Made by a program: the position numbers and the translations under genes | The notes under the pieces: generated by a model | The model's database searches: none | Told to the model about the DNA's origin: nothing | The model's input: only the letters and a program-made list of their open reading frames with translations | Assembly (NCBI GenBank): GCA_016200265.1 | Contig: JACQFE010000003.1 | Location: 1,126 to 65,125 of the forward strand | Reading direction: 5' to 3' | From: Planctomycetota bacterium | Lineage (GTDB): Bacteria > Planctomycetota > Phycisphaerae > UBA1845 | DNA: 64,000 nt | In this document: piece by piece, positions 1-64,000 of the stretch | How the letters are laid out: each line of letters starts with the position of its first letter | Position numbering within the stretch: the stretch's first letter is position 1

Positions 1-110
1 GATATCACGACCCACTAGATTTCATTTCAGTGTGAATGCCTGTCATCGTATACTGAGCATTCGTCCCCGGACGCAATTCGTCCGATCCCGCCGCTCAATT
101 GGGGACGTTC

Positions 111-1273
111 GTGAACAGTGCAGGTCATCAACTCCGATGTTTCGTGGCCTCTGTCGTGTTCTGCGCGCTCCATTGCGGCGAAAGCCGGGCGCAGTTCGTC
201 CCGGGCATATCTTCGTGCCTGATCCATCGATCAATCTATGCGGGACACATGACAACGGCATCCCCTTTGATAAGGAGTTTATCTACGAACTGAATCCGGA
301 AGACGGCAGGTCGAGGCTGTTCGCCACCATCCCCCGGGAGCTTTGCGGGGGGATCACCGGTATGGCGTTTTCGCCTGACGGCAGACGCCTGCGAGTCGCG
401 TCCCAGTACATCGGCGCGATCCTGGAGTTCGACGCCCAGGGAAATCTTTCCATTCCCCTTTATTGGCGCGACGGCATCGCCAGTCCCAGCGGACTCAATT
501 GCATTGCATACGATGACAACGGCAACTTCTACGTTGCCAACTACGGCGGGTTGAACATTCTCAAGTTTCCGGCGGGCGGCGGTCCGGCTGTGGTTCTCGA
601 CGAATACGACCCCAACGACGTGCCCAATCATGTGGCGACACCGATTGGTCTTGCGGTGGCACTGGATGGAGCTGTCTATGTCATGGACTATTGGCTCACT
701 AAGCTTGTGCGAATCACGCCACAAGGTCAGGCGTCGCTTTGGGACACATTCACCGGGCACAATGCTACCTTGGTGACTTTGACAGTCGATGAAGAGGGCA
801 CGGTGTTCCTCGGCGAGACTGATTTTTCCGGGGGAAGCGGGTTCTACCGTTATTTCCAAGGCGCACCGGCTCGGCAGCTGTTCGTGCTGTCGCTCACTCA
901 GACCGGTAGTGTGTGCAGCATTGAGATTTTGAACATGTCGATGGATCGCACTAGGTTGGCCGGTGCTGGTTCTTTTGTACCAATCCAAGGGGAATTGTGC
1001 ATCTCATCCATCGATCCGCTGACTGGATCTTATGAGTCACTGTTGTTCAACCCGCCTGCCTCTAAGGGAATGGCAATCGTCCCGCTTCGCGGTGATATCG
1101 ATCATAGTGGTGCGGCGAATCTGGCGGATTACGCCTTATTGCAAGGCTGTTTGGATGGTCCAGCGGGCGGCGCGATAACGGTAGAATGTGTTGCCACTGA
1201 CCTGGATGCAGATGGCGCGGTCAATCATTTTGATTTTCGTTTTTTCCAAATGGCGTTCGGCGGTAGACATTAA
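111..1273 (+). CDS. Secreted NHL/SMP-30-like beta-propeller protein with C-terminal dockerin-like (double EF-hand) module; apparent 1-nt frameshift near 204
   Basis: GTG at 111 after GGGGA gives a signal-peptide-like MNSAGHQLRCFVASVVFCALHCGESRA-QFVPG in the 99..293 frame. The body (HIFVPDP, GMAFSPDG, IAYDDNGNFYVAN, GLAVALDGAVYV) is in the 32..1273 frame. The junction reads CCG GG CAT. The tail GDIDHSGAANLAD...DLDADGAVNHFDF is dockerin-like. Confidence 0.7.
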
Positions 1274-1423
1274 TGATTAGTGTCACACGGTGCGTTCGTG
1301 CCACGGCGCGGGATCAGCAAACCCCGCTTCTCAATAGATTCTTGCCCCCATCGGCATTTTCCAAGAATTCATCGATCACCCCCGACGTTCTTCCTTTGTG
1401 GAATCATGTTCTCCCCCATTTTC

Positions 1424-1915
1424 AATCTGCGTAAATCCGCGGTTCTCGTCCCTTCGCCAGCCTTGTTTCGACTTTTCGATTTTTCGACGTTTCGACGATT
1501 CGACGATTCGACGATTTCACTCGCTCTTCGATCTTATTTTCAACATTCCGCATTCTGAATTCCGAATTCAGAACAGTGCCACACAATGACACTTGAGAAA
1601 AAATACTTTTCCAACCGAACCCATCTGAAAGTGTCGCTGAATATGCTGATTCGGGGGCGCTCGACGAAATTTTCCGACTCATAGTGCGCCGCGCAAGTTG
1701 TTGAATTGCCATGCGGTACTGTTTGCCTGTTGCCTTTTGAAATGCCGTTTCACGTGAAACAGAATTTGCGCCGATCTTTCAAGTGGCTCGTTTCAAGTCA
1801 AACAAATCTGCGTCATCTGCGGTTTCCGTCCCTTCGCTCTTCGCGATTCGCTCTTCGATCTTGCGTCCATTGCCCCGTTGCCCTCTTGCCTTGCTGCCTC
1901 GCCGCCTCTACCCGG
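1424..1915. repeat. Composite intergenic repeat region: two copies of a ~34-bp motif plus 7-8-mer tandem arrays
   Basis: aatctgcgt(aa/c)at(c)(c/t)gcggtt..cgtcccttcgc at 1424-1457 and 1805-1837. (ttcgacga)n at ~1466-1518. Perfect hairpin TTCTGAATT-CCG-AATTCAGAA at 1553-1573. cgctcttcgatctt follows both copies. Confidence 0.7.
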
Positions 1916-2473
1916 TCATTTCTCGATCGACTTCGGCATCCCTTCTTCAAGATCGACGCCCAGCCCGTCGGCCACGCGGTTGATGTAATTGAAAAAAGCG
2001 ATGGTTTGTGTGGCGTCGCTGATGGCCCGATCGTTCAGACCGTGTGATCGCAGCCGCTCAATATCGGACTGAGTGATCGTCCACGGCTCGCGAGTCAGCT
2101 TGATCGCGTGATCGCAAAGGGCGCGATCAACCGGCGACATCTTCGCCGTCGCGTAATCGATCATCACGCGGCGAACGAATTCCTCGTCGTGAACCTCCGA
2201 CCGGAGGTCGTACGAATGAGCAACCGTTCAGTAATGACAATGATTGGCGCGAGACACGACGACGGCCAGCATCTCCCGCTGTGCGCGGCTCAGCGGCGAT
2301 TCACCGCGAACGGCCGCCGTGTACAGATCGAGCATCCCCTGAAGCGCCGCCGGGCTCTGGCTTTGAATCTTGAGAATGTTGTAAACCCGTCCCGCGCGGC
2401 GCACTGCGTCATCGTAAATCGCGGCCAGCTTCCCGCCCGGCTCAGGCTGATCGATTGTCTGGATGAACGCCAT
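1916..2473 (-). CDS. Selenocysteine-containing AhpD/carboxymuconolactone-decarboxylase-like peroxidase (C-H-Y-U-T-V-A-H), 185 aa
   Basis: ORFs 2228..2473 and 1916..2167 are in the same frame and separated only by a TGA (2228-2230) and 20 open codons. The TGA occupies the second Cys of the AhpD CxxCxxxH motif. A SECIS-like hairpin lies downstream and tRNA-Sec is in the window. Confidence 0.9.
2192..2209 (-). promoter_or_regulatory. Bacterial SECIS hairpin
   Basis: On the minus strand, GACCTCC-GGTC-GGAGGTT forms a 7-bp stem with one G-U pair and a G-starting 4-nt loop. The loop is 25 nt downstream of the UGA. Confidence 0.8.
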
Positions 2474-2481
2474 GCAACGAC

Positions 2482-2661
2482 ATTGTCGATTGAAGTTTGT
2501 CGATTGTCGAATTTCGGCCGCCCATGGATTGGATTGTGCAACTTGCGTGTCCGAGCCGCGATTCAGTTATTTGATGAGATACGCTCCTTCACATTGAGCG
2601 AAGGCGGAGAGGTTGCGAAAGCCTTTTTCAATCGACAATCGAAAATCGGCAATCGACAATC
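2482..2661. repeat. Inverted pair of heptamer-like arrays (attgtcg / cgacaat) upstream of the selenoprotein gene
   Basis: attgtcgattg...tttgtcgattgtcg at ~2482-2510 and caatcgacaatcg...caatcgacaatc at ~2627-2661 are reverse complements. Confidence 0.55.
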
Positions 2662-2692
2662 AAATGAACGGAGCGGGAGGGATTCGAACCCT
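2662..2692. repeat. att core, tRNA-distal copy (duplicated tRNA-Ser 3' end)
   Basis: aaatgaacggagcgggagggattcgaaccct, identical to 14205-14235. It covers the T-loop symmetry AGGG-TTCGAAT-CCCT, the acceptor 3' strand and 7 nt beyond. Confidence 0.95.
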
Positions 2693-2890
2693 ACCGCACC
2701 CAGTCAAACGCGCATCGTAAAGCGTGAATCTGCAAGCACTTCCGAAAGTGGCTCGAAAAACATACGCACAGGCATACGCGACAAACGGCTCGCGGAGCTG
2801 ATTCAGCGATGGGATGAGCTGCCCGAACCGATGCGCGATGGCATCGCGGCGATGGTCCACGCGGCTTGCGGCGGTGAGTCGCGAAGTTAA
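2693..2890 (+). other. Detached C-terminal 65 codons of the integrase (rejoined in attP after excision)
   Basis: In the same frame through the att core as the integrase (NERSGRDSNP in both). Encodes TAPSQ...LAELIQRWDELPEPMRDGIAAMVHAACGGESRS and ends at TAA 2888-2890. No independent start is evident. Confidence 0.65.
2761..2780 (+). promoter_or_regulatory. Putative integrase arm-type sites (2 x CATACGC, 12-bp period)
   Basis: catacgcacaggcatacgcg is identical to 14073-14092 and lies 69 bp inside the distal att. Confidence 0.65.
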
Positions 2891-2930
2891 TCTTTTCGTT
2901 TGCGGGAAGGACGATTGATCGTCGTCCAAG

Positions 2931-3611
2931 TTGCATTACCCCGGTCGTTCGCACCTACGGCGATCGGGGTGGTGCAAACCTGCGGAAAGTAGGTGCAGCA
3001 TCACAACACGAACGCATGTCACACTCAAGAAACGCTTCTCCTGGGCGGCGTCCGAACTGGAATCGGTCATTGTCTCATTAGTAGGCGATGGTTCGAAATC
3101 GCGGTCGATGGTCGACAAGCTTCTCACTGGTGGACGTGAACGGGAAAAAGACACTCTTCCGTCAGTATACACCGTGGCGCACAAAGCAAATTGGAACGCG
3201 GACACCCGCAAGTATGCCGAGTGGAATGAAGAGATCGAGGCCTTACGCATGGCGTGCTGGTTGCTCGGGAAATACATGAGTGGCGATCCCCCAGAGGGAT
3301 TCATCAAAGAATTGCGAAAATGTGCTTCAAACCTACCGGCGGATGACATTGCGCCGGGCCTGAGCACTTTCGAAGAAATGAGATTTCAACTGTTGGTGTC
3401 GCGACCTCGACACAGGTGGCTGATGAGCGAATTCCATAGGCTATGCCGACGGAGCAACCTTCCGGCCTCGGAAAAGACGCTCAAGAATGTGGTGGACACT
3501 TTCGTTGAAAACGGCTTCGCTGAATTCACAAAGGGCGAAAAATCCGGGTTCGTTGTTACACCTACCGGGCAGGCCCATCACAAGATTCTGTCGGCTAGTC
3601 CATCCCGCTAA
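2931..3611 (+). CDS. Hypothetical protein, possible C-terminal winged helix; start uncertain
   Basis: Open 226-aa frame in element orientation. The C-terminus KTLKNVVDTFVENGFAEFTKGEKSGFVVTPTG resembles a recognition helix plus wing. Confidence 0.5.
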   Translation: MHYPGRSHLRRSGWCKPAESRCSITTRTHVTLKKRFSWAASELESVIVSLVGDGSKSRSMVDKLLTGGREREKDTLPSVYTVAHKANWNADTRKYAEWNEEIEALRMACWLLGKYMSGDPPEGFIKELRKCASNLPADDIAPGLSTFEEMRFQLLVSRPRHRWLMSEFHRLCRRSNLPASEKTLKNVVDTFVENGFAEFTKGEKSGFVVTPTGQAHHKILSASPSR

Positions 3612-3667
3612 GTTCCCTCAAAAATACGTCTCCGGTTCCCCACACGCCGGAATTCTCGTCGTAAATT

Positions 3668-3883
3668 GTGGGCATGGTATCGCTCAATGAATTCGACGCG
3701 CCGGTGACCGCTGCGGTGATGGCTCGCATCCTCGGCGTCAAAAGCGCATGGCTTATCACTGAGGCCAAGGCTGGACGGTTGCCACACATTCCGGCCGGCC
3801 AAACAGTTCTCTTCAACATCGACATCGTGAAGCGGTGCCTATTTGAACGATCGAAGGAGCTGCCATGCCGAGCGCAGGCGTGA
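3668..3883 (+). CDS. Excisionase-like HTH (HTH_17/MerR-like) protein
   Basis: VTAAVMARILGVKSAWLITEAKAGRLPHIPAGQTVLFNIDIVKRCL matches the Xis-type pattern (HTH, G.lP, strand, F....v). Confidence 0.7.
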   Translation: MGMVSLNEFDAPVTAAVMARILGVKSAWLITEAKAGRLPHIPAGQTVLFNIDIVKRCLFERSKELPCRAQA

Positions 3884-4122
3884 TCGTGAATTCGCAAGAG
3901 CTGTCACGGCTTGGTGCGTCGTGGAAGCCGGCCGACGTGGCGGCGTTTCTCAAGGTCGATCCGCGCACTTTGCGGAGGTTGATATCGAGCGGGGCATTTC
4001 CGGCAGCCGACATCGTTCTCACGGACAAAATCAAACGATGGCGGCAAGAGACGATCGATCGATGGATCGAGGCGCAGGCCAGCGATGGCCGCCGGATGCA
4101 GATTGCGAGGGCCGCCTGCTAA
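3865..4122 (+). CDS. AlpA-family phage regulatory protein
   Basis: WKPADVAAFLKVDPRTLRRLISSGAFPAADIVLTDKIKRWRQETIDRWIE. AAGGAG lies upstream. Confidence 0.85.
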   Translation: MPSAGVIVNSQELSRLGASWKPADVAAFLKVDPRTLRRLISSGAFPAADIVLTDKIKRWRQETIDRWIEAQASDGRRMQIARAAC

Positions 4123-4454
4123 ACCCATTCCAACCACCGGGTGAATTATTCGCCCCGCCGAAGGATAGCCTGGCCTTCGCAGTGGCCAGTCCAACATCGC
4201 GACGCGCGGCGAAGCGCGCAGAGCCGGGGGCGGCAACAATCGCGGCCCGAATCCTGAGCGAATTGCGACGCCAGGGTGCGGTGGGCTCGACCGATGACCA
4301 GTTGGAAATCGCACTACAAATTCCGGGCAATTCTCTTCGCGGCCGTCGGCAATGGTTAGAAAAGACGGGTCGCATTTGTAGGTCCAACCGCGAGCGCGAT
4401 ACGCGAACGGGATCGCCGGCGGTCGTTTGGGTGATTTCGGGGTGCGGGCGATGA
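4062..4454 (+). CDS. Phage-type winged-helix DNA-binding protein (start uncertain)
   Basis: RILSELRRQGAVGSTDDQLEIALQIPGNSLRGRRQWLEKTGRI...RDTRTGSPAVVW. The stop overlaps the next ATG (ATGA). Confidence 0.6.
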   Translation: MDRGAGQRWPPDADCEGRLLNPFQPPGELFAPPKDSLAFAVASPTSRRAAKRAEPGAATIAARILSELRRQGAVGSTDDQLEIALQIPGNSLRGRRQWLEKTGRICRSNRERDTRTGSPAVVWVISGCGR

Positions 4455-5467
4455 CGGCGGCCGCGAAACCACTCTTGCGGATCAAGGATTGGACCGAGTT
4501 CTTACCCTACGACAAAACGCGGAAGAATGCGTCTGAGAAGGGCGCCCTGGGGCATTATAAGCAACCCACAAAGCACGACTCCTGCGGAATTCGCAATGTC
4601 TCAAAACACCCGCACTCGGCTGCGGTTTATGGATGTTGGATTCTGATGGTCCAAGTTGCGGCAAAGTGCCAACCCCGAGGCACCCTGCGAGGTCGCGATG
4701 GGGCGCTGGATGCGTCAGACCTAGCGGGCCGCACGGGCTTTCCGGAAAAGTATTTTCGCGAGGCGATCGAAGTTCTACTCGATCCGAAAATCGGCTGGTT
4801 GGAGTTGGTGGGGAGTGAAGAGGCACAGTCATTGACACCCGCAAATGTCGCAAGCAACAGGACGTTTCCGGAAAGTTCCGTACGCGAACGTAAAGACACT
4901 GGTGTTGACGAGAATCACCGGAATCGTACGGAAAATTCCGGCTATCCTAGTGTAGTTCAGTCTAGTGTAATTAAGACCCCCCTACCCCCCAAGGGGGGAG
5001 CAGGCGCGTGGGAGCAAATCGTCGCATCATTGTCGCCTGAACTGAAAACACCCGCGTTCGAAACCGCGTGGCGAGAGTGGATCGACTACGGCAAGGACAG
5101 CAAGAAAAAACTGACCGCAGCCAGCGTATCGAAACAATTGAAACTTCTGGAGGAGCTGGGCCATGACCGAGCGATCACTTCGATTGATGCTTCCATCCGA
5201 AACGGCTGGGCCGGACTATTCGAACCAGACAAGGGGAGAGCTGGTAACACAACATCAAAAGGCGGCGAAGCGAATCGACCCGGAAGGATGGAAGCGAAAC
5301 CTGGGAAGTATGATCGTTTCCGCAAAGCGAACCAAGTTGAGCCGGGCGTTCTACATGAGAACGCTGAGGGGCCCGCGATGGCCCTTCGAATTGCCGAAGA
5401 TGGCACGCGATCCGCAGCGGGTGACGGAGTGCTTGCGCGATCCGCTGCGGGCGGCGGTTCTCGGTAA
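4451..5467 (+). CDS. Phage replication initiator / replisome-organizer-like protein
   Basis: N-terminal LRIKDWTEF...wHTH, a KTPLPPKGG linker and a C-terminal AWREWIDY...KKLT....KQLKLL..LGHD.A...I..SI.NGW.GLFEP domain. It sits directly upstream of a DnaC-like ATPase. Confidence 0.8.
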   Translation: MTAAAKPLLRIKDWTEFLPYDKTRKNASEKGALGHYKQPTKHDSCGIRNVSKHPHSAAVYGCWILMVQVAAKCQPRGTLRGRDGALDASDLAGRTGFPEKYFREAIEVLLDPKIGWLELVGSEEAQSLTPANVASNRTFPESSVRERKDTGVDENHRNRTENSGYPSVVQSSVIKTPLPPKGGAGAWEQIVASLSPELKTPAFETAWREWIDYGKDSKKKLTAASVSKQLKLLEELGHDRAITSIDASIRNGWAGLFEPDKGRAGNTTSKGGEANRPGRMEAKPGKYDRFRKANQVEPGVLHENAEGPAMALRIAEDGTRSAAGDGVLARSAAGGGSR

Positions 5468-5960
5468 GGGTGCATGGCCGATTTTTCTTCACGGCGAGGC
5501 CGGGTCTGGGAAAACGCTCGCTGCGCTGTGCGTCGGGGATTGGTGCGGAGACTGCGCGTACGTCGATATGCCAACCTTGTGTCACATGGTCAACGACGCG
5601 GCTTTCGGTCGGCTCTTAGATGATGACGGGAGTGCCATTCAGGTGACAGCAGTTTGGAAAAATTGGGCCAACGCGAATCTCGCGATCATCGACGAGATTG
5701 GGTCACGCGGCAAAGTTTCGGACGCGCATTTCGAAACGTTGAAGATGACGCTCGATTCGCGGGAGCGGCTGAACAAACCATTGATCGCCATTTCAAACCT
5801 AGACCCGGAAGCACTGGCGAACGTCTACGATGATCGAATCGCCAGCCGATTGAGCGCGGGCACGGTCTGTCGAGTTGACGGCGATCGACGGTTGGAAATT
5901 CACGACGCGCAGGCCGTTGATTCACCTTCGCCGGCGGCGGCAAAAAGGCGGGTTGGATGA
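5310..5960 (+). CDS. DnaC/IstB-like AAA+ helicase loader (start uncertain, 5310-5400)
   Basis: Walker A HGEAGSGKT, Walker B LAIIDEIG, and PLIAISNL...YDDRIASRL. Confidence 0.85.
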   Translation: MIVSAKRTKLSRAFYMRTLRGPRWPFELPKMARDPQRVTECLRDPLRAAVLGKGAWPIFLHGEAGSGKTLAALCVGDWCGDCAYVDMPTLCHMVNDAAFGRLLDDDGSAIQVTAVWKNWANANLAIIDEIGSRGKVSDAHFETLKMTLDSRERLNKPLIAISNLDPEALANVYDDRIASRLSAGTVCRVDGDRRLEIHDAQAVDSPSPAAAKRRVG

Positions 5961-6595
5961 TTCCTGAAACGAACATCGGGGTGCCGCTAGTCGACTGGAT
6001 GCACTGCATTTGCGGTGTGAGTGCAACGCCCGAGCCGAATTGCGAGCCGGGTTTGTCATCGCGCGCGGTTGATGGCCGGCTGCGGATTCGAATCGTCGGG
6101 CACGTCGCACGCAGGAAAACATTCGAGAGCATCGGAAACGCCTGGGCAAGCTGGCATGAACTCGCAATCTTGATTACTGGCGCGGCGGCCGATCCAAGCA
6201 TTCGCGGCGTCGATTTGCTTATCGAGGATTCGCGCAGTGCGAATTTTCATGGATACGACCGCGTTGAATTAGCAATCAGAGAATGCTGGCGGTCACGGAA
6301 AAAGGTGCGAACATACATCGAAGGCGATTGTTTCGGCGGTGCATTTTTGGTGGCACTTGCCACTTCATCGATCACGTGCGCTTCACGATCGCGAGTGGGG
6401 ATGCTTTCCATGTCCGACACAACAGCGGACCTGTGCTTGGTCAGCGGGATGGCGTCGGTCTGCGCGGACATGCTCAACGAGCTGCGTCCAAAGACACCGG
6501 CAGAGATTCGAGAGCGGATTCTCGCAGGTGACATTTTGAGTGCAGAGCAGGCAGAGGCCGCGAAACTTCTGCGGATAGGGAGGGTGCGGCGATGA
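5957..6595 (+). CDS. Degenerate S49/ClpP-crotonase-fold protein (probable pseudo-protease)
   Basis: AAADPSIRGVDLLIEDS...KKVRTYIEGDCFGGAFLVALATSSITCASRSRVG aligns by eye with the S49 core. The nucleophile motif ASAAY reads FGGAF. Confidence 0.65.
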   Translation: MIPETNIGVPLVDWMHCICGVSATPEPNCEPGLSSRAVDGRLRIRIVGHVARRKTFESIGNAWASWHELAILITGAAADPSIRGVDLLIEDSRSANFHGYDRVELAIRECWRSRKKVRTYIEGDCFGGAFLVALATSSITCASRSRVGMLSMSDTTADLCLVSGMASVCADMLNELRPKTPAEIRERILAGDILSAEQAEAAKLLRIGRVRR

Positions 6596-7575
6596 ATCAC
6601 CAGAGTTCAATTTCAGGGCAGGGAATTCCCGGCAACGTTGCGTTGCGCTCTCCATTGGCAATGAGCAGCGACGAGCTGAATCGCGTCGTTAGTATATGCC
6701 AGTCCATCGATCCCGGGATGATTGAATCAATTCGCGTAAATCGATCCGCGGCTGCACAGCGGGCGCAATCCGAGCGCAGGCCGCAAATGCCTTCAACCTG
6801 CAACACAGTGCAAGCAATTGCACAATGGCAGGCCGCGATGCGACCGTCTGCGCCGCGGGCGATCCCGCTGCCATTTCAGCGGATTGGAAGCGTGGCAATC
6901 GTTCACCTGAATGGCTTTTTGGCAAAGTACCCAAGTTGGCTTTTTTATTTCGTGAGGGGAACGTCGACCCTAGATTTCGCAGAGGCAGTGTCGGCGGCAG
7001 CCCGCGATACCCTGGTCAAGTCAATTGTGCTGATAGTCGATTCGGGCGGCGGTGAAGTGGCTGGAGCATTTCAAGCAGCTCAGGCCGTCTATGATGCACG
7101 CAAAAAGATGCGCGTCGTGGCAGTGACCAGTGATTTGAATGCCAGCTCGGCATTTTTGATTTCATCGCAGGCGAATGAAGTTGTCATAAACGAATCAGGG
7201 TTTTTGGGATCGATCGGGGTCTATGCGATTTTGGCCGACTACAGCGGAATGTACGAACGCGCTGGAATTAAAGTGAATGTAGTTAGAGCCGATGGTGCGG
7301 ACTTCAAAGGCATTGGTGAACCCGGATCCGAAATCACGCCGGCGCAGCTTGCCGAAGTGAAGCGCCGCGTCGAGCAGACTCATAATCTTTTTTTGCGGCA
7401 CGTGGCCCGCGGGCGAAATCTGCCCGTCGATCGAGTGAGAGCGTTGGCGACGGGACAGGCGTTCGGATCCAGTGAGGCAATTCGTAATAAATTAGCCGAT
7501 CGCGTGGTTTCCGATCCTGAATCAGTGATCACTGAGCTGGATCGACCCTTCGCAGAGCAGTTAGCCAAAATGTAG
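6592..7575 (+). CDS. S49-family (SppA / lambda gpC-like) head-maturation protease
   Basis: SIVLIVDSGGGEV, LNASSAFLISSQA (Ser nucleophile), GSIGV, FKGIG (Lys), F...VA.GR. Confidence 0.9.
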   Translation: MNHQSSISGQGIPGNVALRSPLAMSSDELNRVVSICQSIDPGMIESIRVNRSAAAQRAQSERRPQMPSTCNTVQAIAQWQAAMRPSAPRAIPLPFQRIGSVAIVHLNGFLAKYPSWLFYFVRGTSTLDFAEAVSAAARDTLVKSIVLIVDSGGGEVAGAFQAAQAVYDARKKMRVVAVTSDLNASSAFLISSQANEVVINESGFLGSIGVYAILADYSGMYERAGIKVNVVRADGADFKGIGEPGSEITPAQLAEVKRRVEQTHNLFLRHVARGRNLPVDRVRALATGQAFGSSEAIRNKLADRVVSDPESVITELDRPFAEQLAKM

Positions 7576-7660
7576 GCTGAATTTGAATCGGGGATGCACT
7601 GAGCAGGGGAATTGTGAATCGTTTTTTGACGGTCAACAGACGAACAAAGGAGAAAATTCT

Positions 7661-7837
7661 ATGGGATCAGCGACAGAGCAGTGGAATGCGGCGATTGAAG
7701 AAAAAATGGGCCAGGGAATGGACAAGGTCCGTGCGACGCGCGAGGTCGTGCACGAGAACCCGGAACTGCATCGCGCCTACATAGAGGAATTCAACGCGGC
7801 ACGTGGCCGGAAAGCTCGACTTCCCGAGCTGGTTTAA
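7661..7837 (+). CDS. Small helical protein, possibly scaffold-like
   Basis: AAGGAG RBS at 7647-7652; 58 aa containing ATREVVHENPELHRAYIEE; directly downstream of the protease. Confidence 0.7.
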   Translation: MGSATEQWNAAIEEKMGQGMDKVRATREVVHENPELHRAYIEEFNAARGRKARLPELV

Positions 7838-7894
7838 TTTTCGTCCGATGGTTTTCATCCGATTTTGAAACGATTGGCAACTGTGGGAGGAACA

Positions 7895-8746
7895 ATGCGA
7901 ATGGCTGCGACGAAAACGCCGCGAGAAAAATCAGCCGGGGACGGGGTTATTGTGGTGGGGCCGGCCAACGCTCCGAATCATTCGGATGCTGAATACGTTG
8001 GCCGGCGCGCGAAGGAATTCCGCATCGTCGAGGACATGCTTTTGCGTGTCGCCCGCGGCAGCGGTCAGCTCGATTTCGATGAACGCGAATTCGTATTATG
8101 CGCGACGAAATGGCCCATGGCGCGGATCGATTCGACAATCGGTGGCCTTAGAGAATCCCTTGAGAAGGCGCAGCGATGCGGCACGCGATCCGACCTGAAT
8201 GTCCTCAAAGAGCGGGCCGGCCTGGTTGAACGATCAGCAGAGGAAACCCGCGAACGATTACGCCCGGAGCTGGAGCGAATTCAATCTGAAATCGAGCGTG
8301 CGGAGGCGGCCGCCGGTGAGGCGCGGCGGAATTGCGAGTCAATGGAGATTGCGAACCACCGGATGTGCGGCGCCTTGACAGGGCTTTTTCCCTGGTTGGA
8401 TTCGCGGCGGGAGTGGCGCCGCCAACTGGTTGAATCGACATGCCGCGAATTGAGCGAGGTCAGGCAGGCAATCGGTCGGTTGGACTCGATCGCGTCGATT
8501 CGATTCGACGAATGGGATCGAGTCAAAGCACATTGCGCGCATCTTGCGTTGATCGATGAGGCACTCGAAACCAATTCGGACGGTTGGCCCACGCGCTGCG
8601 TGTGGGATGAATATATAACCCGGGTGAACTCACCGCGGGATGAGTTGGTAGCGCGCGGTCGTGAACTTGAACGCGAGAAGGCGGCAGCGTTTTCACGAAT
8701 AGATGCTGAATTCGTTGAGGAATTTATTCCGCGGCTGACCGGCTGA
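7895..8746 (+). CDS. Coiled-coil hypothetical protein
   Basis: GGGAGG RBS; long E/R/A-rich heptad stretches. Confidence 0.75.
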   Translation: MRMAATKTPREKSAGDGVIVVGPANAPNHSDAEYVGRRAKEFRIVEDMLLRVARGSGQLDFDEREFVLCATKWPMARIDSTIGGLRESLEKAQRCGTRSDLNVLKERAGLVERSAEETRERLRPELERIQSEIERAEAAAGEARRNCESMEIANHRMCGALTGLFPWLDSRREWRRQLVESTCRELSEVRQAIGRLDSIASIRFDEWDRVKAHCAHLALIDEALETNSDGWPTRCVWDEYITRVNSPRDELVARGRELEREKAAAFSRIDAEFVEEFIPRLTG

Positions 8747-8750
8747 ATCA

Positions 8751-8936
8751 ATGGTGCCCTTCCGCCCACTAGCGGCCTGGCTCTTCTGGCATGGCGGCCC
8801 GGCCGCGGTGGGTGCTGGCAGCGATGATGACCTGGGCCGGCTGCGGGACTTGCGTTTGACGCAAGTCGGGCGTTGCCAAGCTGGACGATCGCTGGGTCCT
8901 TTCCAGCCACCTGCCGCGCAAGGCTTTGCCCGATGA
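8751..8936 (+). CDS. Hypothetical protein
   Basis: Short ORF starting 5 nt after the previous stop, in element orientation. No motif recognised. Confidence 0.3.
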   Translation: MVPFRPLAAWLFWHGGPAAVGAGSDDDLGRLRDLRLTQVGRCQAGRSLGPFQPPAAQGFAR

Positions 8937-9108
8937 TCTTGGCCTTTTTGCGTGTACATCGCGTGATTTGGCAACGAGTGAGTTTCCCAAGAAGGTTTGC
9001 GGGCGGTTTGCGGGGCGGGCTGTCGCGGGGTCGTGTTGGTCGTGCGAGCGATGGTGCGTGCGGTTTGCGGCGAGCGTTGTCCGTTAACGAGCGAGATTGC
9101 GAGGGAGC

Positions 9109-10674
9109 ATGTCCGGAGCACAAGCACAAGTCGAAGTGGTGATGACCAGCGATCAGGCGCGCTTCTGGCGCGACCTGCAAAAATCGGTCGATAAACTCGA
9201 TCACGTCAAGGGCAAGCTCGATGACGTGGCCGGCGGCGCTGGGCGAGCTGGCAAGGAATTTGCACACTTCGGGGCCAGTGCGATCGAACAGCTGGCGGGA
9301 ATGGCTGCCGGGTTCGTGTCCGTTGAAAAAGCGCTCGAGTTGTCGGTTGAAGGATTCGACCTCTGGCTCGAAAAAACGCGGCAGGTCGGTGAGGCCAGCC
9401 AGAAACTCGCGACCGCCGGAAAGTCGCTCGCCACAGCCCAACGGCCGGGAATGTCCGGACTCGCATTCAAAGAGGGCGCGGAGCTGCTTTCGCAATTCGG
9501 ATTCACGGATCAACAGAAAGGCTTCGATCTAATCCGACAATTGCAGGGCGTGCGAGGCGGCGATCTAACGGCCGGTATGGAATCTGCGAGGACTGTGTTG
9601 CAAGGTTGGCGAGTTGGATTGCCGGTTGAACTCGCTTCCGAGACCGAAGCAAAGGGCGTTTCGCTCGGACTTCCGCCGGGCGTTTTGATCAAGCGAACAT
9701 TTGAAGCGGCGCGATTCGCAGGCGCGAATCCCAGCGACATGCTGGGCGGCGCCGGTGGACTCGTCGATTTTCGAGGGGAAGATCGATTTGCACTTGCCAT
9801 GCTCGCGGATTTGGTGAAACAAAAGGGCGCGGGCGGCGCGGCTTCATTCGAGCAAATCGGCCGCATTCTTTCCGGGCAGGATCAAGACCCGCATTGGAAG
9901 CGGATGGTCCGCAGTATCGAGCGAGAACTCGGCCCAGGCAAAGAAAATCTGCTTCGCGGATTGCTGGGGAAGCGCATCATTGAACCTGAGCAATTGCGAA
10001 AAGCGGGGGTGAAGGGTCGGGCCGGCGTGCCAGAGGCGATGAGTTTCGCGCTGAAGGATTTTGGCGCGATCCTCGCCGGCAAGTACGACCTCGAGCACTA
10101 TGACGAAGCCAACATTTTTGAGAACTTGTTCGCGCAGCTTCAGCGCGAAGTTCCGGGACTCCGCGACGCCGAAGCTAACCGGATTCTGGGGGCAAAGTTT
10201 GAACACGAGCTCGCCGCCGATCCGAAGGCGGCATTCGCTCGAAAAATGGAAACGGAAGAGCGCCTTCGTGGCCGGGCGCTACAAAAAATGGGTCTCTCGA
10301 GTGTCGGTCCATTTGGAGCATTCGCAACCTACGATGAAAGCGGCCGCGCGATTCGCAGTATAGGTGAAAACGTCTTCGGACCGTTCGGCTGGCGGGGTGT
10401 GTTGACACGCCTGGAAGTGCCGCGCTACGGCACTTCGATGGTGCCGGCTGAGGATGAAATAGAATATGAAATGGCCGAGCTTCGCCGCGGCGATCGCAAG
10501 CGAGAAGTTGAGGTGCGACGGCCGCGACTTGGCGGCGCCGAATCGACTGGCGCTGGGGGCGGCGACTTGAGAGCGGCAATCCGGGAACTTGCTGACACCA
10601 ACATCTTGCTGCGATCCGCGATTCATAGCTTTCGCGGCGGGCCGACACTCGGGAAACCGGGGGCCGATCGCTAG
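9109..10674 (+). CDS. Tail tape-measure-like protein (521 aa)
   Basis: GAGGGAG RBS. The N-terminus QVEVVMTSDQARFWRDLQKSVDKLDHVKGKLDDVAGGAGRAG...LAGMAAGFVSV and a long Ala/Gly/Leu-rich helical body are typical of tape measures. Confidence 0.6.
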   Translation: MSGAQAQVEVVMTSDQARFWRDLQKSVDKLDHVKGKLDDVAGGAGRAGKEFAHFGASAIEQLAGMAAGFVSVEKALELSVEGFDLWLEKTRQVGEASQKLATAGKSLATAQRPGMSGLAFKEGAELLSQFGFTDQQKGFDLIRQLQGVRGGDLTAGMESARTVLQGWRVGLPVELASETEAKGVSLGLPPGVLIKRTFEAARFAGANPSDMLGGAGGLVDFRGEDRFALAMLADLVKQKGAGGAASFEQIGRILSGQDQDPHWKRMVRSIERELGPGKENLLRGLLGKRIIEPEQLRKAGVKGRAGVPEAMSFALKDFGAILAGKYDLEHYDEANIFENLFAQLQREVPGLRDAEANRILGAKFEHELAADPKAAFARKMETEERLRGRALQKMGLSSVGPFGAFATYDESGRAIRSIGENVFGPFGWRGVLTRLEVPRYGTSMVPAEDEIEYEMAELRRGDRKREVEVRRPRLGGAESTGAGGGDLRAAIRELADTNILLRSAIHSFRGGPTLGKPGADR

Positions 10675-10676
10675 TA

Positions 10677-11039
10677 GTGAGCGGATCAATGAACGACGAC
10701 GAAATTTGCGAGGCATTTGAGAAATTGAACGACCAGTTGACCGAGGCCGGACGATTGCTCGATGAGCATCTTCAACGGATTACGGCGATGATGGTCAGGT
10801 ACGAAGGGTCGGTCGATTCGCTGCGACATCAACTGAGCGATCACGTCGTGACACGAGAACTGACCATCCTCGATTCCGCGGGGCAAAAGCGTGCGTCGTT
10901 GTCGGTGCTCGATGGTCGCGCCTTGTTGATCTTGGCTGACGACGCGGGCCGAAATGTGGTTTATGCGCCGTCGTTGCCAGGCGAATCGAGCGAGAATTCC
11001 GGCTCGCCGGTCGATGACACAGATCCGCAAGGGCCGTGA
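10677..11039 (+). CDS. Hypothetical protein, N-terminal coiled coil plus beta-rich C-terminus
   Basis: VVTRELTILDSAGQKRASLSVLDGRALLILADDAG; abuts the previous stop. Confidence 0.65.
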   Translation: MSGSMNDDEICEAFEKLNDQLTEAGRLLDEHLQRITAMMVRYEGSVDSLRHQLSDHVVTRELTILDSAGQKRASLSVLDGRALLILADDAGRNVVYAPSLPGESSENSGSPVDDTDPQGP

Positions 11040-11262
11040 TTTTCGCCTGAAACCGTACCCTATTGACGCCGGCGGCGGTTCGATTGAGAATGATCGGGCC
11101 GACGGATGTAGAAGCACCCGCCGGCCCTGATCACACGATCGTGGGTTAACACGAGTCGCATGACTGAACGCATCATATTTGACCATGCACTTCATTCAAC
11201 CCGCGATCTTGCTGCGCGCGTGCGCGGCACCAGGTCCACACTTCTAGCCAGGAGCATTCATC

Positions 11263-11916
11263 ATGGAATTCGCGATTAAACGGTATCGAAGAGAAAAGGC
11301 ACGAATCAAACAGTTGGCCAGAGGCTCGAGGCGATTGAATTGGAAAAGGCGATCCCGCGGCGGAGGCGGCGGCGATCGGGAATCGAACCGACGCCCACAA
11401 GCGAAGGCAGACGAGAGCGAGGCAACCGGGTTCATGGTGAGGATCCCGACCGGGACGCTCGTCAACGCATTGGTCGACTCGTGCGGCGGTCACGTTGAAT
11501 GGTGCAAGGCTGTCCTGATCGGCGGCGGCACGGCTGTTGGGTGGGTCAGGGTCATCCAACCCGACGATCCATCGCCCGCACTCAAGGTGCTCGTCGGAAA
11601 AGTTTTTCACGCCCCATGGCACAACATCGAAGCCCATGTCGAGGGGTTGGCCGAAAAGGGCGGCCGCAGAGATCGAGATTGCAAAAAACTCGACGATGAG
11701 ATGGACCTACTTTCCATCGAAACGAAGAGCGTCGCGGCGTGCAGGCTGCTACTCGAAGTGGAAACCAATCAGAGCTATGAATCGATGAAGCCGGATGACA
11801 GTTCCTACTTGCACGCAGCGATGGAGCTGGTCGAGGAAGTGGTCGACAAGGTGCGCGGTGTTCGGCGATCGCTGTATCCAGACGGCAGTGAGGGCGACGC
11901 ACGTGGAAGCAAATGA
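11263..11916 (+). CDS. Hypothetical protein
   Basis: AGGAG RBS at ~11250; 217-aa ORF in element orientation. Confidence 0.65.
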   Translation: MEFAIKRYRREKARIKQLARGSRRLNWKRRSRGGGGGDRESNRRPQAKADESEATGFMVRIPTGTLVNALVDSCGGHVEWCKAVLIGGGTAVGWVRVIQPDDPSPALKVLVGKVFHAPWHNIEAHVEGLAEKGGRRDRDCKKLDDEMDLLSIETKSVAACRLLLEVETNQSYESMKPDDSSYLHAAMELVEEVVDKVRGVRRSLYPDGSEGDARGSK

Positions 11917-12201
11917 CCCACGGGCTTGCTACTGCCCTGTGTGCGAGGGGCTTTGCTCGACGATGGCCGCGAGCTGTCCGCGGTGCGGGCATCCGCTGGC
12001 AAACCCGGCCGACAGCATCGGCGGGACCGTGCCGGCGGCGGTCGCGTTCCGATGTTGGTCAATCGCGGCACGGTCGGCGGTGGCAGTCCGGGCGATTTGA
12101 TGGGCGCGGCACTATGCGGCCTCGGAGCGATGTTGCTGGGGGCTTTGCTGCGTGCCGTCGCGGGAATCTGGTACGGCGTCGAGCGGATCGCGAGGCGGTG
12201 A
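11903..12201 (+). CDS. Zinc-ribbon plus transmembrane protein, possibly frameshifted near 12050
   Basis: CPVCEGLCSTMAASCPRCGHPL in one frame and hydrophobic MLVN...GAALCGLGAMLLGALLRAVAGIW in another. The junction reads TTC CG ATG. Confidence 0.45.
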
Positions 12202-12217
12202 ACGGAGGGTGTGTAAA

Positions 12218-12697
12218 ATGACGGATTCAGCATCGACGATGACCATATCCATTGACCAGGCTGGGCGGATGACTGGGATCGGGAAAGATCGACTGCGGGA
12301 GCTGATGCACAATGGAACGCTCAAGGGCTATGTGAGCAAGGCGGGGAAGCGATTCAGGCCGTCGGTTTATTCGTTGCTGGTGAACGTGCTGGGCTATCCC
12401 AGCGACGTGGCGGGCAAGGTGGTAGTCGACGCACTGGCCGAGCACGCTGCGTGCAACACAGCGTCGCGGACGGCGTCCAGCACGCGGCTGGCGCTTCCAC
12501 GTCCGCCGATACGAAACCAGCGCGGAGCTGTCGCTGTCGTTCGGCAAGTCGAACCGGATGGCGTTCACCATGGTCGGGATCAAATTTTCGTCAAATCTGA
12601 TCCTGACGTCGACGCGATCCTGATAGACATGCGTCGGAGGCGTGCGGCGCGGCGTGAACGCTGGCGAAATGAAGGCCGCGCAAAGTTGGTTGGGTGA
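12218..12697 (+). CDS. Excisionase-like HTH protein
   Basis: GGAGGG RBS; TISIDQAGRMTGIGKDRLRELMHNGTL HTH; immediately upstream of the integrase. Confidence 0.7.
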   Translation: MTDSASTMTISIDQAGRMTGIGKDRLRELMHNGTLKGYVSKAGKRFRPSVYSLLVNVLGYPSDVAGKVVVDALAEHAACNTASRTASSTRLALPRPPIRNQRGAVAVVRQVEPDGVHHGRDQIFVKSDPDVDAILIDMRRRRAARRERWRNEGRAKLVG

Positions 12698-12774
12698 ACC
12701 GTTGACGCGATGCGTGTGTAGAAGAGGGTCGGAGACAATGGCGGGGTCGATCAACCCCTGGGAGTAGGTGCAAA

Positions 12775-14526
12775 ATGTCGAGAATCTTCAAGCCGAAGTA
12801 TCCGAAAATGCGGATCGTGCATGGCGCCGACGGCAAGCCGGTGATGGAACGGCGCATCGCGAAGCGGGGGCCGAACAAAGGCCAGCTCGTCACAATCCCC
12901 AAGCGTGAACCCGTCGTCGATTCCAACGGCCAAATCGTCTACAAGCGCTCCAGTCGATGGGCAATCGAGTACACGGATGCTCGTGGTGATCGGCGCACTG
13001 CGGCTGGACACACTGACAAAGAGGCGACGGAATCGAAGGCAGCGAAGATCGTCACGCGCATCGCCAGGCAGAAAGAGGGCATTTTCGATACTGACGTGGC
13101 GCACCTGCAGACACCGGTCAAGGTTCACGCGGCTGCATGGATTGCCGACCTTGAACGGACCGGCAGTTCCAAGGGGTACATTCGGATGGTGCGCGCCCGC
13201 GTCGGCCGTCTTTGTCTCGAGCTGCAATGGACGACGCCCCCCACCATCGATGCGGAATACGTAGCGGCGTGGCTGGCCGCACGCAAAGCGGGCGGGATGA
13301 AGCCTCGGACCCTGAATCACTACCTGGACGCTCTAAATGCTTTCTGCAAGTGGGCGAAGGTTGCAAAGCGTTTCGAAGTCAACCCCGTCGAACACGTTAC
13401 AAAGACGACGGTCGGGCAATCATCAGAGACGCGCCGAGCACTGTCAGCGGATGAGCTGGGGCGGCTGGTCGTAGTGCATCCAATTCGCGGGCGGGTATAT
13501 CTCACAGCGGCGCTGACGGGACTACGTAGAAGTGAGCTGGCGGCGCTCCAATGGGGTGACATACAGCTTGGCGGGGCGAATCCGCATATCTTGCTACGTG
13601 CTGAAACGACGAAATCGAGGCGTGCCGACACGATCCCTTTGAACGATGAAATCAGCCGGCGTCTGCGAGAGTGGCAACCCCCCCACTGTCTGCCCGCGGA
13701 CCGGGTATTTCAATCAATTCCACAGTGCCGCGCGGCCAGGGCCGCGACCGAAAAAAGGCCAGGCAAGTGCGCCAGCGCCTTCGATCGTGATCTTGCGGCC
13801 GCGGGAATCGAGAAAGAAGTCGATGGGCGGCGCGTCGATCTTCACGCGCTGCGAAAAACCATGAATGTGCTGTTGGCAAAGAGTGGCGTCGATGTGCGTG
13901 ACGCGATGACGTTGATGCGCCACACGGATATCCGCTTGACGACGAAGGTCTATGCCGATCCGCGGCTACAAGATCTTCACGGTGCGATGAACAAGATTCC
14001 GATCGTCGCGCCCGAGCCCGAGCGAGCACGCGCTTTCGGAACATGCGATGCAAGGCCAGACATACGCAAAAGCATACGCACAGGCATACGCGTCAGTGCG
14101 TCCGCGAGTGGCCGCAAGCGGGTCAAAATGCACATTGAACCGTCGGACGCGGAAGCACGGCGAACAAGCGCAACCGCTGGTGAGTGCCATAGTTATGACA
14201 CAAAAAATGAACGGAGCGGGAGGGATTCGAACCCTCGGTGCAGTTTCCCGCACACCGCATTTCCAGTGCGATCCCTTCAGCCACTCGGACACCGCTCCAT
14301 GTGTTTTCGCGACACGAGAATCCATCAACGATTGGCCTTGGCGCCAAGGATCGATTCCAATTTGCGCGAACCAGCGAATTTTGGCGGGATTGAGAACATC
14401 GGTCAAGCTGATGACGACCTTCGACGCATGGTTCAAGGGCAACTTCGCAATACGGTTGACATCACCGGGTCCGCACTTACATTGCATCTTCGGCCAAGGC
14501 GCAAGCCGATGCCCGAGGGCTCGTAG
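12775..14526 (+). CDS. Tyrosine recombinase (integrase); frame runs through the att core and antisense through tRNA-Ser
   Basis: Catalytic R (TGLRRSEL), K (TTKSRR), HxxR (HALR), H (MRHTD) and Y (TKVY). 487 codons lie up to the att end and 96 beyond it. Confidence 0.95.
   Translation: MSRIFKPKYPKMRIVHGADGKPVMERRIAKRGPNKGQLVTIPKREPVVDSNGQIVYKRSSRWAIEYTDARGDRRTAAGHTDKEATESKAAKIVTRIARQKEGIFDTDVAHLQTPVKVHAAAWIADLERTGSSKGYIRMVRARVGRLCLELQWTTPPTIDAEYVAAWLAARKAGGMKPRTLNHYLDALNAFCKWAKVAKRFEVNPVEHVTKTTVGQSSETRRALSADELGRLVVVHPIRGRVYLTAALTGLRRSELAALQWGDIQLGGANPHILLRAETTKSRRADTIPLNDEISRRLREWQPPHCLPADRVFQSIPQCRAARAATEKRPGKCASAFDRDLAAAGIEKEVDGRRVDLHALRKTMNVLLAKSGVDVRDAMTLMRHTDIRLTTKVYADPRLQDLHGAMNKIPIVAPEPERARAFGTCDARPDIRKSIRTGIRVSASASGRKRVKMHIEPSDAEARRTSATAGECHSYDTKNERSGRDSNPRCSFPHTAFPVRSLQPLGHRSMCFRDTRIHQRLALAPRIDSNLREPANFGGIENIGQADDDLRRMVQGQLRNTVDITGSALTLHLRPRRKPMPEGS
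14061..14092 (+). promoter_or_regulatory. Putative integrase arm-type sites (3 x CATACGC, 12-bp period)
   Basis: catacgcaaaag-catacgcacagg-catacgcg, ending 113 bp before the att core. Confidence 0.65.
14205..14235. repeat. att core, tRNA-proximal copy
   Basis: Identical 31-mer to 2662-2692, overlapping the last 24 nt of tRNA-Ser. Confidence 0.95.
14212..14298 (-). tRNA. tRNA-Ser (GGA), CCA not encoded
   Basis: GGAGCGG acceptor, TCGCA-CTGGAAA-TGCGG anticodon arm, long variable arm, GAGGG-TTCGAAT-CCCTC T arm. Confidence 0.95.
14456..14483 (+). promoter_or_regulatory. Putative sigma70 promoter of tRNA-Ile
   Basis: TTGACA-N16-TACATT, ~34 nt upstream of the tRNA. Confidence 0.5.
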
Positions 14527-14590
14527 CTCAGTTGGTTAGAGCGCGTCGCTGATAACGACGAGGTCCGAGGTTCGAATCCTCGCGGGCCCA
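14517..14590 (+). tRNA. tRNA-Ile (GAT), CCA not encoded
   Basis: GGGCTCGTAGCTCAGTTGGTTAGAGC...CGTCG-CTGATAA-CGACG...GTTCGAATCC...GGGCCCA. Confidence 0.97.
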
Positions 14591-14724
14591 GTACTATGGA
14601 AGCCTCCGGATTCCGCGTGGCCTATAGTCTATGGACGCAGGAATGGTTGGAAATCGAACTTTTCTATCCCGACGAAAATCCGTCCTCAAGAGTCGTTGGC
14701 CTGCCCTTCCGATAGAATGGGTGT

Positions 14725-15168
14725 ATGACCGAGCACACGAATCGACTAATTTCTGAGTTCCGCCGCAGGCCGATTCCTGCTTGGCTAGTGTTGTCGCTGT
14801 ACGCTGTGAGCGGATTGGGTATTGCTGTATTAGTTCCTGCTTTCAAAGCGCTTGGGTCGTCCTGCTTCGGGCGCAGTGGTTACGGCGTCGCGATCGTGGT
14901 CAATGTTGTTCTCCCGTTGTTTTTCGTCGTCGCGGCCGCTTGGTATCCGAAATGGTCTGTGGCACTTCCGGGAACTTTCCTCACAATTCTTGTATTCATG
15001 CTTGCGACCGGCATGTTGCCGACTTCATTGTCCGGCGACTGGATCGGTTCCTTTCGCGGAATGGAGCCCGTTTTTGTCATTGCCTGTATTGCCTATTTCA
15101 TAATCAGTTTCATCACGGTCGCTATCGTGCGAACGATGCAACACATCGGCGCGACGCCCCCTGCGTAA
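14725..15168 (+). CDS. Four-TM membrane protein; C-terminal zinc ribbon cut off by TAA at 15166
   Basis: Hydrophobic helices. In frame after the TAA comes PTCREGFQSGNVSGACPECGTRI, ending at a TGA (15238-15240) that overlaps the next ATG. Confidence 0.7.
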   Translation: MTEHTNRLISEFRRRPIPAWLVLSLYAVSGLGIAVLVPAFKALGSSCFGRSGYGVAIVVNVVLPLFFVVAAAWYPKWSVALPGTFLTILVFMLATGMLPTSLSGDWIGSFRGMEPVFVIACIAYFIISFITVAIVRTMQHIGATPPA

Positions 15169-15236
15169 CCTACGTGCCGCGAAGGATTCCAATCGGGCAA
15201 CGTCTCAGGCGCTTGTCCCGAGTGTGGAACACGAAT

Positions 15237-15659
15237 ATGACACCACGCCGTGCGAGAAACTTGAGCGCACTCATTGCGATTCTCTGTGGAAGCGTGTTGC
15301 TAAGCTCGCTATTTCTAGACTATGGCTATACGGGGCACGGTGTGATTGTAGCAATCACGGAAGGGTCAGTTGTTGGGAGTCCGTTGTCACCCGGCCAAGG
15401 TTGGGCCGTTTGGAGCTGGCACTGGCCGCGCACTAATTACTGGCTTCCTCATCTATTTTCGGATCCACGAATCTTCGAAATTGCCATACCCCTCTGGATA
15501 CCGACCGCCTTGTCAATCGTTGTCACCGCGCTCTTTCATCACAGAGTACATGCCACGAAACCCGGCTGTTGTCGCAAGTGCGAATACGACCTTACCGGAA
15601 ACGTATCGGGCACCTGTCCCGAATGTGGAACACGAACGCATCGAGAAACAGCAAGCTAG
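15237..15659 (+). CDS. Membrane protein with C-terminal CxxC..DLTGNVSGxCPECG zinc ribbon
   Basis: IPLWIPTAL TM segment, then CRKCEYDLTGNVSGTCPECGT. Confidence 0.8.
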   Translation: MTPRRARNLSALIAILCGSVLLSSLFLDYGYTGHGVIVAITEGSVVGSPLSPGQGWAVWSWHWPRTNYWLPHLFSDPRIFEIAIPLWIPTALSIVVTALFHHRVHATKPGCCRKCEYDLTGNVSGTCPECGTRTHRETAS

Positions 15660-15696
15660 GAATTCACATCGTGGTAGTTGCAATCTTTCGTCCGCT

Positions 15697-16137
15697 CTAA
15701 GAAAGCGAGTGCCCACCAGCTCGGCTCGATGGCCAAAAGGCCGCTACGAGAAGCGCGGCACTTGCGATGCAAACGATGATCGTGGCGCATAGAAATGGAA
15801 CCGCTTCAAAATATCGTGCGCCCATCAGTCCGATGAGCACCGGCGGCAATGTGGCGATCGTCAAGGCTGTCGCGCGAACGACCATCAAAGCCCATCGTTC
15901 GCCCCGTGTCGCATACGGCGCAGCGAACGCGGTTAGGAACCCCAGCGGCAAGAGGAGAATGCCGACGACGACATGGTTCAGGAGCATCGGCGGCGTGAGA
16001 AAGTCAACGGACCCCGGCAACGCAGACTGACGCACGAACTGAACGATGTGCGGGGTTACGGCCAAGTGCAATCCGCCCAAGACGACAAGCAGGACACCGC
16101 CGATCCAGAGAATGACTGACCGAAGCGGATAGCGCAT
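15697..16137 (-). CDS. Four-TM integral membrane protein
   Basis: MRYPLRSVILWIGGVLLVVLGGLHL... with four hydrophobic segments. Confidence 0.75.
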   Translation of the reverse strand: MRYPLRSVILWIGGVLLVVLGGLHLAVTPHIVQFVRQSALPGSVDFLTPPMLLNHVVVGILLLPLGFLTAFAAPYATRGERWALMVVRATALTIATLPPVLIGLMGARYFEAVPFLCATIIVCIASAALLVAAFWPSSRAGGHSLS

Positions 16138-16302
16138 AAATGGACTCCAGCTTGTGATGGTACTCGAATTTACCCAAATGGCCGTCGCTTGCACGACGCC
16201 CGGCGGTACAACGACGCGGCGCGATGGGTGACAAGTCGCCGGATGCAAGTTCACTCAATGGAAATAGGGAAAAACGAGCGCCCGGCGACGCACCCAAGCG
16301 CA

Positions 16303-16398
16303 CGGGAGTGGATGGGAATCGAACCCACCAGTCCCGGCGTAAACCGGGACTCGACGGCTTTGAAGGCCGCGGGACCCACCAGGCGTCCGGACACCCCC
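16303..16398 (-). tRNA. selC: tRNA-Sec (TCA)
   Basis: GCGGC-CTTCAAA-GCCGT anticodon arm, extended D stem with TGGT loop, 8-bp variable stem AGTCCCGG/CCGGGACT, GTGGG-TTCGATT-CCCAT T arm, G discriminator. Confidence 0.93.
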
Positions 16399-16631
16399 TA
16401 TCGGCGTGACGGCAAATCTATCGTCTTGCTCGAAATTTCACCAATTGGGCCAGGTGCCGCATTCAAGTGACAATGCCGTCAGGTCACCCCTAACAATTTA
16501 TCGCATGTTGCCTTACGACAAATAATGACATTACCCCCGACACGATTTGGAAAGACGATTGCCTCGGCAACTTTCGCAACCCAGCGAATTCGAGTAACTT
16601 CTCGCTGGCTGAATCGCGCGGTTTGGCCGAC

Positions 16632-16652
16632 ACCTGACGTTTGGCGTCAGGT
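16632..16652. promoter_or_regulatory. Perfect inverted repeat ACCTGACG-N5-CGTCAGGT, operator-like
   Basis: Lies between divergent selC and the 16709 gene and abuts a TATCAT -10-like hexamer. Confidence 0.4.
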
Positions 16653-16708
16653 ATCATGCAGAACACTTTTTCGCTGGAGGCCTCGCATTGCCGCGAGGTT
16701 CGGGAATT

Positions 16709-18415
16709 ATGAAATCGTTGACCGTTTCGTTTTCCAAATTTGCATTGAGCCTGAGTATTCTCGCCCCCATTTTTCACGCGACTCCAGCGGCGCGCGGGCA
16801 AGATGCGGACGTTGACGCGATCTTGAAAATGATTCCCGCGGACCTGACCGTCGCCGCCGTCGTCGTGAACGCGGATCGTTTCGACCAAAACCTGGTCGCG
16901 TTTATCAAGTCGATCAACCCGACGAGCGACTTCAAAGGAATCGGCGTACAACTCAAGGGCGAACTCGGCGCCGCGGATTGGCTCGATTTCAAAAAGCCGA
17001 TCGGCCTGGGTCAAGCAAGCCTCGGTGGCGGGAGCAAGAACCTTCTTTGGGGTCGTGCGCCGGGACTCGCGGACAAACTAAAGACCATGACCACAGCGAA
17101 GGAAGAAGAAGGCGTCTGGCACATCACATTCGACGCGAAAGATGACATGTATTGCGTAATCAAAGGCGACATCGTCGTTGCCTCTGTCGGCGGCACGAGA
17201 GAAGACGTACAGAAAGTGCTCAAAGTCGAACGCTCTTTGGCGGACGAACTCAAAGGTCGCACCGACATGCTCAAAGATCGCGATTTCCTCTTTCATCTGA
17301 ACTTCGAGCCGATACGGGCCATGGCGCTCGGCGGCATCCAGCAGTTGGCAATGTACGCCCCCATGATGGCAATGATGGCCGGCCAACAGGGCGGTTTCGA
17401 TCCGACGGGCGCGACCACCGCAATCACAGGACTGGTCGATGGCGTGAAGAAATTCGGGGAACAGGCCGCGTATCTTGAACTCGTCGGCGGCATCACCAAT
17501 GCGAACGCGGATTTGACCGTGGCAGTGGGCTTCAAGGACGGTGACATCAAGAGTTACCTGACCAAGAATCAGCCTGCGACTTCGCTCTTGAGCGATATTG
17601 GCGAACAGCCATTCCTTATCGCAATGGCGTGGCAAGTGCCCGGCAAGGAATCGCCCTTCATTGACTGGTTCTTCGACAAGCTCAGCGCGATGGATGCAAA
17701 GCCCGCAACCGGAGACGCGAAGCCCGTGGAAGGCGCGAAACCCGATGCGATGAAAGACGCGGTCAAGAACAAACACGAGCTTTATCGGAAACTAGAGGGT
17801 GCGAGCGCGGCCGTGGGCTTCTCCGCCAAAGGGGTGCAGGTCGCAGGAACCTATCAGAGTTCGGATGCGAAGAGTGCATTGGAGCTCGTGAAGAAAGAGC
17901 TCGCGGACACAGGTCTGGCCACAAAAGGTGCGGGCGGCGTCAGCTTCGAGGCCTCTGGCTCAAAGAAGATTGGCGACGCCAATGTGGATGAATACACCAT
18001 GAAATTCGATGCCAAGAGCCCGCAGGCCGGATTGCTCGGAAAGTTTTTCAGCGAGGCCGGCCGGTTTTATGTCGGCGTCGCGTGCGATCGCGTGCGATAT
18101 TTCCTTGGTTCGGAAGCAGACGCCGCGAAAGCGTTTGCCGCGAAAGTGGACAAACCGCTCGTCGCATCAGCGTCGGCGGCCGATGCGGTGAAGGCTCTTC
18201 CTGCCAAGAAGAACGTCCTCTTGCTCTTGGATTTTTCCGGGGCGCTGGGAATGATCAGCACCATGACCGGTGCGCCCATGGCGCTTCCTCCAGGAGCGAT
18301 GCCGCCTGCGGCGATTTCACTGACGATGTCCGGCGAACCGGCGCGCCTTGATCTGCACGTGCCGCTTGCATCGCTTCGCGGAGCCATTCAGGCCGCGGGT
18401 GCCGGTTCAAAATAA
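16709..18415 (+). CDS. Secreted/periplasmic hypothetical protein (alpha/beta, DUF3352-like)
   Basis: Signal peptide MKSLTVSFSKFALSLSILAPIFHATPAARG; strong GC3-biased codon use. Confidence 0.85.
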   Translation: MKSLTVSFSKFALSLSILAPIFHATPAARGQDADVDAILKMIPADLTVAAVVVNADRFDQNLVAFIKSINPTSDFKGIGVQLKGELGAADWLDFKKPIGLGQASLGGGSKNLLWGRAPGLADKLKTMTTAKEEEGVWHITFDAKDDMYCVIKGDIVVASVGGTREDVQKVLKVERSLADELKGRTDMLKDRDFLFHLNFEPIRAMALGGIQQLAMYAPMMAMMAGQQGGFDPTGATTAITGLVDGVKKFGEQAAYLELVGGITNANADLTVAVGFKDGDIKSYLTKNQPATSLLSDIGEQPFLIAMAWQVPGKESPFIDWFFDKLSAMDAKPATGDAKPVEGAKPDAMKDAVKNKHELYRKLEGASAAVGFSAKGVQVAGTYQSSDAKSALELVKKELADTGLATKGAGGVSFEASGSKKIGDANVDEYTMKFDAKSPQAGLLGKFFSEAGRFYVGVACDRVRYFLGSEADAAKAFAAKVDKPLVASASAADAVKALPAKKNVLLLLDFSGALGMISTMTGAPMALPPGAMPPAAISLTMSGEPARLDLHVPLASLRGAIQAAGAGSK

Positions 18416-19017
18416 TGGCATGGATGGAAGTATTTCTCCATAGTTCGATCACAGGATTTGCCACCCGCGCGCGTTGGGCATTGCAGTGAGGCGGAACTCC
18501 GTATTCCCAGCGCGCGACATGCCACAACCGGGGACCGCCAAAAGTCGGAATTATTGGCCGTTCCGAAGTCGCCCATGGGATCCCCGTACAGGTCGATGTG
18601 GAAACTGTCGGCCTGTTGCGGGTCGAGATCGCCATCAATGCTACGAACGGCGAGATTCTTCTTAGCATGCCGCCACGTTGATCGTAGAATTCCATCAACT
18701 GGAAGGCAATAAATTCAGGCACAATCACAATCCGAATGGCCGTATTGTATTTGGTGGTTGGGTGGAACATAATACAAATTCCCGTACCCGATTTGAGCAA
18801 TTCCCCCGGGTCGATCCGGCTCGATATTTTTGGACTCTGCGACTCCGATCAAATTTGCGCAAGATTTGCCGTTCTTACGAATGAATCGTATTTTTCATTA
18901 CGAGCGCGCATCCTCGCCTCCGCCTCTGAGGCCCACTAAGAAGCGAGGACGCTGATTGCATTGATGCCCAAATCTTGGGGTTGTGCGGCGCGCTATCAAT
19001 TCGGAGGAGGGGGATCC

Positions 19018-19668
19018 ATGTCAACGTATTCGATGACTCGTACGCGGTGGCGCTTGTCTGGCGCAGGAGTGCTCCTGGCGTTAAGCGCTGTGTCTTTGTG
19101 GCCTTCATACGCTTCGGCGCCGGTTTCTGATCCGGTGGTCGCCGTCGAAGAGGATTGGGAGCTGGTTGTCAACGATCCCAATGACAACGTAATTTCACCA
19201 CAGTTCCAGACAATCATGTCTCCGACGCCGGATGCGTCGGGATACTATGCCCAGACGTTGTGGAATTATCGCGAAACGCCGGATTTCCAGCCCGGCGGCG
19301 TCCAGCTTCAGAGCTATCTCGGCGAAAGTCTCGTGCGGACCCGAAGCGTTGAGCATCGCATCCTGAGCACCTCTGCTGAGACGATTACCTGGACCCAAGC
19401 GCTCCAGACCGATGGCGAAACGTTGACCTTTTCAGTTGTCAATGGCCAATCGACCACGTGGGGGGACTTTGGAAAAGACATGACGATTTCCTATACGGCC
19501 AAAGTTCAAACCCTGAATGATTATGATCCGGAATACTCAGCTTCAAATGCCTGCGTGACGTATGGCAGCAATCGGGTGCAGAGTCTCACCTTGAAGGAAG
19601 TTCGTTATTTTGGAGCGGGTGGCGTATTGCTTGCGGTGGATTCGACGCCACATAGTGCGTCCTATTGA
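19018..19668 (+). CDS. Secreted hypothetical protein in front of a Tad-like gene
   Basis: GGAGG RBS, signal peptide, VEEDWELVV..P...SPQF motif. Confidence 0.8.
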   Translation: MSTYSMTRTRWRLSGAGVLLALSAVSLWPSYASAPVSDPVVAVEEDWELVVNDPNDNVISPQFQTIMSPTPDASGYYAQTLWNYRETPDFQPGGVQLQSYLGESLVRTRSVEHRILSTSAETITWTQALQTDGETLTFSVVNGQSTTWGDFGKDMTISYTAKVQTLNDYDPEYSASNACVTYGSNRVQSLTLKEVRYFGAGGVLLAVDSTPHSASY

Positions 19669-19720
19669 GCTTGGGCGCAAAGGGTGTCTCATGAAAATGC
19701 GGTGATTCATCCCGCTTTTC

Positions 19721-20926
19721 ATGGATTTGGGGACAAAAATCATGGTGAATGTTCCAACAACTAGAGCGAATCGACGGCGTGCGGTGACTTCGGCCCTGGT
19801 GGCGATTTCACTTGTCACCCTATTGGGAATGGCCTCGTTGACCGTTGACCTGGGGATGGCATACCGGGCGCGAAATGAGGCCCAAAGCTCCGCCGATGCC
19901 GCGGCAATGGCTGCGGCATGGCGGATGATGGATCAGAATCGTCTTCGCGGTGGATCATACGTGGATTCGGTGAATTCCGCAGCGCGGCAGCAGGCCGTTA
20001 CACTTGCTCAGGACAACCAGATTATTAACAAGTCGCCCACACTGGACACCAATGGAGGGAATGGCTCCACGGGAGACATCGTGCTTGGTCGGCTTGTCGA
20101 CCCCAATAATGGAAACGAAGCAATGGCGTATGCGAATGCCGCGCAATTCAATGCCGTGCATGTGTTTCTCCACCGCGATGCAACCCGCAACGGGCCGATC
20201 AGCCTTTATTTTGCCGGTATTTTCGGCAAGCATTCGGCGGATATCTCAGCATCGGCGACGGCGGCTTTCTACGATGGTGTCATCGGATGGCATGTCACTC
20301 AAACCACAGGGAATGCGGGCATTCTTCCCTTCGCGTTGCGGAAAAGCGTGTGGGATCAGTTGATGGCTGGTACATTCACGACCGGAGATCACTACTCTTA
20401 TGATGAAAACACGAAAAAAGTTGTTTCAGGTGGACCGGATGGCATTAATGAGTTGAACCTATATCCCGGCGCCGGCGCCGGCCAGCTCCCGCCAGGAAAC
20501 TTCGGCACGGTGGATATCGGAGCGCCGGGCAACTCGACATCAGACATCGTGCGTCAGATTACCGAAGGTGTGAATGCCAGTGATTTGGCTTATTTTGGTG
20601 GCACGCTGCAATTAGGAGCAGACGGCACTCTGATGCTCAATGGCGACACCGGCCTGAGTGGTGGCATATCGTCAGCATTAGAGTCGATCATCGGACTACC
20701 ACGAGCGCTTCCGATTTTCTCAGAGGTTTCAGGCCCGGGAAACAACTCCATATTTACGATCGTGGGATTCGTGGGAGTACGCATTCTTGACGTCAAATTG
20801 ACCGGTTCCATGAATTCCAAGAAGGTCATCATTCAGCCCGCGTATGTCATGGACGATTCCGTGGTCGTGAGCAAGAACTCAGGACAAAGTTCGTTTGTCT
20901 ATAAGCCCGTTCAGCTCGTAAAGTGA
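19721..20926 (+). CDS. TadG/TadE-like Flp pilus assembly protein
   Basis: RRRAVTSALVAISLVTLLGMASLTVDLGMAYRARNEAQSSADAAAMAAA N-terminal Tad motif; PGNFGTVDIG in the C-terminal domain. Confidence 0.85.
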   Translation: MDLGTKIMVNVPTTRANRRRAVTSALVAISLVTLLGMASLTVDLGMAYRARNEAQSSADAAAMAAAWRMMDQNRLRGGSYVDSVNSAARQQAVTLAQDNQIINKSPTLDTNGGNGSTGDIVLGRLVDPNNGNEAMAYANAAQFNAVHVFLHRDATRNGPISLYFAGIFGKHSADISASATAAFYDGVIGWHVTQTTGNAGILPFALRKSVWDQLMAGTFTTGDHYSYDENTKKVVSGGPDGINELNLYPGAGAGQLPPGNFGTVDIGAPGNSTSDIVRQITEGVNASDLAYFGGTLQLGADGTLMLNGDTGLSGGISSALESIIGLPRALPIFSEVSGPGNNSIFTIVGFVGVRILDVKLTGSMNSKKVIIQPAYVMDDSVVVSKNSGQSSFVYKPVQLVK

Positions 20927-21162
20927 TCCGTTTTAGGAAGACTTAAGGATCCCCCGGGCGTTGCCGGCGTCATCATGCCGGCGCGATGACGAAAACGCAC
21001 CCAAAAAGGACGAAGGGAGCGACGCAAAGTCCGCTCCCTTGCCTGAAGGCCGATCGGCGCGTGCGGGTGCATACCGCCCCTTCGTCGTCCGAATTCGTCT
21101 CGCCTCCCTCTTGCCAAGAGGGAATGAAATGGGATCGAGCTACCCGCTTCATACGCGCGGTG

Positions 21163-22497
21163 TTACTTTGGGTCCTGCTCCATCGGCAAAGGGGTCATAT
21201 TGAAGGTCTGCCGTTTGCTTTGAGCCGCACAGCGAGTGATTCTTGACCCTTCGCGGCCGGTGATCAAGCCTTCGGCCCGCCACTCGTTCACGAGCGCGGT
21301 CACGCAACTGACGAACTGGCCGTGATTGTGCGCATTGGCCTGACATTGGGCGATCTCGTCCATCATCGAGCAACCGCTGTCGAAAAGGTGATTGTTCACG
21401 CCCGAATTACAGGCGCTAATGACAACGGTGGCGTTCAGATCGGAGTCAGGACACTGGTCGTCCGCGTCAGGAATGCCGTCGTGGTCCGAGTCGGTCTCGG
21501 ACTCAGTGAGCGTCCATGTTTGGCCGCTGACAATCCAGTTGCTCAGTGGTCCTAAGTCGCCGCCAAACAGGACCACTTCTTGTCTGATTGCGTCGTAAAC
21601 CATGTCGTGTCCATGTCGCCCCGGGGGGGCGATGGGGGTGGTGACCGGAATCCAATCTGCCCCGTTGAATTCCCAAGTGTCGGCATACGATGTCGTACAG
21701 AAATCAGTTCCTCCAAAAAGAATCATGCCATCGCTACGGAGATCAAAAGCGAGATGACTGTTTTCGCCACGCGGGTTAGGACGGTGAGCCGTTGGAATAA
21801 GGGTCCAGGTGGCGGTTGCCAGGTCCAACTCCCAAGTCTCGTCGGAGTGTGTGCCGCAAACTACCGGAACCAGATTTCCGCCAAAGAGAACCGTGCGTTG
21901 GCGGACTGAATCGAACCCCATGGCAGGTGACGATCGCGGCGCTGGCGAGTTATTGGTTACAACGCGAGACCAGGAAGTGCCGTTCCATGTCCACGTGTTG
22001 TTCTGCAATCCTGGCGCGTATCCACCGAACATCACGATGAAGTGCTGCGAGGAGTCGTAGGTCATTCCTGCACTTGCAAGCGTTGGTGGTCGAGTGCAAC
22101 CGTTAGTGCACTTTTCCGTCCAGCTCGTTCCATTCCATTCCCATGTGTCGTTCATGTAGTTGCCGTCCCCAACGATTCCTCCAAACAGAACCGTCACGCA
22201 GCGGTTGGAATCAAACGCCATCGCATGGTCAAGGCGGGGACCTGGACCGTTTGTCGCCCGCAACTCCCATTCAGTTCCATTCCACTCCCATGTGTCGCCA
22301 AATCGGTGCGCGGGATCGCTTGCGCCGCCAAACAATACGACAACATTCCGGCACGAATCCCATACCATGGCATGGAGCGTGCGCGGGGTGGGGCCGGTTT
22401 CGGAACGGAGAAGCCACTCCGGCTCCGCATGCACGACATGTGATAAGGAAACGACGGTGAGACCAACGAAGAGTGTACAGCTTCGCCATTGAAACAT
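21163..22497 (-). CDS. Secreted six-blade Kelch-like (DTWEWNG repeat) propeller with TSP3-like Asp repeat and helical C-terminal domain
   Basis: AAGGAG RBS, signal peptide, six (D/N)TWxW(N/D)G repeats, DSDHDGIPDADDQCP. Confidence 0.88.
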   Translation of the reverse strand: MFQWRSCTLFVGLTVVSLSHVVHAEPEWLLRSETGPTPRTLHAMVWDSCRNVVVLFGGASDPAHRFGDTWEWNGTEWELRATNGPGPRLDHAMAFDSNRCVTVLFGGIVGDGNYMNDTWEWNGTSWTEKCTNGCTRPPTLASAGMTYDSSQHFIVMFGGYAPGLQNNTWTWNGTSWSRVVTNNSPAPRSSPAMGFDSVRQRTVLFGGNLVPVVCGTHSDETWELDLATATWTLIPTAHRPNPRGENSHLAFDLRSDGMILFGGTDFCTTSYADTWEFNGADWIPVTTPIAPPGRHGHDMVYDAIRQEVVLFGGDLGPLSNWIVSGQTWTLTESETDSDHDGIPDADDQCPDSDLNATVVISACNSGVNNHLFDSGCSMMDEIAQCQANAHNHGQFVSCVTALVNEWRAEGLITGREGSRITRCAAQSKRQTFNMTPLPMEQDPK

Positions 22498-22763
22498 GTG
22501 GTATCTCCTTGTTTCTTTCGCACTCAATCGGTGTCGGCACGTGCCGATGCGCGATCTGGCCCAACAGAGAGCTGATCGGCTGTGCGAGAGTTGTGCGGGC
22601 CCCTCGTCCCAGGAACGTACGTCAACGGGCGATTACAAGCGCAACGATTTCCAACTCTTGCACGCAGTAGTAGCGCAGGAATTCGTCCACATGGTCCATC
22701 TGCCCATTCAAGGGTGGCGGGCTTCATGCAGAGCTGCTTGGCCCCCGCAGGCCGCAGCTTGTG

Positions 22764-25046
22764 TCAATGTGGCTCGGTAGCGGCTCGAGAGCGGATCGAA
22801 GGAAGGTCGCCAAGATAGAAGTTCCCTAGTCGAGGAATGTTCTGATTGCGGTTGTAGGCATCGGTGGGTAACTCCGGACCAACTATGTTACCGTGCTCGT
22901 CGATGTGAATGCTCGCCAATGTCTCAGTCGGTGAAACGAAATCAAGCGTGAGCCGCAAATGCTTGCCATCGCGAAACTCAAGAGTCGGTTCGGAAACCGT
23001 GATCTCCCGGACAGCGTCCGTCTTTTTGGGAGGCAGGATGCATCGGTACCACACGGGGTCAAGAGACCCATCGCCTGGTGTTGACTTTATGAGCCGAGTG
23101 GATCGTGGTTGTGGATGCGCACGAAGCGAAAATACAACCTGAGGATAGCGCCGGGTGACTGCGGCGGCCTCAGGATGGTTACGATCCTCCCAGTATGCTT
23201 CCGAGTTTTCGCCCGTGAATACGAGCAGCCTAGCCTCCGGCATGCACTTGCACGATAAGACCAAGCCATCGTGCCACACCTGATAGAGCAAGTCACCATC
23301 AAGGCTATATATGCGGATGGCGCGGTATGAATAATCATGTGCGGAGACTGATACAAGTTCCGGGCCCGGATTTTCGCCAAACGCGTCCACGAGCCAGACT
23401 TTTTCCGGGCTGAAGCTTTGGCTGCTGAACCCCAAGCGGTCATTCGGCGGTACATCGTCTGACTCGATTGCATGACACCAAATAGGCGTTACGCGACCAA
23501 ACCACGACCAAGTCACATCGAAAGCGCACAATTTCCCTGAGTTCTCTTGGCCGTTGGCATAGTCTCTGCTGAAACCGATGATCGCAGCGCTTCGCCCCCT
23601 TATTTTGACCAAATCCGGAAGCGTTCCTCCCGGAGTGAAGGCGTGGTTCTTGTCCGACCGCCATTCGTAGATCACGTTTCCGGCGACTGAAATTACTTGG
23701 GCTACAGTGCATTCTTCGGCGATCCGGACTCTTGCAGGTCGGCATAGCGCAAACCACAACGACGCCCCCGCACCCAGCGCGACGCCGAAAGCGACCAGCA
23801 AGCACGCAAGGGTCGTGGCCACAAGCGGATGCTTTCGTGACCACAAGACAGATCGCTCGACCAAAGATGGTGGGCGCGCTTCGATCGGTTCACGGTTCAG
23901 GTAATGGCGAATATCGCGAGCGAGGTCGGCCACGGATTGGTAGCGTTTGGCGCGATCTTTTTCGAGGGACTTAAGAAGGATGAACTCAATGTCGCTGCGG
24001 ATTTCGCGGTTTACGTCGCGGGGACGCGTTGGTGGGCTGTCACAAATCGCCCGAATCGCTTGGGTCACAGTCCCGCTCGCAACGGAATATGGCAGCCGAC
24101 CACAAAGCAACTGAAAGAGAACGACGCCGAGTGAATAGACATCGGTGCGGATATCAAGCTCGTGAGTGTCGCCTTCGCACTGCTCAGGACTCATGTATTG
24201 GATCGTGCCGACGAGCTGGCCGACATCGGTGTGCATGGTCGTGGCGGCCACGTCGGAATCCGTCGCACGCGCCACGCCGAAGTCGATGACTTTCACATGC
24301 CCTGCGGCATCAACAAGAATATTCGATGGCTTCAGATCGCGATGAATGATGCCCTTGAGATGGCCGAAGTGGACCGCTTCGCACGCTTGCAGAAATAAAT
24401 CCAAGCGCTGCCGAAGGTCGAGCTTGTGTTCGTCAGCGTACGCAGTCAATGGCCGCGCACCAGCCACGAATTCCATCGCAAAGTACGGCAACGATCCAAC
24501 CCCCTGTGGTCCCCCTTGGTAAGGGTGACGGTCGGTCGCGCGGGATAAATCCCGCGGCTCTGTGACCGCTCCCTCACGGTCGCGGCTCGGTTCGAATGTG
24601 CCAGCGTCGTAAATTTGAGCGATATTGGGATGCGTGAGCCGGGCCAGGGCATCGACCTCGAACTCGAAGCGCTTCCGCGCCGATTGCGCCCAAGCCCAGG
24701 CGTGCAGAACCTTTAAGGCGACCGTGCGTCGCGGGTGATCTTGTTCGGCCTCATAGACCGTGCCCATGCCACCGGAGGCGATGACGCGCTGGACAAGGTA
24801 CTTGCCGATGCGCGTGCCGATGAGTGGATCGGGAGCTTCTCCAAACGGGGCGCCGCCGCTGCGGTCCGGTGGCTGGAGAAAATCCGGATTGGCCTGTTCG
24901 TCATGTTCGATCAGCGAGAGGACCTCTTCTCGCAATTCGAGGTCATCCGCGCAGAGATCGGCCAGTGCAGCCCGCCGATTGTCCGGCGGAAGCCGCGAAA
25001 CTTGATCAAAAAGGTCCCGAATGCGATCCCACTGTTCCGTTTGCAT
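22764..25046 (-). CDS. Membrane-anchored Ser/Thr protein kinase
   Basis: GGMGTVY, VALK, HRDLKPSN, DFG, GTIQYMSPEQ, one TM helix and an extracytoplasmic C-terminus. Confidence 0.95.
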   Translation of the reverse strand: MQTEQWDRIRDLFDQVSRLPPDNRRAALADLCADDLELREEVLSLIEHDEQANPDFLQPPDRSGGAPFGEAPDPLIGTRIGKYLVQRVIASGGMGTVYEAEQDHPRRTVALKVLHAWAWAQSARKRFEFEVDALARLTHPNIAQIYDAGTFEPSRDREGAVTEPRDLSRATDRHPYQGGPQGVGSLPYFAMEFVAGARPLTAYADEHKLDLRQRLDLFLQACEAVHFGHLKGIIHRDLKPSNILVDAAGHVKVIDFGVARATDSDVAATTMHTDVGQLVGTIQYMSPEQCEGDTHELDIRTDVYSLGVVLFQLLCGRLPYSVASGTVTQAIRAICDSPPTRPRDVNREIRSDIEFILLKSLEKDRAKRYQSVADLARDIRHYLNREPIEARPPSLVERSVLWSRKHPLVATTLACLLVAFGVALGAGASLWFALCRPARVRIAEECTVAQVISVAGNVIYEWRSDKNHAFTPGGTLPDLVKIRGRSAAIIGFSRDYANGQENSGKLCAFDVTWSWFGRVTPIWCHAIESDDVPPNDRLGFSSQSFSPEKVWLVDAFGENPGPELVSVSAHDYSYRAIRIYSLDGDLLYQVWHDGLVLSCKCMPEARLLVFTGENSEAYWEDRNHPEAAAVTRRYPQVVFSLRAHPQPRSTRLIKSTPGDGSLDPVWYRCILPPKKTDAVREITVSEPTLEFRDGKHLRLTLDFVSPTETLASIHIDEHGNIVGPELPTDAYNRNQNIPRLGNFYLGDLPSIRSRAATEPH

Positions 25047-25065
25047 GAAAAGATCGTTACTACAA

Positions 25066-25662
25066 CTACGGCACCGCCGTAGTATCACCCTTTGACAGCA
25101 TCCGATGGAGCCACGCCCGTGCGATCCGCCATTCGAGCTGCACGGTGCGGCGCGACAGTCCCATCGCTTCCGCCGTTTCGTCTTCGGTCAATCCGGCAAA
25201 ATAGCGCAGGTTGATCAGCTCAACTTTGCGCGGATCAGATTCCTGCAATTGCTCCAGCGCCTCGTGGATCGCCAGCACGTCGCCATGGTCGTGATCGAAG
25301 ACGGCCGGCTCAATGTCGAGCGCAAAGGCCTTTCGATCTCCGCCGCGCTTGAGCCTCTTTTTTCTCCGTACGTCATCGATGCGGATCTGGCGCATAATTT
25401 GTGCGGCTGCGCCAAAGAAGTGTCGCCGATTGGCCCATTCGACGTCTTTCGCATTTCCGAACAGGCGCATGTACGCCTCATGGACGATTCCCGTGGCTTC
25501 CTGGCTGGGTTGGCCTCCGAATCGTCCGTCCTGTGCATGGGCGAGCACGCGGAGCTCGCCATACAGCCAGTCCAGAAGCTGGCGTGCCGCATCGTCATCG
25601 CCTTGTGACATGCGATTCAGAAGAGTGGTTGCGTTTTCGGGAGAACCACCGAGCACGTGCAA
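25066..25662 (-). CDS. ECF sigma factor of the planctomycete kinase-associated type
   Basis: LYGELRVLA, TGIVHEAYMRL, RRHFFGAAAQIMRQIRIDDVRRK, LRYFAGLT..ETA..MG.S..TV..EW..ARAWL; directly upstream of the kinase. Confidence 0.93.
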   Translation of the reverse strand: MHVLGGSPENATTLLNRMSQGDDDAARQLLDWLYGELRVLAHAQDGRFGGQPSQEATGIVHEAYMRLFGNAKDVEWANRRHFFGAAAQIMRQIRIDDVRRKKRLKRGGDRKAFALDIEPAVFDHDHGDVLAIHEALEQLQESDPRKVELINLRYFAGLTEDETAEAMGLSRRTVQLEWRIARAWLHRMLSKGDTTAVP

Positions 25663-25706
25663 TCATCCTCAGCAGAAGCGAAACCAGAGATTGTGAGGAT
25701 AGCGTA

Positions 25707-25940
25707 ATGCGAATCTGCCGGGGATTGCAAATGGGGCGGGGTGAGGGCGTTCCGTTGCGTTTGCGTTTGTCGAACGGGCGTAGCTTCGAGATCAGGAGCA
25801 CCGGGCTATGTTTCATAGCCAATCTGGCGGACAACGCATTTCGAGCCAAACGGCACGACGCACTCGCCGAAGATGTCGAGGTCTTCAGCCTTCGCCACAT
25901 CGTCTCGGTCGGGACTACCGTACCACTGGAACACGGATAA
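25707..25940 (+). CDS. Small hypothetical protein (PxRLxLSxGRSFEI...LRHIV type)
   Basis: GAGGA RBS; 77 aa with a motif I recognise from small planctomycete proteins. Confidence 0.45.
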   Translation: MRICRGLQMGRGEGVPLRLRLSNGRSFEIRSTGLCFIANLADNAFRAKRHDALAEDVEVFSLRHIVSVGTTVPLEHG

Positions 25941-26064
25941 TCTATCGTCAATTTCATTGTGTTTCGTTCAAATCGGCTGGAACGCCATTCCACGGTAAAC
26001 TTGTTTGTTCTAATGAGGCCGCGCGACGTCGGATTTGCCCGGCGCGTGTGCGATTGACGACACT

Positions 26065-29000
26065 ATGCCCTGGCGATTCGCAATTGATGTCGGCGGCACG
26101 TTCACGGACGTCGTCGCGCGCACGCCCGATGGCGCAGTTGTCACATGCAAGCTGCTCAGCTCGGGGGCGGTCCGCGGGGTTTGCGACGCGGGCTCAACTC
26201 CGGATTGCATCGCGGATCATCGAAGGAGCGGTGAGTCGCCCAGATTGTGGGATGCGTACACACTTCATCTGCTGGACGACGATGGTTCCGCCGGACAAGA
26301 CTTCAAATCCACCCGAGACGCCGGCGCATGCGGCTCAGTCGAGGCCCTGATCAAACGCCATGATGCATCAACGGGTCGGCTGCATTTGGACAAGCAATTG
26401 CCCTTCAGAACATTGATTGGCCGTTCGTATGAATTGCGCAGTCACGAAGAGGCTCCGGTTGTCGCCATTCGTCAAGTCATGGGAATGCGATTGAACGATG
26501 TGATCGGGCCGATCGAAGTGCGGCTGGGCACGACCCGCGCGACCAACGCCCTTCTGGAGCGAAAGGGTTCTCGCGTCGCGTTCGTCACTACGAAAGGATT
26601 CGGAGACGTCTTGCGGATCGGCTATCAAGACCGCCCCGCCCTATTCAACCTGAATATCCGCAAACGTGACGAACTATACGAATGCTCCGTTGAGATTGAC
26701 GAACGACTCGATTTTGCCGGCCACGTGCTGCGGTCACCGAATTTGACCGACATCCGCTCGCAACTCCAGGAACTACTCAGTCGCGGCATTGAGGCACTGG
26801 CAATCTGTTTTCTGCACGCCCACGTCAATCCGATTCATGAAGAGCAGGTGGCCGCAATCGCGGAAGAAACGGGCTTTCGACAAGTTTCCGTATCCTCGCG
26901 CATTTCGCGACTGGAGCGAATCGTGCCACGTGGTGACACCACGGTGGTCGACGCCTATTTGAGCGGCGTCATTCGCGGATACGTGGAATCGCTGCGTCGC
27001 TCGATGCCCAAGGCTAAGATTCGATTGATGGCCAGCGCGGGCGGGTTGATGGAGGCATCGCTGGCCAGCGGCAAAGACACCATCCTCAGCGGACCGGCGG
27101 GCGGCGTCGTGGGATGCGCTCAAATCAGCCGGGCCGCGGGGTTCGATCGCGTCATCGGCTTCGACATGGGCGGCACGAGCACGGACGTTTCGCGCGTCGA
27201 GCCGCCGCCGAATTCATTTCAATACGAAAACGAAACCGTCAAGGCCGGCGTGAGGATCATGAGGCCGATGCTCGGAGTCGAAACGGTGGCCGCAGGCGGC
27301 GGAAGCACTTGCTTTTTTGACGGTCTTCACCTCTGCGTCGGCCCGAAGAGCGCGGGGGCGGATCCGGGTCCGGCGTGTTACGGTCGCGGCGGCCCACTGA
27401 CCATCACGGACATGAATCTTTACATCGGTCGTCTGGCCGCTGAACACTTTCCGTTTCCTCTCGATCGAGACGTCGTAGACCAAAAGTTGCGGGACCTCAC
27501 CGCGCAACTGCGCGGCGCAACGGGCTCGACGCTTTCACCCAAAGAACTGGCGGAGGGTTTCATTCGAATCGCAAACGATCACATGGCCGCCGCCATCAAA
27601 CGGATCTCGGTCGCGAAGGGCTACGATGTTCGTGAGTACGCCCTGTGCACGTTTGGCGGGGCAGGCGGTCAACATGCATGCGCAATCGCGCGGTCACTGG
27701 GAATGACCCGAATTCTTTGCAGCCCGTATGCGGGAGTTCTCAGTGCATTCGGGATTGGCGCCGCCGAAGTCAAACGATTCGGACAACAAAGCGCCCAATT
27801 GCCGCTAGATGCCGACGGCCTGAAGGAAGCAGAGACCATTTTCGAGCGGCTCGAATCGCATACGCGGGCTGAACTCGTCCGAGAAGGAAACGACGCCAAC
27901 AACATTCGCAGCATCCGATCGATCGATTTGTGCTATGCGGGCCAGTCCAGCACGCTTACCGTCCAATTCGGCGACGCTCAGAAAATGGCCCGCGAATTCG
28001 CCAACGCCCACGAACGATGTTATGGCTATCGGCACGGGCATCGTGCAATCGAGATTCGCGCCATTCGCGTCGAGTCGGTTGCCATTGCAAAATCAATTGA
28101 GTCCTGCAGCGCAGCACATCATGTGACAACCAAAGGTCGTCAATCGATCGAGGATCAATCGGCGTTCGTCCCAAACCGCGCAAGCGTTGACGCTCCACCC
28201 GTATATGACCGCAGCGATCTTGATTTTGCGGAGTACATTCGCGGCCCGGCGGTGATTGTTGAAGAGCACAGCACCATCTTTGTAGAATGTGGTTGGAAAG
28301 CGCAGATTGTTGCCAGCGGAGATATTCTCCTGACTGATCGCGGCGCCGGGCGAACGCTCGATGCTGCGTCGTCACTTGCCACTTCGCGTAGCGCGACCAT
28401 CAACCCAATCCAACTCGAGCTTTTTCGCAATCATTTCGCAGCCATCGCCGAGCAGATGGGCGAAACGCTCCGTCGAACAGCCCTTTCCACCAACGTCAAG
28501 GAGCGACTCGATTTCTCATGCGCGATCTTCGACACCGATGGAAACCTCGTCGTCAATGCCCCACACATTCCCGTCCATCTCGGTGGAATGAGCGAATGCG
28601 TGCGCTGCCTAATGGCCGATGTCGGTGAGTTTCGCCGCGGTGACGTCTATGTCACCAACGATCCGTATCGCGGCGGCTCGCACCTCAACGACGTAACGAT
28701 CATCACTCCCATCCATGATCGCGGCGGCGACAAACTCATCTTTTTTGTGGCCAACCGCGCTCATCACGCGGAAATTGGCGGAACGCGACCGGGATCCATG
28801 CCGCCGAATTCAACATGCCTCGCCGAAGAAGGCGTAGTGATCCGGGCATTTCGCTATGTCGCCGATGGAGACGTGCAAGCCGACGCGCTTCGCTCGATTC
28901 TCTCGAATGCCCCCTATCCGTCGCGTAATCCGGATGACAACATGGCGGACATCGATGCCCAGGTGGCCGCCAACCAGACGGGAGTTCGTGAACTACTGGC

Positions 29001-29949
29001 GACGGTTGATCGGCATGGGCTGCATTTCGTCACCACGTATATCGAGGCCATTCAGGCCTCGGCCGAACGCAAGATGCGTGCCGCTATTCGCAATCTCCAG
29101 CAAGGCGAGCGGCAATTTGAGGATCGGCTTGATGACGGCACGCCGATCCGACTTCGCATCGACATTCACGGCGATCATGCCGTGCTCGATTTCACGGGCA
29201 CGGGTCCGGTGCATCCCGGCAACTTCAACGCGAACCGCGCGATCGTATTCAGCGCCGTGCTGTATTGCTTCCGATGCCTGATCGTAGACGACATTCCCCT
29301 GAATTCAGGCGTTTTGGCCCCGATCACAATCCTGTTGCCGGAATGTTTCCTGAATCCGTCCCGCAACGACGATCCACGACGATGTCCGGCCGTCGCCGCT
29401 GGTAACGTGGAAACGTCGCAACGCATAGTCGATACAATTTTCGGTGCACTCGGCATCATGGCCGCAAGCCAGGGTACAATGAACAATCTGCTCATCGGGA
29501 ATGAGCGATTCGGCTACTATGAGACAATCTGCGGCGGCGCGGGCGCCGGACCGGGATTTCACGGAGCGGACGCAGTTCATACGCACATGACCAACACGCG
29601 ACTCACGGACCCCGAAGTCCTCGAATCACGATATCCGCTCAGGCTCTATCGATTCCAAATTCGACCCGATTCGGGCGGCGATGGCCTATTTCACGGCGGT
29701 TGTGGAGTGCTTCGCGAACTGGAGTTCCTTGAGCCGCTGGAAGTGTCGATTATCAGTCAACGCAGGCTGACTTCCCCGTATGGAGTAGGCGGCGGGCTGG
29801 CAGGCGCATCGGGCAAGAACTTGTTGATTGGCTCGACCGGAGGGTCCGTGCAAGAACTGCCCCCAACCGCTACGTTTCGGGCGTCTAAAGGCGACCGGCT
29901 GATAATCGAGACTCCCGGAGGCGGGGGATGGGGTAATTCAAGTCTGTAA
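26065..29949 (+). CDS. oplA: Hydantoinase/5-oxoprolinase (fused A+B, ATP-hydrolysing)
   Basis: [87 protein letters not shown]. Confidence 0.93.
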
Positions 29950-30182
29950 CGAATAGATTTGCGGATCACCCAAGGGAAAGAGTTGATTGTCTTTAATACA
30001 GGTTCCGTCGTCGTAATTCTTGGAGTAAGCCCACAGTTCCAGGAAATATAGGTCGCTGGTGAACCTTTACGCGCTAGAATGAAAATTGTAGGGACATGGC
30101 GAAATCACTATCCTAAGATTTCTTGTTCCATGGCAAAAAGGACCGCGATTTGCCACAGCAAGTTGCCAATTCCGGGGGATGA

Positions 30183-31826
30183 GTGCTCAGGCTCAATCGA
30201 TTCTTGACTGGAAGAGTTTTGAGCGGGAGGGCGCGCAATCAACCAGCAAAGCCCAATACGATTCGTATCCGATATCCGCAAAAATTAGGCAGAACTTCGG
30301 CTTGCCTGCGAACAATTCATGCTGTCATGCTCGCAATCCTGGCCTTTGTTTCGATCGCCGCGAAACCTCGCCTCATTGAAGCCACATGCGGACGAAAAGT
30401 ACCAGCCCCACCGATCAAGCCTATCACCGCATCTTCAGGAACGGCGATTACGAACGTCGATGTAACTTCGCACGCGTTGTATTCAGGCGGCGCTCCGGTG
30501 GGTGATTTCACGGCCATGGCGTGGCTCAAGCTGGTCCATGACGCCGACGCAGAAAAAACGCTGATTGTCATTGGCGGCAATCCATCTGCGCCACTGTATC
30601 GCAACACGCATTGGGTTTACCTCGCGGACGACGGGAGCACGCTGGCCATGGGTTCTTTGACTCCAGCGCACTTTCTCGGTACCGGCGGCGATCTTCAAGA
30701 AAACGTCTGGCACCACGTCGCTCTGGTGGGAAATACGGATCCGGCTCAAGTATTTTAGCTCTATTTTGATGGTCATCTTGTGGCCACCGGGCAGGAAACG
30801 ACCGATCCGCAGCAACCATACGTTCCTGGAATGGTGGAGTTCGGCGGTTTGACGGGTCACGATTCGGACCACTTCAGCGGATCATTTTGCGGCGCGATGA
30901 TTTTCAACCGCAAACTGAGTGCAAGTGAAATCCGAGGCCAAATGCACTATCTGACGCCATTGACTCCCGCATGGGGTGCGTGGGCGCTTCAGACGAGCGC
31001 CGATCTCGCTGATATGAGCGGCAATGGCAGAAACATGACGGCGACCGGAATCCCGTTCGTCGATGATCCGAAAGGCCCGCGGGTCTCACTTGCACCACGA
31101 AGCGAGGGCCCGTGCGCGTCACTTCCAAATGGGACATCCTGCGACGACGGTAATGCCTGCACAACGAGTGACGTGTGCATGAACGGAATATGCCTCGGCA
31201 TCACATTCACCTGCGACGATGGTAATGCGTGCACGGATGATTCGTGCAACCCGACAACCGGCTGCACGCACAGCAACCGATCCGGATCGTGCGATGACGG
31301 GAACGAATGCACGGATGATTCCTGCGATCCTGTCGCCGGGTGCCAGTATGCCAACAACTCAGCCGCTTGCGATGACCATGACAGTTGTACGGAGAATGAT
31401 GCCTGCGATTCCGGCGTTTGCAGCGGATCACTCATTCCCGATTGCGTCGAATGCTCGGTTGATGGCGACTGCGATGATCAGAACGAGTGCACGACAGACC
31501 AGTGTCAATCGGGTATTTGCGTGCGTTCGGCCAATTCCAATCCATGTGATGACGGAAATGCCTGCACAACCGACGATTCACGCGTGGATTAAGTTTGCAC
31601 CGGCACGGCAATTGGTTGCGATGACGGTAACCAATGCACCGATGACTCATGCGATCCCACGACAGGATGCGTGAATTTGAATCTCGCAGGAACCTGCGAC
31701 GACGGCAATGCCTGTACGACGAATGACGCCTGTGTTGACGGAACCTGCGTGGGCGGCGATCCGGTCCAATGTCCTGAAGGCAGCGAATGCGTTGACGGAA
31801 AATGCATCTCTATCAACGGGCCGTGA
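30183..31826 (+). pseudogene. Secreted LamG-like (ConA-fold) plus Cys-rich CDDGNxCT repeat protein interrupted by two in-frame stops
   Basis: One continuous frame with TAG at 30756 (WHHVALV...QVF*LYFDG) and TAA at 31590 (DDSRVD*VCTG). The repeats continue to TGA 31824-31826. Confidence 0.8.
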
Positions 31827-31829
31827 AAG

Positions 31830-32966
31830 CTATGCCAATCCTCTTGCGATCACCAACCGATGAATCTCGCTCGTACCCTCGTACAGCTCCGTGATGCGTG
31901 CATCTCGCAGGAAGCGCTCCACGGGATAATCGCAGATGTAGCCGTAGCCACCAAAGACCTGTACGGCGTGATTGGCAGCTTTTGAAGCGATTTCGCTGGC
32001 GAAGAGTTTGGCCATCGCCGCGGCCTGACCATATTCGCGACCTAAGTCCTTGAGCCACGCGGCATGGTAGATCAATTCCCGCGCCGCAGCCACGCCGACG
32101 GCCATGTCCGCGATTTTGTTTTGAATGGCCTGAAATGCCCCGATCGGCTTGTTGAATTGCACGCGCGTGCGGGCGTATTTAGTTGCCTCATAGAGTGACG
32201 CCTCGGCAATTCCCAGTGCCTGTGCGGCAATGCCGATGCGACCGCCGTCCAGCGTCTTCAGGGCGACGTGCATTCCGCGGCCGCGCTCGCCAAGCAGTGC
32301 CTCACGTGGGACGATGCAATCCTCGAAAACGTATTCGGCCGTTGACGAACACTTGATGCCCAACTTCTTTTCGAGCTTCCCGATGCGAAGGCCCCTGGTC
32401 GGCTTCTCGACGATGAACGCGCTCAAACGCCGCTTGGGTTCATCAGGATCGGTCACTGCGATGAGCATCATGACGCCGGCTTCCTTGCCGTTGGTGATGA
32501 AAATCTTGGTGCCGGTGATGTGCCAGCCGTCGTCCTTCAGAACGGCCATGCAAGTGGCCGCTCCGGCGTCGCTGCCGCTGCCCGGCTCGGTCAGGGAGAG
32601 ACAGCCGATCAGCTCACCGCTCGCCATGCGCGGTAAGTATTTTTTCTTTTGCTCGGGGCTGCCGAATCGCAAGATCGGATCGACGCAGAGGGAATTGTGG
32701 GCGCTTAGCAGCACGCCTGTGCCGGCGCAGGCCTTTGAAATCTCTTCAACAACGATTGAAGACGCGATCGTACCCATGCCCGCGCCGCCGAATTCCGATG
32801 GGATCGCGATGCCGAACAAGCCCAATTCGCCAAGCTGCTTGATCAGTTCTCGCGGCATTTCCGCGGAGTGATCGCGAGCTTCCGCCCCCTTCGCTACTTC
32901 CCTGAAGGAAAACTCGCGAATTTGCTGTTGCAACATCCGATGATCGTCGTCAAATTCGAAGTCCAT
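31830..32966 (-). CDS. Acyl-CoA dehydrogenase (short/branched-chain type)
   Basis: LTEPGSGSD, GTKIFITNG, KLGIKCS, LDGGRIGIAAQALG, RITELYEGTSEI. Confidence 0.95.
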   Translation of the reverse strand: MDFEFDDDHRMLQQQIREFSFREVAKGAEARDHSAEMPRELIKQLGELGLFGIAIPSEFGGAGMGTIASSIVVEEISKACAGTGVLLSAHNSLCVDPILRFGSPEQKKKYLPRMASGELIGCLSLTEPGSGSDAGAATCMAVLKDDGWHITGTKIFITNGKEAGVMMLIAVTDPDEPKRRLSAFIVEKPTRGLRIGKLEKKLGIKCSSTAEYVFEDCIVPREALLGERGRGMHVALKTLDGGRIGIAAQALGIAEASLYEATKYARTRVQFNKPIGAFQAIQNKIADMAVGVAAARELIYHAAWLKDLGREYGQAAAMAKLFASEIASKAANHAVQVFGGYGYICDYPVERFLRDARITELYEGTSEIHRLVIARGLA

Positions 32967-33065
32967 GAAACTGCTCACTGCGTTCATTCTCGGTGGGTAC
33001 GGCCCACCCTACTTTCTTACGCCCCCTGTATCGGTTTTTCGACTTTTGGATTTTTGGGCGTTTCC

Positions 33066-34208
33066 TCAAATGTCCAGCATGTGTCTTGCGATAATGATCC
33101 GCTGCACCTGGCTCGATCCCTCACCGATTTCGCAGAGTTTTGCATCGCGCATGTAGCGCTCGACCGGAAATTCTTTTGTATAACCGTTTCCGCCTTCAAT
33201 CTGAATCGCATTGAGGCACGCACGAGTCGCCATTTCGCTGGTAAAAAGCTTCGCCATCGACGCCTCGATATTACTCGGCTTGCCGGCGTCCGAGAGAATT
33301 CCGGCCTTATGCACCAGGAGCCGACCGGCGTTGATCTCCATGGCCATATCCGCCAGCATGAACTGGATCGATTGATGCTCGAAAATCGGCTTGCCGAACG
33401 CCTGTCGCTGCTTGGCATATCCGAGAGATTCTTCGAACGCACCGCGAGCGAGGCCCACGGACATCGCGGAAATCGTAATTCGTCCGCGTTCGAGAACTTT
33501 CATCGCATCGATGAAGCCCTCATTGAGCGTGCCGCACAAGGCATCTTTCGGTATCCGGCAATCGTCGAATGTCAGTCCGACGGTGTCCGACGCCCGCATT
33601 CCGAACTTGTCTTCCTTTTTCGCGCGGATGAAGCCGGGCGTATCTCGTTCGACCAGAAATGCGCTGATCCCGCGAGCCCCGCCCTCGGGCTTGGTTTTCG
33701 CCATCACGACGTAAACGCCAGCGTAATGGCCGTTGGTGATCCAGTGTTTCGAACCATTGAGGACCCACTGATCGCCATTCAAAGTGGCTGTCGTGGTCAG
33801 GGCGGCCGCATCGCTGCCGCAACCCGGCTCCGACAGGCACCATGCGCCAAGATAGTCGCCACGGGCCAGACACGGCAGGTATTTGGCTTTCTGTTCGGCG
33901 TTGGCCGCACGGATGATATGGGCGGAGCAAAGTGCGTTGTGGGCATCGAGCATGAGGGCTGTCGCCCCGCAATGCCGGGCGATTTCCTCCATGATGACCG
34001 AGGCGCCAAGATCACCCAACCCGCAACCGCCGTATTCGGTCGGCGTAAAAATGCCCAGGAAGCCAAGCTCCGCGAGCTTAGCAACAATATCGCGGGGAAT
34101 GTCCGCATTCCGGTCCCAGTCTCGCGCGTGCGGAGCGATTTCGTCGGCCGCGAATCGGCGAGCGACATCCTGTAGCGCCAAAAGATCGTCTGAAAGGTCG
34201 TAATCCAA
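33066..34208 (-). CDS. Acyl-CoA dehydrogenase
   Basis: LSEPGCGSD, GSKHWITNG, KFGMRAS, LERGRITI, KLCEIGEGSSQVQR; probable TTG start at 34208. Confidence 0.95.
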   Translation of the reverse strand: MDYDLSDDLLALQDVARRFAADEIAPHARDWDRNADIPRDIVAKLAELGFLGIFTPTEYGGCGLGDLGASVIMEEIARHCGATALMLDAHNALCSAHIIRAANAEQKAKYLPCLARGDYLGAWCLSEPGCGSDAAALTTTATLNGDQWVLNGSKHWITNGHYAGVYVVMAKTKPEGGARGISAFLVERDTPGFIRAKKEDKFGMRASDTVGLTFDDCRIPKDALCGTLNEGFIDAMKVLERGRITISAMSVGLARGAFEESLGYAKQRQAFGKPIFEHQSIQFMLADMAMEINAGRLLVHKAGILSDAGKPSNIEASMAKLFTSEMATRACLNAIQIEGGNGYTKEFPVERYMRDAKLCEIGEGSSQVQRIIIARHMLDI

Positions 34209-34503
34209 GGTCTCGGACCTCACGTTTAAAAGGTATACCAATTTCACCAGAGAGTTTACCAACAGGTGAAAGCCTCGTCACGTTTCACGACGGATGACGC
34301 ACCGGAAGCCGAGGTCCGCGGCGTTTTTCGGCATTTCGTGACATGAATTCGGAACACCGCAAATCCCGCAGCAACACGATCTTGCAAGTCGGGATCGGAT
34401 AGGCTATAGATTCCACACTGTCGGCCTGTTAGCTCGGGATGGACCACCGGACGAGCGTTCACAAAATGTCGACTGCACGGACTTTGGATCACGGAGAATC
34501 AGC

Positions 34504-35391
34504 TTGAGCACCCTTACGAAAGTTTTCGTCGTCGTCCTCGTGGTGTGTAGCATTGCGTTTACCACGATGACTATTTCGACCGTCGCCCAGACCGCGAACT
34601 GGCACGATACGGCCATCAAATATGAGCAAAACGCGCGGGTGGCGGATACGACACTGCGACAAATGATCGCCGCCAGTGCTGCGGAAGATGCGGCCGTTCG
34701 CGACGCGAATAAGGGTCTTAGCGAGCGAATCGGGCAGCTTGAGGCTGATCTACAGAAGCTCGGCACGGAATCGGCTCAAATGAAAGCTGATCTGGCGAAA
34801 GCCGATTCGGAGAAGAGTAGTTCGGAGGCCATGAATCGCGGTCTGCTTGCTTCGCTTCAAATGGCCGAGGCCAGCCGTCAGGAATATCGCAAGCAGCGCG
34901 ACGACATTGAAAAAGGCAACATCGAGCTCCAGCAGCGGAATATCGATCTCAGCGGCCGGGTCAATGAGCTGACGGCAAAAGTGTCCGTGCTGATGGAGCA
35001 GAAGCGCCAATACGAGCAGCAACTGAACATTCTCAAAACGGAAAATGAGAGAGTCGCCACGGAGACCCAGCGCCCTTCCGTGGCAGGAGGGATGGAAAAC
35101 CCAAACGGAGTAATGCCGAATATCAAAGCATTAACTCCGGTGTCCGCAACGCCAATCCGAGGGAAGGTCATGGAGGTGACTGGAGATTCAGTTAGTTTGA
35201 GCGTCGGCTCATCGGACGGGGTCCAAAAAGACATGGTTTTCGTGGTCCATCGCAACGGCGACTATGTGGCGGACGTCAAGATTGTCAGTGTCGAACCGAA
35301 TCGCTCGGCTGGAAAAGTAATAAAAAAGGCCAGCGGACCGCAACCAAGCGATCAGATTACCGACGCGCTCTCTTTAAGTTCAACAAAATAA
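34504..35391 (+). CDS. Membrane-anchored coiled-coil protein with C-terminal beta-barrel
   Basis: N-terminal TM TLTKVFVVVLVVCSIAF, long heptads, VSLSVGSSDGVQKDMVFVVHR. Confidence 0.85.
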   Translation: MSTLTKVFVVVLVVCSIAFTTMTISTVAQTANWHDTAIKYEQNARVADTTLRQMIAASAAEDAAVRDANKGLSERIGQLEADLQKLGTESAQMKADLAKADSEKSSSEAMNRGLLASLQMAEASRQEYRKQRDDIEKGNIELQQRNIDLSGRVNELTAKVSVLMEQKRQYEQQLNILKTENERVATETQRPSVAGGMENPNGVMPNIKALTPVSATPIRGKVMEVTGDSVSLSVGSSDGVQKDMVFVVHRNGDYVADVKIVSVEPNRSAGKVIKKASGPQPSDQITDALSLSSTK

Positions 35392-35416
35392 ATCACTGAG
35401 GAATGAGGTTTATTGA

Positions 35417-35566
35417 ATGAGCGAACGACCGATCGGACAACCTGAAGACAACATCTATACGATCCTGCTGATGATTGCGTCGGTCATTGTTCTGGTCGGT
35501 ACGGTCTATCTCGTGGCTCGCCATCAGCATTTCTTTGGCACATGGAATCCTTTCACAAAGGCCTGA
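35417..35566 (+). CDS. 49-aa single-TM protein missed by the ORF track
   Basis: GAGGT RBS; MSERPIGQPEDNIYTILLMIASVIVLVGTVYLVARHQHFFGTWNPFTKA. Confidence 0.7.
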   Translation: MSERPIGQPEDNIYTILLMIASVIVLVGTVYLVARHQHFFGTWNPFTKA

Positions 35567-35728
35567 CCTAAACCCGCCCTCTGCTAGAATAGTCACAATG
35601 AGTCGAAGTGTTGCCCTTGGTGGGTGATGCTGGCAGCTGTGATGCTGAGCGTAGCGACGCATCTCGAATTCGATGTTCTTCGGCCGGCCCCGGCGGCCTC
35701 AGAATGACGGCCGTGTGACGGAACATCA

Positions 35729-37639
35729 ATGTCAGACCCACGCACAATTGTTGTTCGCGGAGCGCGAGAACATAATCTTCGCAATGTCTCGCTCACGCTA
35801 CCGCACGGAAAGTTGATTTGTTTCACCGGCGTTTCCGGCAGCGGCAAGAGTAGCTTCGCATTCGACACACTCTACGCCGAGGGGCAGCGCCGCTATCTTG
35901 AATCGCTGAGCTCCTACGCTCGCCAATTCCTGGGTCAGCTTGCCAAACCCGACGTCGATCAAATTACCGGCCTAAGCCCCTCGGTTTCGATTCAACAGAA
36001 AACAAGCGGCTGGAACCCAAGAAGTACGGTGGGCACGGTCACGCAGATTCACGATTACCTGCGCGTGTTGTTCGCCCGGATCGGCAAGCAGCATTGTCCG
36101 CAATGCGGTAAACCGATCAGCGCTCAAACGCGAGAGCAGATCGTCGCGAGGATCATGGAGCTGGGCGAAGGCACGAAAGTCCACATTCTGGCCCCTGTAA
36201 TTCGCGGACAAAAAGGCGAGCATCGCGACTTATTCGAGGACATGCTGCGAAAAGGATATGCACGAGCACGTGTCGACGGGGCCGTCCATTCCCTATCAGA
36301 GCCGCCGCAGCTGACAAAAACTTTGCGGCATGATATCGAAATCGTTGTCGATCGCATTGTGCTGTCGGATGCCGGGCACGCGCGGCTGGCGGAGGCCGTT
36401 GAACAAGCACTCAAGCTCGGCGTGGGTTCGCTGATCGTACAGCAAGTTAATTCGGATCAATCCGCCGGCTCTGAAGCGCAAGCGAATTCGAAAAAAACAA
36501 GAGCCACAGCAGCCGACGACCTCTTGCTGTCGTCTCAATTCGCCTGCCCGAACTGCCGACTCAGCTTCAGCTCGCCATCGCCCCAGTTGTTCAGCTTCAA
36601 CTCACCGCAGGGAATGTGCTTAAACTGCGAAGGGCTGGGCACAAGCTACGATTTCGATCCCGACTCGCTCGTCCCCAACCCGAAAAAATCGTTCCTGAAT
36701 CTGGCGATCGAGCCCATGCGCACGCGCATAGGCCGATGGCGGCGACACATTTATCGCGGCATCGCCAAACACGTCGGATTCGATCTCGAAGCGCCGTGGG
36801 AGAAGTTATCGAAGAAGGCTCGCATGGCCCTTCTTTTTGGGCTAGGCGACAAACACGTGACCTATGAGTGGAAATGGTCGGGTGGCGTCTGGCGGCATGG
36901 CGGGAAGTTCGAAGGGGTCGTCGCGGAGCTGCGCGAAAAGCATCGAAAGGCCCAGTCTCCGATGGTGCGGGCGTATTATGAAAAATACATGCGCAAGGCC
37001 GTTTGCCAATCGTGCAAAGGCGCGAGGCTCAACTCGCAGGCGCTTTCGATCCGAATTGCAGACCGGAATTTGAACGACGTGTGCGCGATGGCTGTGCGCG
37101 AAGCGCGTGATTGGGCCGGCGGTTTGACGCTCACCAAAACCGAGCAGGCTATCGCCCATGATGTGCTCCGCGAAATTCGAGGACGTCTGGGCTTCTTGTG
37201 CGACGTCGGGCTGGACTATCTATCGCTGGATCGCACGGCCCCAACTCTCTCAGGCGGTGAATCCCAGCGAATTCGGCTCGCGAGTCAGATTGGCGCGGGA
37301 CTCGTCGGAGTTCTTTACGTGCTCGACGAACCGAGCATCGGCTTGCACCCGCGAGACAACGACCGGCTGCTTCAGTCACTTCTGCGATTGCGCAACATGG
37401 GCAACACGGTGATTGTCGTCGAACATGATGAGCAGACGATGCTGGCTGCGGATGAGATTGTTGATTTCGGCCCGGGACCCGGCGTGCGCGGAGGAGAAAT
37501 TGTAGCCCAAGGGGATCTCGATACGATTCGGCGCTCGGAACGTTCAATTACGGGCCGATTCTTGCGCGGCGAGGAACGAATCGAAATTCCCCAAAAACGC
37601 AGATCCGTCAAGACCTCATCGCCTCTTGAAAACCAGTAA
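35729..37639 (+). CDS. uvrA: UvrA, first ABC module only (636 aa)
   Basis: GAREHNL, GVSGSGKSS, Zn-finger CxxC pairs, LSGGESQRIRLA, YVLDEPSIGLH, VEHD. It stops just before the expected second Walker A. Confidence 0.9.
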   Translation: MSDPRTIVVRGAREHNLRNVSLTLPHGKLICFTGVSGSGKSSFAFDTLYAEGQRRYLESLSSYARQFLGQLAKPDVDQITGLSPSVSIQQKTSGWNPRSTVGTVTQIHDYLRVLFARIGKQHCPQCGKPISAQTREQIVARIMELGEGTKVHILAPVIRGQKGEHRDLFEDMLRKGYARARVDGAVHSLSEPPQLTKTLRHDIEIVVDRIVLSDAGHARLAEAVEQALKLGVGSLIVQQVNSDQSAGSEAQANSKKTRATAADDLLLSSQFACPNCRLSFSSPSPQLFSFNSPQGMCLNCEGLGTSYDFDPDSLVPNPKKSFLNLAIEPMRTRIGRWRRHIYRGIAKHVGFDLEAPWEKLSKKARMALLFGLGDKHVTYEWKWSGGVWRHGGKFEGVVAELREKHRKAQSPMVRAYYEKYMRKAVCQSCKGARLNSQALSIRIADRNLNDVCAMAVREARDWAGGLTLTKTEQAIAHDVLREIRGRLGFLCDVGLDYLSLDRTAPTLSGGESQRIRLASQIGAGLVGVLYVLDEPSIGLHPRDNDRLLQSLLRLRNMGNTVIVVEHDEQTMLAADEIVDFGPGPGVRGGEIVAQGDLDTIRRSERSITGRFLRGEERIEIPQKRRSVKTSSPLENQ

Positions 37640-37690
37640 CTGCAAGCTGACCACTGATACCTGACTTCTGACAACTGCAACCTGCCTCAC
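37640..37690. repeat. Degenerate 7-mer tandem array between convergent genes
   Basis: ctgcaag-ctgacca-ctgatac-ctgactt-ctgacaa-ctgcaac. Confidence 0.6.
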
Positions 37691-38193
37691 GGCTCTTCTG
37701 ACTCATCATCGGTGGTCGTGTCGTCGTTGGGTTGCTGCTCGGATCCATCCGTCGGCTCATCGGCCGTGGGTTCATGCCCTTCACCATGTTTCGCCGGCGA
37801 CTCGGCCCCGCCATGCATTGCCTGAATCGCGCTCATGTCGAGATATTTCAAACCGCCCTTCTCATACAGCTTGCCCTTGGCCTCCACTTGCTGGAGCGCC
37901 AATGGAATGATCATTCTCGACGGGCCTTTGTCGCCCGATCCAAGAATGACCAGGCCTTCCGGAGTTTCAACCGCAGCAGCGGCGCCGGCCCGAAAACTAT
38001 CCTGTGCGGCGCGAACGGGATCGTCGCCCTGGGTCTTTCCGGTCATGAACGAATGCACATCGACGAGCTTGCCCTTCACTGTTGTGTCGAGGCCGCGCGT
38101 CTCCCGCTTCTTCGGCCCCGCAACCCCTAGCGAGCCTGCGATTGCGATCACAACGACAATCATCATCAATTGAGGCATGAAACGGCGACGCAT
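37687..38193 (-). CDS. Secreted OB-fold-like hypothetical protein with acidic tail
   Basis: Signal peptide, TVKGKLVD...VEAKGKLYEKGG, D/E-rich end. Confidence 0.7.
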   Translation of the reverse strand: MRRRFMPQLMMIVVVIAIAGSLGVAGPKKRETRGLDTTVKGKLVDVHSFMTGKTQGDDPVRAAQDSFRAGAAAAVETPEGLVILGSGDKGPSRMIIPLALQQVEAKGKLYEKGGLKYLDMSAIQAMHGGAESPAKHGEGHEPTADEPTDGSEQQPNDDTTTDDESEEP

Positions 38194-38495
38194 AATGAAA
38201 TCTCCAAGCGCGACAACTTCAGGATTCTGCTTCCGGCATCGAGTCTTTTTTTGACCCGCCGTGTCCCGGAAATCCATTTCTGAACCTCCGTGGAATCGGC
38301 ACAGGCGATTATACCGCCAAAATCTCAAGCCGACGCCATGAACGTCCGAAAATCGGTTGGCGATCCAAAGACGTGACCTGTGACCACAAGTCATTAGGAA
38401 CAGGCGTTGCGTGTCCATCGAACACGTCGCCGAAATCGTGAATGAACGCCCGGAGTGGATTTTCCTGACCAGTTTGCAACACTAGAGTAACAGCG

Positions 38496-39527
38496 ATGCT
38501 TCGTGAAACGCTTGCGTGCCTGAACGATCCAGATTCCGGCGAAATCCTGCGCCTCGCCGCACTGAAAGCAAATGGCGGAGATGTAATTGATGGTGAGCTG
38601 ACCGGAAAGGGTGGCCAGAAGTTTGCGATCCGCCAGGGGATTCCCAGTTTCGTTCCTGCAGACGTTGCCGCTCGGCAAACGACCCGGTCGTTCGCCCAAA
38701 AATGGGCCAAGCACCATTACTATCGCGAGCACACCAATCGCTTTTACACCGATTGGTATCTGCAGCGATATGGATTCTTCGAGAAGGAATCGCTCCGTGA
38801 ATTCCTAAGCGGAACACGCCGCATCCTCGACGCGGGAACCGGTGCCGGGCGCGACGCGGCCAACTTCGCCACGCTCAGTAACGCCGATATCTTCGCCGTG
38901 GATACCTCGATCGAGGCGTTGGAAATCGCCCGACGAAATATACTGGAACCGCGCGTGCATTTTATCCACGCGGACCTGCACAAGCTCCCGTTTCCAAACG
39001 AGTTCTTCGACTTCATCAACTGCGATCAGGTAATCCACCATACACCCGATCCGCACGCCGCCTTCAAGGTGCTGACGAAGAAGCTCAAGTCCGGTGGTCG
39101 AATTTGCTGCTACGTCTATCGCAAGAAAACGCCCATTCGCGAATTCACGGATGACCTGGTGCGAGCGCGGATCAGCAAGCTGAGCGCGGACGAAGCACTT
39201 CAACAATGCGAAGCAATTACGCGATTTGGCCAGAAGCTCGCCGAATTGAAATTGAGTGTCGAGATCGAAGAGGATATTCCGGCTCTTGGCATCTCACGCG
39301 GCGCTGTCGACATCCAGCGGCTGTTTCACTGGAACATTTTCAAATGCTTCTGGAACGATGAGTTCGATTTCTTCACCAACAACATCATCAATTTTGATTG
39401 GTATCACCCGGAATTCTGCTTCCGATTTATGCCCGATGAATTCCGCTCATGGTTCGCGGAGGGCTGGGAAATTGAGGCCTGGGACTCTCAGGAAGCGGGC
39501 TTAAGTTGTCGTGCGCGGAAGAAGTAA
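38496..39527 (+). CDS. Class I SAM methyltransferase with Trm112-like N-terminus
   Basis: FAIRQGIPSF, ILDAGTGAG, ADLHKLPF, FDFINCDQVIHH. Confidence 0.9.
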   Translation: MLRETLACLNDPDSGEILRLAALKANGGDVIDGELTGKGGQKFAIRQGIPSFVPADVAARQTTRSFAQKWAKHHYYREHTNRFYTDWYLQRYGFFEKESLREFLSGTRRILDAGTGAGRDAANFATLSNADIFAVDTSIEALEIARRNILEPRVHFIHADLHKLPFPNEFFDFINCDQVIHHTPDPHAAFKVLTKKLKSGGRICCYVYRKKTPIREFTDDLVRARISKLSADEALQQCEAITRFGQKLAELKLSVEIEEDIPALGISRGAVDIQRLFHWNIFKCFWNDEFDFFTNNIINFDWYHPEFCFRFMPDEFRSWFAEGWEIEAWDSQEAGLSCRARKK

Positions 39528-39573
39528 ATCGTCGCTCGGATGCGGCCGCGAAAGCGCTTGAATTGAGGCTGAC

Positions 39574-41319
39574 ATGTGTGGAATTCTCGGCGGCGTGAAC
39601 ACAAGCTTCGATGATTCCAATCTGTCACGCCTTGCGCATCGTGGTTCGGACCAGCAGGCCTTCCTCAATCTGAAATCCAATCCGCGGTTGACGATCTCGC
39701 TAGGGCAAACGCGGCTCAACGTCGTCGATCGAAATAACGTCAATCTGCCGCTCCAACGCGATGGTCGGTCCATCGTCATGAACGGACAGATTTACAATCA
39801 TGCCGAACTTCGCGCGGAGCTTGAGTCTTTTGGCGCGAAATTCGAAACGCATACAGACATCGAAGTCGCTCTGGCGGCTTATCAACAATGGGGCATGGAA
39901 TGCCTGAAACGATTCAACGGAATGTTTGCTCTTGCGATCTGGGACGGCGAGCGGTTCTTCTGCGCCCGTGACCGCATGGGTCAAAAGCCCTTCTTCTATC
40001 GCATAGCGCGTGGAACATTCGAATTCGCATCGGAAATCAAGGCGTTTGACAATCTGGAATATGCCGGCGACGAAATATTCGATCTCTTCGAATTCTGCTT
40101 TGACGAGCGTACGCTCTATCAAGACATTCTATCCCTCCGGCCCGGCCACTGGCTTGTTTTCGACGCTCAAACCGCGGCCTGTCGAACCGGCGCCTATTGG
40201 AATTTGGATGAGTGCGCGGAGGGCGTGATTTCGGATGAAAGAGCGGCATTGAACCATTTCATTGAATTGCTTGAGGATTCGGTGCGTCTGCGGATGCGTG
40301 CGGACGCGGCGATTTCGATGTTTCTCGCAGGCGGACTCGATTCTTCGCTGATCGCCGCACTCGCACGTCCGGAAGAGGCGTTTACGTGTCAGTTCGATGA
40401 ATTTCGCGAACGAATCAATGAGGAACAATTCGCATCCGATCTTGCCTTGAGGTTGGGAATCCGTTTGCAAGTCATCCGCCCGACGCGCCGTCAGTTTCTC
40501 GACGACTTTTCGGCCATGAGCCGTCATCTGGAAATGCCGACCGGCTCATTCAGCGTGTTTCCGATTTACCGTCTCGCGGCGACTGCACACGATGCGGGTT
40601 ACAAAGTCATTCTTACCGGCGACGGATCCGATGAATTGTTCGCCGGGTATGTGCGAAGTGAATTGCTTCTTCGCGAATCCACCGGGCCCAATGACACCAA
40701 GTCGGCGCATTATGCATCCATGATGCGGCGCTATCAGGGCGACGCATTGGATCGATATTGCAGAATGGCCTCGCGATCGGGATTGATCGGCGCGGGGCTG
40801 ATGAAGATTCGCCTGGCCGATCTCTGGACGTCTCGGCGCTCGACGGTCCAAAACATGTGCCACATCGAAAGCCGAATCTTCCTGCAGCCGCTTCTGCAAA
40901 TGGCGGACCGTATGTGCATGGCCCACGGCGTTGAGAATCGATGCCCGTTCCTCGATCATCGCATCATCGAATTTGCGTTTTCGTTGCACGATTCGCTGCG
41001 GTTTCGCGATGGAACCGGCAAGTGGATCGTCCATCGTGCGGCGGAAAAAGTGTTACCGCGAGGATCGCTCGCCCTCACGCGGACGGTGAAAGACGGATTG
41101 CCCACGCCGGTCAATGAATGGCTTTTTGGCCGCCCCGGATTCGATCGACGGCATTGGAATGCGTTGCTGCTTTCCGAGTGCATCCGAAGTCTCATGTCAC
41201 GCGGCGCGGCATTAGAAAATGCGGCCACGATTATGGAACGACCCATTAGCGACCTTCTCCCGGTTCATTCACCCCACGAAACTCCATTTGATTCGCATCT
41301 TTGGAGCATGGCGACTTGA
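39574..41319 (+). CDS. asnB: Asparagine synthase (glutamine-hydrolysing)-like amidotransferase
   Basis: N-terminal MCGI, NGQIYN, RDRMGQKP, FASEIK, GGLDSS, GDGSDELFAGY, ENRCPFLD. Confidence 0.92.
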   Translation: MCGILGGVNTSFDDSNLSRLAHRGSDQQAFLNLKSNPRLTISLGQTRLNVVDRNNVNLPLQRDGRSIVMNGQIYNHAELRAELESFGAKFETHTDIEVALAAYQQWGMECLKRFNGMFALAIWDGERFFCARDRMGQKPFFYRIARGTFEFASEIKAFDNLEYAGDEIFDLFEFCFDERTLYQDILSLRPGHWLVFDAQTAACRTGAYWNLDECAEGVISDERAALNHFIELLEDSVRLRMRADAAISMFLAGGLDSSLIAALARPEEAFTCQFDEFRERINEEQFASDLALRLGIRLQVIRPTRRQFLDDFSAMSRHLEMPTGSFSVFPIYRLAATAHDAGYKVILTGDGSDELFAGYVRSELLLRESTGPNDTKSAHYASMMRRYQGDALDRYCRMASRSGLIGAGLMKIRLADLWTSRRSTVQNMCHIESRIFLQPLLQMADRMCMAHGVENRCPFLDHRIIEFAFSLHDSLRFRDGTGKWIVHRAAEKVLPRGSLALTRTVKDGLPTPVNEWLFGRPGFDRRHWNALLLSECIRSLMSRGAALENAATIMERPISDLLPVHSPHETPFDSHLWSMAT

Positions 41320-42119
41320 TGGCCGCCTTATCATCTTCACAACGATCAGAGCGTGCGTTGAGCATCATCGCGCCGTGTTTCAATGAGGAAGGCAATATCG
41401 ATGCGCTGGTACAGCGGGTGCTTGCGGCTCTTGACGCGATGCATTGCGACGCGGAGTTGATTCTGATCGACGACGGCAGCTCGGATGCAACCTGGAACAG
41501 AATTCAAACTCGTGAAGCACAAGACGGCCGGGTGCATGGCGTTCGGCATTCGACGAATCGCGGCATCGTGCCAGCCTGGCGCACGGGATTGGCGGCGGCG
41601 CGCGGCACACTCGTCTGCTTGATCGATTCGGATTTGCAGAATCGACCTGAAGACATTTCACGGCTTTATGACACCTACGTCGAAGGCGGCGCGGACATCG
41701 TTCAAGGTGTTCGACATGCCGCGATTGGTGTGACACGACTTCGATTGTTTAGCCGCGGGCTAAACCTGCTCTTAAACCTCATGTTCTGTTCACGCCTGCG
41801 TGACAACAAATCCGGCTTTGTGCTTTGTGAGCGGACGACGCTGGAGCGCATTCTTTCGCACCGTTACCAGTATCGCTATTTTCAAAGCCTGATCGGCGTG
41901 TCCGCGCTTGCGAATGGACTGCGGATCGCGGAAGTGGACACGGTGTTCGAGCCGCGAGTCTCCGGCCAATCGTTTCTTTCGCGATTTCCCGTCATTGTCT
42001 CGCTGCGAATTGTGTGGGAGCTCTTGAAGTTTCGCGTGGAGACACTTTTTCACGCTTCTGAAAATTCCCTCGCACGGCCCGTTCGGCACATCGAGCCACT
42101 GGTTTTCCCCGAAAGCTAG
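41319..42119 (+). CDS. Glycosyltransferase family 2 (ArnC/DPM-like)
   Basis: IIAPCFNEEGNI, IDDGSSD, IDSDLQNRPED, DIVQGVR, EPRVSGQS. Confidence 0.9.
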   Translation: MAALSSSQRSERALSIIAPCFNEEGNIDALVQRVLAALDAMHCDAELILIDDGSSDATWNRIQTREAQDGRVHGVRHSTNRGIVPAWRTGLAAARGTLVCLIDSDLQNRPEDISRLYDTYVEGGADIVQGVRHAAIGVTRLRLFSRGLNLLLNLMFCSRLRDNKSGFVLCERTTLERILSHRYQYRYFQSLIGVSALANGLRIAEVDTVFEPRVSGQSFLSRFPVIVSLRIVWELLKFRVETLFHASENSLARPVRHIEPLVFPES

Positions 42120-42123
42120 ACCG

Positions 42124-42807
42124 ATGACGATGGAATTGAACTCACACGATGTTCGAGCACTAAACGACAAACTTGCACTCCGTCACGATATTGATGCATA
42201 TTATGCGGAATCAAACTTCGCGATCCGCTGGATAGAGGCCGCAAGATTACGCTGGATCGCGGCGACGGCGAATGTGCAACCCGGGGAGCGCGTCCTCGAA
42301 GTCGGTTGCGGCGGCGGACACATTCTCAAGATGTTTCCACAAGCGGAACTCACTGGCGTCGATGTATCCGGCCGTATGCTTGAAAAATCACGCCGCAATC
42401 TGTCCGGCTTCCGCGTGAATTTGTTGCAAGGCGAATTGGAAGAAGTTCGGCTCCCGGCCGAGAGCTTCGATGTCATCGTGTGCAGCGAAGTGCTCGAGCA
42501 CGTTGTAGATCCCGATGAAATGCTACGCTCGATGAGACGCCTCTTGCGACCCACCGGCCGCGCGATCATCACCATCCCCAATGATCACCTGATCGAATCG
42601 TTGAAGCGGACGATTGTGCAGACGGGACTGAGCCATCTGCCGATGTTCCGCCGCATCTCCTGGGGCGGCGATGAATTCCACCTGCACCGATGGACGCTCG
42701 CCGAAGCGAGCGAATTGATCTCCCGCGAATTCGCCATTCACCGATGCGTTGCAATTCCGTCTCGCTTCTTATCCATTCGCCGCGGTTTTCAGTGTCACGG
42801 CAAGTAA
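42124..42807 (+). CDS. Class I SAM methyltransferase
   Basis: VLEVGCGGG, GVDVS, FDVIVCSEVLEHVVDP, ITIPN. Confidence 0.9.
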   Translation: MTMELNSHDVRALNDKLALRHDIDAYYAESNFAIRWIEAARLRWIAATANVQPGERVLEVGCGGGHILKMFPQAELTGVDVSGRMLEKSRRNLSGFRVNLLQGELEEVRLPAESFDVIVCSEVLEHVVDPDEMLRSMRRLLRPTGRAIITIPNDHLIESLKRTIVQTGLSHLPMFRRISWGGDEFHLHRWTLAEASELISREFAIHRCVAIPSRFLSIRRGFQCHGK

Positions 42808-42821
42808 GATCCCGGATTCTC

Positions 42822-45053
42822 TTACTGGGTCTTCTCTTTCGCTTTGCCGCTTTGATCCGCGGTGGCAGGAACAAGATTGTCCACGTTCATGTTCAACGTC
42901 TTGACCAGAAACGCCCAGCGATCGGCGGACTCTTCGATGATTTTTGACGTCGGCTTGCCCGCGCCATGACCGGCCTTGGTTTCGATGCGTATCAGCGTCG
43001 GATTCGGTCCGGAGTTTGCCTCCTGGAGGGCGGCCGCAAACTTGAAGCTATGTGCGGGCACGACGCGATCATCGTGATCGGCCGTCGTCACCATTGTCGC
43101 CGGATACTTCGTGTTCGGCTTGATGTTATGAAGCGGCGAGTATTTGATCAGCGCCTTGAAGTCCTCATCGTTGTCCGCTGAGCCGTAGTCCGAGGTCCAT
43201 GCCCAGCCAATCGTGAATTTGTGGAAGCGGAGCATGTCCATCACGCCGACTGCGGGCAGTGCAGCCCCATACAAATCCGGTCGCTGGGTGATGCACGCAC
43301 CGACGAGAAGTCCGCCGTTGCTTCCGCCGCCAATGGCGAGCTTGGGAGTCGATGTGTATTTGTTGGCAATCAGCCATTCCGCGGCCGCAATGAAATCATC
43401 GAAACAATTCTGCTTCTTGAGCTTCTTGCCGCCGTCGTGCCAATCCTTGCCGTATTCGCCGCCGCCGCGAATATTCGCGATCGCATACACGCCGCCCATT
43501 TCCATCCACACGACGTTTGAAACGGAGTACGACGGCGTGATTGAAATATCGAAGCCACCATAACCATAAAGGAATGTGGGATTATTTCCGTCGAGCTTGA
43601 TCCCCTTCTTATGGGTGATGAACATCGGAATCTTCGTGCCGTCTTTGCTGTTATAGAAGACTTGCTTCGTCTCGTAATCGTCGGGCTTGATCATCATTTT
43701 CGGTTGCTTGAAGACCGAACTCTTTCCGGCGGCCACGTCATAACGGAAAATTGTGGCGGGATAAGTGAAACTGGTATACGAGTAGAACGTCTCCTTGTCG
43801 CCCATTTTTCCGCCGAAGCCGCCGGCGCTGCCGATGCCCGGCAACTCCACTTCTCCAGCCGGTTTGCCATCGGTTCCATAGGTCTTGATCACCGAGCGTG
43901 CATCCTTCAGATAAGACGCGAAGAACTTGCCACCAACAGCCCCCACTCCTTGTAACGCGTCCGCAGTCTGCGGAATAACTTCCTTCCAATTGGCTCGCTC
44001 CGGCTTGGCCGTGTCAATTGCGATCAGCCGCGAGCGCGGCGCATCAAGATCAGTTCGGAACCAGAACGTCGTGCCGTCGTTGTCGACAAAATCGAACTGA
44101 GCTTCCCAATCCTTGATCAGCTCGACGACCGGCCCATCGGCCTTTTGAAGGTCCTTGTAGAAAATCAGATTCTTTCGTTCAGTGCCGTGCGAAATCGTGA
44201 TGATCATATACTTGCCGTCGTCCGAGACGTTGCCGCTGAATTCCCATTCCTTCTCGTCCTTGCGTTCATAGACAAGCTTGTCATCTGACTGCGGCGTGCC
44301 CAGCTTGTGATAGAAGAGCTTCTGGAAATAATTCGTGCCCTTGAGTTCCTCGCCAGCCCTCGGCTCATCGTACCGGCTGTAGAAAAATCCTTTGCCATCG
44401 TGGGTCCACGATGCCCCGGAAAATTTCACCCACTTGATCAAATCGTCGCGGTCCTTACCGGAATCAATATCCTTCACCCGCCATTCCTGCCAGTCCGAGC
44501 CGGATGCCGAAAGCCCGTAGGCCAACAGCTTTCCGTCTTCGCTAATATCCATGCCAGACAGTGCCACAGTTCCGTCACTCGAAAGAGTATTCGGATCGAG
44601 CAGAAGCTTCGGCTCTTCGGACAGCGAAGGCGTCCAATACATCACGCTCTGATTCTGTAGCCCGTTGTTCTTGCTGAAGAAATATCGCCCACCGTGCTTG
44701 GAAGGCGTGCCGTATCGCTCGAAGTCCCACATCTCCGTGAGGCGCTGCTTGATCTTGTCGCGGCCGGCGATCTTTTCGAGAAAGCCGAACGTCAGCTTGT
44801 TCTCCGCGTCGATCCAGCCCCTGGACTCCGGCGAATCCGGGTCTTCGAGTTTGCGGAATGGATCGGCGACTTTCGTGCCGTGATAATCATCCGTCTGATC
44901 GCACTTCGGCGCACTGGGATAGGCGATCTTGTCTTCGGCCCGCGCCGCAGCCCCCATCGCAGCAAGCGTGAAGATCGCAAGCGCGAGCATACTTACCCGC
45001 GATTTGTTCCCAAATAGTTTCAAATAGCTGACGTGAATTCTTGAATCGATCAT
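42822..45053 (-). CDS. Prolyl oligopeptidase (S9A), secreted
   Basis: DPFRKLED, YGYGGF, RGGGEYG, GGSNGGLL, DHDDRV, KAGHG catalytic triad context. Confidence 0.96.
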   Translation of the reverse strand: MIDSRIHVSYLKLFGNKSRVSMLALAIFTLAAMGAAARAEDKIAYPSAPKCDQTDDYHGTKVADPFRKLEDPDSPESRGWIDAENKLTFGFLEKIAGRDKIKQRLTEMWDFERYGTPSKHGGRYFFSKNNGLQNQSVMYWTPSLSEEPKLLLDPNTLSSDGTVALSGMDISEDGKLLAYGLSASGSDWQEWRVKDIDSGKDRDDLIKWVKFSGASWTHDGKGFFYSRYDEPRAGEELKGTNYFQKLFYHKLGTPQSDDKLVYERKDEKEWEFSGNVSDDGKYMIITISHGTERKNLIFYKDLQKADGPVVELIKDWEAQFDFVDNDGTTFWFRTDLDAPRSRLIAIDTAKPERANWKEVIPQTADALQGVGAVGGKFFASYLKDARSVIKTYGTDGKPAGEVELPGIGSAGGFGGKMGDKETFYSYTSFTYPATIFRYDVAAGKSSVFKQPKMMIKPDDYETKQVFYNSKDGTKIPMFITHKKGIKLDGNNPTFLYGYGGFDISITPSYSVSNVVWMEMGGVYAIANIRGGGEYGKDWHDGGKKLKKQNCFDDFIAAAEWLIANKYTSTPKLAIGGGSNGGLLVGACITQRPDLYGAALPAVGVMDMLRFHKFTIGWAWTSDYGSADNDEDFKALIKYSPLHNIKPNTKYPATMVTTADHDDRVVPAHSFKFAAALQEANSGPNPTLIRIETKAGHGAGKPTSKIIEESADRWAFLVKTLNMNVDNLVPATADQSGKAKEKTQ

Positions 45054-45404
45054 TGAACTGTCCTTTCGTTCAGAGCGAGCCCACATACGATGAATCGCCG
45101 CATCCCGGCATGTGGTGCCATCAGACGCCGGAATTTTAGTGGCTAATGTCACTCACCCCAACATCCGCTGCGTCAGAACATGTAACTCAGTCGTGTGGAA
45201 TCGCAATAGGGTGCGTCGAGAATTTGCCCCCTTCCATGGAAATCAACCATTATGCGTCAATGGAAATTCGATTTTCAACGTGCAAGAGTGCATCCCGCCT
45301 GAATTTTCCCGAAAACCGACCAATCGATGCGGCTGTTTCGTTGATACGCGACGAATGACAATTCAATGCCGATATAGTGATCGAAGCCAGAGAATTGGTG
45401 ATCC

Positions 45405-45839
45405 ATGGCGATTCCTAGCAACATCAGCTCTGCCGCTCTTGTCCACGAGATCATGAGCAGGGATTTGCACACGTTGCTCCTCGATGATTCATTACGCACC
45501 GCCACCCGGCTCTTCCGAGACGAGAAATTTCATCACGCGATCGTGCTCGAAAAGACCCGAGTCTTCGGCGTCGTGTCCGACCGCGACATTCTAAAAGCTG
45601 TCAGCCCGTTCGCGGACAATCCGCTCATGGCCCGGCCGCAGGACCTGGGCACACTCAACAAGCGCGTGCATCAGATCATGACGCGGAAGCCCGTGACGAT
45701 CGGGCCGAGTGAAACCATCGTGGCCGCGGCGCAGAAAATGATTGATGAAGACGTCTCCTGCCTGCCGGTCGTCGAGGAGTCCGGGGAATTGGTGGGCATC
45801 ATTACACTTCGCGACCTGGCCAAGCAGTTTCTGCTCTGA
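45405..45839 (+). CDS. CBS-domain protein
   Basis: Two CBS repeats: VHEIMSR...GVVSDRDI and VHQIMTR...LPVV...LVGIITLRDL. Confidence 0.92.
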   Translation: MAIPSNISSAALVHEIMSRDLHTLLLDDSLRTATRLFRDEKFHHAIVLEKTRVFGVVSDRDILKAVSPFADNPLMARPQDLGTLNKRVHQIMTRKPVTIGPSETIVAAAQKMIDEDVSCLPVVEESGELVGIITLRDLAKQFLL

Positions 45840-46391
45840 TTGTGATCCGTCGATACGACCTCACGTTCATTGAACCTCGGCAAGTCAAATCCGAGCCGAA
45901 TCAAAAGTCATGCCTTGCGAACTCACTTCCGTTGGTCACTAAAGCACTTAACACTCATGTGCAGCGTCGGGGCTTGTCCCCGACGGCGAAATCTCGGCGT
46001 CACCCACAAGGGGTGACAATACAGCTGACTGTTAACCGCTCTAAGGGTTTGACGCTTCTGAAGGGAAATCGCCCGTTGGGCATTCTCGCTGTCTTAATTT
46101 TCTGTTTTCAAAAAGTCCAGTTGGGAAGATGCGTCGACCCGGCGGAAGATCTTGTGATTCTCGAACATTGCGGAATTTCACCCATTCCTGTGTAAATTTC
46201 CGCAGAAGCGGTTGCGGGTCGGGAAGTCTCATGACCATGTTCCAGCCATGTTGAGGCCAAATCGCTGGCGGAACACGACTTGCCATCTATACTCGCATGA
46301 TTTTGGCCGGTTGGCGCCTTGGTGGAGAAATCCATGCAAAAGGCGACGCGAAACCCGAATTCAAGAAAACTGACGCAACAGGAGGACCCAG

Positions 46392-48293
46392 GTGCAGGAA
46401 TCAAAGCACTCCGTGACGTTTGTCTGGCGCAATTCGCTCACCATGATCGGGGGCGTGGGCATGGTTTTGGTGCTCTTGTTCATGGTCGGGTTTCTGATCG
46501 TAGACATGGTCGCTGCGCAGCAAAATCCGTACATCGGAGTGTTTACCTTTCTCGTGTTTCCGGTGCTGGCCGTCGTTTTTGCCGCCGTCGCCATCCTGGG
46601 AATCCTACGAAGCCGGCGACACATCAAGCGTATACTCGGGAACGGCGGCGCTTATCATTATTATCCGCACATCGACTTCACCAATCCAAGGCACCGTCGT
46701 TTTCTGGCCATCGCGGCCGGAGGATTGGCGATGATCGTGCCGATGATCGGCGTGCTCAGTTATCAAGGATACCATTACACGGACTCCAACCAGTTTTGCG
46801 GCGCCGTCTGCCATACGGTCATGCAGCCACAATACGTAGCCTATCAGCAGTCGCCGCACGCCCACGTGGGATGCGCGGAGTGTCACATCGGTTCCGGGGC
46901 GAGCTGGTACGTGAAGTCAAAACTCTCAGGAATCCGCCAGGTTTTCGCGGTGGCGCTCGAGACCTATCCGCGTCCCATTCCACCGGCCATTCAAGAGTTG
47001 CGTCCGGCGACTGAGACATGCCGTCAATGCCATTGGCCTGCGAAGTTCTTCGGGGATCAGCTCGTCAGCATTGATCATTTCGCCTCCGACGAAACCAACA
47101 CGCATTCTCGGGTTCGCATGCTTCTAAAGACCGGAGGAAGCGATCCTTCGACCGGGCCGCCGTCGGGCATTCACTGGCACATGGCCCTCGGCTTTAGCAT
47201 CGAATACGTCGCCAGCGACAAGCATCTGCAGGATATTTCCTGGGTGAAGATGACCGATCGAAACACTGGGAAGGAGGCGGTGTATCGATCCGATGGATTG
47301 AAGTCATCGGACCCCATGCCGCCCGGAACGCATCGAACCATTGATTGCATGGACTGCCACAATCGCCCGACGCACATCTTCCGCTCGCCGGACCGCTCCG
47401 TCGACGCCGCCTTAAACGTACACACCTCTCTGCAAACTCTGCCATTCGCCAAGCGTGAACTCGTCGCGGCGCTAAGCCGACCCTATGCGAGCAAGGATAA
47501 AGGCCTTTCCGAAATCACGAACACGCTTCCCGCCTTTTACGAGCGAGAGCATCAGGAAATCTGGCGAAAACGAAAGGCCGATGTGGATCAACTTGTCAAG
47601 GTCGCCCGTGACCTCTATTCCACTGCCTTTTTTCCTGAAATGAACGTCTCGTGGCGCACGTATCCGGACAACATCGGGCACAAGATCTTCCCCGGCTGTT
47701 TTCGCTGTCATGACGGTCTGCACAAGGACGACCGAGGCGTCACCATTCCCCATGACTGCGGTACTTGCCACGAATTTCTGCAGCCTGCCGACCACGACGG
47801 CGCGGACGTCAAACTCGTCGGCATCGGCGGATTCAAACATCCGATTGAACTCGAAGGCTCACATGCCACGTTGCGTTGCGATCGCTGCCATACGGGTGGG
47901 CCTTCTCCGCAACCGACGTGCGCGGGCTGCCATTCGACGGTGGCTGAATTCCGCAATGGATCGTTGAGTGCGTTCAAACGATTTGGCATTCAGGCAGATC
48001 CAATGGCCGACAAAGTGGATTGCAAGGATTGCCACGATCTCAGCAAGCCGCGGACGCTCGAAGTGATGAACGAAAAATGCATGGACTGCCATAGTGACGA
48101 GCAGGAAAAATATGACGGCATGTTGGCTACATGGCACACGGAAAGCCGCCAGATGCTGGCAAAGGACATCTCCCGCAATCCAGAAGGAAAGGACATTCTC
48201 GATTTGTTGAAAAAAGCAGGCCCGTATCACAACATGACCGCGTCGAGGAAGATCATGTCCTCGTTAGCGCCGGCTAAGAACGAGTCACAATAG
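46392..48293 (+). CDS. NapC/NirT-like membrane-anchored decaheme cytochrome c
   Basis: GGAGG RBS, three N-terminal TM segments, 9 CxxCH plus 1 CxxxCH (CGAVCH), VKSKLSG NapC motif. Confidence 0.9.
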   Translation: MQESKHSVTFVWRNSLTMIGGVGMVLVLLFMVGFLIVDMVAAQQNPYIGVFTFLVFPVLAVVFAAVAILGILRSRRHIKRILGNGGAYHYYPHIDFTNPRHRRFLAIAAGGLAMIVPMIGVLSYQGYHYTDSNQFCGAVCHTVMQPQYVAYQQSPHAHVGCAECHIGSGASWYVKSKLSGIRQVFAVALETYPRPIPPAIQELRPATETCRQCHWPAKFFGDQLVSIDHFASDETNTHSRVRMLLKTGGSDPSTGPPSGIHWHMALGFSIEYVASDKHLQDISWVKMTDRNTGKEAVYRSDGLKSSDPMPPGTHRTIDCMDCHNRPTHIFRSPDRSVDAALNVHTSLQTLPFAKRELVAALSRPYASKDKGLSEITNTLPAFYEREHQEIWRKRKADVDQLVKVARDLYSTAFFPEMNVSWRTYPDNIGHKIFPGCFRCHDGLHKDDRGVTIPHDCGTCHEFLQPADHDGADVKLVGIGGFKHPIELEGSHATLRCDRCHTGGPSPQPTCAGCHSTVAEFRNGSLSAFKRFGIQADPMADKVDCKDCHDLSKPRTLEVMNEKCMDCHSDEQEKYDGMLATWHTESRQMLAKDISRNPEGKDILDLLKKAGPYHNMTASRKIMSSLAPAKNESQ

Positions 48294-48380
48294 GTCGCAA
48301 CGGGACGTAGCCAACAGGATGGTCCTATAATTTCATAGTTCTCGCGGATTGACATTTTTTTTCGGTGGATTGCCTTATAA

Positions 48381-48396
48381 CGGCACGCAAATTGCT
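48381..48396 (+). promoter_or_regulatory. sigma54 (-24/-12) promoter
   Basis: CGGCACG-CAAA-TTGCT matches TGGCACG-N4-TTGCW at all but the first base. Confidence 0.75.
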
Positions 48397-48407
48397 ACTC
48401 ATCAGAC

Positions 48408-50507
48408 ATGATCTCGACGAGATCAATCGCACGGCAAAATTCTCTCCCAACTAGACTTCTCTGTACCTTCCGATGGTTGATCTTTTTGCCAGTTTTCGCC
48501 GCGAATGCCGGCGCCCTGGCGGCGGAGCCAGACACTTGCATCACATGCCACGGCGATGCTCTTGCCAAAAGCATGAATCGCACTCGCGCCGAGCTTCTCA
48601 AAGAGTCCGTCCACAGCTCGCTGGAATGCACTTCGTGCCATCAAGACGTTCGCGCAGGTGACGAAAAGCGCACCAATGGCAAAATTCATTCACCATCGGT
48701 TGCGGTTAATTGCGCCGATTGCCACGAAGATGAAGCGAAAGCCTATGTGAAACACGGCCGGCTCGAAGTAGGCAATAATCCCGATCTCCCCAAGTGCTGG
48801 AGCTGCCACGGTTCGCACGATATTTTCCCCTCCTCCGATCACCGTTCGAGCGTGTACCACTCGAACATGCCGAACACCTGTCGGTCCTGCCATACCAATG
48901 TGGACCTCGTGAAAAAGCACATCAACCTGCGCGAAAAGCCGATTGAGATGTACGAAGGCAGCGTTCACGGCCGGGCGACCGGCAACGTCCTTCACGGCGC
49001 CGCCGCGTGTCAGGACTGTCATGCAGCCGCCGATGCGAAGGGCCACCAGACCGCGCATCGCATTCTCAGCCCATCCGACCCGCAATCCACCACGAATCAT
49101 TTCAACATTCCGGGAACCTGTGGAAAATGCCATGCGGAAATCGCCCGCCAATACGGCGAGAGCACGCACGGACAATACGCCGCTCGCGGAGAATCCGACG
49201 CTCCGGTCTGCACCAATTGCCACGGTGAGCACGGCATCGTTTCGCCGAAAGATGCTTCTTCGCCCGTCAATGCCATGAACGTGGCACAGGAAACCTGCGC
49301 CCCGTGTCATGAATCGGAATTGCTCAATGAGAAATACGGACTGCCCGGCGGGCGCCTGGCTTCCTACATCGACAGCTATCACGGCCTCAAGAGCAAGGCG
49401 GGCGATGTGCGTGTCGCCAACTGCGCATCATGCCACGGCGCACACCGCATTTTGCCGTCCAGCGACGCCCGGTCGTCGATCCATCCCGACAACCTTCCGG
49501 TGACCTGTGGAAAATGCCACCCGGGAATTGGCGCCGGTTTGGCACAGGCAAAAATCCACCGATCGGAGAAAGGCCTGCGTTCCACTTGGGCGGGAATCTT
49601 CCGCATCTTCTACCTCGTCCTCATCTTCGCGACCATCGGATTCATGTTGCTGCACAATGGAGCGGATTGGCTCCGTGCTGTGCGGCAGATGAAGTCGGTG
49701 ACCTATGTTCGACGGTTGAGCGCAAACGAGACCGCCCAGCACTGGGTGCTCGCGATCTCATTTACGGTACTCGTGATTTCCGGATTTTCGTTGCGCTTCT
49801 CCGAGGCCGCATGGGTGAAATTCCTTTTCGGCTGGAAAGGAGGCTTCGTCGCGCGAGGCATCATCCATCGAGTGGCCGCCGTGGTCATGATCGTCGGGGC
49901 GCTGTGGCACATGCTCTATTGGTTCACGCGCGATGGTCGCACGTGGCTGCGCGACATGTGGGCTGCGAAAGCGGACGTGCGACATTTCCGTGAAAACATC
50001 GCCTACTTTTTGGGCCGTCGGCAACACGCCCCTCGATTCGGGCGGTTTTCCTACATGGAGAAAATGGAATACTGGGCGTTGATCTGGGGGACCATCGTCA
50101 TGGTCGCAACCGGGACGATGCTTTGGTTCGACAATCTGTTCATTGATCAGTGGGGGATTCCCAAGGGATTCCTTGATGTCATGCTCGTCATTCACTACTA
50201 CGAAGCATGGCTCGCCTTCCTTGCCATTGTGGTGTGGCATCTTTATGGCACTCTGTTCAAGCCCGGCGTGTATCCCATGAATCCGGCCTGGATCACGGGA
50301 AAAATGCCGAAATCGATGTACCTTCACGAGCACGCGGATGGGCCGCATCTCAGGTCGCACGTACCCGGCTCATCGACGGATGAGGTTGTGGCGTCCATGC
50401 AACCAAAGCCCGCAATGGCCCAGACGATCGCAGAGAAATCCACCTCGCGGCGGGTCGCAGACGGAGGCGTGGAACTGGTGGAAACAGGGGTATCCGATGG
50501 AACTTAA
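48408..50507 (+). CDS. 11-heme cytochrome c fused to a four-helix FdnI-like cytochrome b
   Basis: Signal peptide and 11 CxxCH, followed by QHW..AISF..L..SG, IHRVAA, EKMEYWALIWG, IHYYEAWLA and WHLY. Confidence 0.9.
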   Translation: MISTRSIARQNSLPTRLLCTFRWLIFLPVFAANAGALAAEPDTCITCHGDALAKSMNRTRAELLKESVHSSLECTSCHQDVRAGDEKRTNGKIHSPSVAVNCADCHEDEAKAYVKHGRLEVGNNPDLPKCWSCHGSHDIFPSSDHRSSVYHSNMPNTCRSCHTNVDLVKKHINLREKPIEMYEGSVHGRATGNVLHGAAACQDCHAAADAKGHQTAHRILSPSDPQSTTNHFNIPGTCGKCHAEIARQYGESTHGQYAARGESDAPVCTNCHGEHGIVSPKDASSPVNAMNVAQETCAPCHESELLNEKYGLPGGRLASYIDSYHGLKSKAGDVRVANCASCHGAHRILPSSDARSSIHPDNLPVTCGKCHPGIGAGLAQAKIHRSEKGLRSTWAGIFRIFYLVLIFATIGFMLLHNGADWLRAVRQMKSVTYVRRLSANETAQHWVLAISFTVLVISGFSLRFSEAAWVKFLFGWKGGFVARGIIHRVAAVVMIVGALWHMLYWFTRDGRTWLRDMWAAKADVRHFRENIAYFLGRRQHAPRFGRFSYMEKMEYWALIWGTIVMVATGTMLWFDNLFIDQWGIPKGFLDVMLVIHYYEAWLAFLAIVVWHLYGTLFKPGVYPMNPAWITGKMPKSMYLHEHADGPHLRSHVPGSSTDEVVASMQPKPAMAQTIAEKSTSRRVADGGVELVETGVSDGT

Positions 50508-51588
50508 TCGCCGTCAATTTCTGCACGCAGCGGGTTGTACTGGCCTGGCTGCCGGCGCATTCGGACAAAGCGTTTCCGCCGGCGTCGACGAAGATGCATT
50601 CGGCGTGCTGGTGGACATTCCCAACTGCATCGGATGTCGCAAGTGTGAGTTCGCCTGCCAAAAGGCAGCCGGCTTCGATACGCCATCGCTGGAATCATTC
50701 GACGACAAATCCGTGTTCAGTGAACATCGAAGACCGCATCCGCACAGCTACACGACGGTGAATCGCTTCGAAAATTCCAATGACCGCAAACTCCCCATCT
50801 ATGTCAAAGCGAATTGCCTGCACTGCAATGAACCCGCCTGCGTATCGGCATGCCTCGTCGGTGCACTTCGGAAGCAGCCCGAAGGTCCGGTCACCTACGA
50901 TGCGTGGAAATGCATGGGCTGCCGGTATTGCATGGTGGCATGTCCGTTCCAAATCCCGGCTTACGACTATCACAATCCCCTGACGCCGCAGGTTCGCAAG
51001 TGTACGTTTTGTGCCGACCGAATCAGCAAGGTGGGCGGCGTCCCGGCATGTGTGCAGATTTGTCCGCGGGAATGCCTGATCTTCGGCAAGCGAAGGGAAC
51101 TGCTCAACCTGGGCCATGAACGCATCCGCAACCATCCCGACCAGTACATTGACCATGTTTATGGCGAACACGAAGCCGGCGGGACAAGTTGGCTCTATTT
51201 GTCCAGCTTACCCTTCGAGCAGATCGGCTTTTTGACCCTGGGCTCAGAGCCGCCGTCTCATCTCACCGAAACGATTCAACATACCGTGTTCAAGAAATTC
51301 GTACCGCCCATCGCACTCTACGGACTTCTGGGCTTGATCATGTGGCTGCACAAGTCTGATGCGAAACCCGAGCTAAAACTATTGAATACCAACGAAGAAG
51401 AACGCGAATTCGGGGATGAAGAGCCGCTTTCCTTTTTCTCGCGCTCATCGTGGCCGTCTGGCGGTTTGCCTTCGGACTCTCCGCAACCACCAATCTGGAT
51501 CAACAGCATCCCTGGGGTCTTTGGATCGCAATTGACGTGGCCACCGGCGTTGCTCTTGCAGCGGGCGGTTTCACCAGTGCGGCCCTGA
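50497..51588 (+). CDS. Tat-exported HybA/HmcB-like 4x[4Fe-4S] protein (C-terminal ~50 aa probably not genuine)
   Basis: NRRQFL Tat motif; CIGCRKCEFAC, CLHCNEPACVSAC, CMGCRYCMVACP, CTFC...PACVQIC; C-terminal TM. Confidence 0.88.
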   Translation: MELNRRQFLHAAGCTGLAAGAFGQSVSAGVDEDAFGVLVDIPNCIGCRKCEFACQKAAGFDTPSLESFDDKSVFSEHRRPHPHSYTTVNRFENSNDRKLPIYVKANCLHCNEPACVSACLVGALRKQPEGPVTYDAWKCMGCRYCMVACPFQIPAYDYHNPLTPQVRKCTFCADRISKVGGVPACVQICPRECLIFGKRRELLNLGHERIRNHPDQYIDHVYGEHEAGGTSWLYLSSLPFEQIGFLTLGSEPPSHLTETIQHTVFKKFVPPIALYGLLGLIMWLHKSDAKPELKLLNTNEEEREFGDEEPLSFFSRSSWPSGGLPSDSPQPPIWINSIPGVFGSQLTWPPALLLQRAVSPVRP

Positions 51589-52550
51589 TTCATGTGTTTC
51601 GACGTGAGGATTTTCATGCACTTGCTCGCCCGGCGTTGTTAACCGCATTGCTCGGATACACGTTTGTGGCGCTGGGGTTGCTCGCTGATCTCGGTCGCTA
51701 TTACAACATCTGGCATCCGATCTGGCCGACGATGTGGCAAGGCAACTCTGTGCTCTTCGAAGTGGGCATGTGCGTCACGGTTTACCTGACCGTGCTGTAC
51801 ATTGAATTCATCCCCGTGGTCTGTGAACGATTCGTGAATGACCAAAAGCATCCGCGGCTGGCGCGAATCTGCGCCAGGTTGAATCGAATGGTCAATCGCC
51901 TCATGTTCTTGTTCATCATCGCCGGTGTCGTGCTTTCCTGTCTTCATCAGTCGTCATTGGGAAACCTGATGGTGATCGCGCCGACCAAGGTCCATCCATT
52001 GTGGTGGACGCCGATTCTCTCCTTGCTCTTTCTGCTTTCGGCGATCACCGTCGGCTTCCCCATGATCATCGTCGAATCGCTGGCTGCTTCCTGGGCGCTT
52101 GAATTGGAGCCGGAGATGGCCATCCTCGGTCGGCTCGCAAAATACGTCCCACCCATTCTCGGCGTTTATCTGGCATTCAAAATCGGCGACATGGTGGTTC
52201 GAGAAAGTTATCGTGATCTGGGCGATGGGGCTGTGCCGACGATCGCGTTCGCAGTCGAAATGATCGTTGGCATCATCCTGCCATTGATCTTGTTTTCGCT
52301 GCCACGAGTGCGAGGGTCGAAGTCGTTGTTGTTTCTAGCGGCTCTGCTGGTCGTGCTCGGCGTGGCGATGAATCGCGTGAATGTGTTCCTCGTCGCCTAC
52401 CATCCGCCGTATGCAGTTCGTTCATACTTCCCGTCGATCGGCGAAATCACCGTGACAGTTGGCCTGATCTCCGGATTGATCCTCGCATATCGTGCGATCG
52501 TTACTTATCTGCCCGTCGTTTCGCATGAGGCCGAACCGAGGTTGGCATGA
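51450..52550 (+). CDS. NrfD/HybB/HmcC-like integral membrane subunit (5' end anomalous)
   Basis: RF..GL.ATTNL....PWGLWI..DV..GVALAAGGF, DLGR...IWH, SVLFEV..C, LHQSSLG, ~10 TM helices. Confidence 0.9.
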   Translation: MAVWRFAFGLSATTNLDQQHPWGLWIAIDVATGVALAAGGFTSAALIHVFRREDFHALARPALLTALLGYTFVALGLLADLGRYYNIWHPIWPTMWQGNSVLFEVGMCVTVYLTVLYIEFIPVVCERFVNDQKHPRLARICARLNRMVNRLMFLFIIAGVVLSCLHQSSLGNLMVIAPTKVHPLWWTPILSLLFLLSAITVGFPMIIVESLAASWALELEPEMAILGRLAKYVPPILGVYLAFKIGDMVVRESYRDLGDGAVPTIAFAVEMIVGIILPLILFSLPRVRGSKSLLFLAALLVVLGVAMNRVNVFLVAYHPPYAVRSYFPSIGEITVTVGLISGLILAYRAIVTYLPVVSHEAEPRLA

Positions 52551-53734
52551 ATCCTGTATTTCAATGTGTGCTTGCCAGGCGAATGCCACGCATCCTGATA
52601 TCCACGGTGATCAGTGTACTCCTTTGGTCGAATCACACAGCCGACGCCCAGGATCACGCGCAGCCTCCGAACACCGAGTGCGTACAGTGCCACTCGTGTG
52701 CATCCCCAACTCCAATCCAAAAATGCCTCAAACTGTGCACTCGCAACGATAGGAACGGCTTCGAAAAAAACGTGGGAACCAAGTCCATACCGGGGACGGT
52801 CATTCTCGACCAATTGGCGAATCTCTACCTTCCGGTCCCGTTTGATCACAAAGGTCATGCCGCCATGGCCAGTATGACCGGAGGCTGTTCCGTTTGTCAT
52901 CATTACACGCCGGAAAACGCCGATCATCCCGCGTGCCGAACGTGCCACGCAGTGGAAGGAAATGGTGGCGACATCCGCAAGCCCGGCCTCAAAGGTGCGT
53001 ATCATCGACAATGCCTGAGTTGCCATCGCGATTGGGGCGGCGAAGCAAGCTGCAGCATTTGTCATGCTCCGCGCACCGGAAAATCAACACATGCAATTAC
53101 GCCGGGGGTCGATGATCTGGTGGGTCGTATTCACCCCCCGATCGCCGAACCCGTGCAGGAAATCTATCACACGGCGCGAGACGGCTTTGAGCCGAGCAAC
53201 GTATTGTTCCGCCACAAGGAGCACGCGTCTTCCTATGATCTGAAATGCTCCGAATGCCATCGTGAGGACAATTGCAACCGTTGTCATGCGGCGGGCAAAT
53301 CCCATGTCCAGCGAGTTCGCAGCGTCGAAGAACATCACCAGCCGTGCTTCCAATGCCACCAGAACAAGACGTGCGAAAGCTGTCACTTTGCCGAAGGGCA
53401 GTCGTCGCCGCAGCCGTTTTCTCATGTTCAAACGGGCTGGCCGTTAAAGACATATCATCAATCTCTTGGCTGCCGAAAGTGCCACGAGAACTCGCCTTAC
53501 ACCGCGCGTTCCACACAATGCACGAATTGCCATTCCAGCTGGCCGTCGTCATTCAAGCACGCCTTGACCGGGTTGGAATTGGATTCAACGCACAGTTCGT
53601 TCGACTGCGAGCAATGCCACGCTCAGAAAAACTTCGGCATTCAGCCCACCTGCAATGAATGTCACGAGGCTGCCGAAGGAATCGCATATCCGGCCAAGGT
53701 CCCGGGTAAATTTTTGCTTGAACGGGGTCGCTAA
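52547..53734 (+). CDS. 13-heme cytochrome c3/HmcA-like protein
   Basis: Signal peptide, 13 CxxCH, c3-type FDHKGH and FRHKEH distal-His motifs, LKGAYHRQC. Confidence 0.9.
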   Translation: MNPVFQCVLARRMPRILISTVISVLLWSNHTADAQDHAQPPNTECVQCHSCASPTPIQKCLKLCTRNDRNGFEKNVGTKSIPGTVILDQLANLYLPVPFDHKGHAAMASMTGGCSVCHHYTPENADHPACRTCHAVEGNGGDIRKPGLKGAYHRQCLSCHRDWGGEASCSICHAPRTGKSTHAITPGVDDLVGRIHPPIAEPVQEIYHTARDGFEPSNVLFRHKEHASSYDLKCSECHREDNCNRCHAAGKSHVQRVRSVEEHHQPCFQCHQNKTCESCHFAEGQSSPQPFSHVQTGWPLKTYHQSLGCRKCHENSPYTARSTQCTNCHSSWPSSFKHALTGLELDSTHSSFDCEQCHAQKNFGIQPTCNECHEAAEGIAYPAKVPGKFLLERGR

Positions 53735-53802
53735 ACTTGCGATAATAGCGTCGTCAACAAGTCAAGACGTGCGAAAGTCGACTCGCGAGAAGGAGGCGTA
53801 CA

Positions 53803-56331
53803 ATGTCCATAAATCCCCGGCTGACTATGTTTTTCGTCTTGTTGGCGGCACCTGTCATCGTTCGCGGTCAATCATGCCAAACCTGGCGGAATCGGACCCC
53901 GCAAATCTTCTCCCGCAGTTATGGAAAGATGGTGTACGACAGTCGGCGTGGCATGTCCGTTCTCTATGGCGGAATTCGCGGTGAGTATCGCGGCTTCGAC
54001 ACCGAGACATGGGAATGGGACGGCGCGGCTTGGACGTTACGAGGCACATGGGGACCGCCGGCGCGGAAGAATCAAGCGATGACATATGATGGCGGGCGCG
54101 GAGTCACGGTCCTGTTCAGCGGCAGTTATTACATGCAGAGTGCGTTGGTTAACGACACTTGGGAATGGGATGGGCATGGTTGGCGGCAGCGTATTCCGGC
54201 GCATTCTCCACCGGGTCGTTATGATTCATCGATGACTTATGACAGCGCGCGGGGTGTCACTGTTCTCTTTGGCGGCCGGTCCGATGCCGGTGAACTCAAT
54301 GATACGTGGGAATGGGATGGGACAGACTGGACACAACGGCACCCAAGCACGTCGCCGCCCAAACGATGGGAGCATGCCCTTGTCTTCGATGCAAACCGGC
54401 GTGTAACAGTTCTCTTTGGTGGCCTGGATGATTCGATCGGTTCATATAGCGACACTTGGGAATGGAATGGACAAGACTGGACGCTGGCCAGCAATGTCGG
54501 CCCTAGGGACGGAGGACATGCAATGGCCTTCGACTCTGCGCGAGCCGTCGTCGTACTGTTCACCAGTTACTACGCCATCACCGATCCTGGGAGCACGTGG
54601 GAATGGGACGGCACAGTGTGGGTTGAACGAACCACAAATGGCCCGGCTGCACGACGTGGATACACAATGGCATTCGATGAGTCGCGTGGCGCGACCGTAA
54701 TGTTCGGCGGCACAAGCAGTGGCGATCTTTGGGAATGGAACGGCAACAATTGGACGATGCGATTGGGTGGCGTTTTTTCCGCTTTGCCCTCGCCAGCATT
54801 TGTGCCTGCAATGGCTTTTGATTCCCAGCGACAAGTCTCCGTTCTGTTAACCAAATCAACAACGGACAGTGAAACTTGGGAATGGGACGGGAATTCATGG
54901 ACGCGGCGGGCAATTGGCGGTCCCTCGGCCCGGACCGGAGCTGCGATGGCGTACGATCGGGCGCGACGGGTCACAGTCACATTCGGAGGTTATGGATCGG
55001 ACTACCTCGGCGACACATGGGAATGGGATGGAGGTTCATGGACTTTTCGCGACGTGACCGGCCCACCGCCACGTAGAGGGGCGAGCATGGCATACGATAC
55101 ATCTCGACAAGTCATGGTTCTGTTCGGCGGCACGAATGGTTCCGAGTTTGGTGACACATGGGAATGGGACGGAAATCTGTGGACGCTGCGTGCAGACTCC
55201 GGACCTGTGCCCCGTTTTGCACACGCGATGGCGTTTGATGAATCGCGCCACGTGACGGTGATGTTTGGAGGGGGACAAGGAAGTTTCCTTGGTACAATTG
55301 AGTTGAATGGAACCTGGGAGTGGGATGGGAGCATTTGGCAACAACGCATCGCGCCGTCCCCACACGGGCGATATGCCCACACGTTAATCTACGATTCAAC
55401 CCGTCACGTTAGCATTCTCTATGGCGGCGAATTTTTTGGCCCGCTCGATGTTCCCGTGTCACTCAGTGACACGTGGGAATGGGATGGCAATTCCTGGTCT
55501 GAGATGGGTGATCAACGCCCGTCTGCTCGCGCGGGCCACGCGGCGGCATTTGATTCGGCACGTGGTGTAACGGTGTTGTTCGGCGGAACGGGTTTTCCTG
55601 AGACGTGGGAATATCCATGCGCTGCAGGATGTCCATTTGTAGCCGATGCGCCGATTCCGGAAGGGTACGCCGCCTGCAACGGATGCTATGCGAAAAAGAA
55701 CCGCTATATCTCGTTCACCGCGCCGTCGCTCGTGCCGGGCACAAGTTCAATGGCGCTTCGCGTGACTCTCGGACCATCTCCTGATCCGACAACGTGCCAG
55801 GGGTCACCCGATCGGCGAACTCTCGACAGTATCGACATGTGGGTAGGACCGGAGGTACTTACCTCGGGCGGTTTGCCCACAGGAGTTTACGGCCTTCAGC
55901 CGGTTCCGCTTTTCCGCGACTGGTCAACCGTTTCCGGCGGCATCGTTCACGTTTCCGATTGCAATATCGTTCCGTGCGCCGCTTACACTGTTCACGCACT
56001 GACCGACGTGGTATGCGACCCGATGGTATTTGGAGGGTTCTCACCCGCATTGGTTCTGCCGACCAACTCGGTTTGGGGTGACGTGGTCGGAAGTAATGAT
56101 TCACAACCGGGAAATCAGATCGTGAACATCTCCGACGTGGCCGCAGTCGTCGACTGCTTCCGTGAGGTCCCCGGAGCACCGCCAAATACCTGGTGCGACT
56201 TGGGTGCCGAACTGCCCACGCAAGGCGTCAACCTCACGCCGGACATTTCCGATGTGGCTCTTGCCGTGGACGCATTTCGCGGCTTTTCGTATCCGTTTTC
56301 CGGCCCGTCCGCGCCGGCAACATGTCATTGA
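53803..56331 (+). CDS. Secreted double Kelch-like propeller (12 TWEWDG repeats) with dockerin-like C-terminal module
   Basis: Signal peptide; 12 repeats; tail KKNRYISF...WGDVVG...NISDVAAVVDCF...DISDVALAVDAF.G..YP. Confidence 0.9.
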   Translation: MSINPRLTMFFVLLAAPVIVRGQSCQTWRNRTPQIFSRSYGKMVYDSRRGMSVLYGGIRGEYRGFDTETWEWDGAAWTLRGTWGPPARKNQAMTYDGGRGVTVLFSGSYYMQSALVNDTWEWDGHGWRQRIPAHSPPGRYDSSMTYDSARGVTVLFGGRSDAGELNDTWEWDGTDWTQRHPSTSPPKRWEHALVFDANRRVTVLFGGLDDSIGSYSDTWEWNGQDWTLASNVGPRDGGHAMAFDSARAVVVLFTSYYAITDPGSTWEWDGTVWVERTTNGPAARRGYTMAFDESRGATVMFGGTSSGDLWEWNGNNWTMRLGGVFSALPSPAFVPAMAFDSQRQVSVLLTKSTTDSETWEWDGNSWTRRAIGGPSARTGAAMAYDRARRVTVTFGGYGSDYLGDTWEWDGGSWTFRDVTGPPPRRGASMAYDTSRQVMVLFGGTNGSEFGDTWEWDGNLWTLRADSGPVPRFAHAMAFDESRHVTVMFGGGQGSFLGTIELNGTWEWDGSIWQQRIAPSPHGRYAHTLIYDSTRHVSILYGGEFFGPLDVPVSLSDTWEWDGNSWSEMGDQRPSARAGHAAAFDSARGVTVLFGGTGFPETWEYPCAAGCPFVADAPIPEGYAACNGCYAKKNRYISFTAPSLVPGTSSMALRVTLGPSPDPTTCQGSPDRRTLDSIDMWVGPEVLTSGGLPTGVYGLQPVPLFRDWSTVSGGIVHVSDCNIVPCAAYTVHALTDVVCDPMVFGGFSPALVLPTNSVWGDVVGSNDSQPGNQIVNISDVAAVVDCFREVPGAPPNTWCDLGAELPTQGVNLTPDISDVALAVDAFRGFSYPFSGPSAPATCH

Positions 56332-56380
56332 ATGCCCGCAAATGGCGATTGCTTCGGCTCACAGGCGTGTGGCCGGAAGA

Positions 56381-59300
56381 TCATATGCTTGCTCGTTTCC
56401 CGCGATGGCAGAGGTACCGACCCATGGAACGGATAGCCTGGTCGCATGATGGGAATACCGGCACGCCAGCTTTGCGCATCTTGCTTGCAAGCACTTCGTA
56501 GGGCCGACCGCAATCAATCACCACGGCCAACGGCTTTTCGCTCGACGCGGTGATCGCCGCCAATTCATCAACCAGCGATCTCGCGCCGCTCTGCAATTCT
56601 TCTGGAGTCGTCTTGAGTTCGGATGTAAAAGGCACTACGGACACGACCAGCGCGTCCACGCCGCCATCTTCGATCATTGCTTTCGCGCAAGCGGCGTAGA
56701 CGGCCTCATTCGCCATGGGCGTGACGTCCAGCGGATTTCGAACGTTCACCAGCTTGTCGAGTTTCGCCGGGGCAAGAAATTCGCGAATTCGATCTTGCGA
56801 GGCCAAGGAAAGTGCGGCCACCTCCAGCGCATACCGTACGCCGATGATCGTATCGGCCATTCCCACAACTTCGAATCCCGCGTTGGAGAGAATTCCAATC
56901 CGCCTGCCGTGAACCTTCTTGGCATGAAACAGCGTCGCAAGTTCCAGGACCTGTTCGAATTCCTTGAACGTATCCACAACGATCGCGCCGGCCTGGGCAA
57001 TGGACGTCTGGCAAACGTCATAATCCCCTGCGATCGAGGCCGTGTGTCCGGCGGTGGCCGATCGACCCGGGGCCGTGCGGCCGGCTTTGTAAAAAACGAC
57101 CGTTTTTCCACTCTCCACGACGGACTTCAATGCGCGGACAAATTCCAACCCGTCTCCGTCGCAGAATCCTTCCATGTACACGCCGATGGCGTCGAGGTCG
57201 TTTCTCGTCCCCACGGCGGCAAACAAATCGGAAACGGTGAGATCAATCTGGTTTCCAATGGTGATCGCCAGGCTCGGGTTGATTGCTTCTAAATTGCTCA
57301 TCCGCGTAATGGCGAACCCGCCACTTTGGGTGATCAGTGCCGTACGCGTCGTCGGTTCACCGCGCCGGGCATCAAGCTTCTCGCGTGGAGTGAAAAACGT
57401 GTCGTAGCGCCCCGGACGCGAGCGAATACCAAGAGTGTTTCCTCCCAGCACGATGAGACCGGCGCCCGGCAGCTCACGTGACGAAGTGATTTTGCTTTGC
57501 AATAGATCCTGGAGCGTTTCGGTCCCGGCGGTTTCCCCCAACCCACCGGGAATGAGAATGATCGAGCTGACCTTGCCGGAGGCGATGGCGCCGTCAAACA
57601 ATTCAGCCAGGCCATGCGAAACCGAAATCACAAGCACATCGATTTCTTCCGGCAGATGTTGAACGTCGCTCACACAGCGCACGCCATTGATCTCCGTCGT
57701 GCCGTCTTTGATGACGTAAAGATGCTCGCGAGAAAAACCGCAATCCAAGATATTTTCAAGAATGATCCGGCCAAAATTCTCGCGTTTCCCGGAGACACCG
57801 ACCACGGCAATCGAGCGAGGTTCCAATAGATTTGCGATTTTCTTTCTGGGTCGAGCCAGCCGTAGTGGCGTGATGCTTCCCAATCGCCCGCGGCCATCAA
57901 GGGGAACCATCTTTTCATGCGAAAAGGCAAATGGATTGACCTCGAGCTCCAGAAGTGAACTCGGAGCATTCGTGTCACCGCTGAACCGCCGGGCAATCGC
58001 CAAGAAGGCTCGAAAACACCGGATGAGTTCGTCATCGCTGACAACACGATGATGCCCTCGAATGCGCCCGGCGAGCACGTCGTACGCGGCCGTTGTTTTG
58101 AACAACTCGAAGAAATCCTCGGCCGTTGTTTCATGGACCAGCGCCTTGGCAACTGCCACACCGGGCTTCATCTTGTGGGCCAGGTATTCCGTGTCCACGC
58201 CTCCCAGTCCGGCGGCGATCACGTTGCCGAATTCGCGAGAAAAGCGGATGCCGACGAACAATTCCTGTCCAAAGCCCGATTCTTCATGCTCAATACACTC
58301 GACGAGCAGCACACCTTCGACGTTGGCACCGGTCTTGGCGCGTCGCTCGACGAGCTTGCGGAGGGATTCATCCACAGAGTCCGCGTCTTTCGCTACAAAG
58401 ACAACCCCGCCCACGTCGGACTTGTGGGTGATGTCGCGCGAAATGATCTTCAGGACAACGCGATCGCCGGGGAACGAATCAATGTCCGCTTGTCTCACCG
58501 TCTCCGCCGGGCGAATGACCCGATGTCGCGGCGGCGAAATCGCACCCGCCAATTCCACGATTTGGTAGACTTCGTGCTCAAACAGAGATGAGCGTCCTTC
58601 GAGCAACGCTTTTTGAAGAACCTGCGAAATTCCAGACTCTTCGGCGGCCGAAAGCTTCGCGTCTTGATCCACTCCATCCACGTGAGCCTTTACAGCTCGC
58701 CCGGCAAGAAGAGCCTCACTGCTCACGTTTGCCATCCATTCGCGAACGGTCTTTGGCTCTTGGGTGGAGCGAATGGCCTCGGAATACGCGGACGCCGCCA
58801 GCCGACCGAGCTGAAACGCCTTGCGATTCGCATCCACCACGCGGGCGCCTTTCGACTGCAATTGCCGGGCGATCGCTTCTTGAAGTTCATCCGCAGAAAA
58901 GCCCAGTCGCGATGATGCCGCACCCAAAAGCACCGCGTTGGCCGCGAGGACCGCGCCGGCCTCCCGCGCCCAACGCGACGCGTCAATCAGGACGTTCCGT
59001 TGTTCGGACGAAATTCTCTCCAGCACGCCCTCAATCGGCGGATAATTGGCCATATTTACGAGCGGCAGAGTGTTCGAGATGATGCAGCCCGTGTCGCTCA
59101 GGTAGCTCGCATAACGCAGGGCTTCGAGCGGCTCCATCGAAAGAATCAAATCGCATTCCCCAAGCGGAATCAAGTCGCTGTGAATCGTCTGGTCAGACAC
59201 CCTCACATGGGAATAGACGGACCCACCACGCTGCGACATGCCGTGGACTTCCGACTCTTTGGCGTTCCATCCACGGCTGATGGCCGCATTGGAAATCGCC

Positions 59301-59416
59301 TTCGCAATGGTCAGAATTCCCTGCCCCCCGACGCCCGCAATAATGACATTCAACCGCACGTGCGTCCGTGGTGAGGTCACAGGCTTCGTGATGACTTCGT
59401 TAGACTGCAACGGCAT
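56381..59416 (-). CDS. iorB: IorB (gamma-type) domain fused to ADP-forming acyl-CoA synthetase (ATP-grasp beta, then CoA-binding alpha domains)
   Basis: GVGGQGIL..SEVHGMSQRGGSV.SHVR; VLKIIS..ITHKSDVGGV and ELEVNP; EPRSIAVVG.S, TQSGG, GNQIDL, TAGHTASIAG, SNAG. Confidence 0.9.
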   Translation of the reverse strand: MPLQSNEVITKPVTSPRTHVRLNVIIAGVGGQGILTIAKAISNAAISRGWNAKESEVHGMSQRGGSVYSHVRVSDQTIHSDLIPLGECDLILSMEPLEALRYASYLSDTGCIISNTLPLVNMANYPPIEGVLERISSEQRNVLIDASRWAREAGAVLAANAVLLGAASSRLGFSADELQEAIARQLQSKGARVVDANRKAFQLGRLAASAYSEAIRSTQEPKTVREWMANVSSEALLAGRAVKAHVDGVDQDAKLSAAEESGISQVLQKALLEGRSSLFEHEVYQIVELAGAISPPRHRVIRPAETVRQADIDSFPGDRVVLKIISRDITHKSDVGGVVFVAKDADSVDESLRKLVERRAKTGANVEGVLLVECIEHEESGFGQELFVGIRFSREFGNVIAAGLGGVDTEYLAHKMKPGVAVAKALVHETTAEDFFELFKTTAAYDVLAGRIRGHHRVVSDDELIRCFRAFLAIARRFSGDTNAPSSLLELEVNPFAFSHEKMVPLDGRGRLGSITPLRLARPRKKIANLLEPRSIAVVGVSGKRENFGRIILENILDCGFSREHLYVIKDGTTEINGVRCVSDVQHLPEEIDVLVISVSHGLAELFDGAIASGKVSSIILIPGGLGETAGTETLQDLLQSKITSSRELPGAGLIVLGGNTLGIRSRPGRYDTFFTPREKLDARRGEPTTRTALITQSGGFAITRMSNLEAINPSLAITIGNQIDLTVSDLFAAVGTRNDLDAIGVYMEGFCDGDGLEFVRALKSVVESGKTVVFYKAGRTAPGRSATAGHTASIAGDYDVCQTSIAQAGAIVVDTFKEFEQVLELATLFHAKKVHGRRIGILSNAGFEVVGMADTIIGVRYALEVAALSLASQDRIREFLAPAKLDKLVNVRNPLDVTPMANEAVYAACAKAMIEDGGVDALVVSVVPFTSELKTTPEELQSGARSLVDELAAITASSEKPLAVVIDCGRPYEVLASKMRKAGVPVFPSCDQAIRSMGRYLCHRGKRASI

Positions 59417-61055
59417 CCTCCGATCGCCCGCATCCGGCGGGCAAAGTCGCGCGGCGCTTCATGTGAATGCACGGGCGGCTTGACACAATGACCGATAGCC
59501 CGGGATACGCAATCTCCCGCTGCAACAGGCGGACGTTCGCATCATGTTCTTTTCGAATTGGATCAATCTGAAAGATACGCCTGGCGTCGACTCCCAGCCC
59601 CCGAAGTAGCCGAATGAATTGTTCGCCGGTGACAAATGGCTCCTGACCGCCCGTCATCGCAATCCCTGAATTATCCATGATGATCACGGTCATGTTCGCA
59701 TTTTCCGCAGCGGCCGCGATCATGGTTCCAAGCCCGGAGTGAATGAATGTCGAATCTCCGATCGTACAGATGACAGGCGAGACGCCGGCTTTGGCCGCAC
59801 CCAGCGCCATGCCGATCGAAGCACCCATCTCAACGCATGTATGAACTGCGTTGTACGGCGGATACGCGCCCAGCGTGTAGCAACCGATGTCGCTGAACAA
59901 ATAGGGTTTGCTGTCGCCGCCCAGTGCGTCGACCAGAACCTGAAATGTGTCGCAATGCGGACAGCCCTGACAGAGGCACGGCGGGCGCGGCGGAAGCACG
60001 TACGATCGCTCGACCGCGCCGTCCGAATTCGACGCGGCGTCGCCCTTCGCCCAGAGCATTGAAATCGCCTTTCGCACAAGATCGACGCTGAGCTCCCCGT
60101 CCGGCGGCAAATGTCTACTCAATCTGCCCGCAATCGTCTTGCCCGGCACACCCATCAAACCCATGATCCGAGTCTCGACAAATGGATAACCATCCTCAAG
60201 CACCAGAATCTCGTCGCAGTGGTTCACCAGACGTTTGATCAGGTTTGTCGGAATGGGCGATACGCAGAGTTTGAGGATGGAATACGAAGGATCATCGCCA
60301 ATCGCTTCCAAGAAATAGTTGTTGGCGATGCCGCACGCAATCACGCCGCGTGACCCATTCAGTTTGAGTCGATTCGCCGGACACCGCTCGCTGTAGCCTC
60401 GCAATTCGGGTTGCAAATCAATGACCCGGCGATTCCGCCTCCGCGCATTCGGCGGAAGAAGAACCCAATCGTTTGTATTGCCTCGTGCCCGATCTGCTGG
60501 CGGAACGTTCGCTGCGCGGCGTGCCACTGGGGCCTCACTATGCGCAAGCCGCGTCACCATTCGAATCATCACCGGCGTGCCCAGCCGCTCGGATAGCGCG
60601 AACGCTTCTCGCGTCAGGTCGTAGGCCTCTTGCTGCGTCGATGGCTCAAAGAGCGGAAGACGTGCGAAATCCGCATAACACCTTGTGTCTTGCTCATTTT
60701 GGGAAGAGTGCATCCCCGGATCGTCGGCCACCACCACGACAAGACCGCCGTTCGCCCCGGTCAGAGCCGAACTCATCAATGGATCGGCGGCCACATTCAA
60801 ACCCACGTGCTTCATGGATACTATGGCTCGCCTGCCGACATACGACATGCCAAGAGCTTCCTCGAACGCGATCTTTTCATTCGCGGACCACCGCGCGGCG
60901 ATGGCTGGGCGTTCGGCGCCATTCATTTTGCGAGACCGCTCTTCGATGCATTCGAAGATCTCGGTGGCCGGCGTTCCCGGATAGGAAAAGGCCCCGCTGA
61001 TTCCGGCATCGATGGCCGCGACACCGACCGCCTCATCGCCCAGCAAGAGTTCCAT
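59400..61055 (-). CDS. iorA: Indolepyruvate:ferredoxin oxidoreductase alpha subunit lacking the C-terminal ferredoxin
   Basis: LLGDEAV, YPGTPATE, NEKIAFE, MKHVGLNVAAD, DDPGMHSSQNEQD, LCQGCPH, DIGCYTLG, GDSTFIHSG. Confidence 0.92.
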   Translation of the reverse strand: MELLLGDEAVGVAAIDAGISGAFSYPGTPATEIFECIEERSRKMNGAERPAIAARWSANEKIAFEEALGMSYVGRRAIVSMKHVGLNVAADPLMSSALTGANGGLVVVVADDPGMHSSQNEQDTRCYADFARLPLFEPSTQQEAYDLTREAFALSERLGTPVMIRMVTRLAHSEAPVARRAANVPPADRARGNTNDWVLLPPNARRRNRRVIDLQPELRGYSERCPANRLKLNGSRGVIACGIANNYFLEAIGDDPSYSILKLCVSPIPTNLIKRLVNHCDEILVLEDGYPFVETRIMGLMGVPGKTIAGRLSRHLPPDGELSVDLVRKAISMLWAKGDAASNSDGAVERSYVLPPRPPCLCQGCPHCDTFQVLVDALGGDSKPYLFSDIGCYTLGAYPPYNAVHTCVEMGASIGMALGAAKAGVSPVICTIGDSTFIHSGLGTMIAAAAENANMTVIIMDNSGIAMTGGQEPFVTGEQFIRLLRGLGVDARRIFQIDPIRKEHDANVRLLQREIAYPGLSVIVSSRPCIHMKRRATLPAGCGRSEDAVAV

Positions 61056-61084
61056 GTGTTCTCTCACAATTGCATTCTCGCCGA

Positions 61085-63370
61085 TCACAATAATGCGTTC
61101 TCCGACATCGCCTTCAGCCGCATCCAACGCCGGTCCACTTCGTCCTGCACTTCCTGCAGAAGCGGGGCATAGTCCGGGGTCAGCAAGTGACGATACGCGC
61201 CGCCCATTTTCCGAAATGCATCCGAAACCGGCACCTTCTTTCCACTTTTTTCGGGATCGATCGTCACCCGCGTAATGCCGTGCTCGATCTCGACCAGAGG
61301 GTGCATGCAGGCATTCACCATCGCTTCGACCGCCGAAGGCCCGACGTGTTCGTCCATGCCCCAATTCAGCGGGCACACAGAGAGTGCCTTCACAAATGCG
61401 AATCCGCCCGCTCGAACTGTCGCCTGGGCCTTTCGCGCCTTGCGGATCATATCCACGGCATGTAATTCGGCCGCGGTCGCCAGGTACGGGGCGAAGGTGC
61501 CGCGCAGAATTTCAATAATGTCCTTGTGGTGAGTGAGCTTCCCTTTCTGCGCGGCGCCGAGGTGTGCGTTACTGTTCCTCTGCCCTTTGAATCCGGTGTA
61601 GCAAAGCTGCGAGCCGGTGTTCATGTATCCTTTGTTGTCATATTCCAGCAGGATGAAAGGATCATTGCGCAGCGCCGCTCCGATCACCTGATCCATCCCA
61701 ATATCGTCGCCTCCGTCGCCGGTCACGACGATCGCCGTAATGTCTTCCGGAATCTCCCCACGAGCCTTGTAACGTTTGATCATCTCCACAACGCCGGTGG
61801 CCGTTGACGAGCCGTTATGAAAAAGATTATGGAAGTACGGCACCTTGAAGCTCGTCAGCGGATACCCGGTCGTGACGACCATTCCGCATCCGGTGTTGAA
61901 TAGGAACACGACGTGCCCATCGATGCCGCGAAGGAACAAATTCAGGGTCGTGAAAATACCACATCCCGGGCACGCCGTGTGTTTGTCAAAACGCGTCGGC
62001 ATGGACGACAGGTCCCGAAGATTGACTTTGCCGTCCTTGCCGGCGTTGCAGGAGCACTCCGCCGCGGTCAGTGGCTTGAGTGTCGGGAGAGGATGATAAT
62101 TCTCGTCACCCGCCCAGGCGCCGTAATACCATTTCGTGCGCGCCTCATCCTTGTCCTCCAGCTTCGGCCAGCGCGCCGCGAGATCATACATCGCCAGCGC
62201 ATCTTTGCCCGTGAAATTCAAGCCCCCCACGCCGTATGTTCGCTGGATGATCCGCGCATCGTTGCCGCGCCGCTGCAGGGCCGCCCCAATCTCATTGGCA
62301 AGATAATTGCTTGCCCCGTACTGACTTGCCCGCTCGGCGACGACAATTCGCTTCGCCCCACCGATCGCCGCGACGATTTCATCTTCGGGCCAAGGTCGCA
62401 GCACGATCGGAACCACCAAATTGACCGACTCGCCTTTTTCTTTCAGCTCATCGACCGCATCCTTGGCCGCCTCGCCCGCCGTGTTGAGAACGACCAAACA
62501 TCGCTCCGCGTCGCGATCACCATATTGATGGACAAAGTCATAGTGTCGGCCGCTCAGGAGCGCGAATTCCTTGAAAATTCGCGGCAGCAGTTCCTTCGCC
62601 TGCTCGAACTTGAGGTCCATCTGCACTTTGCAGTTGATCAGATCATCGTTCATGTACGGACCAAACGTCCGCGGATGATTGACATCAAGCAGATTGAATC
62701 GCCCGCTCTCCGCTTCAAGGGTCTTCCTGAATGGCGGCGGCCCAACGAATGTGCGAACGTCATTTTGATCTCGAAAAACCTGGATCCGCCGATTGGCGTG
62801 CGAAGTGTAAAACCCATCATAGGCCACGATCGCCGGCAGATTCACCGCTTCGGAAACCTTGATGGCGATGATGTTCATGTCATAGGCCGCCTGGACGGTG
62901 GGTGCGAGAAGAATGATCCACCCCCACCCAAGTGCGGCGTAAAGGTCAGAGTGACCGTTCTTGATGTTCAGCGGCGCGGAAACGTCGCGCGTGGAAAGAT
63001 TCAGCACCATCGGCAAGCCCAGCCCTGCAATGGCCGGCATCTGCTCGGCCTTGAGCATCAACCCATTCGCGCTGGTCACATCGACCGCGCGCCCACCCGC
63101 GACCGCCACGCCCGCGCAAATCGAAAGCGCCGCAAGCTCCGACGTTCCGATGATGAACGCCAAATCCGTCTCGCCATCAGCGACTGCCTTTGAAACAACC
63201 TCACCCACATCGGATGACGGCGTGATTGGATAATAGCCTTCCGCGTCGTAGCCGATGTCAATGATCGCTTTCGCAACCGCTTCATTGCCATTTCCCAGCC
63301 AGGGGACCTGTATGGCATGACTCAATGCAATGCGATTCGGCGGCCTAGCGATCTGGCTCATCGAAATCAT
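61085..63370 (-). CDS. Fused PorA-PorB 2-oxoacid:ferredoxin oxidoreductase
   Basis: GNEAVA, YYPITPS and TSANG in the alpha half; HTACPGCG, TGC, GDG, DNKGYMNTGSQ and CPLNW in the beta half. Confidence 0.9.
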   Translation of the reverse strand: MISMSQIARPPNRIALSHAIQVPWLGNGNEAVAKAIIDIGYDAEGYYPITPSSDVGEVVSKAVADGETDLAFIIGTSELAALSICAGVAVAGGRAVDVTSANGLMLKAEQMPAIAGLGLPMVLNLSTRDVSAPLNIKNGHSDLYAALGWGWIILLAPTVQAAYDMNIIAIKVSEAVNLPAIVAYDGFYTSHANRRIQVFRDQNDVRTFVGPPPFRKTLEAESGRFNLLDVNHPRTFGPYMNDDLINCKVQMDLKFEQAKELLPRIFKEFALLSGRHYDFVHQYGDRDAERCLVVLNTAGEAAKDAVDELKEKGESVNLVVPIVLRPWPEDEIVAAIGGAKRIVVAERASQYGASNYLANEIGAALQRRGNDARIIQRTYGVGGLNFTGKDALAMYDLAARWPKLEDKDEARTKWYYGAWAGDENYHPLPTLKPLTAAECSCNAGKDGKVNLRDLSSMPTRFDKHTACPGCGIFTTLNLFLRGIDGHVVFLFNTGCGMVVTTGYPLTSFKVPYFHNLFHNGSSTATGVVEMIKRYKARGEIPEDITAIVVTGDGGDDIGMDQVIGAALRNDPFILLEYDNKGYMNTGSQLCYTGFKGQRNSNAHLGAAQKGKLTHHKDIIEILRGTFAPYLATAAELHAVDMIRKARKAQATVRAGGFAFVKALSVCPLNWGMDEHVGPSAVEAMVNACMHPLVEIEHGITRVTIDPEKSGKKVPVSDAFRKMGGAYRHLLTPDYAPLLQEVQDEVDRRWMRLKAMSENALL

Positions 63371-63708
63371 CCTTTCAGGTAATCCAATGCCTTAATCACT
63401 TCCGGCAGGTGCGTGTACGTCGGTCCGCCCTGCATGACGACGGCCACGCCCGCTGCCTCAAGGATCTGTTCTCGCGTCGCTCCGGCCTTGAGGCACTTCT
63501 CGACGTGCATGTTGATGCAACTGACGCAGCGTACCGCCAGTCCGATCCCCAGCGCGATCAATTCCTTTTCGCGAACGCTCAGCGCCCCTTGCTTCATGAT
63601 CGCCTGAAACATCCCGCCGAATGCCCGAACCACATCAGGCATTTCGCTCTTCACGTTTTCCATGCTGGCGGGAAATTCCTCAAAAAAAGTCTCGGTTGCG
63701 GTTGTCAT
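63367..63708 (-). CDS. Carboxymuconolactone decarboxylase/AhpD-like protein (CxxC)
   Basis: GGAG RBS; GALSVREKELIALGI...CVSCINMH...GATREQILEA..V...GG. Confidence 0.9.
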   Translation of the reverse strand: MTTATETFFEEFPASMENVKSEMPDVVRAFGGMFQAIMKQGALSVREKELIALGIGLAVRCVSCINMHVEKCLKAGATREQILEAAGVAVVMQGGPTYTHLPEVIKALDYLKG

Positions 63709-63739
63709 GTTGATTTCTCCCGATTTCAACTTTCCGTCG

Positions 63740-64000
63740 TCAATCTCCAAGACCAGCGTCCGTAAACGTCAGTGCTTTGCCCTTCTTGTTTTCCGGACAC
63801 ACCTCAACGCAGCGCATGCATCCTTTGCAAAACGCCTCATCAATTCCGGCCATCTTCCCCCCCTGCCACCTGAGCCCTCCCGGATCGGAACACACCGTCA
63901 GGCAAATTCCGCAGGACGTGCAGGACTCCGGATGAAACTCAGGAATTTTCCCGCGACCGGCCAGGCGATTGTCGCGCCCGCCGGTGTTGTGCGTCAGCGC
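63740..64000 (-). CDS. C-terminal PorD-type 2x[4Fe-4S] domain of an upstream gamma/delta subunit (partial, runs off window)
   Basis: Manual translation: ...PEFHPESCTSCGICLTVCSDPG...IDEAFCKGCMRCVEVCPENK...GLGD*, stop at 63740-63742. Confidence 0.85.
   Translation of the reverse strand, partial: ALTHNTGGRDNRLAGRGKIPEFHPESCTSCGICLTVCSDPGGLRWQGGKMAGIDEAFCKGCMRCVEVCPENKKGKALTFTDAGLGD

Follow-up and report, generated by a model that had tools for sequence, protein, structure and literature searches.

An AhpD-like gene interrupted by a UGA codon in a Phycisphaerae planctomycete probably encodes a selenoprotein of the TIGR01926 family

A locus that standard gene calling divides into two short open reading frames contains a single gene for an AhpD-like protein, in which an in-frame UGA is very probably read through as selenocysteine (Sec) under the direction of a SECIS hairpin, and the product is likely a selenol/thiol oxidoreductase acting in peroxide defence. 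We give this reading a probability of about 0.92. The gene is located in a 64,000-nucleotide stretch of contig JACQFE010000003.1 (Planctomycetota bacterium, assembly GCA_016200265.1), hereafter called the window. The positions of the features discussed below are listed in Table 1.

Table 1. Features of the predicted selenoprotein gene, its candidate decoding elements, and homologous loci discussed in the text.
Feature	Position	Strand	Basis
AhpD-like (TIGR01926) predicted selenoprotein gene, complete	1916..2473	-	translation, TIGR01926 match, AF2 model
UGA codon 82, presumably read as U82 of C79-x-x-U82-x-x-x-H86	2228..2230	-	TGA column in homologues; Cys in solved homologues
Cys79 codon TGT, first residue of CxxU, presumed resolving thiol	2237..2239	-	sequence
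His86 codon CAT, invariant His of CxxUxxxH	2216..2218	-	homologue alignment
Glu67 codon, 12 residues before Cys79, putative counterpart of the AhpD catalytic Glu	2273..2275	-	invariant in alignment A1
Candidate SECIS upper stem-loop GACCUCC / GGUC / GGAGGUU, overlapping codons D89-L-R-S-E-V94	2192..2209	-	folding, pairing conservation, codon fixation
Possible extended lower stem back to the UGA, this sequence only	2173..2229	-	MFE structure of 66 nt from the UGA
tRNA-Sec, anticodon UCA, presumed decoder of the UGA	16304..16398	-	ARAGORN and Rfam RF01852
P0048 loci with TGG	L032:3001-3582, L033:1417-1998, L034:547-1128		codon read at the Sec column
Loci with an E2 gene upstream: L069, L077, L080, L084, L085, L086, L088, L102, L111	about 1-1498 of each	same as the AhpD-like gene	

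Under translation table 11, the locus appears as two ORFs on the minus strand, one of 81 amino acids (2473..2228) that ends in TGA and one of 83 amino acids (2167..1916) that begins with GTG. On read-through, translation of the window gives one frame of 185 codons (2473..1919), starting with the ATG at 2473 and followed by the terminal stop TGA at 1918-1916. The sole internal TGA of the joined frame (2230-2228) is codon 82 and belongs to the local motif N-H-C79-H-Y-U82-T-V-A-H86. The initial annotation had described the two ORFs as a single frame split by a UGA at the second Cys of a CxxCxxxH motif, and both the coordinates and the motif proved exact, with the gene lying on the minus strand. 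The region 2473..1916 is one gene, and it encodes a 185-residue AhpD-like protein of the TIGR01926, COG2128 type.

The joined protein scored 146.3 bits with TIGR01926 (peroxidase-related enzyme; cut-off 81.8), its residues 15-173 aligning with positions 14-173 of the 178 of the model and thus spanning the UGA, and Pfam assigned it to CMD. Homologues of solved structure (PDB 3C1L, 2PFX, 6K40, 2OYO, and 2PRR) aligned with residues 18-173, and a Cys was found at the UGA column in both alignments displayed (3C1L and 2PFX). The AF2 model of the joined protein (pLDDT 91.8, pTM 0.88) consisted of a single continuous all-helical domain, in which C79 and U82 were placed at the start of helix 80-94. Foldseek matched this model with the same five structures at TM scores of 0.85-0.88, the superposition on 6K40, the Deinococcus AhpD-like protein DR1765, having a TM score of 0.87 and an rmsd of 1.9 Å. 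Neither half makes up a complete domain: the UGA lies inside the TIGR01926 match, inside the PDB alignments, and inside the predicted fold. AhpD proper (TIGR00777) was matched with 18.5 bits against a cut-off of 191.95, which makes the protein a superfamily relative and not an AhpD orthologue. The score against NF041238 (AhpD_rel_CFYUT), 69.3 bits, was below the cut-off of 175 and involved only the C-terminal half of that model.

The codon at column 82 was read in the 95 nearest homologous loci, which were drawn from a one-genome-per-species scan (80 loci), from relatives, and from three metagenome contigs. It was TGA in 89 loci (about 94%), TGC in three, and TGG in three, and never TAA or TAG. 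The initial annotation had expected homologues to carry a Cys at this position, and apart from the TGG loci described below, Cys or TGA does stand there. By record title, the 95 loci belong to about ten phyla, among them Planctomycetota, Acidobacteriota, Chloroflexota, Verrucomicrobiota, Marinimicrobia, and Gemmatimonadota, with further loci in Acidimicrobiia, Latescibacterota, Zixiibacteriota, and Calditrichaceae; the closest ones are found in Phycisphaerae MAGs (Planctomycetota) and share 57-65% identity with the window protein. A search of 40 related genomes yielded orthologues of 52-71% identity with exactly one in-frame TGA each, and this TGA occupied the identical column in all 20 loci read from relatives. 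No relative was found to encode the two halves as independent genes, the homologue being one frame with a single TGA in 22 related genomes.

The residues around the UGA are also conserved. The Cys79 column contained C in 66 of the 79 aligned homologues and T in nine, and the His86 column contained H in 78 of the 79. In a group of Acidobacteriota homologues, the first Cys has been lost and the second one kept (T-R-Y-C). The genome from which the window derives has a single TIGR01926-like copy. One or two extra TIGR01926-like paralogue groups, with about 40% identity and an in-frame TGA each, were observed in related genomes (for example, G017:C28:27391-27924, G021:C138:54385-54918, L030, and L031), and the motif was C-H-Y-U-L-x-H-H in the two paralogue loci that were read (L030 and L031).

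A few homologues have departed from TGA. A genuine TGG (Trp) codon was found at the Sec column of P0048 (C-S-Y-W-T-Q-A-H) in three independent samples; this homologue retains a SECIS-type hairpin, GACCUCCGUGAAGAGGUC, and looks like the product of a recent TGA to TGG change at the catalytic residue. Two Cys-type loci with TGC (L118:301-810 and L119:301-882) have a full hairpin of -9.1 and -9.2 kcal/mol, respectively, and a third Cys-type locus, L120 (TGT), has lost it. The hairpins of L118 and L119 look like relic SECIS elements left behind by a Sec to Cys conversion. Because a hairpin is kept in these two loci and in the Trp-type locus L032, its presence alone is no proof of current SECIS function.

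In the mRNA of the window gene, the hairpin predicted downstream of the UGA is made of the arms GACCUCC (2209-2203) and GGAGGUU (2198-2192) and of the loop GGUC (2202-2199), all on the minus strand. Folded alone, it has 7 bp, including one G-U pair, and an energy of -10.0 kcal/mol, and its first loop base is 25 nt away from the UGA; the sequence and spacing given for it in the initial annotation were exact. A longer stem of -26.1 to -26.2 kcal/mol (z = -2.7 versus shuffled sequences) is predicted for the 66 nt that start with the UGA. The published model of bacterial SECIS elements has an apical loop of 3-9 nt with a G in the first two loop positions and an upper stem of 4-16 bp (PMC13188914), at a distance of 16-37 nt from the UGA and with an MFE of -7.5 kcal/mol or lower (PMC13188914, Fig. 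2). The comparison with a SECIS model that the initial annotation had proposed placed the window hairpin, with its 4-nt loop, within all four of these limits. So were 71 of 86 distinct homologous sequences when the mini-hairpin was folded alone, and the other 15, folded in the same way, fell outside one limit, mostly that of -7.5 kcal/mol. An Rfam scan of the whole window reported three tRNAs only and no family at the hairpin, and was thus uninformative on the SECIS.

The tRNA-Sec that had been noted in the same window was recovered both by ARAGORN and by Rfam RF01852, the latter with 64.2 bits (gathering score 47). The other components of the Sec machinery, whose presence in the genome the initial annotation had suggested confirming, are all encoded elsewhere in the assembly: selA (563.6 bits; cut-off 267.9), selB (388.8 bits summed; cut-off 242), and selD (378.5 bits; cut-off 125). 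The selD gene has an in-frame TGA of its own in the N-terminal motif SCAG-U-AGK (G000:C22:2366-3316, locus L010), and SelD is thus predicted to be a second selenoprotein of this genome. Among the 40 relatives, selA was present in 22 of the 22 genomes with a TGA-bearing homologue, and such a homologue was present in none of the six genomes devoid of selA, although this co-occurrence is a weak test in an order where the Sec trait is almost universal. TGA ends 14 of the 39 long ORFs in the window. It is not reassigned: it serves as an ordinary stop elsewhere in the window and also ends the selenoprotein gene itself.

We propose that SelB loaded with Sec-tRNA(Sec) would bind the mRNA hairpin at 2209-2192, that Sec would be inserted at position 82, and that the ribosome would go on to the terminal stop. 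U82 would then take the place of the attacking second Cys of AhpD-type CxxC proteins; the residue resolving the selenenylsulfide would be C79. The enzyme could reduce hydroperoxides directly or re-reduce a peroxiredoxin-type partner, and may be recharged by a lipoylated protein. E67, C79, U82, and H86 are invariant in alignment A1, with spacings of 12, 3, and 4. In a weak TIGR00777 alignment (offset 51), the four residues fall on model positions 118, 130, 133, and 137; in M. tuberculosis AhpD, we take these to be the catalytic Glu, both Cys, and the His, respectively. The second Cys of the M. tuberculosis enzyme is the attacking nucleophile, and the T-R-Y-C homologues of Acidobacteriota, in which the second Cys is the one kept, agree with a nucleophile at the second position.

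Nine homologous loci, six of them Sec-type and three Cys-type, and by record title mostly from Acidimicrobiia and Acidobacteriota, have a complete gene for a 2-oxoacid dehydrogenase E2 protein (lipoyl acyltransferase) whose 3' end immediately precedes the AhpD-like gene on the same strand. Pfam confirmed the lipoyl, E3-binding, and acyltransferase domains in three of the nine. This adjacency suggests a lipoamide-linked redox relay, and AhpD is known to be recharged by a lipoylated E2 protein (PMC8945050). In the window of the present genome, no peroxiredoxin, ahpC, E2, lipoyl E2/Lpd, or other redox gene adjoins the selenoprotein gene. A broader scheme, in which the whole Sec-dominated TIGR01926 clade would be a lipoamide-coupled selenoenzyme, a selenium version of the mycobacterial AhpD/E2/Lpd relay, and in which an ancient SECIS would have fixed the peptide D-L-R-x-E-V and would persist as a relic in the Cys and Trp lineages, is speculative and, in our opinion, rather unlikely.

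Different readings of the UGA itself have to be weighed against its decoding as Sec. It could be a real stop, either between two independent small genes or within the pseudogene of a former Cys-type gene, as table 11 and the deposition of the 81- and 83-residue products as separate proteins would have it. However, a genuine stop codon separating two genes would wander among TAA, TAG, and TGA, with loss of the frame, whereas in the 89 loci, spread over about ten phyla, a single frame is preserved and the catalytic column has TGA only, and the recurrence of both this column and the hairpin in 89 of 95 loci is far beyond chance. TAA and TAG moreover end 25 of the 39 long ORFs in the window, the two halves are incomplete with regard to family model, PDB alignments, and fold, and the genome has a complete Sec machinery, so that a real stop is extremely improbable. 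We consider it scarcely credible, too, that the UGA is read as Trp, Cys, or Gly through near-cognate decoding or a variant code. A Trp was found at the Sec column in 49 of 79 aligned database homologues (alignment of the homologues of at least 140 aa), and one lineage (L032-L034) has the genuine TGG described above. However, in two of the three W proteins checked (P0002 and P0004) the residue came from a TGA that the gene caller had translated as W (TGA=W), and only P0048 had a real TGG, so that Trp was rejected as the general residue at this column. Nor does another amino acid fit with the use of TGA as a common stop in the window, with the presence of tRNA-Sec, selA, selB, and selD and the co-occurrence of selA with the TGA form in relatives, or with the redox-active Cys that occupies the column in solved homologues.

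If the UGA is decoded as Sec, the hairpin at 2209-2192 might still be a by-product of the encoded peptide, the element bound by SelB being located elsewhere or having another shape. The stem is indeed written in the codons of the conserved peptide D-L-R-x-E-V, and part of its nucleotide conservation is therefore protein-driven; a hairpin is also still present in the Cys- and Trp-type loci L118, L119, and L032, although this is expected if these are relics of a recent Sec loss. However, the synonymous positions involved in pairing are nearly fixed against the background of the same 89 genes outside the hairpin: Leu at the hairpin is encoded by CTC in 74 of 75 cases (30% elsewhere), Arg by CGG or CGT in 82 of 83 (40% elsewhere, where CGC amounts to 42%), and Val by GTC in 60 of 66 (40% elsewhere). 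The G-G or G-U with which the loop starts comes from the Arg codon, and in the homologues its distance from the UGA stays constant at 24-25 nt. In the 86 distinct homologues, the six stem pairs were formed in 91% of cells, whereas sliding the 3' arm by 1-3 nt as a control left 27-56%. Two of the pairs showed C-G to U-A exchanges (Fisher p = 2e-7 and 2e-3, without correction for phylogeny), and pairing outlasts amino-acid changes, as in DLRxEI with GAU...AUC, in DFRDEV with UUC...GAA, and in DFRAES through a register shift. Covariation and synonymous constraint, both assessed with kinship ignored, thus point to a hairpin that is under selection at the RNA level, and a mere by-product is very unlikely.

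We give some weight to a further alternative, that of a Sec enzyme with another chemistry, although it is on the whole unlikely. The protein would then be a lipoamide- or disulfide-linked reductase, or would carry out a reductive dehalogenase-type reaction like that of Bmp8. Members of TIGR01926 are annotated merely as 'peroxidase-related', no peroxiredoxin gene is adjacent in this genome, and the AhpD-fold debrominase Bmp8 (6OHJ) was also matched by Foldseek, with a TM score of 0.81. However, the identity with Bmp8 is merely 14-15%, and the E-C-C/U-H constellation of AhpD is retained. The closest characterised homologue, DR1765 (33% identity, TM score 0.87), also argues for a role in peroxide defence, as its mutant is sensitive to H2O2 and is poorly complemented by CxxC mutants in D. 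radiodurans (PMC8945050).

The selenoprotein that we propose belongs to a class that is already known, as the initial annotation had stated, and neither a new kind of system nor a change in the knowledge of selenoproteins results from it. AhpD-like proteins with CxxU were described in 2005 from the Sargasso Sea as a selenoprotein family new at the time (27 sequences, COG2128; PMC1088965), ranked fourth in abundance among the selenoprotein families of the GOS data (299 sequences; PMC2398784), and were also reported from sequenced genomes (PMC1794560). A 2026 review lists the 'AhpD-like protein, TIGR01926, CxxU' (PMC13188914), and BSepDB has a family page for AhpD-like selenoproteins (PMC13326102). 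The window gene shows no essential difference from the AhpD-like 1 family (COG2128/TIGR01926), with which it shares the model, a CxxU motif with Sec in second position, and a candidate SECIS with G in a small loop; this copy is nearest to those of Phycisphaerae MAGs and is split in the public record.

Outside this family, DR1765 (6K40) and its structural-genomics relatives 3C1L, 2PFX, 2OYO, and 2PRR have a common fold and the E...CxxCxxxH arrangement with the window protein (31-35% identity, 26% for 2PRR), but they contain Cys where the latter is predicted to contain Sec. M. tuberculosis AhpD reduces AhpC and is itself reduced by lipoylated E2 and Lpd. This enzyme (TIGR00777) shares CxxCxxxH and the upstream Glu, with the same spacing of 12, 3, and 4, but belongs to a different subfamily, and the window gene has no adjacent ahpC or E2. 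The candidate SECIS resembles the SelB-binding one of E. coli fdhF in its short upper stem, in its small loop starting with G-G/U, and in its location within coding sequence 3' of the UGA, but no bulged U was seen in the window hairpin. The fdhF apical loop is GGUC, like that of the window hairpin, and lies a few nt nearer to the UGA than the 25 nt found here. NF041238, also known as 'hypothetical protein 1' from the Sargasso Sea, has a related C-terminal AhpD-like domain with C-x-Y-U-T, but its members are about 357 aa long, and the window protein resembles their C-terminal half only and is not a member.

The initial annotation had predicted that standard annotation would split the gene, and NCBI nr does list the 81- and 83-aa halves as two distinct proteins, on a contig of 71 kb. 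The joined protein, whether written with C or with W at position 82, was absent from the collection, in a look-up that a record written with U would escape. Of the 120 best homologues in the database, 42 fall short of 140 aa, most of them being C-terminal fragments of about 100-125 aa, and many fragment entries begin at a GTG or ATG just past the UGA (P0002-P0121). Many public full-length entries of the same set (P0002-P0121) carry a false Trp, a TGA=Trp code having been chosen on short contigs. Such systematic mis-annotation of selenoprotein genes has been described (PMC13188914, PMC13326102). The main value of the present analysis is therefore an annotation correction, in which two meaningless records of 81 and 83 aa become one probable redox selenoenzyme. 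It also adds one entry, beside the Sec-containing SelD, to the predicted selenoproteome of Phycisphaerae-like planctomycetes, and provides a clean example of a candidate SECIS conserved with covariation across many phyla.

The immediate surroundings of the gene in the window were rejected as a clue to its function. The convergent ORF 2-1273 had no Pfam match, a terminator scan downstream of the selenoprotein gene found none, and the opposite flank is the boundary of an integrated element. This element, of about 11.5 kb, is flanked by a 31-nt exact direct repeat, AAATGAACGGAGCGGGAGGGATTCGAACCCT, located at 2662-2692 and 14205-14235 and corresponding to the 3' end of tRNA-Ser(GGA) plus 8 nt, and it begins only some 190 nt before the start codon of the selenoprotein gene, on its upstream side. 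The closest loci, those of Phycisphaerae, share an upstream gene for a LysM/YkuD L,D-transpeptidase, which was discarded as a functional partner, as it has no obvious link with the selenoprotein and is missing from the window locus.

Between the selenoprotein start codon and the att repeat, a 29-nt inverted repeat of TTGTCGATTG units was observed (2482-2510 and 2632-2660), its arms being 86% complementary and separated by 121 nt. When the unit was searched for as a pair, with 4 nt between the copies and at most two mismatches, there were 48 matches genome-wide and none for the reversed control, and a gene-specific operator was rejected in favour of a dispersed repeat with a 7-nt periodicity.

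Finally, the initial annotation had pointed to a Cys-type CMD/AhpD paralogue at 63367-63708. The ORF on the minus strand at this position does encode a Cys-type CMD protein (Pfam CMD, 75.3 bits; CVSCINMH), but it shares only the CMD superfamily with the selenoprotein and was not retained as its paralogue, the BLASTP E-value being 12 and the ORF remaining unfound in a whole-genome search with the selenoprotein. Without pairwise similarity, it carries no information on a Sec/Cys pair. The stop of this CMD ORF overlaps the start of a 761-aa ORF (61085-63370) on the same strand.

Follow-up and report, generated by a model that had tools for sequence, protein, structure and literature searches.

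A putative family of self-replicating phage satellites in Planctomycetota with a prohead protease module and a tape-measure-like gene

The 64,000-nucleotide stretch of planctomycete DNA analysed here (the window) carries an integrated element. We regard it, with the balance tipping modestly in favour, as intact and as belonging to a hitherto undescribed family of Planctomycetota phage satellites (Phycisphaerae-type hosts) that integrate and replicate by themselves. This reading appears most likely because the element is intact, its virion genes point to one phage lineage and its layout recurs. The only virion-related genes of the element encode prohead protease homologues, including an 84-aa tail protein, and a tape measure, and the view of an earlier note, that a planctomycete satellite remodels the head maturation and tail of a helper, is supported as a reading of genomes.

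Boundaries and layout of the element

The 31-nt att core at the left end (attL, 2662–2692) duplicates the 3′ end of a tRNA-Ser gene and is a perfect direct repeat of the attR core (14205–14235), which lies inside the minus-strand tRNA-Ser(gga) at 14211–14299. The two copies are 11,543 bp apart, placing an element of ~11.5 kb at the 3′ end of tRNA-Ser(GGA), and a search of the 4.56-Mb assembly found the 31-nt pattern nowhere else, in agreement with the satellite size and intact att repeats given in the earlier note. Candidate arm-type repeats flank the cores on their inner sides, one with GCATACGC units right of attL (2756–2783) and two left of attR (14056–14095, with copies at 14056–14083 and 14068–14095; repeat family D1); the left one is 93% identical to 14068–14095, and they would be bound by the integrase.

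Every supported gene lies on the plus strand, GC skew is positive over the whole element, and ten minus-strand open reading frames (154–410 aa) gave no Pfam match, upholding the claim that all genes point one way. Coding sequence makes up ~88% of the element, with uninterrupted, closely packed main frames and ATGA overlaps linking the helicase loader to a pseudo-S49 gene and the latter to an S49 gene.

Integration, regulatory and replication genes

The tyrosine integrase (12775–14526, +; PF00589, E 8e-17) retains all its catalytic residues, R251, H357, R360, H383 and Y393 (RHRHY), as noted previously; its catalytic domain stops near residue 400 and the open frame continues past it, through attR and the tRNA. 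The integrases of two other loci, L011 and L034, are 43–55% identical to it. Directly upstream is an excisionase-type HTH protein (12152–12697, +; TIGR01764 excisionase domain E 0.002, HTH_17 E 0.014) with a 160-aa homologue in L011 (E 4e-9). The AlpA/Xis-type genes of the earlier note were thus recovered at unequal strength: the 85-aa HTH_17 protein at 3865–4122 (+) matches strongly (PF12728, E 3e-10; 70-aa L011 homologue, E 4e-7), whereas the gene at 12152–12697 and a 71-aa HTH protein at 3668–3883 (+; HTH_17 E 0.029; L009 homologue, E 2e-7) match weakly (HTH_17 E 0.01–0.03).

The first gene after attL (2931–3611, +; start uncertain) has no family match and may, by inference only, encode a regulator; a 232-aa gene in L011 and a 231-aa gene in L012 occupy its position with undetectable sequence similarity. 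A small conserved protein (4062–4454, +; start uncertain), absent from the gene list of the earlier note, was recognised from the match of residues 106–197 of the 3843–4454 frame to a 105-aa L011 gene (E 2e-10).

The element also has its own replicon, as previously proposed, comprising a lambda O-like replication initiator (4427–5467, +; phrog_678 'replication initiation O-like', E 9e-12) and a DnaC-like AAA+ helicase loader (5400–5960, +; phrog_50 'DnaC-like helicase loader', E 2e-17). Initiator homologues are present in L011, L009 and L034. Within the initiator gene lie TTTCCGGAAA repeats together with a tandem repeat of higher AT content (4738–4975), a candidate origin, and the rep genes of L009 and L011 likewise have internal repeats. 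The loader frame opens at 5163 and its true start is uncertain; it shows weak Bac_DnaA/AAA_22 matches and has a homologue in L041 (E 1e-6).

The S49 protease module

Of the 'two S49 proteins' described earlier, only that at 6592–7575 (+) qualifies as a true S49 prohead (head maturation) protease (PF01343, 2e-31; phrog_53, 1e-52), predicted to be active from its conserved Ser185 and Lys239 and 30–44% identical to phage S49 proteases located after the portal gene. The other, at 5957–6595 (+), whose start overlaps the loader stop, is a degenerate, probably catalytically dead copy of the S49 fold that is collinear with the active protease, carries Gly at the position of the Ser nucleophile and is missing the Lys motif; both features are shared by its counterparts in L009 and L012. 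It matches the active S49 at E 0.028 and the upstream S49-like copy of L009 at E 2e-9.

The next gene (7583–7837, +) encodes the small protein described earlier as scaffold-like. This 84-aa product has the motif PEL..AY, and its kinship is to the very C-terminal end of S49 proteases in relatives and full phages (E 3e-10 to 1e-3) rather than to a free scaffold, suggesting a detached C-terminal tail domain. It matches residues 395–447 of the 459-aa L011 S49 (E 4e-10) and the C-termini of phage S49 proteases (L024, 8e-7; L040, 5e-6; L031, 3e-4; L032, 1e-3). It is followed by a protein of 293 aa (281 aa as called; 7865–8746, +), previously described as coiled-coil, for which a single-sequence AF2 model, albeit of low confidence (pLDDT 50), predicted all helix and no strands. 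A word-indexed search found no relatives of this protein, and it weakly matches a 283-aa L011 gene at the equivalent position (E 0.003).

The tape-measure-like gene and its neighbours

Predicted fold and gene position in related phages confirmed the 521-aa product of 9109–10674 (+) as tape-measure-like, bearing out the earlier assignment. Its family comprises 110 representatives, mostly of ~470–570 aa; an AF2 model from a 50-sequence alignment was all-alpha (pLDDT 83, pTM 0.72), and every named Foldseek match in BFVD (E 4e-8 to 1e-3) was a tape measure or a minor tail protein. Full phages carry their homologue flanked by tail-tube-size and chaperone-position genes on one side and by distal tail genes on the other. 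The 350-nt gap upstream contains a tandem GC-rich repeat (8998–9081; 27-nt unit, 81% identity, 57 nt apart), and the equivalent position in L011 is occupied by a 78-nt repeat in which a similar motif, CGGGCGG(T)TTTG, occurs.

Beginning 2 nt past the tape-measure stop, a 120-aa protein (10677–11039, +) shares the motif T.RL.IVNSAG..VA.L with a 134-aa gene of L011 and a 141-aa gene of L009; it is specific to this element type and showed no kinship with the gene after the tape measure in phages. A 217-aa protein without a family match (11263–11916, +) has 229-aa (L011) and 187-aa (L012) genes at its position.

No open reading frame matched a capsid, portal or terminase in Pfam, PHROG, NCBIfam or PADLOC, in line with the earlier note, and the element yielded no tail tube, baseplate or lysis gene and no candidate for TerS, cos or pac. 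Nor does any frame resemble a major capsid protein, the 293-aa product being predicted all-helical, the 521-aa product tape-measure-like and the remainder without matches.

Related elements and the phage lineage

Gene-order comparison indicates that at least three other, distant genomes have the layout too: in the window, L011, L012 and L041 the replication genes come first, then S49, the spacer genes and the tape measure, and L009 matches in part, a positive outcome for the conservation of the gene set that the earlier note had left in question. L011 is att-bounded at a tRNA-Ser (10.6 kb; 27-nt att repeats 10,624 bp apart) and encodes proteins of 232, 70 and 105 aa, a 278-aa rep, the 459-aa S49, a 283-aa protein, a 521-aa tape measure, proteins of 134 and 229 aa, the 160-aa HTH protein and the integrase. 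L012 is att-bounded at a tRNA-Lys (12.1 kb; 44-nt att repeats 12,068 bp apart) and encodes a pseudo-S49, an S49, proteins of 323 and 52 aa, the latter sharing sequence with the C-terminus of phage-type S49 proteases, a 537-aa tape measure, proteins of 120 and 187 aa and an integrase. L041 is a 10.2-kb contig with rep, a DnaC-like gene, S49, four small genes and a tape measure, and L009 looks partly decayed, with overlapping frames, only weak tape-measure-like pieces and an adjoining transposase. Three elements have perfect att repeats, the proteins of the related elements are only ~28–45% identical to those of the window, and accessory genes in matching positions have diverged too far for homology to be proven. 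Such elements are rare: a full-length tape-measure match came from this genome and from none of a sample of 400 others in the phylum.

Homologues of the protease and tape measure are otherwise found in complete phages with the gene order portal, S49, gpT-like capsid, tail genes, tape measure, and both virion genes of the element appear, by sequence, to derive from one such lineage. The phages have capsid, connector, tube and chaperone-position genes in the S49-to-tape-measure interval, which spans 5.6–6.5 kb in them versus 1.2–2.3 kb in the reduced elements. Only the S49 protease and tape measure are common to the full-phage relatives and the element, and no nucleotide similarity to the phages was detected outside these two genes. 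All three matches among IMG/VR viral contigs were full phages, none with a satellite-type context. A helper prophage elsewhere in the genome, as raised by the earlier note, was not found: neither this MAG nor the host genomes of L011, L034, L035 and L037 contained a helper-type prophage, Phage_portal_2 being absent from all five and tube, chaperone and tape-measure homologues absent outside the element, in a search limited by the incompleteness of MAGs and by the fact that a helper could be a virulent phage.

Discussion

PLEs and EPIPs already provide precedents for a satellite-encoded tape measure. The PLE tape measure, ~20% identical to that of the helper, is built into chimeric tails with phage ICP1, and PLE also remodels helper capsids (bioRxiv 10.1101/2025.01.29.635557). 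In gene content the window element resembles PLEs as a small, integrated, self-replicating element with its own tape measure and without capsid, portal or terminase. However, no sequence relationship to PLEs was detected, the host phylum and helper type are unrelated, and capR, repA and nixI (SatelliteFinder markers), TcaP and the SviR small RNA have no counterpart in the window element, whereas PLEs carry a tail chaperone, often a baseplate hub and no prohead protease. EPIPs (Extracellular Prophage-Inducing Particles), satellites of Mycolicibacterium aichiense, are reported to have a tape-measure gene, no tail tube or lysis genes and altered particle tails (PMC12822802); compared by description, they share the small size and this gene content with the window element but differ in their serine integrase, TerS, head-tail adaptor/stopper, scaffold and actinobacterial hosts, and S49 is not reported in them.

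The layout of integrase, Xis-type regulator, replication genes and morphogenesis-interference genes is reminiscent of PICIs. In SaPI1, CpmB has a C-terminal end in common with the helper internal scaffold and can therefore compete for capsid protein (PMC5644958). The 84-aa protein of the window and the 52-aa protein of L012, which carry the phage-type S49 C-terminal sequence, recall CpmB/CpmA of Staphylococcus PICIs, although the window mimic comes from a protease tail rather than a free scaffold and is accompanied by an active protease and a dead copy. Unlike PICIs, the window element has no homologue of TerS, Ppi/Ptis or an Stl-type repressor, and its tail gene is forbidden in the SatelliteFinder PICI model (PMC10085698). 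With cfPICIs it shares an integrase, an AlpA-type regulator, replication genes and a serine prohead protease of phage origin; by contrast, none of their capsid, portal-related, head-tail adaptor/connector or terminase parts was found in it, and the cfPICI model, with 11 core markers, forbids tail genes (PMC10085698). P4-like satellites are likewise tRNA-integrated, ~11 kb long and dependent on helper virion genes; they too combine a tyrosine integrase with an AlpA-type regulator and replicate by their own means, but the window element uses an O-like initiator and a DnaC-like loader and lacks Sid, Psu, Delta and the alpha primase-helicase. The earlier statement that its content is unlike P4, PICIs and capsid-forming PICIs holds.

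The element might instead be an integrative, replicating island that benefits its host by anti-phage defence, its phage-derived genes serving mainly as decoys: the pseudo-protease/protease pair, tail peptide and tape-measure copy would poison the maturing heads and assembling tails of infecting lineage phages, and its own transfer would be independent of packaging by them. The virion genes are indeed homologues of multimer parts (S49 rings, procapsid core, tape-measure trimer), which are classic dominant-negative targets, three elements have kept a dead S49 copy, the element has no recognised packaging gene or site, and tail-assembly interference is known in satellites and PICIs (PMC11364771; Rta of PLE11). 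We nonetheless consider such an island rather unlikely, given that no gene matches a PADLOC defence family, that the replication module and precise att sites are kept and that 10–12 kb is typical of packaged satellites; the idea also largely overlaps the satellite reading, because PLE and SaPI pair interference with piracy.

That the protease and tape measure are leftovers in an immobile, non-functional prophage remnant, produced from a temperate phage by large deletions, would account for the clear full-phage homologues of both genes and for the decayed appearance of L009, and would fit the failure to find a helper. The perfect att repeats and intact, tightly packed frames weigh against this, and the same reduced order in at least three other elements at ~28–45% protein identity implies that the reduced form has persisted for a long time rather than decayed at random recently. 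Furthermore, in two complete-genome prophages of the lineage the ~30 kb flanking the tape-measure gene to each side contained no homologues of the initiator, loader or HTH proteins, so the element is not a simple deletion derivative, as the earlier note had allowed; two separate deletions with matching end points would be required in every lineage, and we judge a remnant distinctly unlikely. An autonomous miniature virus or virus-like element, with its capsid and packaging proteins among the unrecognised frames (2931, 7865, 11263), is very improbable: four frames have no detectable homologues or folds and planctomycete viruses are poorly sampled, but the 293-aa protein is predicted to have neither an HK97 nor a jelly-roll fold, the loader is the only ATPase, and a tape measure would be useless without tube and baseplate genes, both of which the element lacks.

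For the satellite reading, we propose that infection or induction of the helper would lead the element to excise through its integrase and the HTH protein encoded upstream of it, and that replication would start from the repeats within the initiator gene, with host DnaB recruited by the loader. The protease module, comprising the dead subunit, the active S49, the 84-aa tail peptide and perhaps the helical 293-aa protein, may then enter helper procapsids through the C-terminal contact used by the helper's protease and compete there with helper protease or scaffold, resembling the copying of the scaffold C-terminus by SaPI1 CpmB; helper head assembly would be redirected or damaged, possibly yielding smaller heads suiting 11.5 kb. 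The tape measure of the element would replace that of the helper, giving chimeric tails as in PLE with ICP1, and the helper terminase would package element DNA at a putative site. Such satellites would parasitise a widespread lineage of tailed phages with a virion module that runs from terminase through lambda-type portal, S49 protease, gpT-like capsid and tail to tape measure.

An intact element in a tRNA-Ser gene

In the source assembly (4.56 Mb in 80 contigs, 94% complete; the window is C55:1126-65125), a perfect 31-nt direct repeat at 2662-2692 and 14205-14235 delimits a unit of 11,543 bp, in agreement with the satellite size and intact att repeats claimed in the earlier note, and a whole-genome pattern scan found the 31-nt pattern in these two copies only. 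The 3′ end of a minus-strand tRNA-Ser(gga) gene (14211-14299) falls within the right copy, a hallmark of elements that insert site-specifically at tRNA genes. An Rfam scan returned nothing beyond tRNAs. Every supported gene lies on the plus strand, as had been read before, with a positive GC skew across the whole element, which is ~88% coding; ten long minus-strand ORFs had no family match. ATGA overlaps join the loader gene to a degenerate S49 gene and the latter to the S49 protease gene, and a 120-aa gene starts 2 nt past the stop of the tape measure gene. Outside the element, two minus-strand ORFs (1916-2473) lie directly left of attL, and a tRNA-Sec gene (16304-16398) lies 2 kb to the right.

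Integration, regulation and replication genes

The tyrosine integrase (12775-14526; PF00589, E 8e-17) has all the catalytic residues that had been taken as intact, namely R251, H357, R360, H383 and Y393. Candidate arm-type integrase sites, GCATACGC-type repeats at 2756-2783 and 14056-14095, flank the att core; in the excised form, both repeats fall within the integrase reading frame (peptide IRTGIR twice). This frame has no stop ahead of the att core and runs through attR and the tRNA-Ser antisense strand, giving 583 aa when integrated and a different end, at 552 aa, in the excised circle. The integrase (13545-15038) of L011, a related element in a Phycisphaerae metagenome-assembled genome (MAG), reads through likewise, with 86% amino-acid identity over 29 tRNA-antisense residues. 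As the catalytic domain extends only to about residue 400, the C-terminal read-through tail may be incidental.

The AlpA/Xis genes of the earlier note correspond to an HTH protein at 3865-4122 (HTH_17, 3e-10), a second one at 3668-3883 with a weak HTH_17 match, and a Xis-type HTH protein directly upstream of the integrase gene (12152-12697; excisionase domain, E 0.002). A small gene missing from that note's list (~4062-4454) is homologous to the 105-aa gene of L011. The claim that the element has its own replicon was likewise supported by a replication initiator at 4427-5467 ('replication initiation O-like', phrog_678 9e-12) and a DnaC-like loader at ~5400-5960 (phrog_50 2e-17). Within the initiator gene, TTTCCGGAAA units and an AT-richer tandem repeat occupy 4738-4975, and the initiator genes of relatives hold internal repeats too; 4738-4975 is a candidate origin. 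With these genes and the att repeats, the element agrees with the general definition of a phage satellite, a mobile element reliant on the virion of a helper phage for its spread, insofar as it is integrated and has excision, integration and replication functions of its own.

The closest integrase (55% identity) belongs to L034, a locus beside a tmRNA gene in a Phycisphaera MAG (8564-11452), accompanied by a rep-like gene only. This locus contains no S49 gene, no tape measure and no repeat of at least 18 nt, indicating that the integrase-rep backbone also exists without the virion-gene module.

An S49 protease, a degenerate copy and a free C-terminal peptide

The protein encoded at 6592-7575 is a head-maturation protease of the S49 family (PF01343 2e-31; phrog_53 1e-52), in which Ser185 and Lys239 occupy the positions of the Ser/Lys dyad and whose phage relatives are encoded after the portal gene; it therefore has the domain, the dyad and the post-portal position in phages that mark an S49 prohead protease. 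Two S49 proteins had been claimed in this module, of which this one is bona fide, and the other, at 5957-6595, proved to be a degenerate S49-fold copy with a Gly in place of the nucleophile Ser. Its similarity to the intact copy is marginal (E 0.028), and it matches the equivalent upstream copy of the related element L009 at 2e-9, which itself matches S49 proteases at 1e-15. Given that the Gly and the absence of the Lys motif recur in alignments of the upstream copies of L009 and of a further related element, L012, the dead S49 copy is a conserved feature.

Downstream, an 84-aa ORF (7583-7837) shows homology to the C-terminal ~50 residues of longer S49 proteases, namely the 459-aa S49 of L011 (4e-10) and the enzymes of the full phages L024 (8e-7), L040 (5e-6), L031 (3e-4) and L032 (1e-3), with which it has a PEL..AY motif in common. 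A similar free peptide of 52 aa is found in L012. Querying viral contigs with the S49 protease revealed no related loci.

A tape-measure-like protein

The 521/525-aa protein encoded at 9109-10674 had been described as tape-measure-like. It found only itself in a word-indexed search of 5.8 billion proteins, no match by tblastn against 50,697 phage records and no homologue in 60 related genomes, and neither its family nor the tail genes of the related phages were recognised by Pfam, PDB sequence profiles or PHROGs. A HMMER scan of 1.84 billion representatives recovered 110 relatives, mostly of 470-570 aa, and AlphaFold2, run on a 50-sequence alignment, modelled the protein with confidence as all-alpha (pLDDT 83, pTM 0.72). 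All named Foldseek matches of this model in BFVD were tail tape measures or minor tail proteins (E 4e-8 to 1e-3). The TM-scores were modest (0.4-0.5), as expected from the flexible helical nature of such proteins. In more than 10 full phage contexts the homologues lie between chaperone genes and distal tail or baseplate genes, neighbours that the element lacks, and this position agrees with the predicted fold, so that the earlier description holds.

We also considered and rejected a capsid role akin to that of the 523-aa Phage_capsid_4 product, whose gene follows S49 in L007, the locus of the closest S49 relative, since the two proteins are dissimilar and the fold is tape-measure-like. The tape measures of these elements differ little in length from their phage counterparts, which span 472-585 aa apart from two of 603 and 651 aa. 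Those of the elements did not form a single clade in a quick, weakly supported tree, where the window's protein sat on a long branch and satellite and phage sequences were interleaved; such interleaving would fit repeated capture or exchange. The 120-aa post-tape-measure gene is related in sequence among the window, L011 and L009, and profile comparison with the phage gene in that position was negative. Just upstream of the tape measure gene, in a long non-coding gap, tandem repeats with a common CGGGCGG(T)TTTG motif are present in both the window (8998-9081) and L011 (9798-9978); they had no Rfam match and could be a regulatory or packaging site.

Within the sensitivity of Pfam, PHROGs and NCBIfam, which left four ORFs unassigned, no capsid, portal, terminase, tail tube or lysis family was found for any ORF, consistent, for the first three, with what had been noted from the sequence. 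A 293-aa protein found only itself in the word-indexed search of 5.8 billion proteins and gave a single weak, coiled-coil-type match in a family-profile search; modelled from its sequence alone, it is entirely helical and free of strands (pLDDT 50), a predicted fold that does not fit an HK97-type capsid protein.

Related small elements and full phages

The same gene order, which the earlier note had suggested looking for at ~10-12 kb in Planctomycetota, was found in L011, L012 and L041 and partly in L009. L011, at tRNA-Ser(gga), is bounded by perfect 27-nt repeats with a spacing of 10,624 bp and encodes, in order, proteins of 232, 70 and 105 aa, a rep protein (278), S49 (459), 283 aa, a tape measure (521), 134, 45 and 229 aa, an HTH protein (160) and an integrase (497). 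L012, at tRNA-Lys, lies between perfect 44-nt repeats spaced by 12,068 bp and encodes 231, 68 and 130 aa, an AAA_25 helicase-type protein (420), a pseudo-S49 (223), S49 (316), 323 and 52 aa, a tape measure (537), 120 and 187 aa, an integrase, a T5orf172-type gene and a second integrase. These last two genes, the former for a T5orf172/MUG113-type nuclease, lie between the first integrase gene and attR (13618-15829) and may represent a tandem or nested insertion. L041, a 10.2-kb contig, carries an HTH_36 initiator, a DnaC-like protein (1e-6 to the window's loader), S49 (395 aa), four small genes, the last of which resembles a phage gene in chaperone position (9e-7), and a tape measure (521 aa). 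The backbone of L009 comprises an HTH gene, a rep gene with internal repeats, pseudo-S49, S49, a 141-aa homologue of the post-tape-measure gene and HTH_17, with only weak tape-measure-like pieces; a 249-nt unit is tandemly duplicated (92% identity) inside its 191-aa gene (18427-18924).

Significant similarity links the window and L011 at the tape measure (28% identity), integrase (43%), Xis-type HTH, one small HTH, 105-aa gene, rep, S49 and 84-aa domain; at the other positions size and order agree and sequence similarity is undetectable, the post-tape-measure gene excepted. A different small element, L033 (ERZ24794676 contig, 639-10533), adjoins tRNA-Pro and a gene pair for a DEAD/MZB helicase and RNase_H_2, and carries a tape measure without S49, a homologue of a 174-aa phage tail-region gene, HTH_17 and a Toprim-type 855-aa protein.

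The genomic contexts of tape-measure family members, obtained by exact look-up and pattern scans, also included full phages (L013, L031, L032, L039, L040, L046-L048, L050, L053, L055, L057, L059 and L060), as did six of eight more distant tape-measure-like matches in planctomycete genomes (L023-L025, L027, L028 and L030). These contexts contain one conserved virion module, running from a GpA-type terminase and a Phage_portal_2 portal through an S49 protease of 446-474 aa, a 120-aa gene, a gpT-like capsid (~325 aa) and connector-size genes to a tail-tube-size gene (~307 aa), genes of ~130 aa and, in chaperone position, ~250-280 aa, the tape measure homologue, genes of ~120, 186 and 225 aa and then larger ones. 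The exception is L013, with a ClpP-type protease in place of S49. The three IMG/VR matches were all full phages, with no satellite-type contig among them.

Satellite or remnant

The element is real, intact and conserved, and a satellite life style is plausible. Among the readings considered, a helper-dependent satellite of the phage lineage with S49 protease and tape measure is the most likely, and we favour it with some reserve. The alternative that it is a cryptic prophage remnant appears quite unlikely, as the spacing between S49 and tape measure is 1.2-2.3 kb in the small elements but 5.6-6.5 kb in the phages, and the genes upstream of S49 are replication genes in the former and portal and terminase genes in the latter. 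In addition, ~30 kb on either side of the tape measure in the prophages of the complete genomes G330 and G404 contained no homologue of the initiator, loader or HTH genes of the elements, and only distant integrases. Elements with the reduced layout, each of which has perfect att repeats, share with the window proteins of only ~28-45% identity, indicating that the reduced form has persisted as such. Thus, for the choice between a satellite and a simple deletion of a prophage, the backbone is absent from two full prophages and the reduced layout is conserved, favouring the satellite. Outside the S49 and tape measure genes, no nucleotide similarity between elements and phages was detected.

An interference or defence island, a reading that overlaps with that of a satellite, is rather unlikely, and PADLOC identified no defence genes in the element. 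That the element is an autonomous mini-virus seems very improbable. Neither TerS nor cos or pac candidates were found in the element, and a screen for nucleotide motifs common to satellites and phages that could be a cos site returned none. The helper prophage expected elsewhere did not materialise in the host genomes: no lambda-type portal was present in the source MAG or in the genomes holding L011, L034, L035 and L037, and the source MAG outside the element had no homologue of the tube, chaperone or tape measure genes. The other S49 genes of this genome, examined as marks of a helper prophage, are lone genes among large non-phage-like ORFs and probably the cell's own SppA. The MAG does contain a co-resident (pro)phage fragment, a Mu-like head module on the minus strand at a contig end (C69:175-8839) with Terminase_6, Portal_Mu, Mu-like protease I, a 254-aa gene, a gpT capsid (33% identical to the capsid of the phage lineage) and five small genes; no element protein resembles this module, and a link to the element was rejected.

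Comparison with known satellites

As the earlier note anticipated for P4, PICI and capsid-forming PICI (cfPICI), the element fails all three marker sets. Unlike P4-like satellites (SatelliteFinder, 7 core markers), it has no Pfam or PHROG match to Sid, Psu, Delta or the alpha primase-helicase, and instead carries O-like and DnaC-like replication genes. From the PICI marker list (int, alpA/stl, pri-rep, and terS or capsid-morphogenesis genes) it has int and an AlpA-type HTH but neither a primase-type rep nor TerS, and judged by this list it also contains a tail gene, which the SatelliteFinder PICI and cfPICI models forbid (PMC10085698); as these models count tail genes against a satellite, they would probably miss elements of this type. 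The capsid, head-tail adaptor or connector and terL of cfPICI were not detected.

In Vibrio cholerae, PLEs carry a tape measure gene whose product is ~20% identical to that of ICP1; chimeric tails selectively incorporate the PLE protein, and through it PLE11 evades the anti-tail protein that it encodes itself. The same authors reported predicted tmp genes in unrelated putative satellites (bioRxiv 10.1101/2025.01.29.635557). A tape measure is also carried by the EPIP satellites of Mycolicibacterium (PMC12822802). Compared by description, the satellite-encoded tape measure is the only feature in common with PLEs (Vibrio hosts; capR, repA, nixI and others among 15 SatelliteFinder markers), and the tyrosine integrase and O-like/DnaC-like replication genes of the element are of a different type from those of PLE and EPIP. 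Satellite tape measures being already known in these two, the S49-plus-tape-measure type would, judging from its genes, add to a known kind. Phages of Planctomycetota are, to our knowledge, barely known, and a literature search pairing 'Planctomycetota' with 'phage satellite' found no published phage satellite of this phylum.

A possible mechanism and its implications

From the parts list and the homologies, we infer how such a satellite could act on head and tail. The 72-aa CpmB of SaPI1 has the same C-terminal helix-and-hook as the helper scaffold and competes with it for the capsid protein, thereby forcing small capsids (PMC5644958). By analogy, the free 84-aa (or 52-aa) peptide, a copy of the C-terminus of a phage-type protease, could dock to the helper capsid protein, and the two S49 proteins, active and dead, might enter or disturb the helper procapsid, perhaps together with the helical 293-aa protein. 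We tentatively propose, as one possible scheme, a planctomycete satellite family, with this element as its first known member, that would rebuild both virion ends with copies of helper parts, in which a mixed ring of dead and active S49 and a free docking tail would act against the helper's protease-scaffold, the satellite's own tape measure would yield chimeric tails, and repeated exchange of tape measures between satellite and helper would keep both matched. In this analogy the element would be most like PLE in the tail and SaPI1 in the head. Given that its tape measures are about as long as those of the phages, a change in tail length is not the obvious purpose; one possibility, on which we can only speculate, is that they evade blocks aimed at the tape measure, whether encoded by a helper or by a satellite.

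If true, satellite biology would reach a new phylum, Planctomycetota, and the satellites that bring their own tape measure, PLE and EPIP, would be joined by a second lineage of independent descent, which would support tail manipulation as a general satellite strategy; the pairing of an active protease with a dead one and a separately encoded docking peptide would represent a new attack on head assembly.

Follow-up and report, generated by a model that had tools for sequence, protein, structure and literature searches.

The window, by which we mean the whole 64,000-nt stretch of DNA that was analysed, contains an 11.6-kb integrative element (2662–14235) inserted at the 3' end of a tRNA-Ser(GGA) gene. 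The element is bounded by a 31-bp att core that occurs as an exact direct repeat (AAATGAACGGAGCGGGAGGGATTCGAACCCT) at 2662–2692 and 14205–14235 on the forward strand, and a search of the 4.56-Mb assembly returned no copies besides these two. ARAGORN places the integration target, tRNA-Ser(GGA), on the reverse strand (14211–14299), and the att core is thus the antisense of the tRNA 3' end: the proximal core (attR) restores the tRNA gene, and the distal core (attL) is a piece of the tRNA-Ser 3' end that has been displaced and is read antisense. Within the element, an 85-aa HTH_17 protein encoded on the forward strand at 3865–4122 (Pfam PF12728, E 3.4e-10) is a candidate excisionase or directionality factor. 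We saw no sign of free circles in Logan contigs, as the read depth of the element was not above that of its flanks; the k of these contigs (31) equals the core length, so that attL/attR and attP/attB look alike in them.

The attR core lies within the ORF of a tyrosine integrase (12775–14526, forward strand), whose N-terminus (MSRIFKPKYPKMR) matches those of its homologues. As the initial annotation had proposed, this ORF crosses the core without a stop, reading it as NERSGRDSNP (residues ~477–487). The distal core has the same phase (codon starts 2660 and 14203), and the frame there remains open past the core for 65 codons, to a TAA at 2888–2890. The integrase of the circular form, with attP restored, is accordingly predicted to have 552 aa, from 487 codons (12775–14235) and a further 65 (2693–2887), and that of the integrated state has 583 aa; both lengths had been put forward before and agree with our codon counts. 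At the sequence level, then, integration exchanges 65 C-terminal residues for 96. The replacement tail (14236–14526, forward strand; 96 codons plus stop) had been described as read antisense from the tRNA-Ser gene, which is correct for the first ~21 codons (14236–14299) and incorrect for the remainder, which is host spacer up to a tRNA-Ile gene (14517–14590).

The exchange leaves the catalytic part of the protein untouched. The tyrosine recombinase catalytic domain spans residues 245–396 (13507–13962, forward strand; Pfam PF00589, E 8.3e-17), and R251, K280, H357, R360, H383 and Y393 were conserved without exception in 40 relatives. Every one of these catalytic residues precedes residue 477, where the core begins, and the core is thus downstream of the catalytic Tyr393 (codon 13951–13953), in line with the earlier claim that all of them lie upstream of att and with the contrast it drew to SSV1.

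The forward-strand segment 2693–2890 has a double role, in that it forms the P' arm of attP and at the same time supplies the final 65 codons and the stop codon of the circle-form integrase, in a frame continuous through the core. A repeat search revealed two copies of the arm-type repeat CATACGC in this arm, 12 nt apart (2761–2767 and 2773–2779), and three more, again 12 nt apart, in the P arm (14061–14091, forward strand), where they fall inside the integrase ORF and are read as IRKSIRTGIR. Five of the 11 matches to CATACGC in the window cluster on the two attP arms, and analogous repeats around the core are also present in three related contigs (L001, L013 and L105). Judged from sequence, putative arm-type sites flank the core on both sides, as in lambda-Int-type integrases. 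The whole attP, with P-arm repeats, 31-bp core and P'-arm repeats, is therefore contained in the 3' coding region of the integrase, in and around the DNA that encodes a linker.

A conserved module at the end of the circle-form integrase

The tail encoded at attL contains a conserved module (DKRLAELIQRWDELPEPMRDGIAAMVHAA; 2780–2866, forward strand), recognised by our tail profile A3, by AlphaFold2 and by identity per codon position. AlphaFold modelling, which the initial annotation had recommended, predicts a two-helix hairpin: for the window peptide encoded by 2660–2887, helices were placed at residues 40–51 and 56–69 with pLDDT 87–96. Identity in the module at codon positions 1, 2 and 3 is 0.55, 0.64 and 0.37; a W, an L and a P are invariant or nearly so, and third positions vary. 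As far as sequence comparison goes, this shows that selection acts on the module as protein, and it argues against a DNA signal, since conservation is lowest at third codon positions (0.37 versus 0.64 at position 2). The module is not the extreme C-terminus, being followed in relatives by a variable stretch with a median of 9 residues; the tail in the window ends ...HAACGGESRS.

For the architecture of the complete protein we relied on P0018, an attP-form homologue, and the check for a three-domain fold accordingly refers to this 40%-identical protein and not to the window protein. In the AlphaFold2 model of P0018, residues 1–390 have pLDDT >90 and residues 392–486 <50, and two C-terminal helices (494–505 and 508–521) have pLDDT 78–89. 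Among PDB structures it matches full-length lambda Int best (1z1b, E 2e-11, 370 columns), and the fold matches include 5vfz, the Brujita integrase structure. The modelled protein would thus have the lambda-Int-type three-domain fold with an N-terminal arm-binding domain. Taken together, the models give an integrase with a lambda-Int-like body, a disordered attP-encoded linker and a confidently predicted helical hairpin.

Related elements

Among relatives, integrated elements whose two ends could be paired were available in six cases, namely the window, L006, L013, L038, L165 and a second element in the same genome (C78/C80), which differ in their tRNA targets and each have a different core. 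In 6/6 the two end copies of the core are read in one and the same frame; for frame matching alone, the chance of this is (1/3)^6, about 0.001. Moreover, the integrase is fused to the module in at least four independent contigs that represent the attP form (L001, L002, L105/L106 and L107). Of these, L001 spans 19.5 kb and has no tRNA; element genes lie to either side, and its core is flanked by GGCATATAC arm repeats. L107 is a tandem dimer, with a 3,748-nt exact repeat at a period of 7,639, in which the first integrase copy reads ...ELGFEP followed by the tail and the second ...ELGFEP followed by tRNA-Gln, so that both types of junction are found in one contig. The peptide at 2693–2890 is thus conserved and frame-locked to att, as the initial annotation expected of a genuine integrase end.

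Homologous ORFs are read antisense through the 3' ends of many different tRNA or tmRNA genes. In 52 of the 53 relatives with such a gene at the 3' side, the integrase ORF enters it by at least 15 nt, and the catalytic Tyr lies a median of 93 codons from the RNA 3' end; a habit of stopping before att, which would have implied only a lost stop codon in our element, is not what we observed. The hosts are mainly Planctomycetota and Verrucomicrobiota. On this sequence comparison, the attP-spanning layout is the rule in the integrase family.

The tail-module profile matched 9,684 protein-cluster representatives at E<=1e-3, a figure that counts tail matches, with the partner integrase looked at for a minority of them. 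The best 150 of these are almost all small orphan ORFs (42–176 aa), with mixed called starts (M 108, L 21, V 20) at variable distances. A tRNA-antisense peptide precedes the tail in 47 of 149, versus 2.0 in shuffles. Long proteins with the module, on the other hand, are integrases with PF00589 in 6/6 cases (P0018, P0066 and P0274–P0277). The peptide search that had been suggested along with the initial annotation therefore turned up both kinds of match it named, orphan ORFs just inside tRNA-derived cores and integrase C-termini. On the contig of one orphan tail (L166), the 10 kb downstream contained no tyrosine integrase; on that of another (L168), phage genes surrounded the tail and no integrase adjoined it.

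Discussion

Judged from sequence, the integrase gene of this element spans attP, and integration swaps the C-terminal module for a host-read tail; we consider it likely that the swap works as a commitment or directionality switch, a state-dependent role of the kind that the initial annotation had put forward for the tail. On the models, the enzyme consists of a folded body of ~400 aa (arm-binding, core-binding and catalytic), a disordered linker of ~110–120 aa and a module of ~30 aa. In the circle, the gene is whole and the module present in the 552-aa product. Integration cuts the gene at the core, keeping the catalytic body, now ended by the 96 host-read residues, and leaves the module behind as an orphan coding fragment at attL, 11.5 kb off; excision, or a tandem copy, regains the full gene. 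Because the linker-coding DNA is attP, each integration would remove the module and each excision would restore it. By analogy with IntP and IntX of the phage Mx8, the module-bearing form may be the integration-proficient enzyme and the prophage form less active or altered, in which case the DNA rearrangement could serve as a switch for commitment or directionality and keep the integrated state stable. More tentatively, and with our own opinion inclining slightly to doubt, we suggest that these proteins might be a large and seemingly undescribed integrase group with a switch of its own, in which the module is needed for attP x attB recombination or restricts the enzyme to it; the group so defined would comprise several integrase subfamilies and about 10^4 protein clusters with the tail.

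The layout might instead be real and neutral, attP having drifted into a dispensable linker and the module being a plain part of the enzyme, with no evolved switch. Loss of the module would then either be harmless or inactivate the enzyme outright, and in the latter case a single copy would be locked in like the archaeal 'suicidal' integrases, its exit needing a tandem or second copy. In favour of this, a sister clade carries a similar two-helix tail on a short linker of ~20–30 aa with no core-like peptide, so that the module looks ancestral and fixed in the enzyme; in addition, the tandem dimer L107 retains one intact integrase gene. However, hhalign relates the sister-clade tail to the module with a probability of only 11% (E 0.003, in a plausible register), and the persistence of the arrangement over many tRNA targets and several integrase subfamilies suggests that the layout is maintained. 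In Mx8, furthermore, the prophage integrase is reported to be altered in activity and not inactive (PMC6070905). We therefore regard a neutral layout as unlikely.

Two readings would deny the tail its place in the integrase. That it is a separate small gene located at the element's left end, or a P'-arm DNA signal whose frame is open by coincidence, would be in keeping with the small called ORFs that make up the best 150 of the 9,684 matches and with the arm-type repeats in the tail region, but is very improbable given the frame lock in all six pairs, the continuous ORFs in four independent attP forms and in P0274–P0277, the heterogeneous starts and distances of the orphans, and the low conservation of third codon positions. 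Chance read-through, with a stop codon lost in a GC-rich genome and the distal frame open by accident, might appeal because 65-codon frames are open in ~31% of arbitrary cases in the window, real genes included. That this frame is open beyond chance follows from the relatives and not from its openness as such, and with the peptide conserved family-wide, the frame lock and the open linker, we find accidental read-through hardly credible; a lost stop codon as the sole cause is refuted by the relatives.

An integrase whose every reaction rewrites the 3' end of the gene encoding it would amount to a one-gene memory of the free versus the integrated state. If the wider group does have a switch of its own, Mx8 would exemplify a general strategy and not be a curiosity. 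To our knowledge, rewriting of the int end has so far been studied experimentally only in Mx8, and our literature search found no description of the scale of the group, the conserved module or the linker-hosted attP. Since thousands of elements appear to have a conserved, portable module behind an attP-holding linker, the idea is testable in many systems. It would also account for a very large set of unannotated small ORFs beside tRNA fragments and for seemingly over-long integrase genes that overlap tRNA genes, and the tail could serve as a sequence marker for the far end of such islands. Should the module control direction, it might find use in engineering one-way tyrosine integrases.

Among known systems, SSV1-type integrases likewise have their att site within the ORF, and insertion into a tRNA gene breaks the ORF up (PMC7253208, PMC8371274), leaving it in two parts (PMC7253208); a recent review calls this 'suicidal' att-in-int type exclusive to archaea (PMC8371274). 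Unlike in SSV1, the catalytic residues here are all in one ORF (487 residues upstream of the core) and only the C-terminal module is exchanged; a split integrase of the SSV1 type is ruled out, as integration does not separate the catalytic parts. In the mycobacteriophages BPs and Brujita, it is the repressor gene that contains attP, and what is exchanged is a C-terminal degradation tag. There, as here, rearrangement at attP gives a phage protein one C-terminus in the free state and another after integration. The element nevertheless falls outside their integration-dependent immunity, since its attP is in the integrase rather than the repressor; it is the integrase itself that changes, and the module, a hairpin, has variable residues after it and is not a terminal tag. 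Lambda Int resembles our integrase in the fold of its body (1z1b being the best match), and the core is in both cases flanked on either side by arm-type repeats. The attP of lambda is outside the int gene, and Int ends soon after the catalytic Tyr, whereas the integrase described here has a linker and a C-terminal module.

The closest known case is the conversion of IntP to IntX (also IntR) in Mx8, both enzymes being tyrosine integrases of ~530–550 aa. As in our element, attP of Mx8 sits within the 3' region of int, past the last of the catalytic residues, and integration targets a tRNA gene that is read antisense; the tRNA-like core of Mx8 Int, STGLEPV, lies 112 residues ahead of the C-terminus. 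Mx8 also has an HTH gene, uoi, adjoining int. In the work of Tojo in 1996 and Magrini in 1999, Mx8 Int reportedly loses 112 residues for 13, its C-terminal region is said to be needed for integration, and IntX is said to be less active. In both systems integration supplies a new 3' end to the int gene, and the Myxococcus phages Mx8 and also Mx9 already show attP inside int with a swap of the C-terminus (PMC6070905, PMC4383910). The principle is therefore not new; the initial annotation had missed Mx8. Unlike in Mx8, the module described here is conserved over thousands of clusters and several integrase subfamilies, is set off from the body by a disordered linker within whose coding DNA attP lies, and is found in Planctomycetota and Verrucomicrobiota rather than Myxococcus. 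Comparison of Mx8 Int with the window integrase gave no significant similarity (BLASTP E 0.93; hhalign probability 13.5%), and the W..LP...R..I.AMV motif was not found in the Mx8 Int tail. With no sequence relatedness beyond the fold, our integrase is best described as Mx8-like in its working and not as a close member of that family.

The att core is part of the integrase reading frame

The element (2662-14235, ~11.6 kb) is bounded by the two copies of its att core, an exact 31-bp direct repeat at 2662-2692 and 14205-14235 with no further copies in the 4.56-Mb assembly. ARAGORN places a tRNA-Ser(GGA) gene on the minus strand at 14211-14299, and the proximal core is therefore the antisense of the 3' end of this tRNA and the distal core a displaced fragment of it. 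Islands in tRNA genes usually show such a core repeat with a displaced tRNA 3' fragment. The integrase ORF (12775-14526, 583 aa) encodes a tyrosine recombinase (Pfam PF00589, residues 245-396, E 8.3e-17), and the core is translated within it, without break, as NERSGRDSNP. The distal core has the same phase as the proximal one (codon starts 2660 and 14203), and the frame beyond it is open to a TAA at 2888-2890. Read through both cores, these frames reproduce the lengths given in the initial annotation, namely 487 + 65 = 552 aa in the circle and 583 aa in the chromosome. The annotation had also placed all catalytic residues upstream of att, which is where we find R251, K280, H357, R360, H383 and Y393, all of them invariant. 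Its description of the 96-aa tail of the integrated form as antisense tRNA-Ser is correct for ~21 of the 96 replacement codons; the rest are read from the spacer up to tRNA-Ile.

On its own, an open frame of 65 codons means little, because in the window ~31% of frames of this length, taken arbitrarily, are open. The attP joint predicted from these coordinates, TGCCATAGTTATGACACAAA + core + ACCGCACCCAGTCAAACGCG, would be an in-frame fusion, and the corresponding attB joint is predicted to be AAAATCGGCAATCGACAATC + core + CGGTGCAGTTTCCCGCACAC. As cargo, the element carries an S49 peptidase (6592-7575), a weak DnaA/DnaC-like ATPase (5163-5960) and an HTH_17 protein (3865-4122), and none of the ten element ORFs scanned had a Pfam match to capsid, portal or terminase. 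Just outside the element lies a 40-nt direct repeat (15196-15235 and 15597-15636; 85% identity, 401 nt spacing).

Integrase genes of relatives run into tRNA and tmRNA genes

With the fused 552-aa protein as query, we obtained 132 matches at E<=0.001, and the best 120 of these 132, those listed, are ~310-630 aa long. Source names, given for few among the matches listed, were Phycisphaerae or Planctomycetota, and a close integrase homologue was absent from the phage database. Among the matches listed, the C-termini correspond to the antisense T-arm and acceptor stem of many different tRNAs and of tmRNA, for example WRRGESNPRP..., AGDRTRTGDIQLGKLTFYH, GFEPT... and GIEPPSRD. The search for related loci was built on a 15-sequence alignment; a 40-sequence alignment was without a conserved stretch. 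Among 159 loci fetched from genome, viral and metagenome collections, we found 53 complete integrase ORFs of the integrated type whose 3' end meets a tRNA or tmRNA gene lying on the other strand. The initial annotation had allowed for homologous integrases that stop before att; instead, 52 of the 53 ORFs enter the RNA gene by at least 15 nt (median 61 nt), and the catalytic Tyr and the RNA 3' end are a median of 93 codons apart. Among the genes targeted are those of Gly, Ser, Thr, Gln, Leu, Asn, Pro, Asp, His, Lys, Met, Trp, Tyr and Val tRNAs and of tmRNA.

In one subgroup (L003, L029, L048, L098, L121) the target is the 3' end of tmRNA (ssrA), and the integrases end in W(R/S)RGESNPRPATA....LRA. 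Loci integrated at ssrA were overlooked by ARAGORN in tRNA-only mode. The core of L001, discussed below, also belongs with the ssrA subgroup.

Both junctions keep the frame

Two database proteins, P0018 and P0066, have a tRNA-like core followed by W.[EQ]LP[QE]A[IV]RA.IVA.V, a motif matching the peptide encoded beyond the distal core in the window. On the 19.5-kb contig of P0018 (L001), element genes lie on both sides of int, a tRNA gene is absent, and GGCATATAC repeats occur twice before the core and once after it; L001 is an unintegrated attP form. Further attP forms are L105 and L106, the same element in two samples, with arm repeats that translate as RMASCMA on either side of a GIEPP core. 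Another attP form was seen in L107, where an exact 3,748-nt repeat (1-3748 and 7640-11387, period 7,639 nt) puts two copies of one integrase on the same contig. The first copy continues from ...DEAGELGFEP into ...LPADLAEVAAAWDTLPAAIRAAIVGLVKSQR and a stop (attP form, with tail), while the second continues from the same ...DEAGELGFEP into antisense tRNA-Gln (attR form). L107 may be a tandem dimer or an assembly path through circle-derived reads, and either way one element is seen with both of its junctions.

Six pairs were obtained from integrated elements with the distal end inside the fetched flank (in many other relatives it is more than 10 kb away): the window, L006 (tRNA-Thr), L013 (tRNA-Asp), L038 (tRNA-Trp), L165 (tRNA-Gly) and an own-genome pair on contigs C78 and C80 (tRNA-Glu). 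In all six, the repeated core has the same codon phase at both ends (P ~0.001 for the frame-matching alone). A tail peptide conserved and frame-locked to att, on which the initial annotation had made its reading depend, is therefore what we observe, in phase in the pairs and fused in the attP forms. The own-genome pair is a second element of the same kind in this genome, with its integrase on C78, its tail on C80 and a repeat of 140 nt shared by the integrase 3' end and the tail-bearing fragment (C78 24604-24743, minus strand; C80 32634-32773). Of this repeat, 112 nt lie in the P arm, outside the tRNA part, which makes it longer than att cores normally are; it may be the remnant of an earlier resident or tandem copy. 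Weak tail matches were also seen elsewhere in the same genome, on C61, C28 and C53.

The tail is a conserved protein module

In an alignment of 27 codons from 13 elements, codon positions 1, 2 and 3 have mean pairwise identities of 0.55, 0.64 and 0.37, respectively, and the W, L and P of the tail are invariant or nearly so while the third positions of their codons vary. This pattern is a coding signature and not that of a DNA site. A profile built from eight tails (A3) had 9,684 matches at E<=1e-3 among 1.84 billion representative proteins, 243 of them at E<=1e-10. Of the 9,684, the best 150 are nearly all ORFs of 42-176 aa, in which the motif lies a median of 9 residues from the end. As the initial annotation had anticipated for such a search, the best matches are thus mostly small orphan ORFs: 47 of 149 tail ORFs have an upstream tRNA-antisense-like peptide, against 2.0 expected from shuffles, and so do 45 of the 88 with at least 45 residues called upstream, with a median core-to-W distance of 49 residues. 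By these features, the small tail ORFs are the orphan fragments expected at attL under the gene-split model.

The long tail-bearing proteins that we found, P0018, P0066 and P0274-P0277, are integrases, all with PF00589. P0274-P0277 were found via a consensus-like tail query; P0018's own tail retrieved P0018 alone in a word-indexed search. These four proteins belong to visibly different integrase subfamilies, as judged from N-termini and body sequences, but have the same tail, and a linker with core-like peptides; the module is therefore common well beyond the immediate integrase family of the window. In P0274, GGAESGAL is repeated on either side of the core; it also recurs upstream of many orphan tails, and probably represents arm-type sites translated as protein. 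A model of the tail is absent from Pfam and NCBIfam, and its motif strings had no match in the literature searched.

For the orphan tails of two loci, L166 and L168, no partner integrase was found within 10 kb. The L168 tail ORF (3770-4114) starts with a long tRNA-antisense peptide, MGRGGVEPPTHGFSVRCS, and is flanked by HTH_3 repressor-like genes on one side and a small terminase-like gene on the other; an integrase is absent directly upstream. In other small ORFs (P0124, P0126, P0127, P0160, P0176, P0213, P0251) two tail motifs stand in tandem, and these might be stacked attL remnants of successive integrations at one site.

The attP arms encode a linker predicted to be disordered

Three CATACGC copies with 12-nt spacing lie at 14061-14091, within the integrase ORF and 114-144 nt before the core, and two more at 2761-2779, 69-87 nt beyond the distal core. 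These plus-strand copies account for 5 of the 11 matches in the 64 kb. As in lambda attP, where arm-type sites lie on both sides of the core, CATACGC repeats would flank the core in the circle of the element. Since these repeats flank the core within the coding frame, the whole attP lies inside coding DNA. At residues ~430-450, the homologues P0003-P0009 and P0013 have a conserved NIRSDIRK(E/G) where the window has IRKSIRTGIR. As NIRSDIRK(E/G) is an arm-type DNA repeat in translation, part of the apparent protein conservation of the linker is conservation at the DNA level.

We folded P0018 by AlphaFold2 with a 63-sequence full-length alignment without orphan tails (A5); orphan tails were misplaced when added (A4). 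In this model, the body (residues 1-390) has pLDDT mostly >90, residues 392-486, whose codons run from the P arm through the core into the beginning of the P' arm, have pLDDT <50, and two helices (494-505 and 508-521) have pLDDT 78-89. Among PDB structures, the model matches full-length lambda integrase best (1z1b, E 2e-11, 370 columns aligned). The window tail (peptide from 2660-2887), folded separately with 57 tails (A6), likewise has two helices, at residues 40-51 and 56-69, with pLDDT 87-96. According to the P0018 model, the linker is disordered.

Assembler word depth of the element

Four groundwater runs contain the locus. In Logan contigs of these runs the element stands alone as an 11,572-nt unitig with the 31-mer core at its borders, and attL/attR and attP/attB configurations are indistinguishable because k=31 equals the core length. 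By assembler word depths, which are rough, the element unitig lies below both flanks in runs X1, X3 and X4 (window 2300-14700), for example 34.7 against 47.6 and 42.3 in X1; the 31-mer core node has a depth of 75. Some cells may thus be without the element, and the unitig depths of X1, X3 and X4 gave no sign of extra circular copies.

Possible consequences of the C-terminus exchange

The gene layout, its generality, the exchange of C-termini that the att sites imply and protein-level selection on the module are established from sequence. A functional switch by means of this exchange is plausible by analogy. The module-bearing integrase, made solely from the circle or a tandem junction, would be the integrating enzyme, the prophage form without the module would be less active or differently directed, and the integrated state would be stabilised as a result. 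The occurrence of the module in integrases that differ in their DNA targets makes att DNA a less likely contact than a generic partner, for example another integrase protomer, an excisionase-type partner or a host factor. The HTH_17 protein (3865-4122) is a candidate for such an excisionase-type partner. A role of the module as degradation tag is less likely, given the variable residues after it.

In the main rival reading, the layout would be neutral, or would do no more than lock the element in. This would be in line with a sister clade (YTDEKLLPLAAEL..VPAIP) that has a similar two-helix tail, DLQALVA.LS..QRQAL..ML.RS..G. Its integrases, taken from the integrase ORF 3' ends of L115, L116, L117, L120, L124, L130, L133, L140, L141, L148, L151, L157, L160 and L084, end ~45-60 residues after the catalytic Tyr; the short linker is without a tRNA-like, core-like peptide, and an adjacent tRNA is absent. 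However, support for homology between the two tails is weak (hhalign E 0.003, probability 11%). As the sister-clade tail is joined by a short linker without such a peptide, the comparison suggests an ancestral module, fixed within the enzyme, and a derived linker-hosted attP.

Comparison with known systems

In SSV-type archaeal integrases, integration disrupts the gene into two parts (PMC7253208), whereas the catalytic set is here entirely upstream of the core, and the contrast with SSV1 that the initial annotation had drawn holds. A review of archaeal recombinases terms the 'suicidal' integrase type exclusive to archaea (PMC8371274). In the literature searched, we found no description of the scale, the conserved module or the attP-hosting linker. 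Integration-dependent immunity has attP in the repressor gene, not in int. In Mx8, attP lies within int, and integration creates a recombinant gene with a new 3' end, such that the integrase is modified and not inactivated; Mx9 is similar (PMC6070905). In the Mx8 record, a tRNA-like STGLEPV lies 112 residues from the C-terminal end of Int, and int has an HTH gene (uoi) as its neighbour. Mx8 Int and the window integrase are, however, not close relatives (BLASTP E 0.93, hhalign probability 13.5%), and the Mx8 tail is without the motif of the window module. For Mx8, Magrini and colleagues reportedly found the prophage-form integrase to be less active or differently directed, which stabilises the integrated state (summarised in PMC6070905). 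The principle of a C-terminus swap by attP in int is thus already known from Mx8, and, judged by its gene layout, the window element is of the same kind.

Follow-up and report, generated by a model that had tools for sequence, protein, structure and literature searches.

Closest Described Systems

Indolepyruvate oxidoreductase (IOR) and the ADP-forming acyl-CoA synthetase (ACD) known as ACS II are reported to constitute a route from arylpyruvate to arylacetate and ATP in Pyrococcus and Thermococcus. In Pyrococcus furiosus and Thermococcus kodakarensis, this chemistry is distributed over four separate polypeptides (IorA, IorB, and the α and β subunits of ACS II), and IorA ends in a C-terminal 2×[4Fe-4S] domain. 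The locus described here lies in a window of 64,000 nucleotides (the whole stretch of DNA analyzed) from a member of the Planctomycetota. It would employ the same two families for consecutive steps via arylacetyl-CoA, and its catalytic histidines and its thiamine-diphosphate and cluster motifs are those of the archaeal proteins. In contrast to the archaeal system, it is bacterial, its IorB and the β and α parts of its ACD form one chain, and its IorA lacks a ferredoxin domain.

Other systems share single features with this locus. The 3-hydroxypropionyl-CoA synthetase (ADP-forming) of Nitrosopumilus maritimus (9y43) is likewise a single-chain ACD in β–α order, collinear with the fusion over residues 280–990 (E 1e-49). 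However, it has no γ module of a 2-oxoacid:ferredoxin oxidoreductase (OFOR), functions in CO2 fixation as a ligase, and is only ~22–30% identical to the fusion. The Sulfolobus-type two-subunit OFOR (5b48), which has no domain V, likewise has the proximal [4Fe-4S] cluster as its sole cluster and lacks an integral ferredoxin domain; therefore, electrons pass directly to free ferredoxin, as they would here. It belongs to a different subfamily (α, domains III-I-II; β, domain VI) and has no ACD, whereas the present pair consists of IorA (I-II-VI) and IorB.

Fusions involving this synthetase superfamily have precedents. In the PatZ/Pat acetyltransferases (9isq, 9it0), an ACD-like body is joined to a GNAT domain, that is, to an enzyme acting on the same CoA ester, and ATP-citrate lyase combines succinyl-CoA-synthetase-like and citryl-CoA lyase modules, a precedent within the NDP-forming acyl-CoA synthetases. 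Both differ from the present protein in partner domains and chemistry, and in both the partner is C-terminal; moreover, the ACD-like part of PatZ is not a working synthetase. No published description or test of an IorB–ACD fusion was found in the open-access literature, in line with the sequence-only reading, which knew of no characterized example. What appears to be new is the IorB–ACD fusion; the β–α order of the ACD is already known.

Architecture of the Fusion Protein

The fusion and its modules occupy the following positions of the window.

56381..59416, minus strand: IorB–ACD fusion protein, whole ORF, 1011 codons plus stop
58772..59359, minus strand: IorB / OFOR γ (domain III) module, residues 20–215 (Pfam POR, NF005324, invariant columns, Foldseek)
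58631..58771, minus strand: linker, residues 216–262 (alignment gaps and AlphaFold model)
57872..58630, minus strand: ACD β half (ATP-grasp, domains 3–4), residues 263–515 (Pfam, alignment to solved ACDs)
56384..57844, minus strand: ACD α half (CoA-binding, Succ_CoA_lig, C-terminal domain 5), residues 525–1011 (Pfam, alignment, model)

Read from its ATG, the ORF encodes 1011 residues with zero internal stops, in the order IorB/OFOR γ, a 50-residue linker predicted to be mostly helical, ACD β (ATP-grasp), and ACD α. The public gene call instead begins at a TTG at 59410, six bases past a GGAGG, giving 1009 residues, and the homologues mostly begin near residue 20. Uncertainty about the frame is confined to its exact start.

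Four Pfam families match above their gathering scores, namely POR/γ (30–205), ATP-grasp_5 (270–509), CoA_binding_2 (534–664), and Succ_CoA_lig (691–826). The IorB part reaches 129 bits against PF01558 (cut-off 27.4) and passes the NCBIfam IorB equivalog NF005324 with 235.9 bits (cut-off 222), while its scores against the remaining NCBIfam IorB equivalogs lie below their cut-offs. The ORF, Pfam, and NF005324 together bear out the proposal of the sequence-only reading that one 1011-residue frame joins IorB to the ATP-grasp and α parts of an ACD. GVGGQG (G28–G33), the GxGGQG nucleotide/CoA loop of γ subunits, is invariant in all 64 aligned sequences, and Foldseek superimposes the N-terminal part on the OorC γ subunits 3g2e and 8ys5_B with a TM of 0.83. 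The AlphaFold model of the entire chain has a mean pLDDT of 86.5 and a pTM of 0.83; in the linker it predicts helices at 221–230, 233–238, and 257–272 and a short low-confidence stretch at 247–250.

The same architecture recurs in public data. All four domains are found in one protein in the best 120 public protein clusters (52–77% identity, 974–1068 residues), and across these the linker has a gap fraction of 0.00–0.05. The linker is constant in length within the main clade and moderately conserved, and 26 genomic loci inspected in different assemblies each contain a single uninterrupted frame. An assembly or sequencing artefact, in which a lost stop or a frameshift joined two adjacent genes, could be imagined given that some relatives have iorB and acd as neighboring but distinct genes. 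Yet at least 120 independent clusters and the 26 loci share the frame, and the linker is confidently predicted to be helical in addition to being conserved in length; an artefact is therefore rejected as exceedingly improbable, and a stop or frameshift within the linker would be very unlikely.

ACD Half: Catalytic Residues and Family Membership

The ACD comprises all five domains of its family (CoA-binding domains 1 and 2, domain 5, and ATP-grasp domains 3 and 4) and superimposes on 9y43 with a TM of 0.86 (Foldseek). The sequence-only reading had pointed to two phosphohistidine motifs, THKSDVGG and AGHTAS. In the solved ACDs 9y43 and 4xyl, their aligned counterparts read HKTDVGG and ASHTGS, which places the β histidine at H331 (codon 58424–58426) and the α histidine at H791 (codon 57044–57046), and both histidines are invariant in the alignment of 64 homologues. 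The loop carrying H791 (781–796) has low pLDDT in the AlphaFold model, as expected for a swinging loop. The β–α order noted earlier is likewise present, although it is not unusual: two NCBIfam ACD equivalogs have it as well and are collinear with the fusion, as is the solved 9y43.

None of the ACD equivalog cut-offs is reached (NF045494, 230 vs 1200; NF045492, 220 vs 1300; TIGR02717, 215 vs 567), where the models tested include acetate–CoA ligase (ADP-forming) of the Archaeoglobus type and 3-hydroxypropionate–CoA ligase. By its scores, the fusion is a member of the ACD family that is orthologous to no characterized enzyme.

IorA Partner and Operon

Upstream of the fusion, the window contains the following genes.

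59400..61055, minus strand: iorA, ~551 residues, ATG at 61055 (POR_N and TPP_enzyme_C)
61085..63370, minus strand: fused PorA–PorB protein, 761 residues, OFOR domains I, II, and VI, pyruvate/2-oxoisovalerate-type oxidoreductase
63367..63750, minus strand: carboxymuconolactone-decarboxylase (AhpD-like) family gene, 127 residues, between the por genes
63740..64000, minus strand: 3′ part of a fused PorG–PorD gene (γ plus 2×[4Fe-4S] δ, 311 residues), which extends beyond the window to window-equivalent position 64675

The iorA gene lies directly upstream of the fusion ORF and overlaps it by 17 nt. Its product harbors the thiamine-diphosphate motif GDSTFIHSG…DN and, in CQGCPHC…C, the cysteines for one proximal [4Fe-4S] cluster. 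Against TIGR03336, IorA scores 475.7 (cut-off 650.9), with the match spanning positions 3–539 of the 595 in the model. No C-terminal 2×[4Fe-4S] ferredoxin domain is present in IorA, as there is no Fer4 Pfam match and the TIGR03336 match ends at 539, and CxxCxxCxxxCP, the ferredoxin-domain motif that occurs twice in canonical IorA, is likewise lacking in the IorA proteins of 18 related loci. This IorA differs from that of a canonical IOR, which has a built-in ferredoxin domain, a feature that the sequence-only reading missed. A sequence search found no solved IOR structure for comparison.

The association with iorA is conserved: the gene is directly upstream in 26 of 26 other fused loci inspected and in the nearest relative. 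No other conserved neighbor was found among the related loci, where ORF picking is hampered by long antisense ORFs in GC-rich DNA. The remainder of the operon, in which the fusion gene is the last, with PorAB and PorGD and with a malic enzyme gene upstream, is a feature of this genome only; tblastn detects no POR, carboxymuconolactone-decarboxylase, malic-enzyme, or regulator genes at the 26 other fused loci or in the nearest relative. A role of the IorB module as the γ subunit of PorAB was considered and rejected, as a PorG–PorD gene reaches just past the window end.

Distribution and Evolution

Judging from the public clusters, uncultured Planctomycetota frequently carry the fusion, and named homologues point to Planctomycetota, Phycisphaerae, as the taxon of this DNA. 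The sequence-only reading had allowed that the architecture might already be common and described; it is common in public data, but the records name it only “IorB” or “indolepyruvate oxidoreductase subunit beta”, and no description was found.

The ACD tree implies at least four changes (gains or losses) of the fusion state, and linkers are shorter in the two distant fusions P0143 and P0145. On this tree, the fusion appears to have arisen several times. Separate, adjacent iorA–iorB–acd genes occur in one Spirochaetia MAG and in three genomes of the same phylum. The recurrent fusion and the adjacent unfused genes speak for a functional connection of these two steps, and, with iorA always adjoining, they sustain the consecutive-step logic from IOR to ACD that was originally put forward. 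Repeated independent fusions amount to genomic evidence that IOR and ACD work as partners in bacteria as in the Thermococcales. In contrast, close unfused ACDs such as P0130 (52% identity) can occur alone without iorB, suggesting that the ACD is not strictly dependent on a tether to IorB.

Proposed Mechanism

The sequence data establish what the domains are, which residues are catalytic, that iorA is a conserved partner, and that fusion has recurred; how the proteins assemble, in which direction they work, on what substrate, and whether they channel it is what we infer. The fusion is probably a bifunctional subunit that forms an IOR-type oxidoreductase with IorA and carries an ATP-forming ACD, with arylpyruvates as likely substrates and acetyl-CoA probably used too. 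The IorB module would pair with the upstream IorA to give an IOR-type 2-oxoacid:ferredoxin oxidoreductase, in which IorA would contribute thiamine diphosphate and a single [4Fe-4S] cluster but no ferredoxin domain. The pair would convert a 2-oxoacid and CoA to acyl-CoA and CO2, delivering two electrons to free ferredoxin. The single-chain β–α ACD would then use acyl-CoA, ADP, and phosphate to form the free acid, ATP, and CoA. Its route is expected to proceed through an acyl-phosphate and two phosphohistidines, namely H791, which the mobile loop carries, and H331, which lies in the ATP-grasp part.

OFORs and ACDs are both two-fold symmetric dimers; therefore, an (IorA)2(IorB–ACD)2 assembly is likely. 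The fusion would set a 1:1 ratio and place a site that consumes the CoA ester beside the site that produces it. Local recycling of CoA by the fusion, as suggested in the sequence-only reading, would be one consequence that we infer from this arrangement. A more far-reaching proposal holds that (IorA)2(IorB–ACD)2 channels acyl-CoA from the OFOR to the ACD and returns CoA, which would thereby resemble a bound carrier; the linker would serve as a strut that sets the geometry, and the loss of the ferredoxin domain from IorA would belong to this remodelling. This proposal is speculative and, on balance, doubtful. If true, it would be the first known channel from an oxidoreductase to substrate-level phosphorylation, with one particle converting a 2-oxoacid to acid, CO2, reduced ferredoxin, and ATP.

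Substrate and Direction

The likely oxidoreductase substrates are arylpyruvates derived from aromatic amino acids. Specificity does not appear to be readable from sequence, with ACD and IorA both below equivalog cut-offs, and specificity for arylpyruvates had been assumed in the sequence-only reading. No other ACD, acetate kinase (AckA), or phosphotransacetylase (PTA_PTB) was found in this genome, which is 94% complete. The fusion supplies the sole ACD, Pta and AckA are missing, and the operon is shared with a pyruvate-type OFOR; acetyl-CoA is therefore a plausible ACD substrate, and the ACD half may serve it besides arylacetyl-CoA.

The same observations lend themselves to a stronger version, in which the IOR-like pair, instead of being an arylpyruvate enzyme, is a broad or pyruvate/branched-chain 2-oxoacid oxidoreductase, and the ACD chiefly converts acetyl-CoA (short acyl-CoA) to acetate and ATP. 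The divergent IorA, below the TIGR03336 cut-off and without a ferredoxin domain, would fit, as would the malic enzyme gene in the operon and the 9 of 11 fusion-bearing relatives that also lack acetate kinase. However, the POR neighborhood is absent from the 26 other fused loci and the nearest relative, and IorB scores above an IorB equivalog cut-off. The inverse trend between the fusion and acetate kinase is not significant either: of the 11 fused genomes, 2 have AckA, compared with 15 of the 30 others (p = 0.085 by Fisher's test, from 41 relatives that are not phylogenetically independent), and ACD and AckA are both missing from 15 relatives. This version is thus possible, but the less probable one.

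The closest solved ACD, 9y43, works physiologically as a CoA ligase, and the ACD reaction might run in either direction. The complex could accordingly be anabolic, the ACD using ATP to activate exogenous arylacetate or another acid to its CoA ester and IorA/IorB reductively carboxylating this ester, at the expense of reduced ferredoxin, to a 2-oxoacid for the synthesis of amino acids. The ACD reaction is reversible, 9y43 as the best solved match is a 3-hydroxypropionyl-CoA synthetase acting as a ligase, and methanogens and rumen anaerobes are reported to carboxylate aryl acids reductively by way of IOR. In contrast, the operon is shared with catabolic-looking genes (malic enzyme and pyruvate-type OFOR), the fusion is the sole candidate in the genome for deriving ATP from acyl-CoA, and neither an aminotransferase nor an acid-uptake gene is among the conserved neighbors. 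An anabolic role is accordingly unlikely, and the bifunctional, ATP-forming subunit is the preferred reading.

Significance

If the halves cooperate in this ATP-forming manner, two genes and two proteins would make up a module that takes a 2-oxoacid to an acid and keeps the energy as reduced ferredoxin and ATP. The fusion is also a stable handle for structural biology on how an OFOR passes a CoA ester to the next enzyme. Named only as IorB, these ~1000-residue proteins are systematically under-annotated, and metabolic models built for Phycisphaerae and related MAGs may overlook the only ACD present. No acetate kinase was found here or in most of the sampled fusion-bearing relatives, so the models could thereby leave out what is perhaps the one way in which these bacteria gain ATP from acyl-CoA.

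Architecture of the IorB–ACD Fusion

The gene at 56381–59416 of the window (minus strand) is a single 1011-codon ORF with no internal stops. The sequence-only reading had taken it to join IorB, the small subunit of indolepyruvate oxidoreductase (IOR), to the β and α parts of an ADP-forming acyl-CoA synthetase (ACD), and the ORF scan, Pfam, and NCBIfam agree on this assignment. Four Pfam domains score far over their gathering thresholds:

Residues 30–205: POR (γ subunit of 2-oxoacid:ferredoxin oxidoreductases, OFORs)
Residues 270–509: ATP-grasp_5
Residues 534–664: CoA_binding_2
Residues 691–826: Succ_CoA_lig

The N-terminal part scores 235.9 bits with the NCBIfam IorB equivalog NF005324, above its cut-off of 222; the rest is collinear with NCBIfam ACD models, with scores far below their equivalog cut-offs. 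Both phosphohistidine motifs quoted earlier, THKSDVGG (H331, β) and AGHTAS (H791, α), are present and line up with HKTDVGG and ASHTGS in the ACD structures 9y43 and 4xyl; an alignment of 64 sequences shows no variation at either histidine. The exact start is slightly uncertain: an ATG at 59416 abuts GGAGG, whereas the public gene call begins at a TTG at 59410 and yields 1009 aa. Conservation is low over the first 17 residues, and so is model confidence.

A homologue search of 5.8 billion proteins gave 1380 matches, of which the best 120 clusters were compared. All 120 (52–77% identity, 974–1068 aa) harbor the same four domains in a single chain, and their linker region (residues 211–270) is moderately conserved with a gap fraction of 0.00–0.05. 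This shared architecture and the near-gapless linker make an assembly artefact very unlikely. An AlphaFold2 model computed from the alignment of 64 sequences (mean pLDDT 86.5, pTM 0.83) predicts the linker as a series of helices (191–216, 221–230, 233–238, and 257–272) with a short weak spot at 247–250. The loop bearing H791 (781–796) has a pLDDT below 50, as expected for this ACD superfamily, in which the phosphohistidine loop swings. Foldseek matches the last 740 residues to 9y43 (TM 0.86, on target) and the N-terminal module to the OFOR γ subunits 3g2e and 8ys5_B (TM 0.83).

The β–α order of the ACD part, singled out in the sequence-only reading, is present but not new. It is shared with 9y43, the Nitrosopumilus 3-hydroxypropionyl-CoA synthetase, whose single chain of 705 aa runs collinear with residues 280–990, and with the NCBIfam models for the Archaeoglobus acetate–CoA ligase and 3-hydroxypropionate–CoA ligase. 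The unusual feature is the IorB module ahead of the ACD.

The IorA Partner

The gene directly upstream overlaps the fusion ORF by 17 nt:

59400–61055, minus strand: iorA, likely start ATG 61055, about 551 aa

IorA comprises POR_N and TPP_enzyme_C domains, with a thiamine diphosphate motif (GDSTFIHSG...DN) and proximal-cluster cysteines (CQGCPHC...C). Canonical IorA has a C-terminal 2×[4Fe-4S] ferredoxin domain. In contrast, this protein matches the IOR_alpha model only at positions 3–539 of 595, gives no Fer4 match in Pfam, and lacks a CxxCxxCxxxCP motif at its C-terminal end; therefore, this IOR resembles Sulfolobus-type OFORs in having a single cluster and lacking an integral ferredoxin domain. 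The domain is likewise missing from IorA of 18 related loci (L001–L017 and L023) and of the nearest relative. Several Phycisphaerales IorA copies end in short Cys-rich tails (e.g., CGAGCAC and CVGSCGCVC).

Distribution and Recurrence

The gene directly 5′ of the fusion is iorA at 17 loci of GTDB species genomes, in a further genome (G055), in eight relatives at family or order level, and in the nearest relative (77% identical). Among the named MAGs with the fusion, the labels are Phycisphaerales, Planctomycetota, Myxococcales/"Deltaproteobacteria", and, in one case, "Cyanobacteria". The fusion is encoded by about 11 of 41 genomes from the same family and order, and a close unfused ACD by 5; an even sample of 301 genomes across the phylum contains only 2 with the fusion.

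Unfused but adjacent iorA–iorB–acd genes occur in a Spirochaetia MAG, three same-phylum genomes, and genome G334. The Spirochaetia module is as follows:

CAYPZJ010000165.1 (L016), 1031–5908, plus strand: separate iorA (544 aa), iorB (293 aa), and acd (790 aa)

Its IorB carries a linker-like C-terminal tail of about 85 residues, and the separate β–α ACD begins 32 nt after iorB in a different frame. Clustering at 50% in an exhaustive search left four full-length fused representatives (P0128, P0129, P0143, and P0145) beside hundreds of unfused β–α ACDs of 730–800 aa. P0143 and P0145 share the four-domain layout with shorter linkers and fall in distant parts of the ACD tree (FastTree), on which, some forks being weak, the fusion must have been gained or lost at least four times. 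The fusion therefore appears to have arisen more than once.

Surrounding Operon and Possible Regulation

Further upstream of iorA, on the same strand, the order is as follows:

61085–63370, minus strand: PorA–PorB fusion, 761 aa
63367–63750, minus strand: carboxymuconolactone decarboxylase (CMD)/AhpD-like gene, 127 aa
63740–64000, minus strand, continuing to 2801 in L038 (the same genome past the window end): PorG–PorD fusion, 311 aa, beginning past the window end
L038 2839–2854 (G000:C55; window-equivalent 64713–64728), minus strand: sigma-54 −24/−12 motif with one mismatch, TGGCACAGGCAATGCA, 38 nt before porGD
Upstream of porGD across a 384-bp gap, same strand: malic enzyme gene
L038 4902–4917 (G000:C55; window-equivalent 66776–66791), minus strand: perfect sigma-54 −24/−12 motif, TGGCACACCGTTTGCA, just before the likely malic-enzyme start
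Upstream of the malic enzyme gene, same strand: sigma-54 NtrC-type response regulator
Upstream of the regulator, same strand: protoglobin-domain histidine kinase

The pyruvate-type OFOR (POR) is unusually split into PorG–PorD and PorA–PorB fusions around the CMD/AhpD-like gene, whose overlaps with the flanking genes are 4 and 11 nt. It carries its own γ and δ modules and so does not need the IorB module. Both sigma-54 motifs lie past the window end on the correct strand, and three matches with at most one mismatch were observed against 0.27 expected. Together with the adjoining regulator and protoglobin kinase, they suggest that a gas or oxygen sensor may control the POR–IOR–ACD operon. No POR, CMD, malic-enzyme, or regulator genes were found near the fusion in the related loci, nearest relative included; as only iorA recurs, the conserved unit is iorA plus iorB–acd, and the larger operon is a feature of this genome alone.

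Two plus-strand frames flank or oppose these genes:

53803–56331, plus strand: convergent gene, 842 aa, with an N-terminal signal-like segment, many Kelch/β-propeller repeats (motif DTWEWDG), and a Cys-containing C-terminal region
61913–63193, plus strand: 426-codon open frame antisense to porAB, with an arginine-rich, low-complexity-looking translation

The latter in all likelihood reflects the high GC content of the coding DNA; comparable long antisense frames confused neighbour clustering in related loci.

Proposed Function

The best-supported reading is a two-protein IorA + IorB–ACD machine. IorA and the IorB module would oxidatively decarboxylate a 2-oxoacid to acyl-CoA, electrons passing from the single IorA cluster to free ferredoxin, and the tethered ACD would use the two phosphohistidines to release acid and CoA from acyl-CoA while making ATP from ADP and phosphate. 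An (IorA)2(IorB–ACD)2 particle is plausible because both parent enzymes are two-fold dimers, and channelling with local CoA recycling may follow. The anabolic direction, in which the ACD activates an acid for reductive carboxylation by IOR, is a less likely reading, favoured by the fact that the closest solved ACD (9y43) is a ligase.

For the catabolic machine, family names point to arylpyruvates as the probable substrates. The 94%-complete assembly encodes no ACD besides the fusion, its other Succ_CoA_lig match being a SucD-sized 300-aa frame, and neither acetate kinase (PF00871) nor phosphotransacetylase (PTA_PTB, PF01515) was found there. Alongside the POR and malic-enzyme genes, these findings suggest that the ACD half may also serve acetyl-CoA. 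Acetate kinase is missing from 9 of 11 fusion-bearing relatives and present in all 5 with an unfused ACD; the overall difference in acetate kinase carriage, 2/11 fused against 15/30 other genomes, is not significant (Fisher p = 0.085, phylogeny ignored).

The families of both halves and the pathway logic are already known. In Pyrococcus and Thermococcus, arylpyruvates are processed by IOR and ACS II as separate enzymes, the textbook Thermococcales pathway, whereas here IorB and a complete ACD share one chain. The closest published observation places certain Clostridia OFOR clusters near ADP-forming ligase genes (PMC13285125). In line with the sequence-only reading, which named no characterised example, none was found: the architecture is common, to judge from the best 120 of 1380 matches, but a search of open-access papers found no mention of it. 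What is new is the covalent joining of IorB to an entire ACD, its several apparently independent origins, and its constant pairing with a ferredoxin-less IorA. The mechanism would be unsurprising unless true channelling were shown. The fusion is widespread yet under-annotated, its members being named only "indolepyruvate oxidoreductase subunit beta" in public records, and its repeated formation is good genomic evidence that the IOR and ACD activities would work together.
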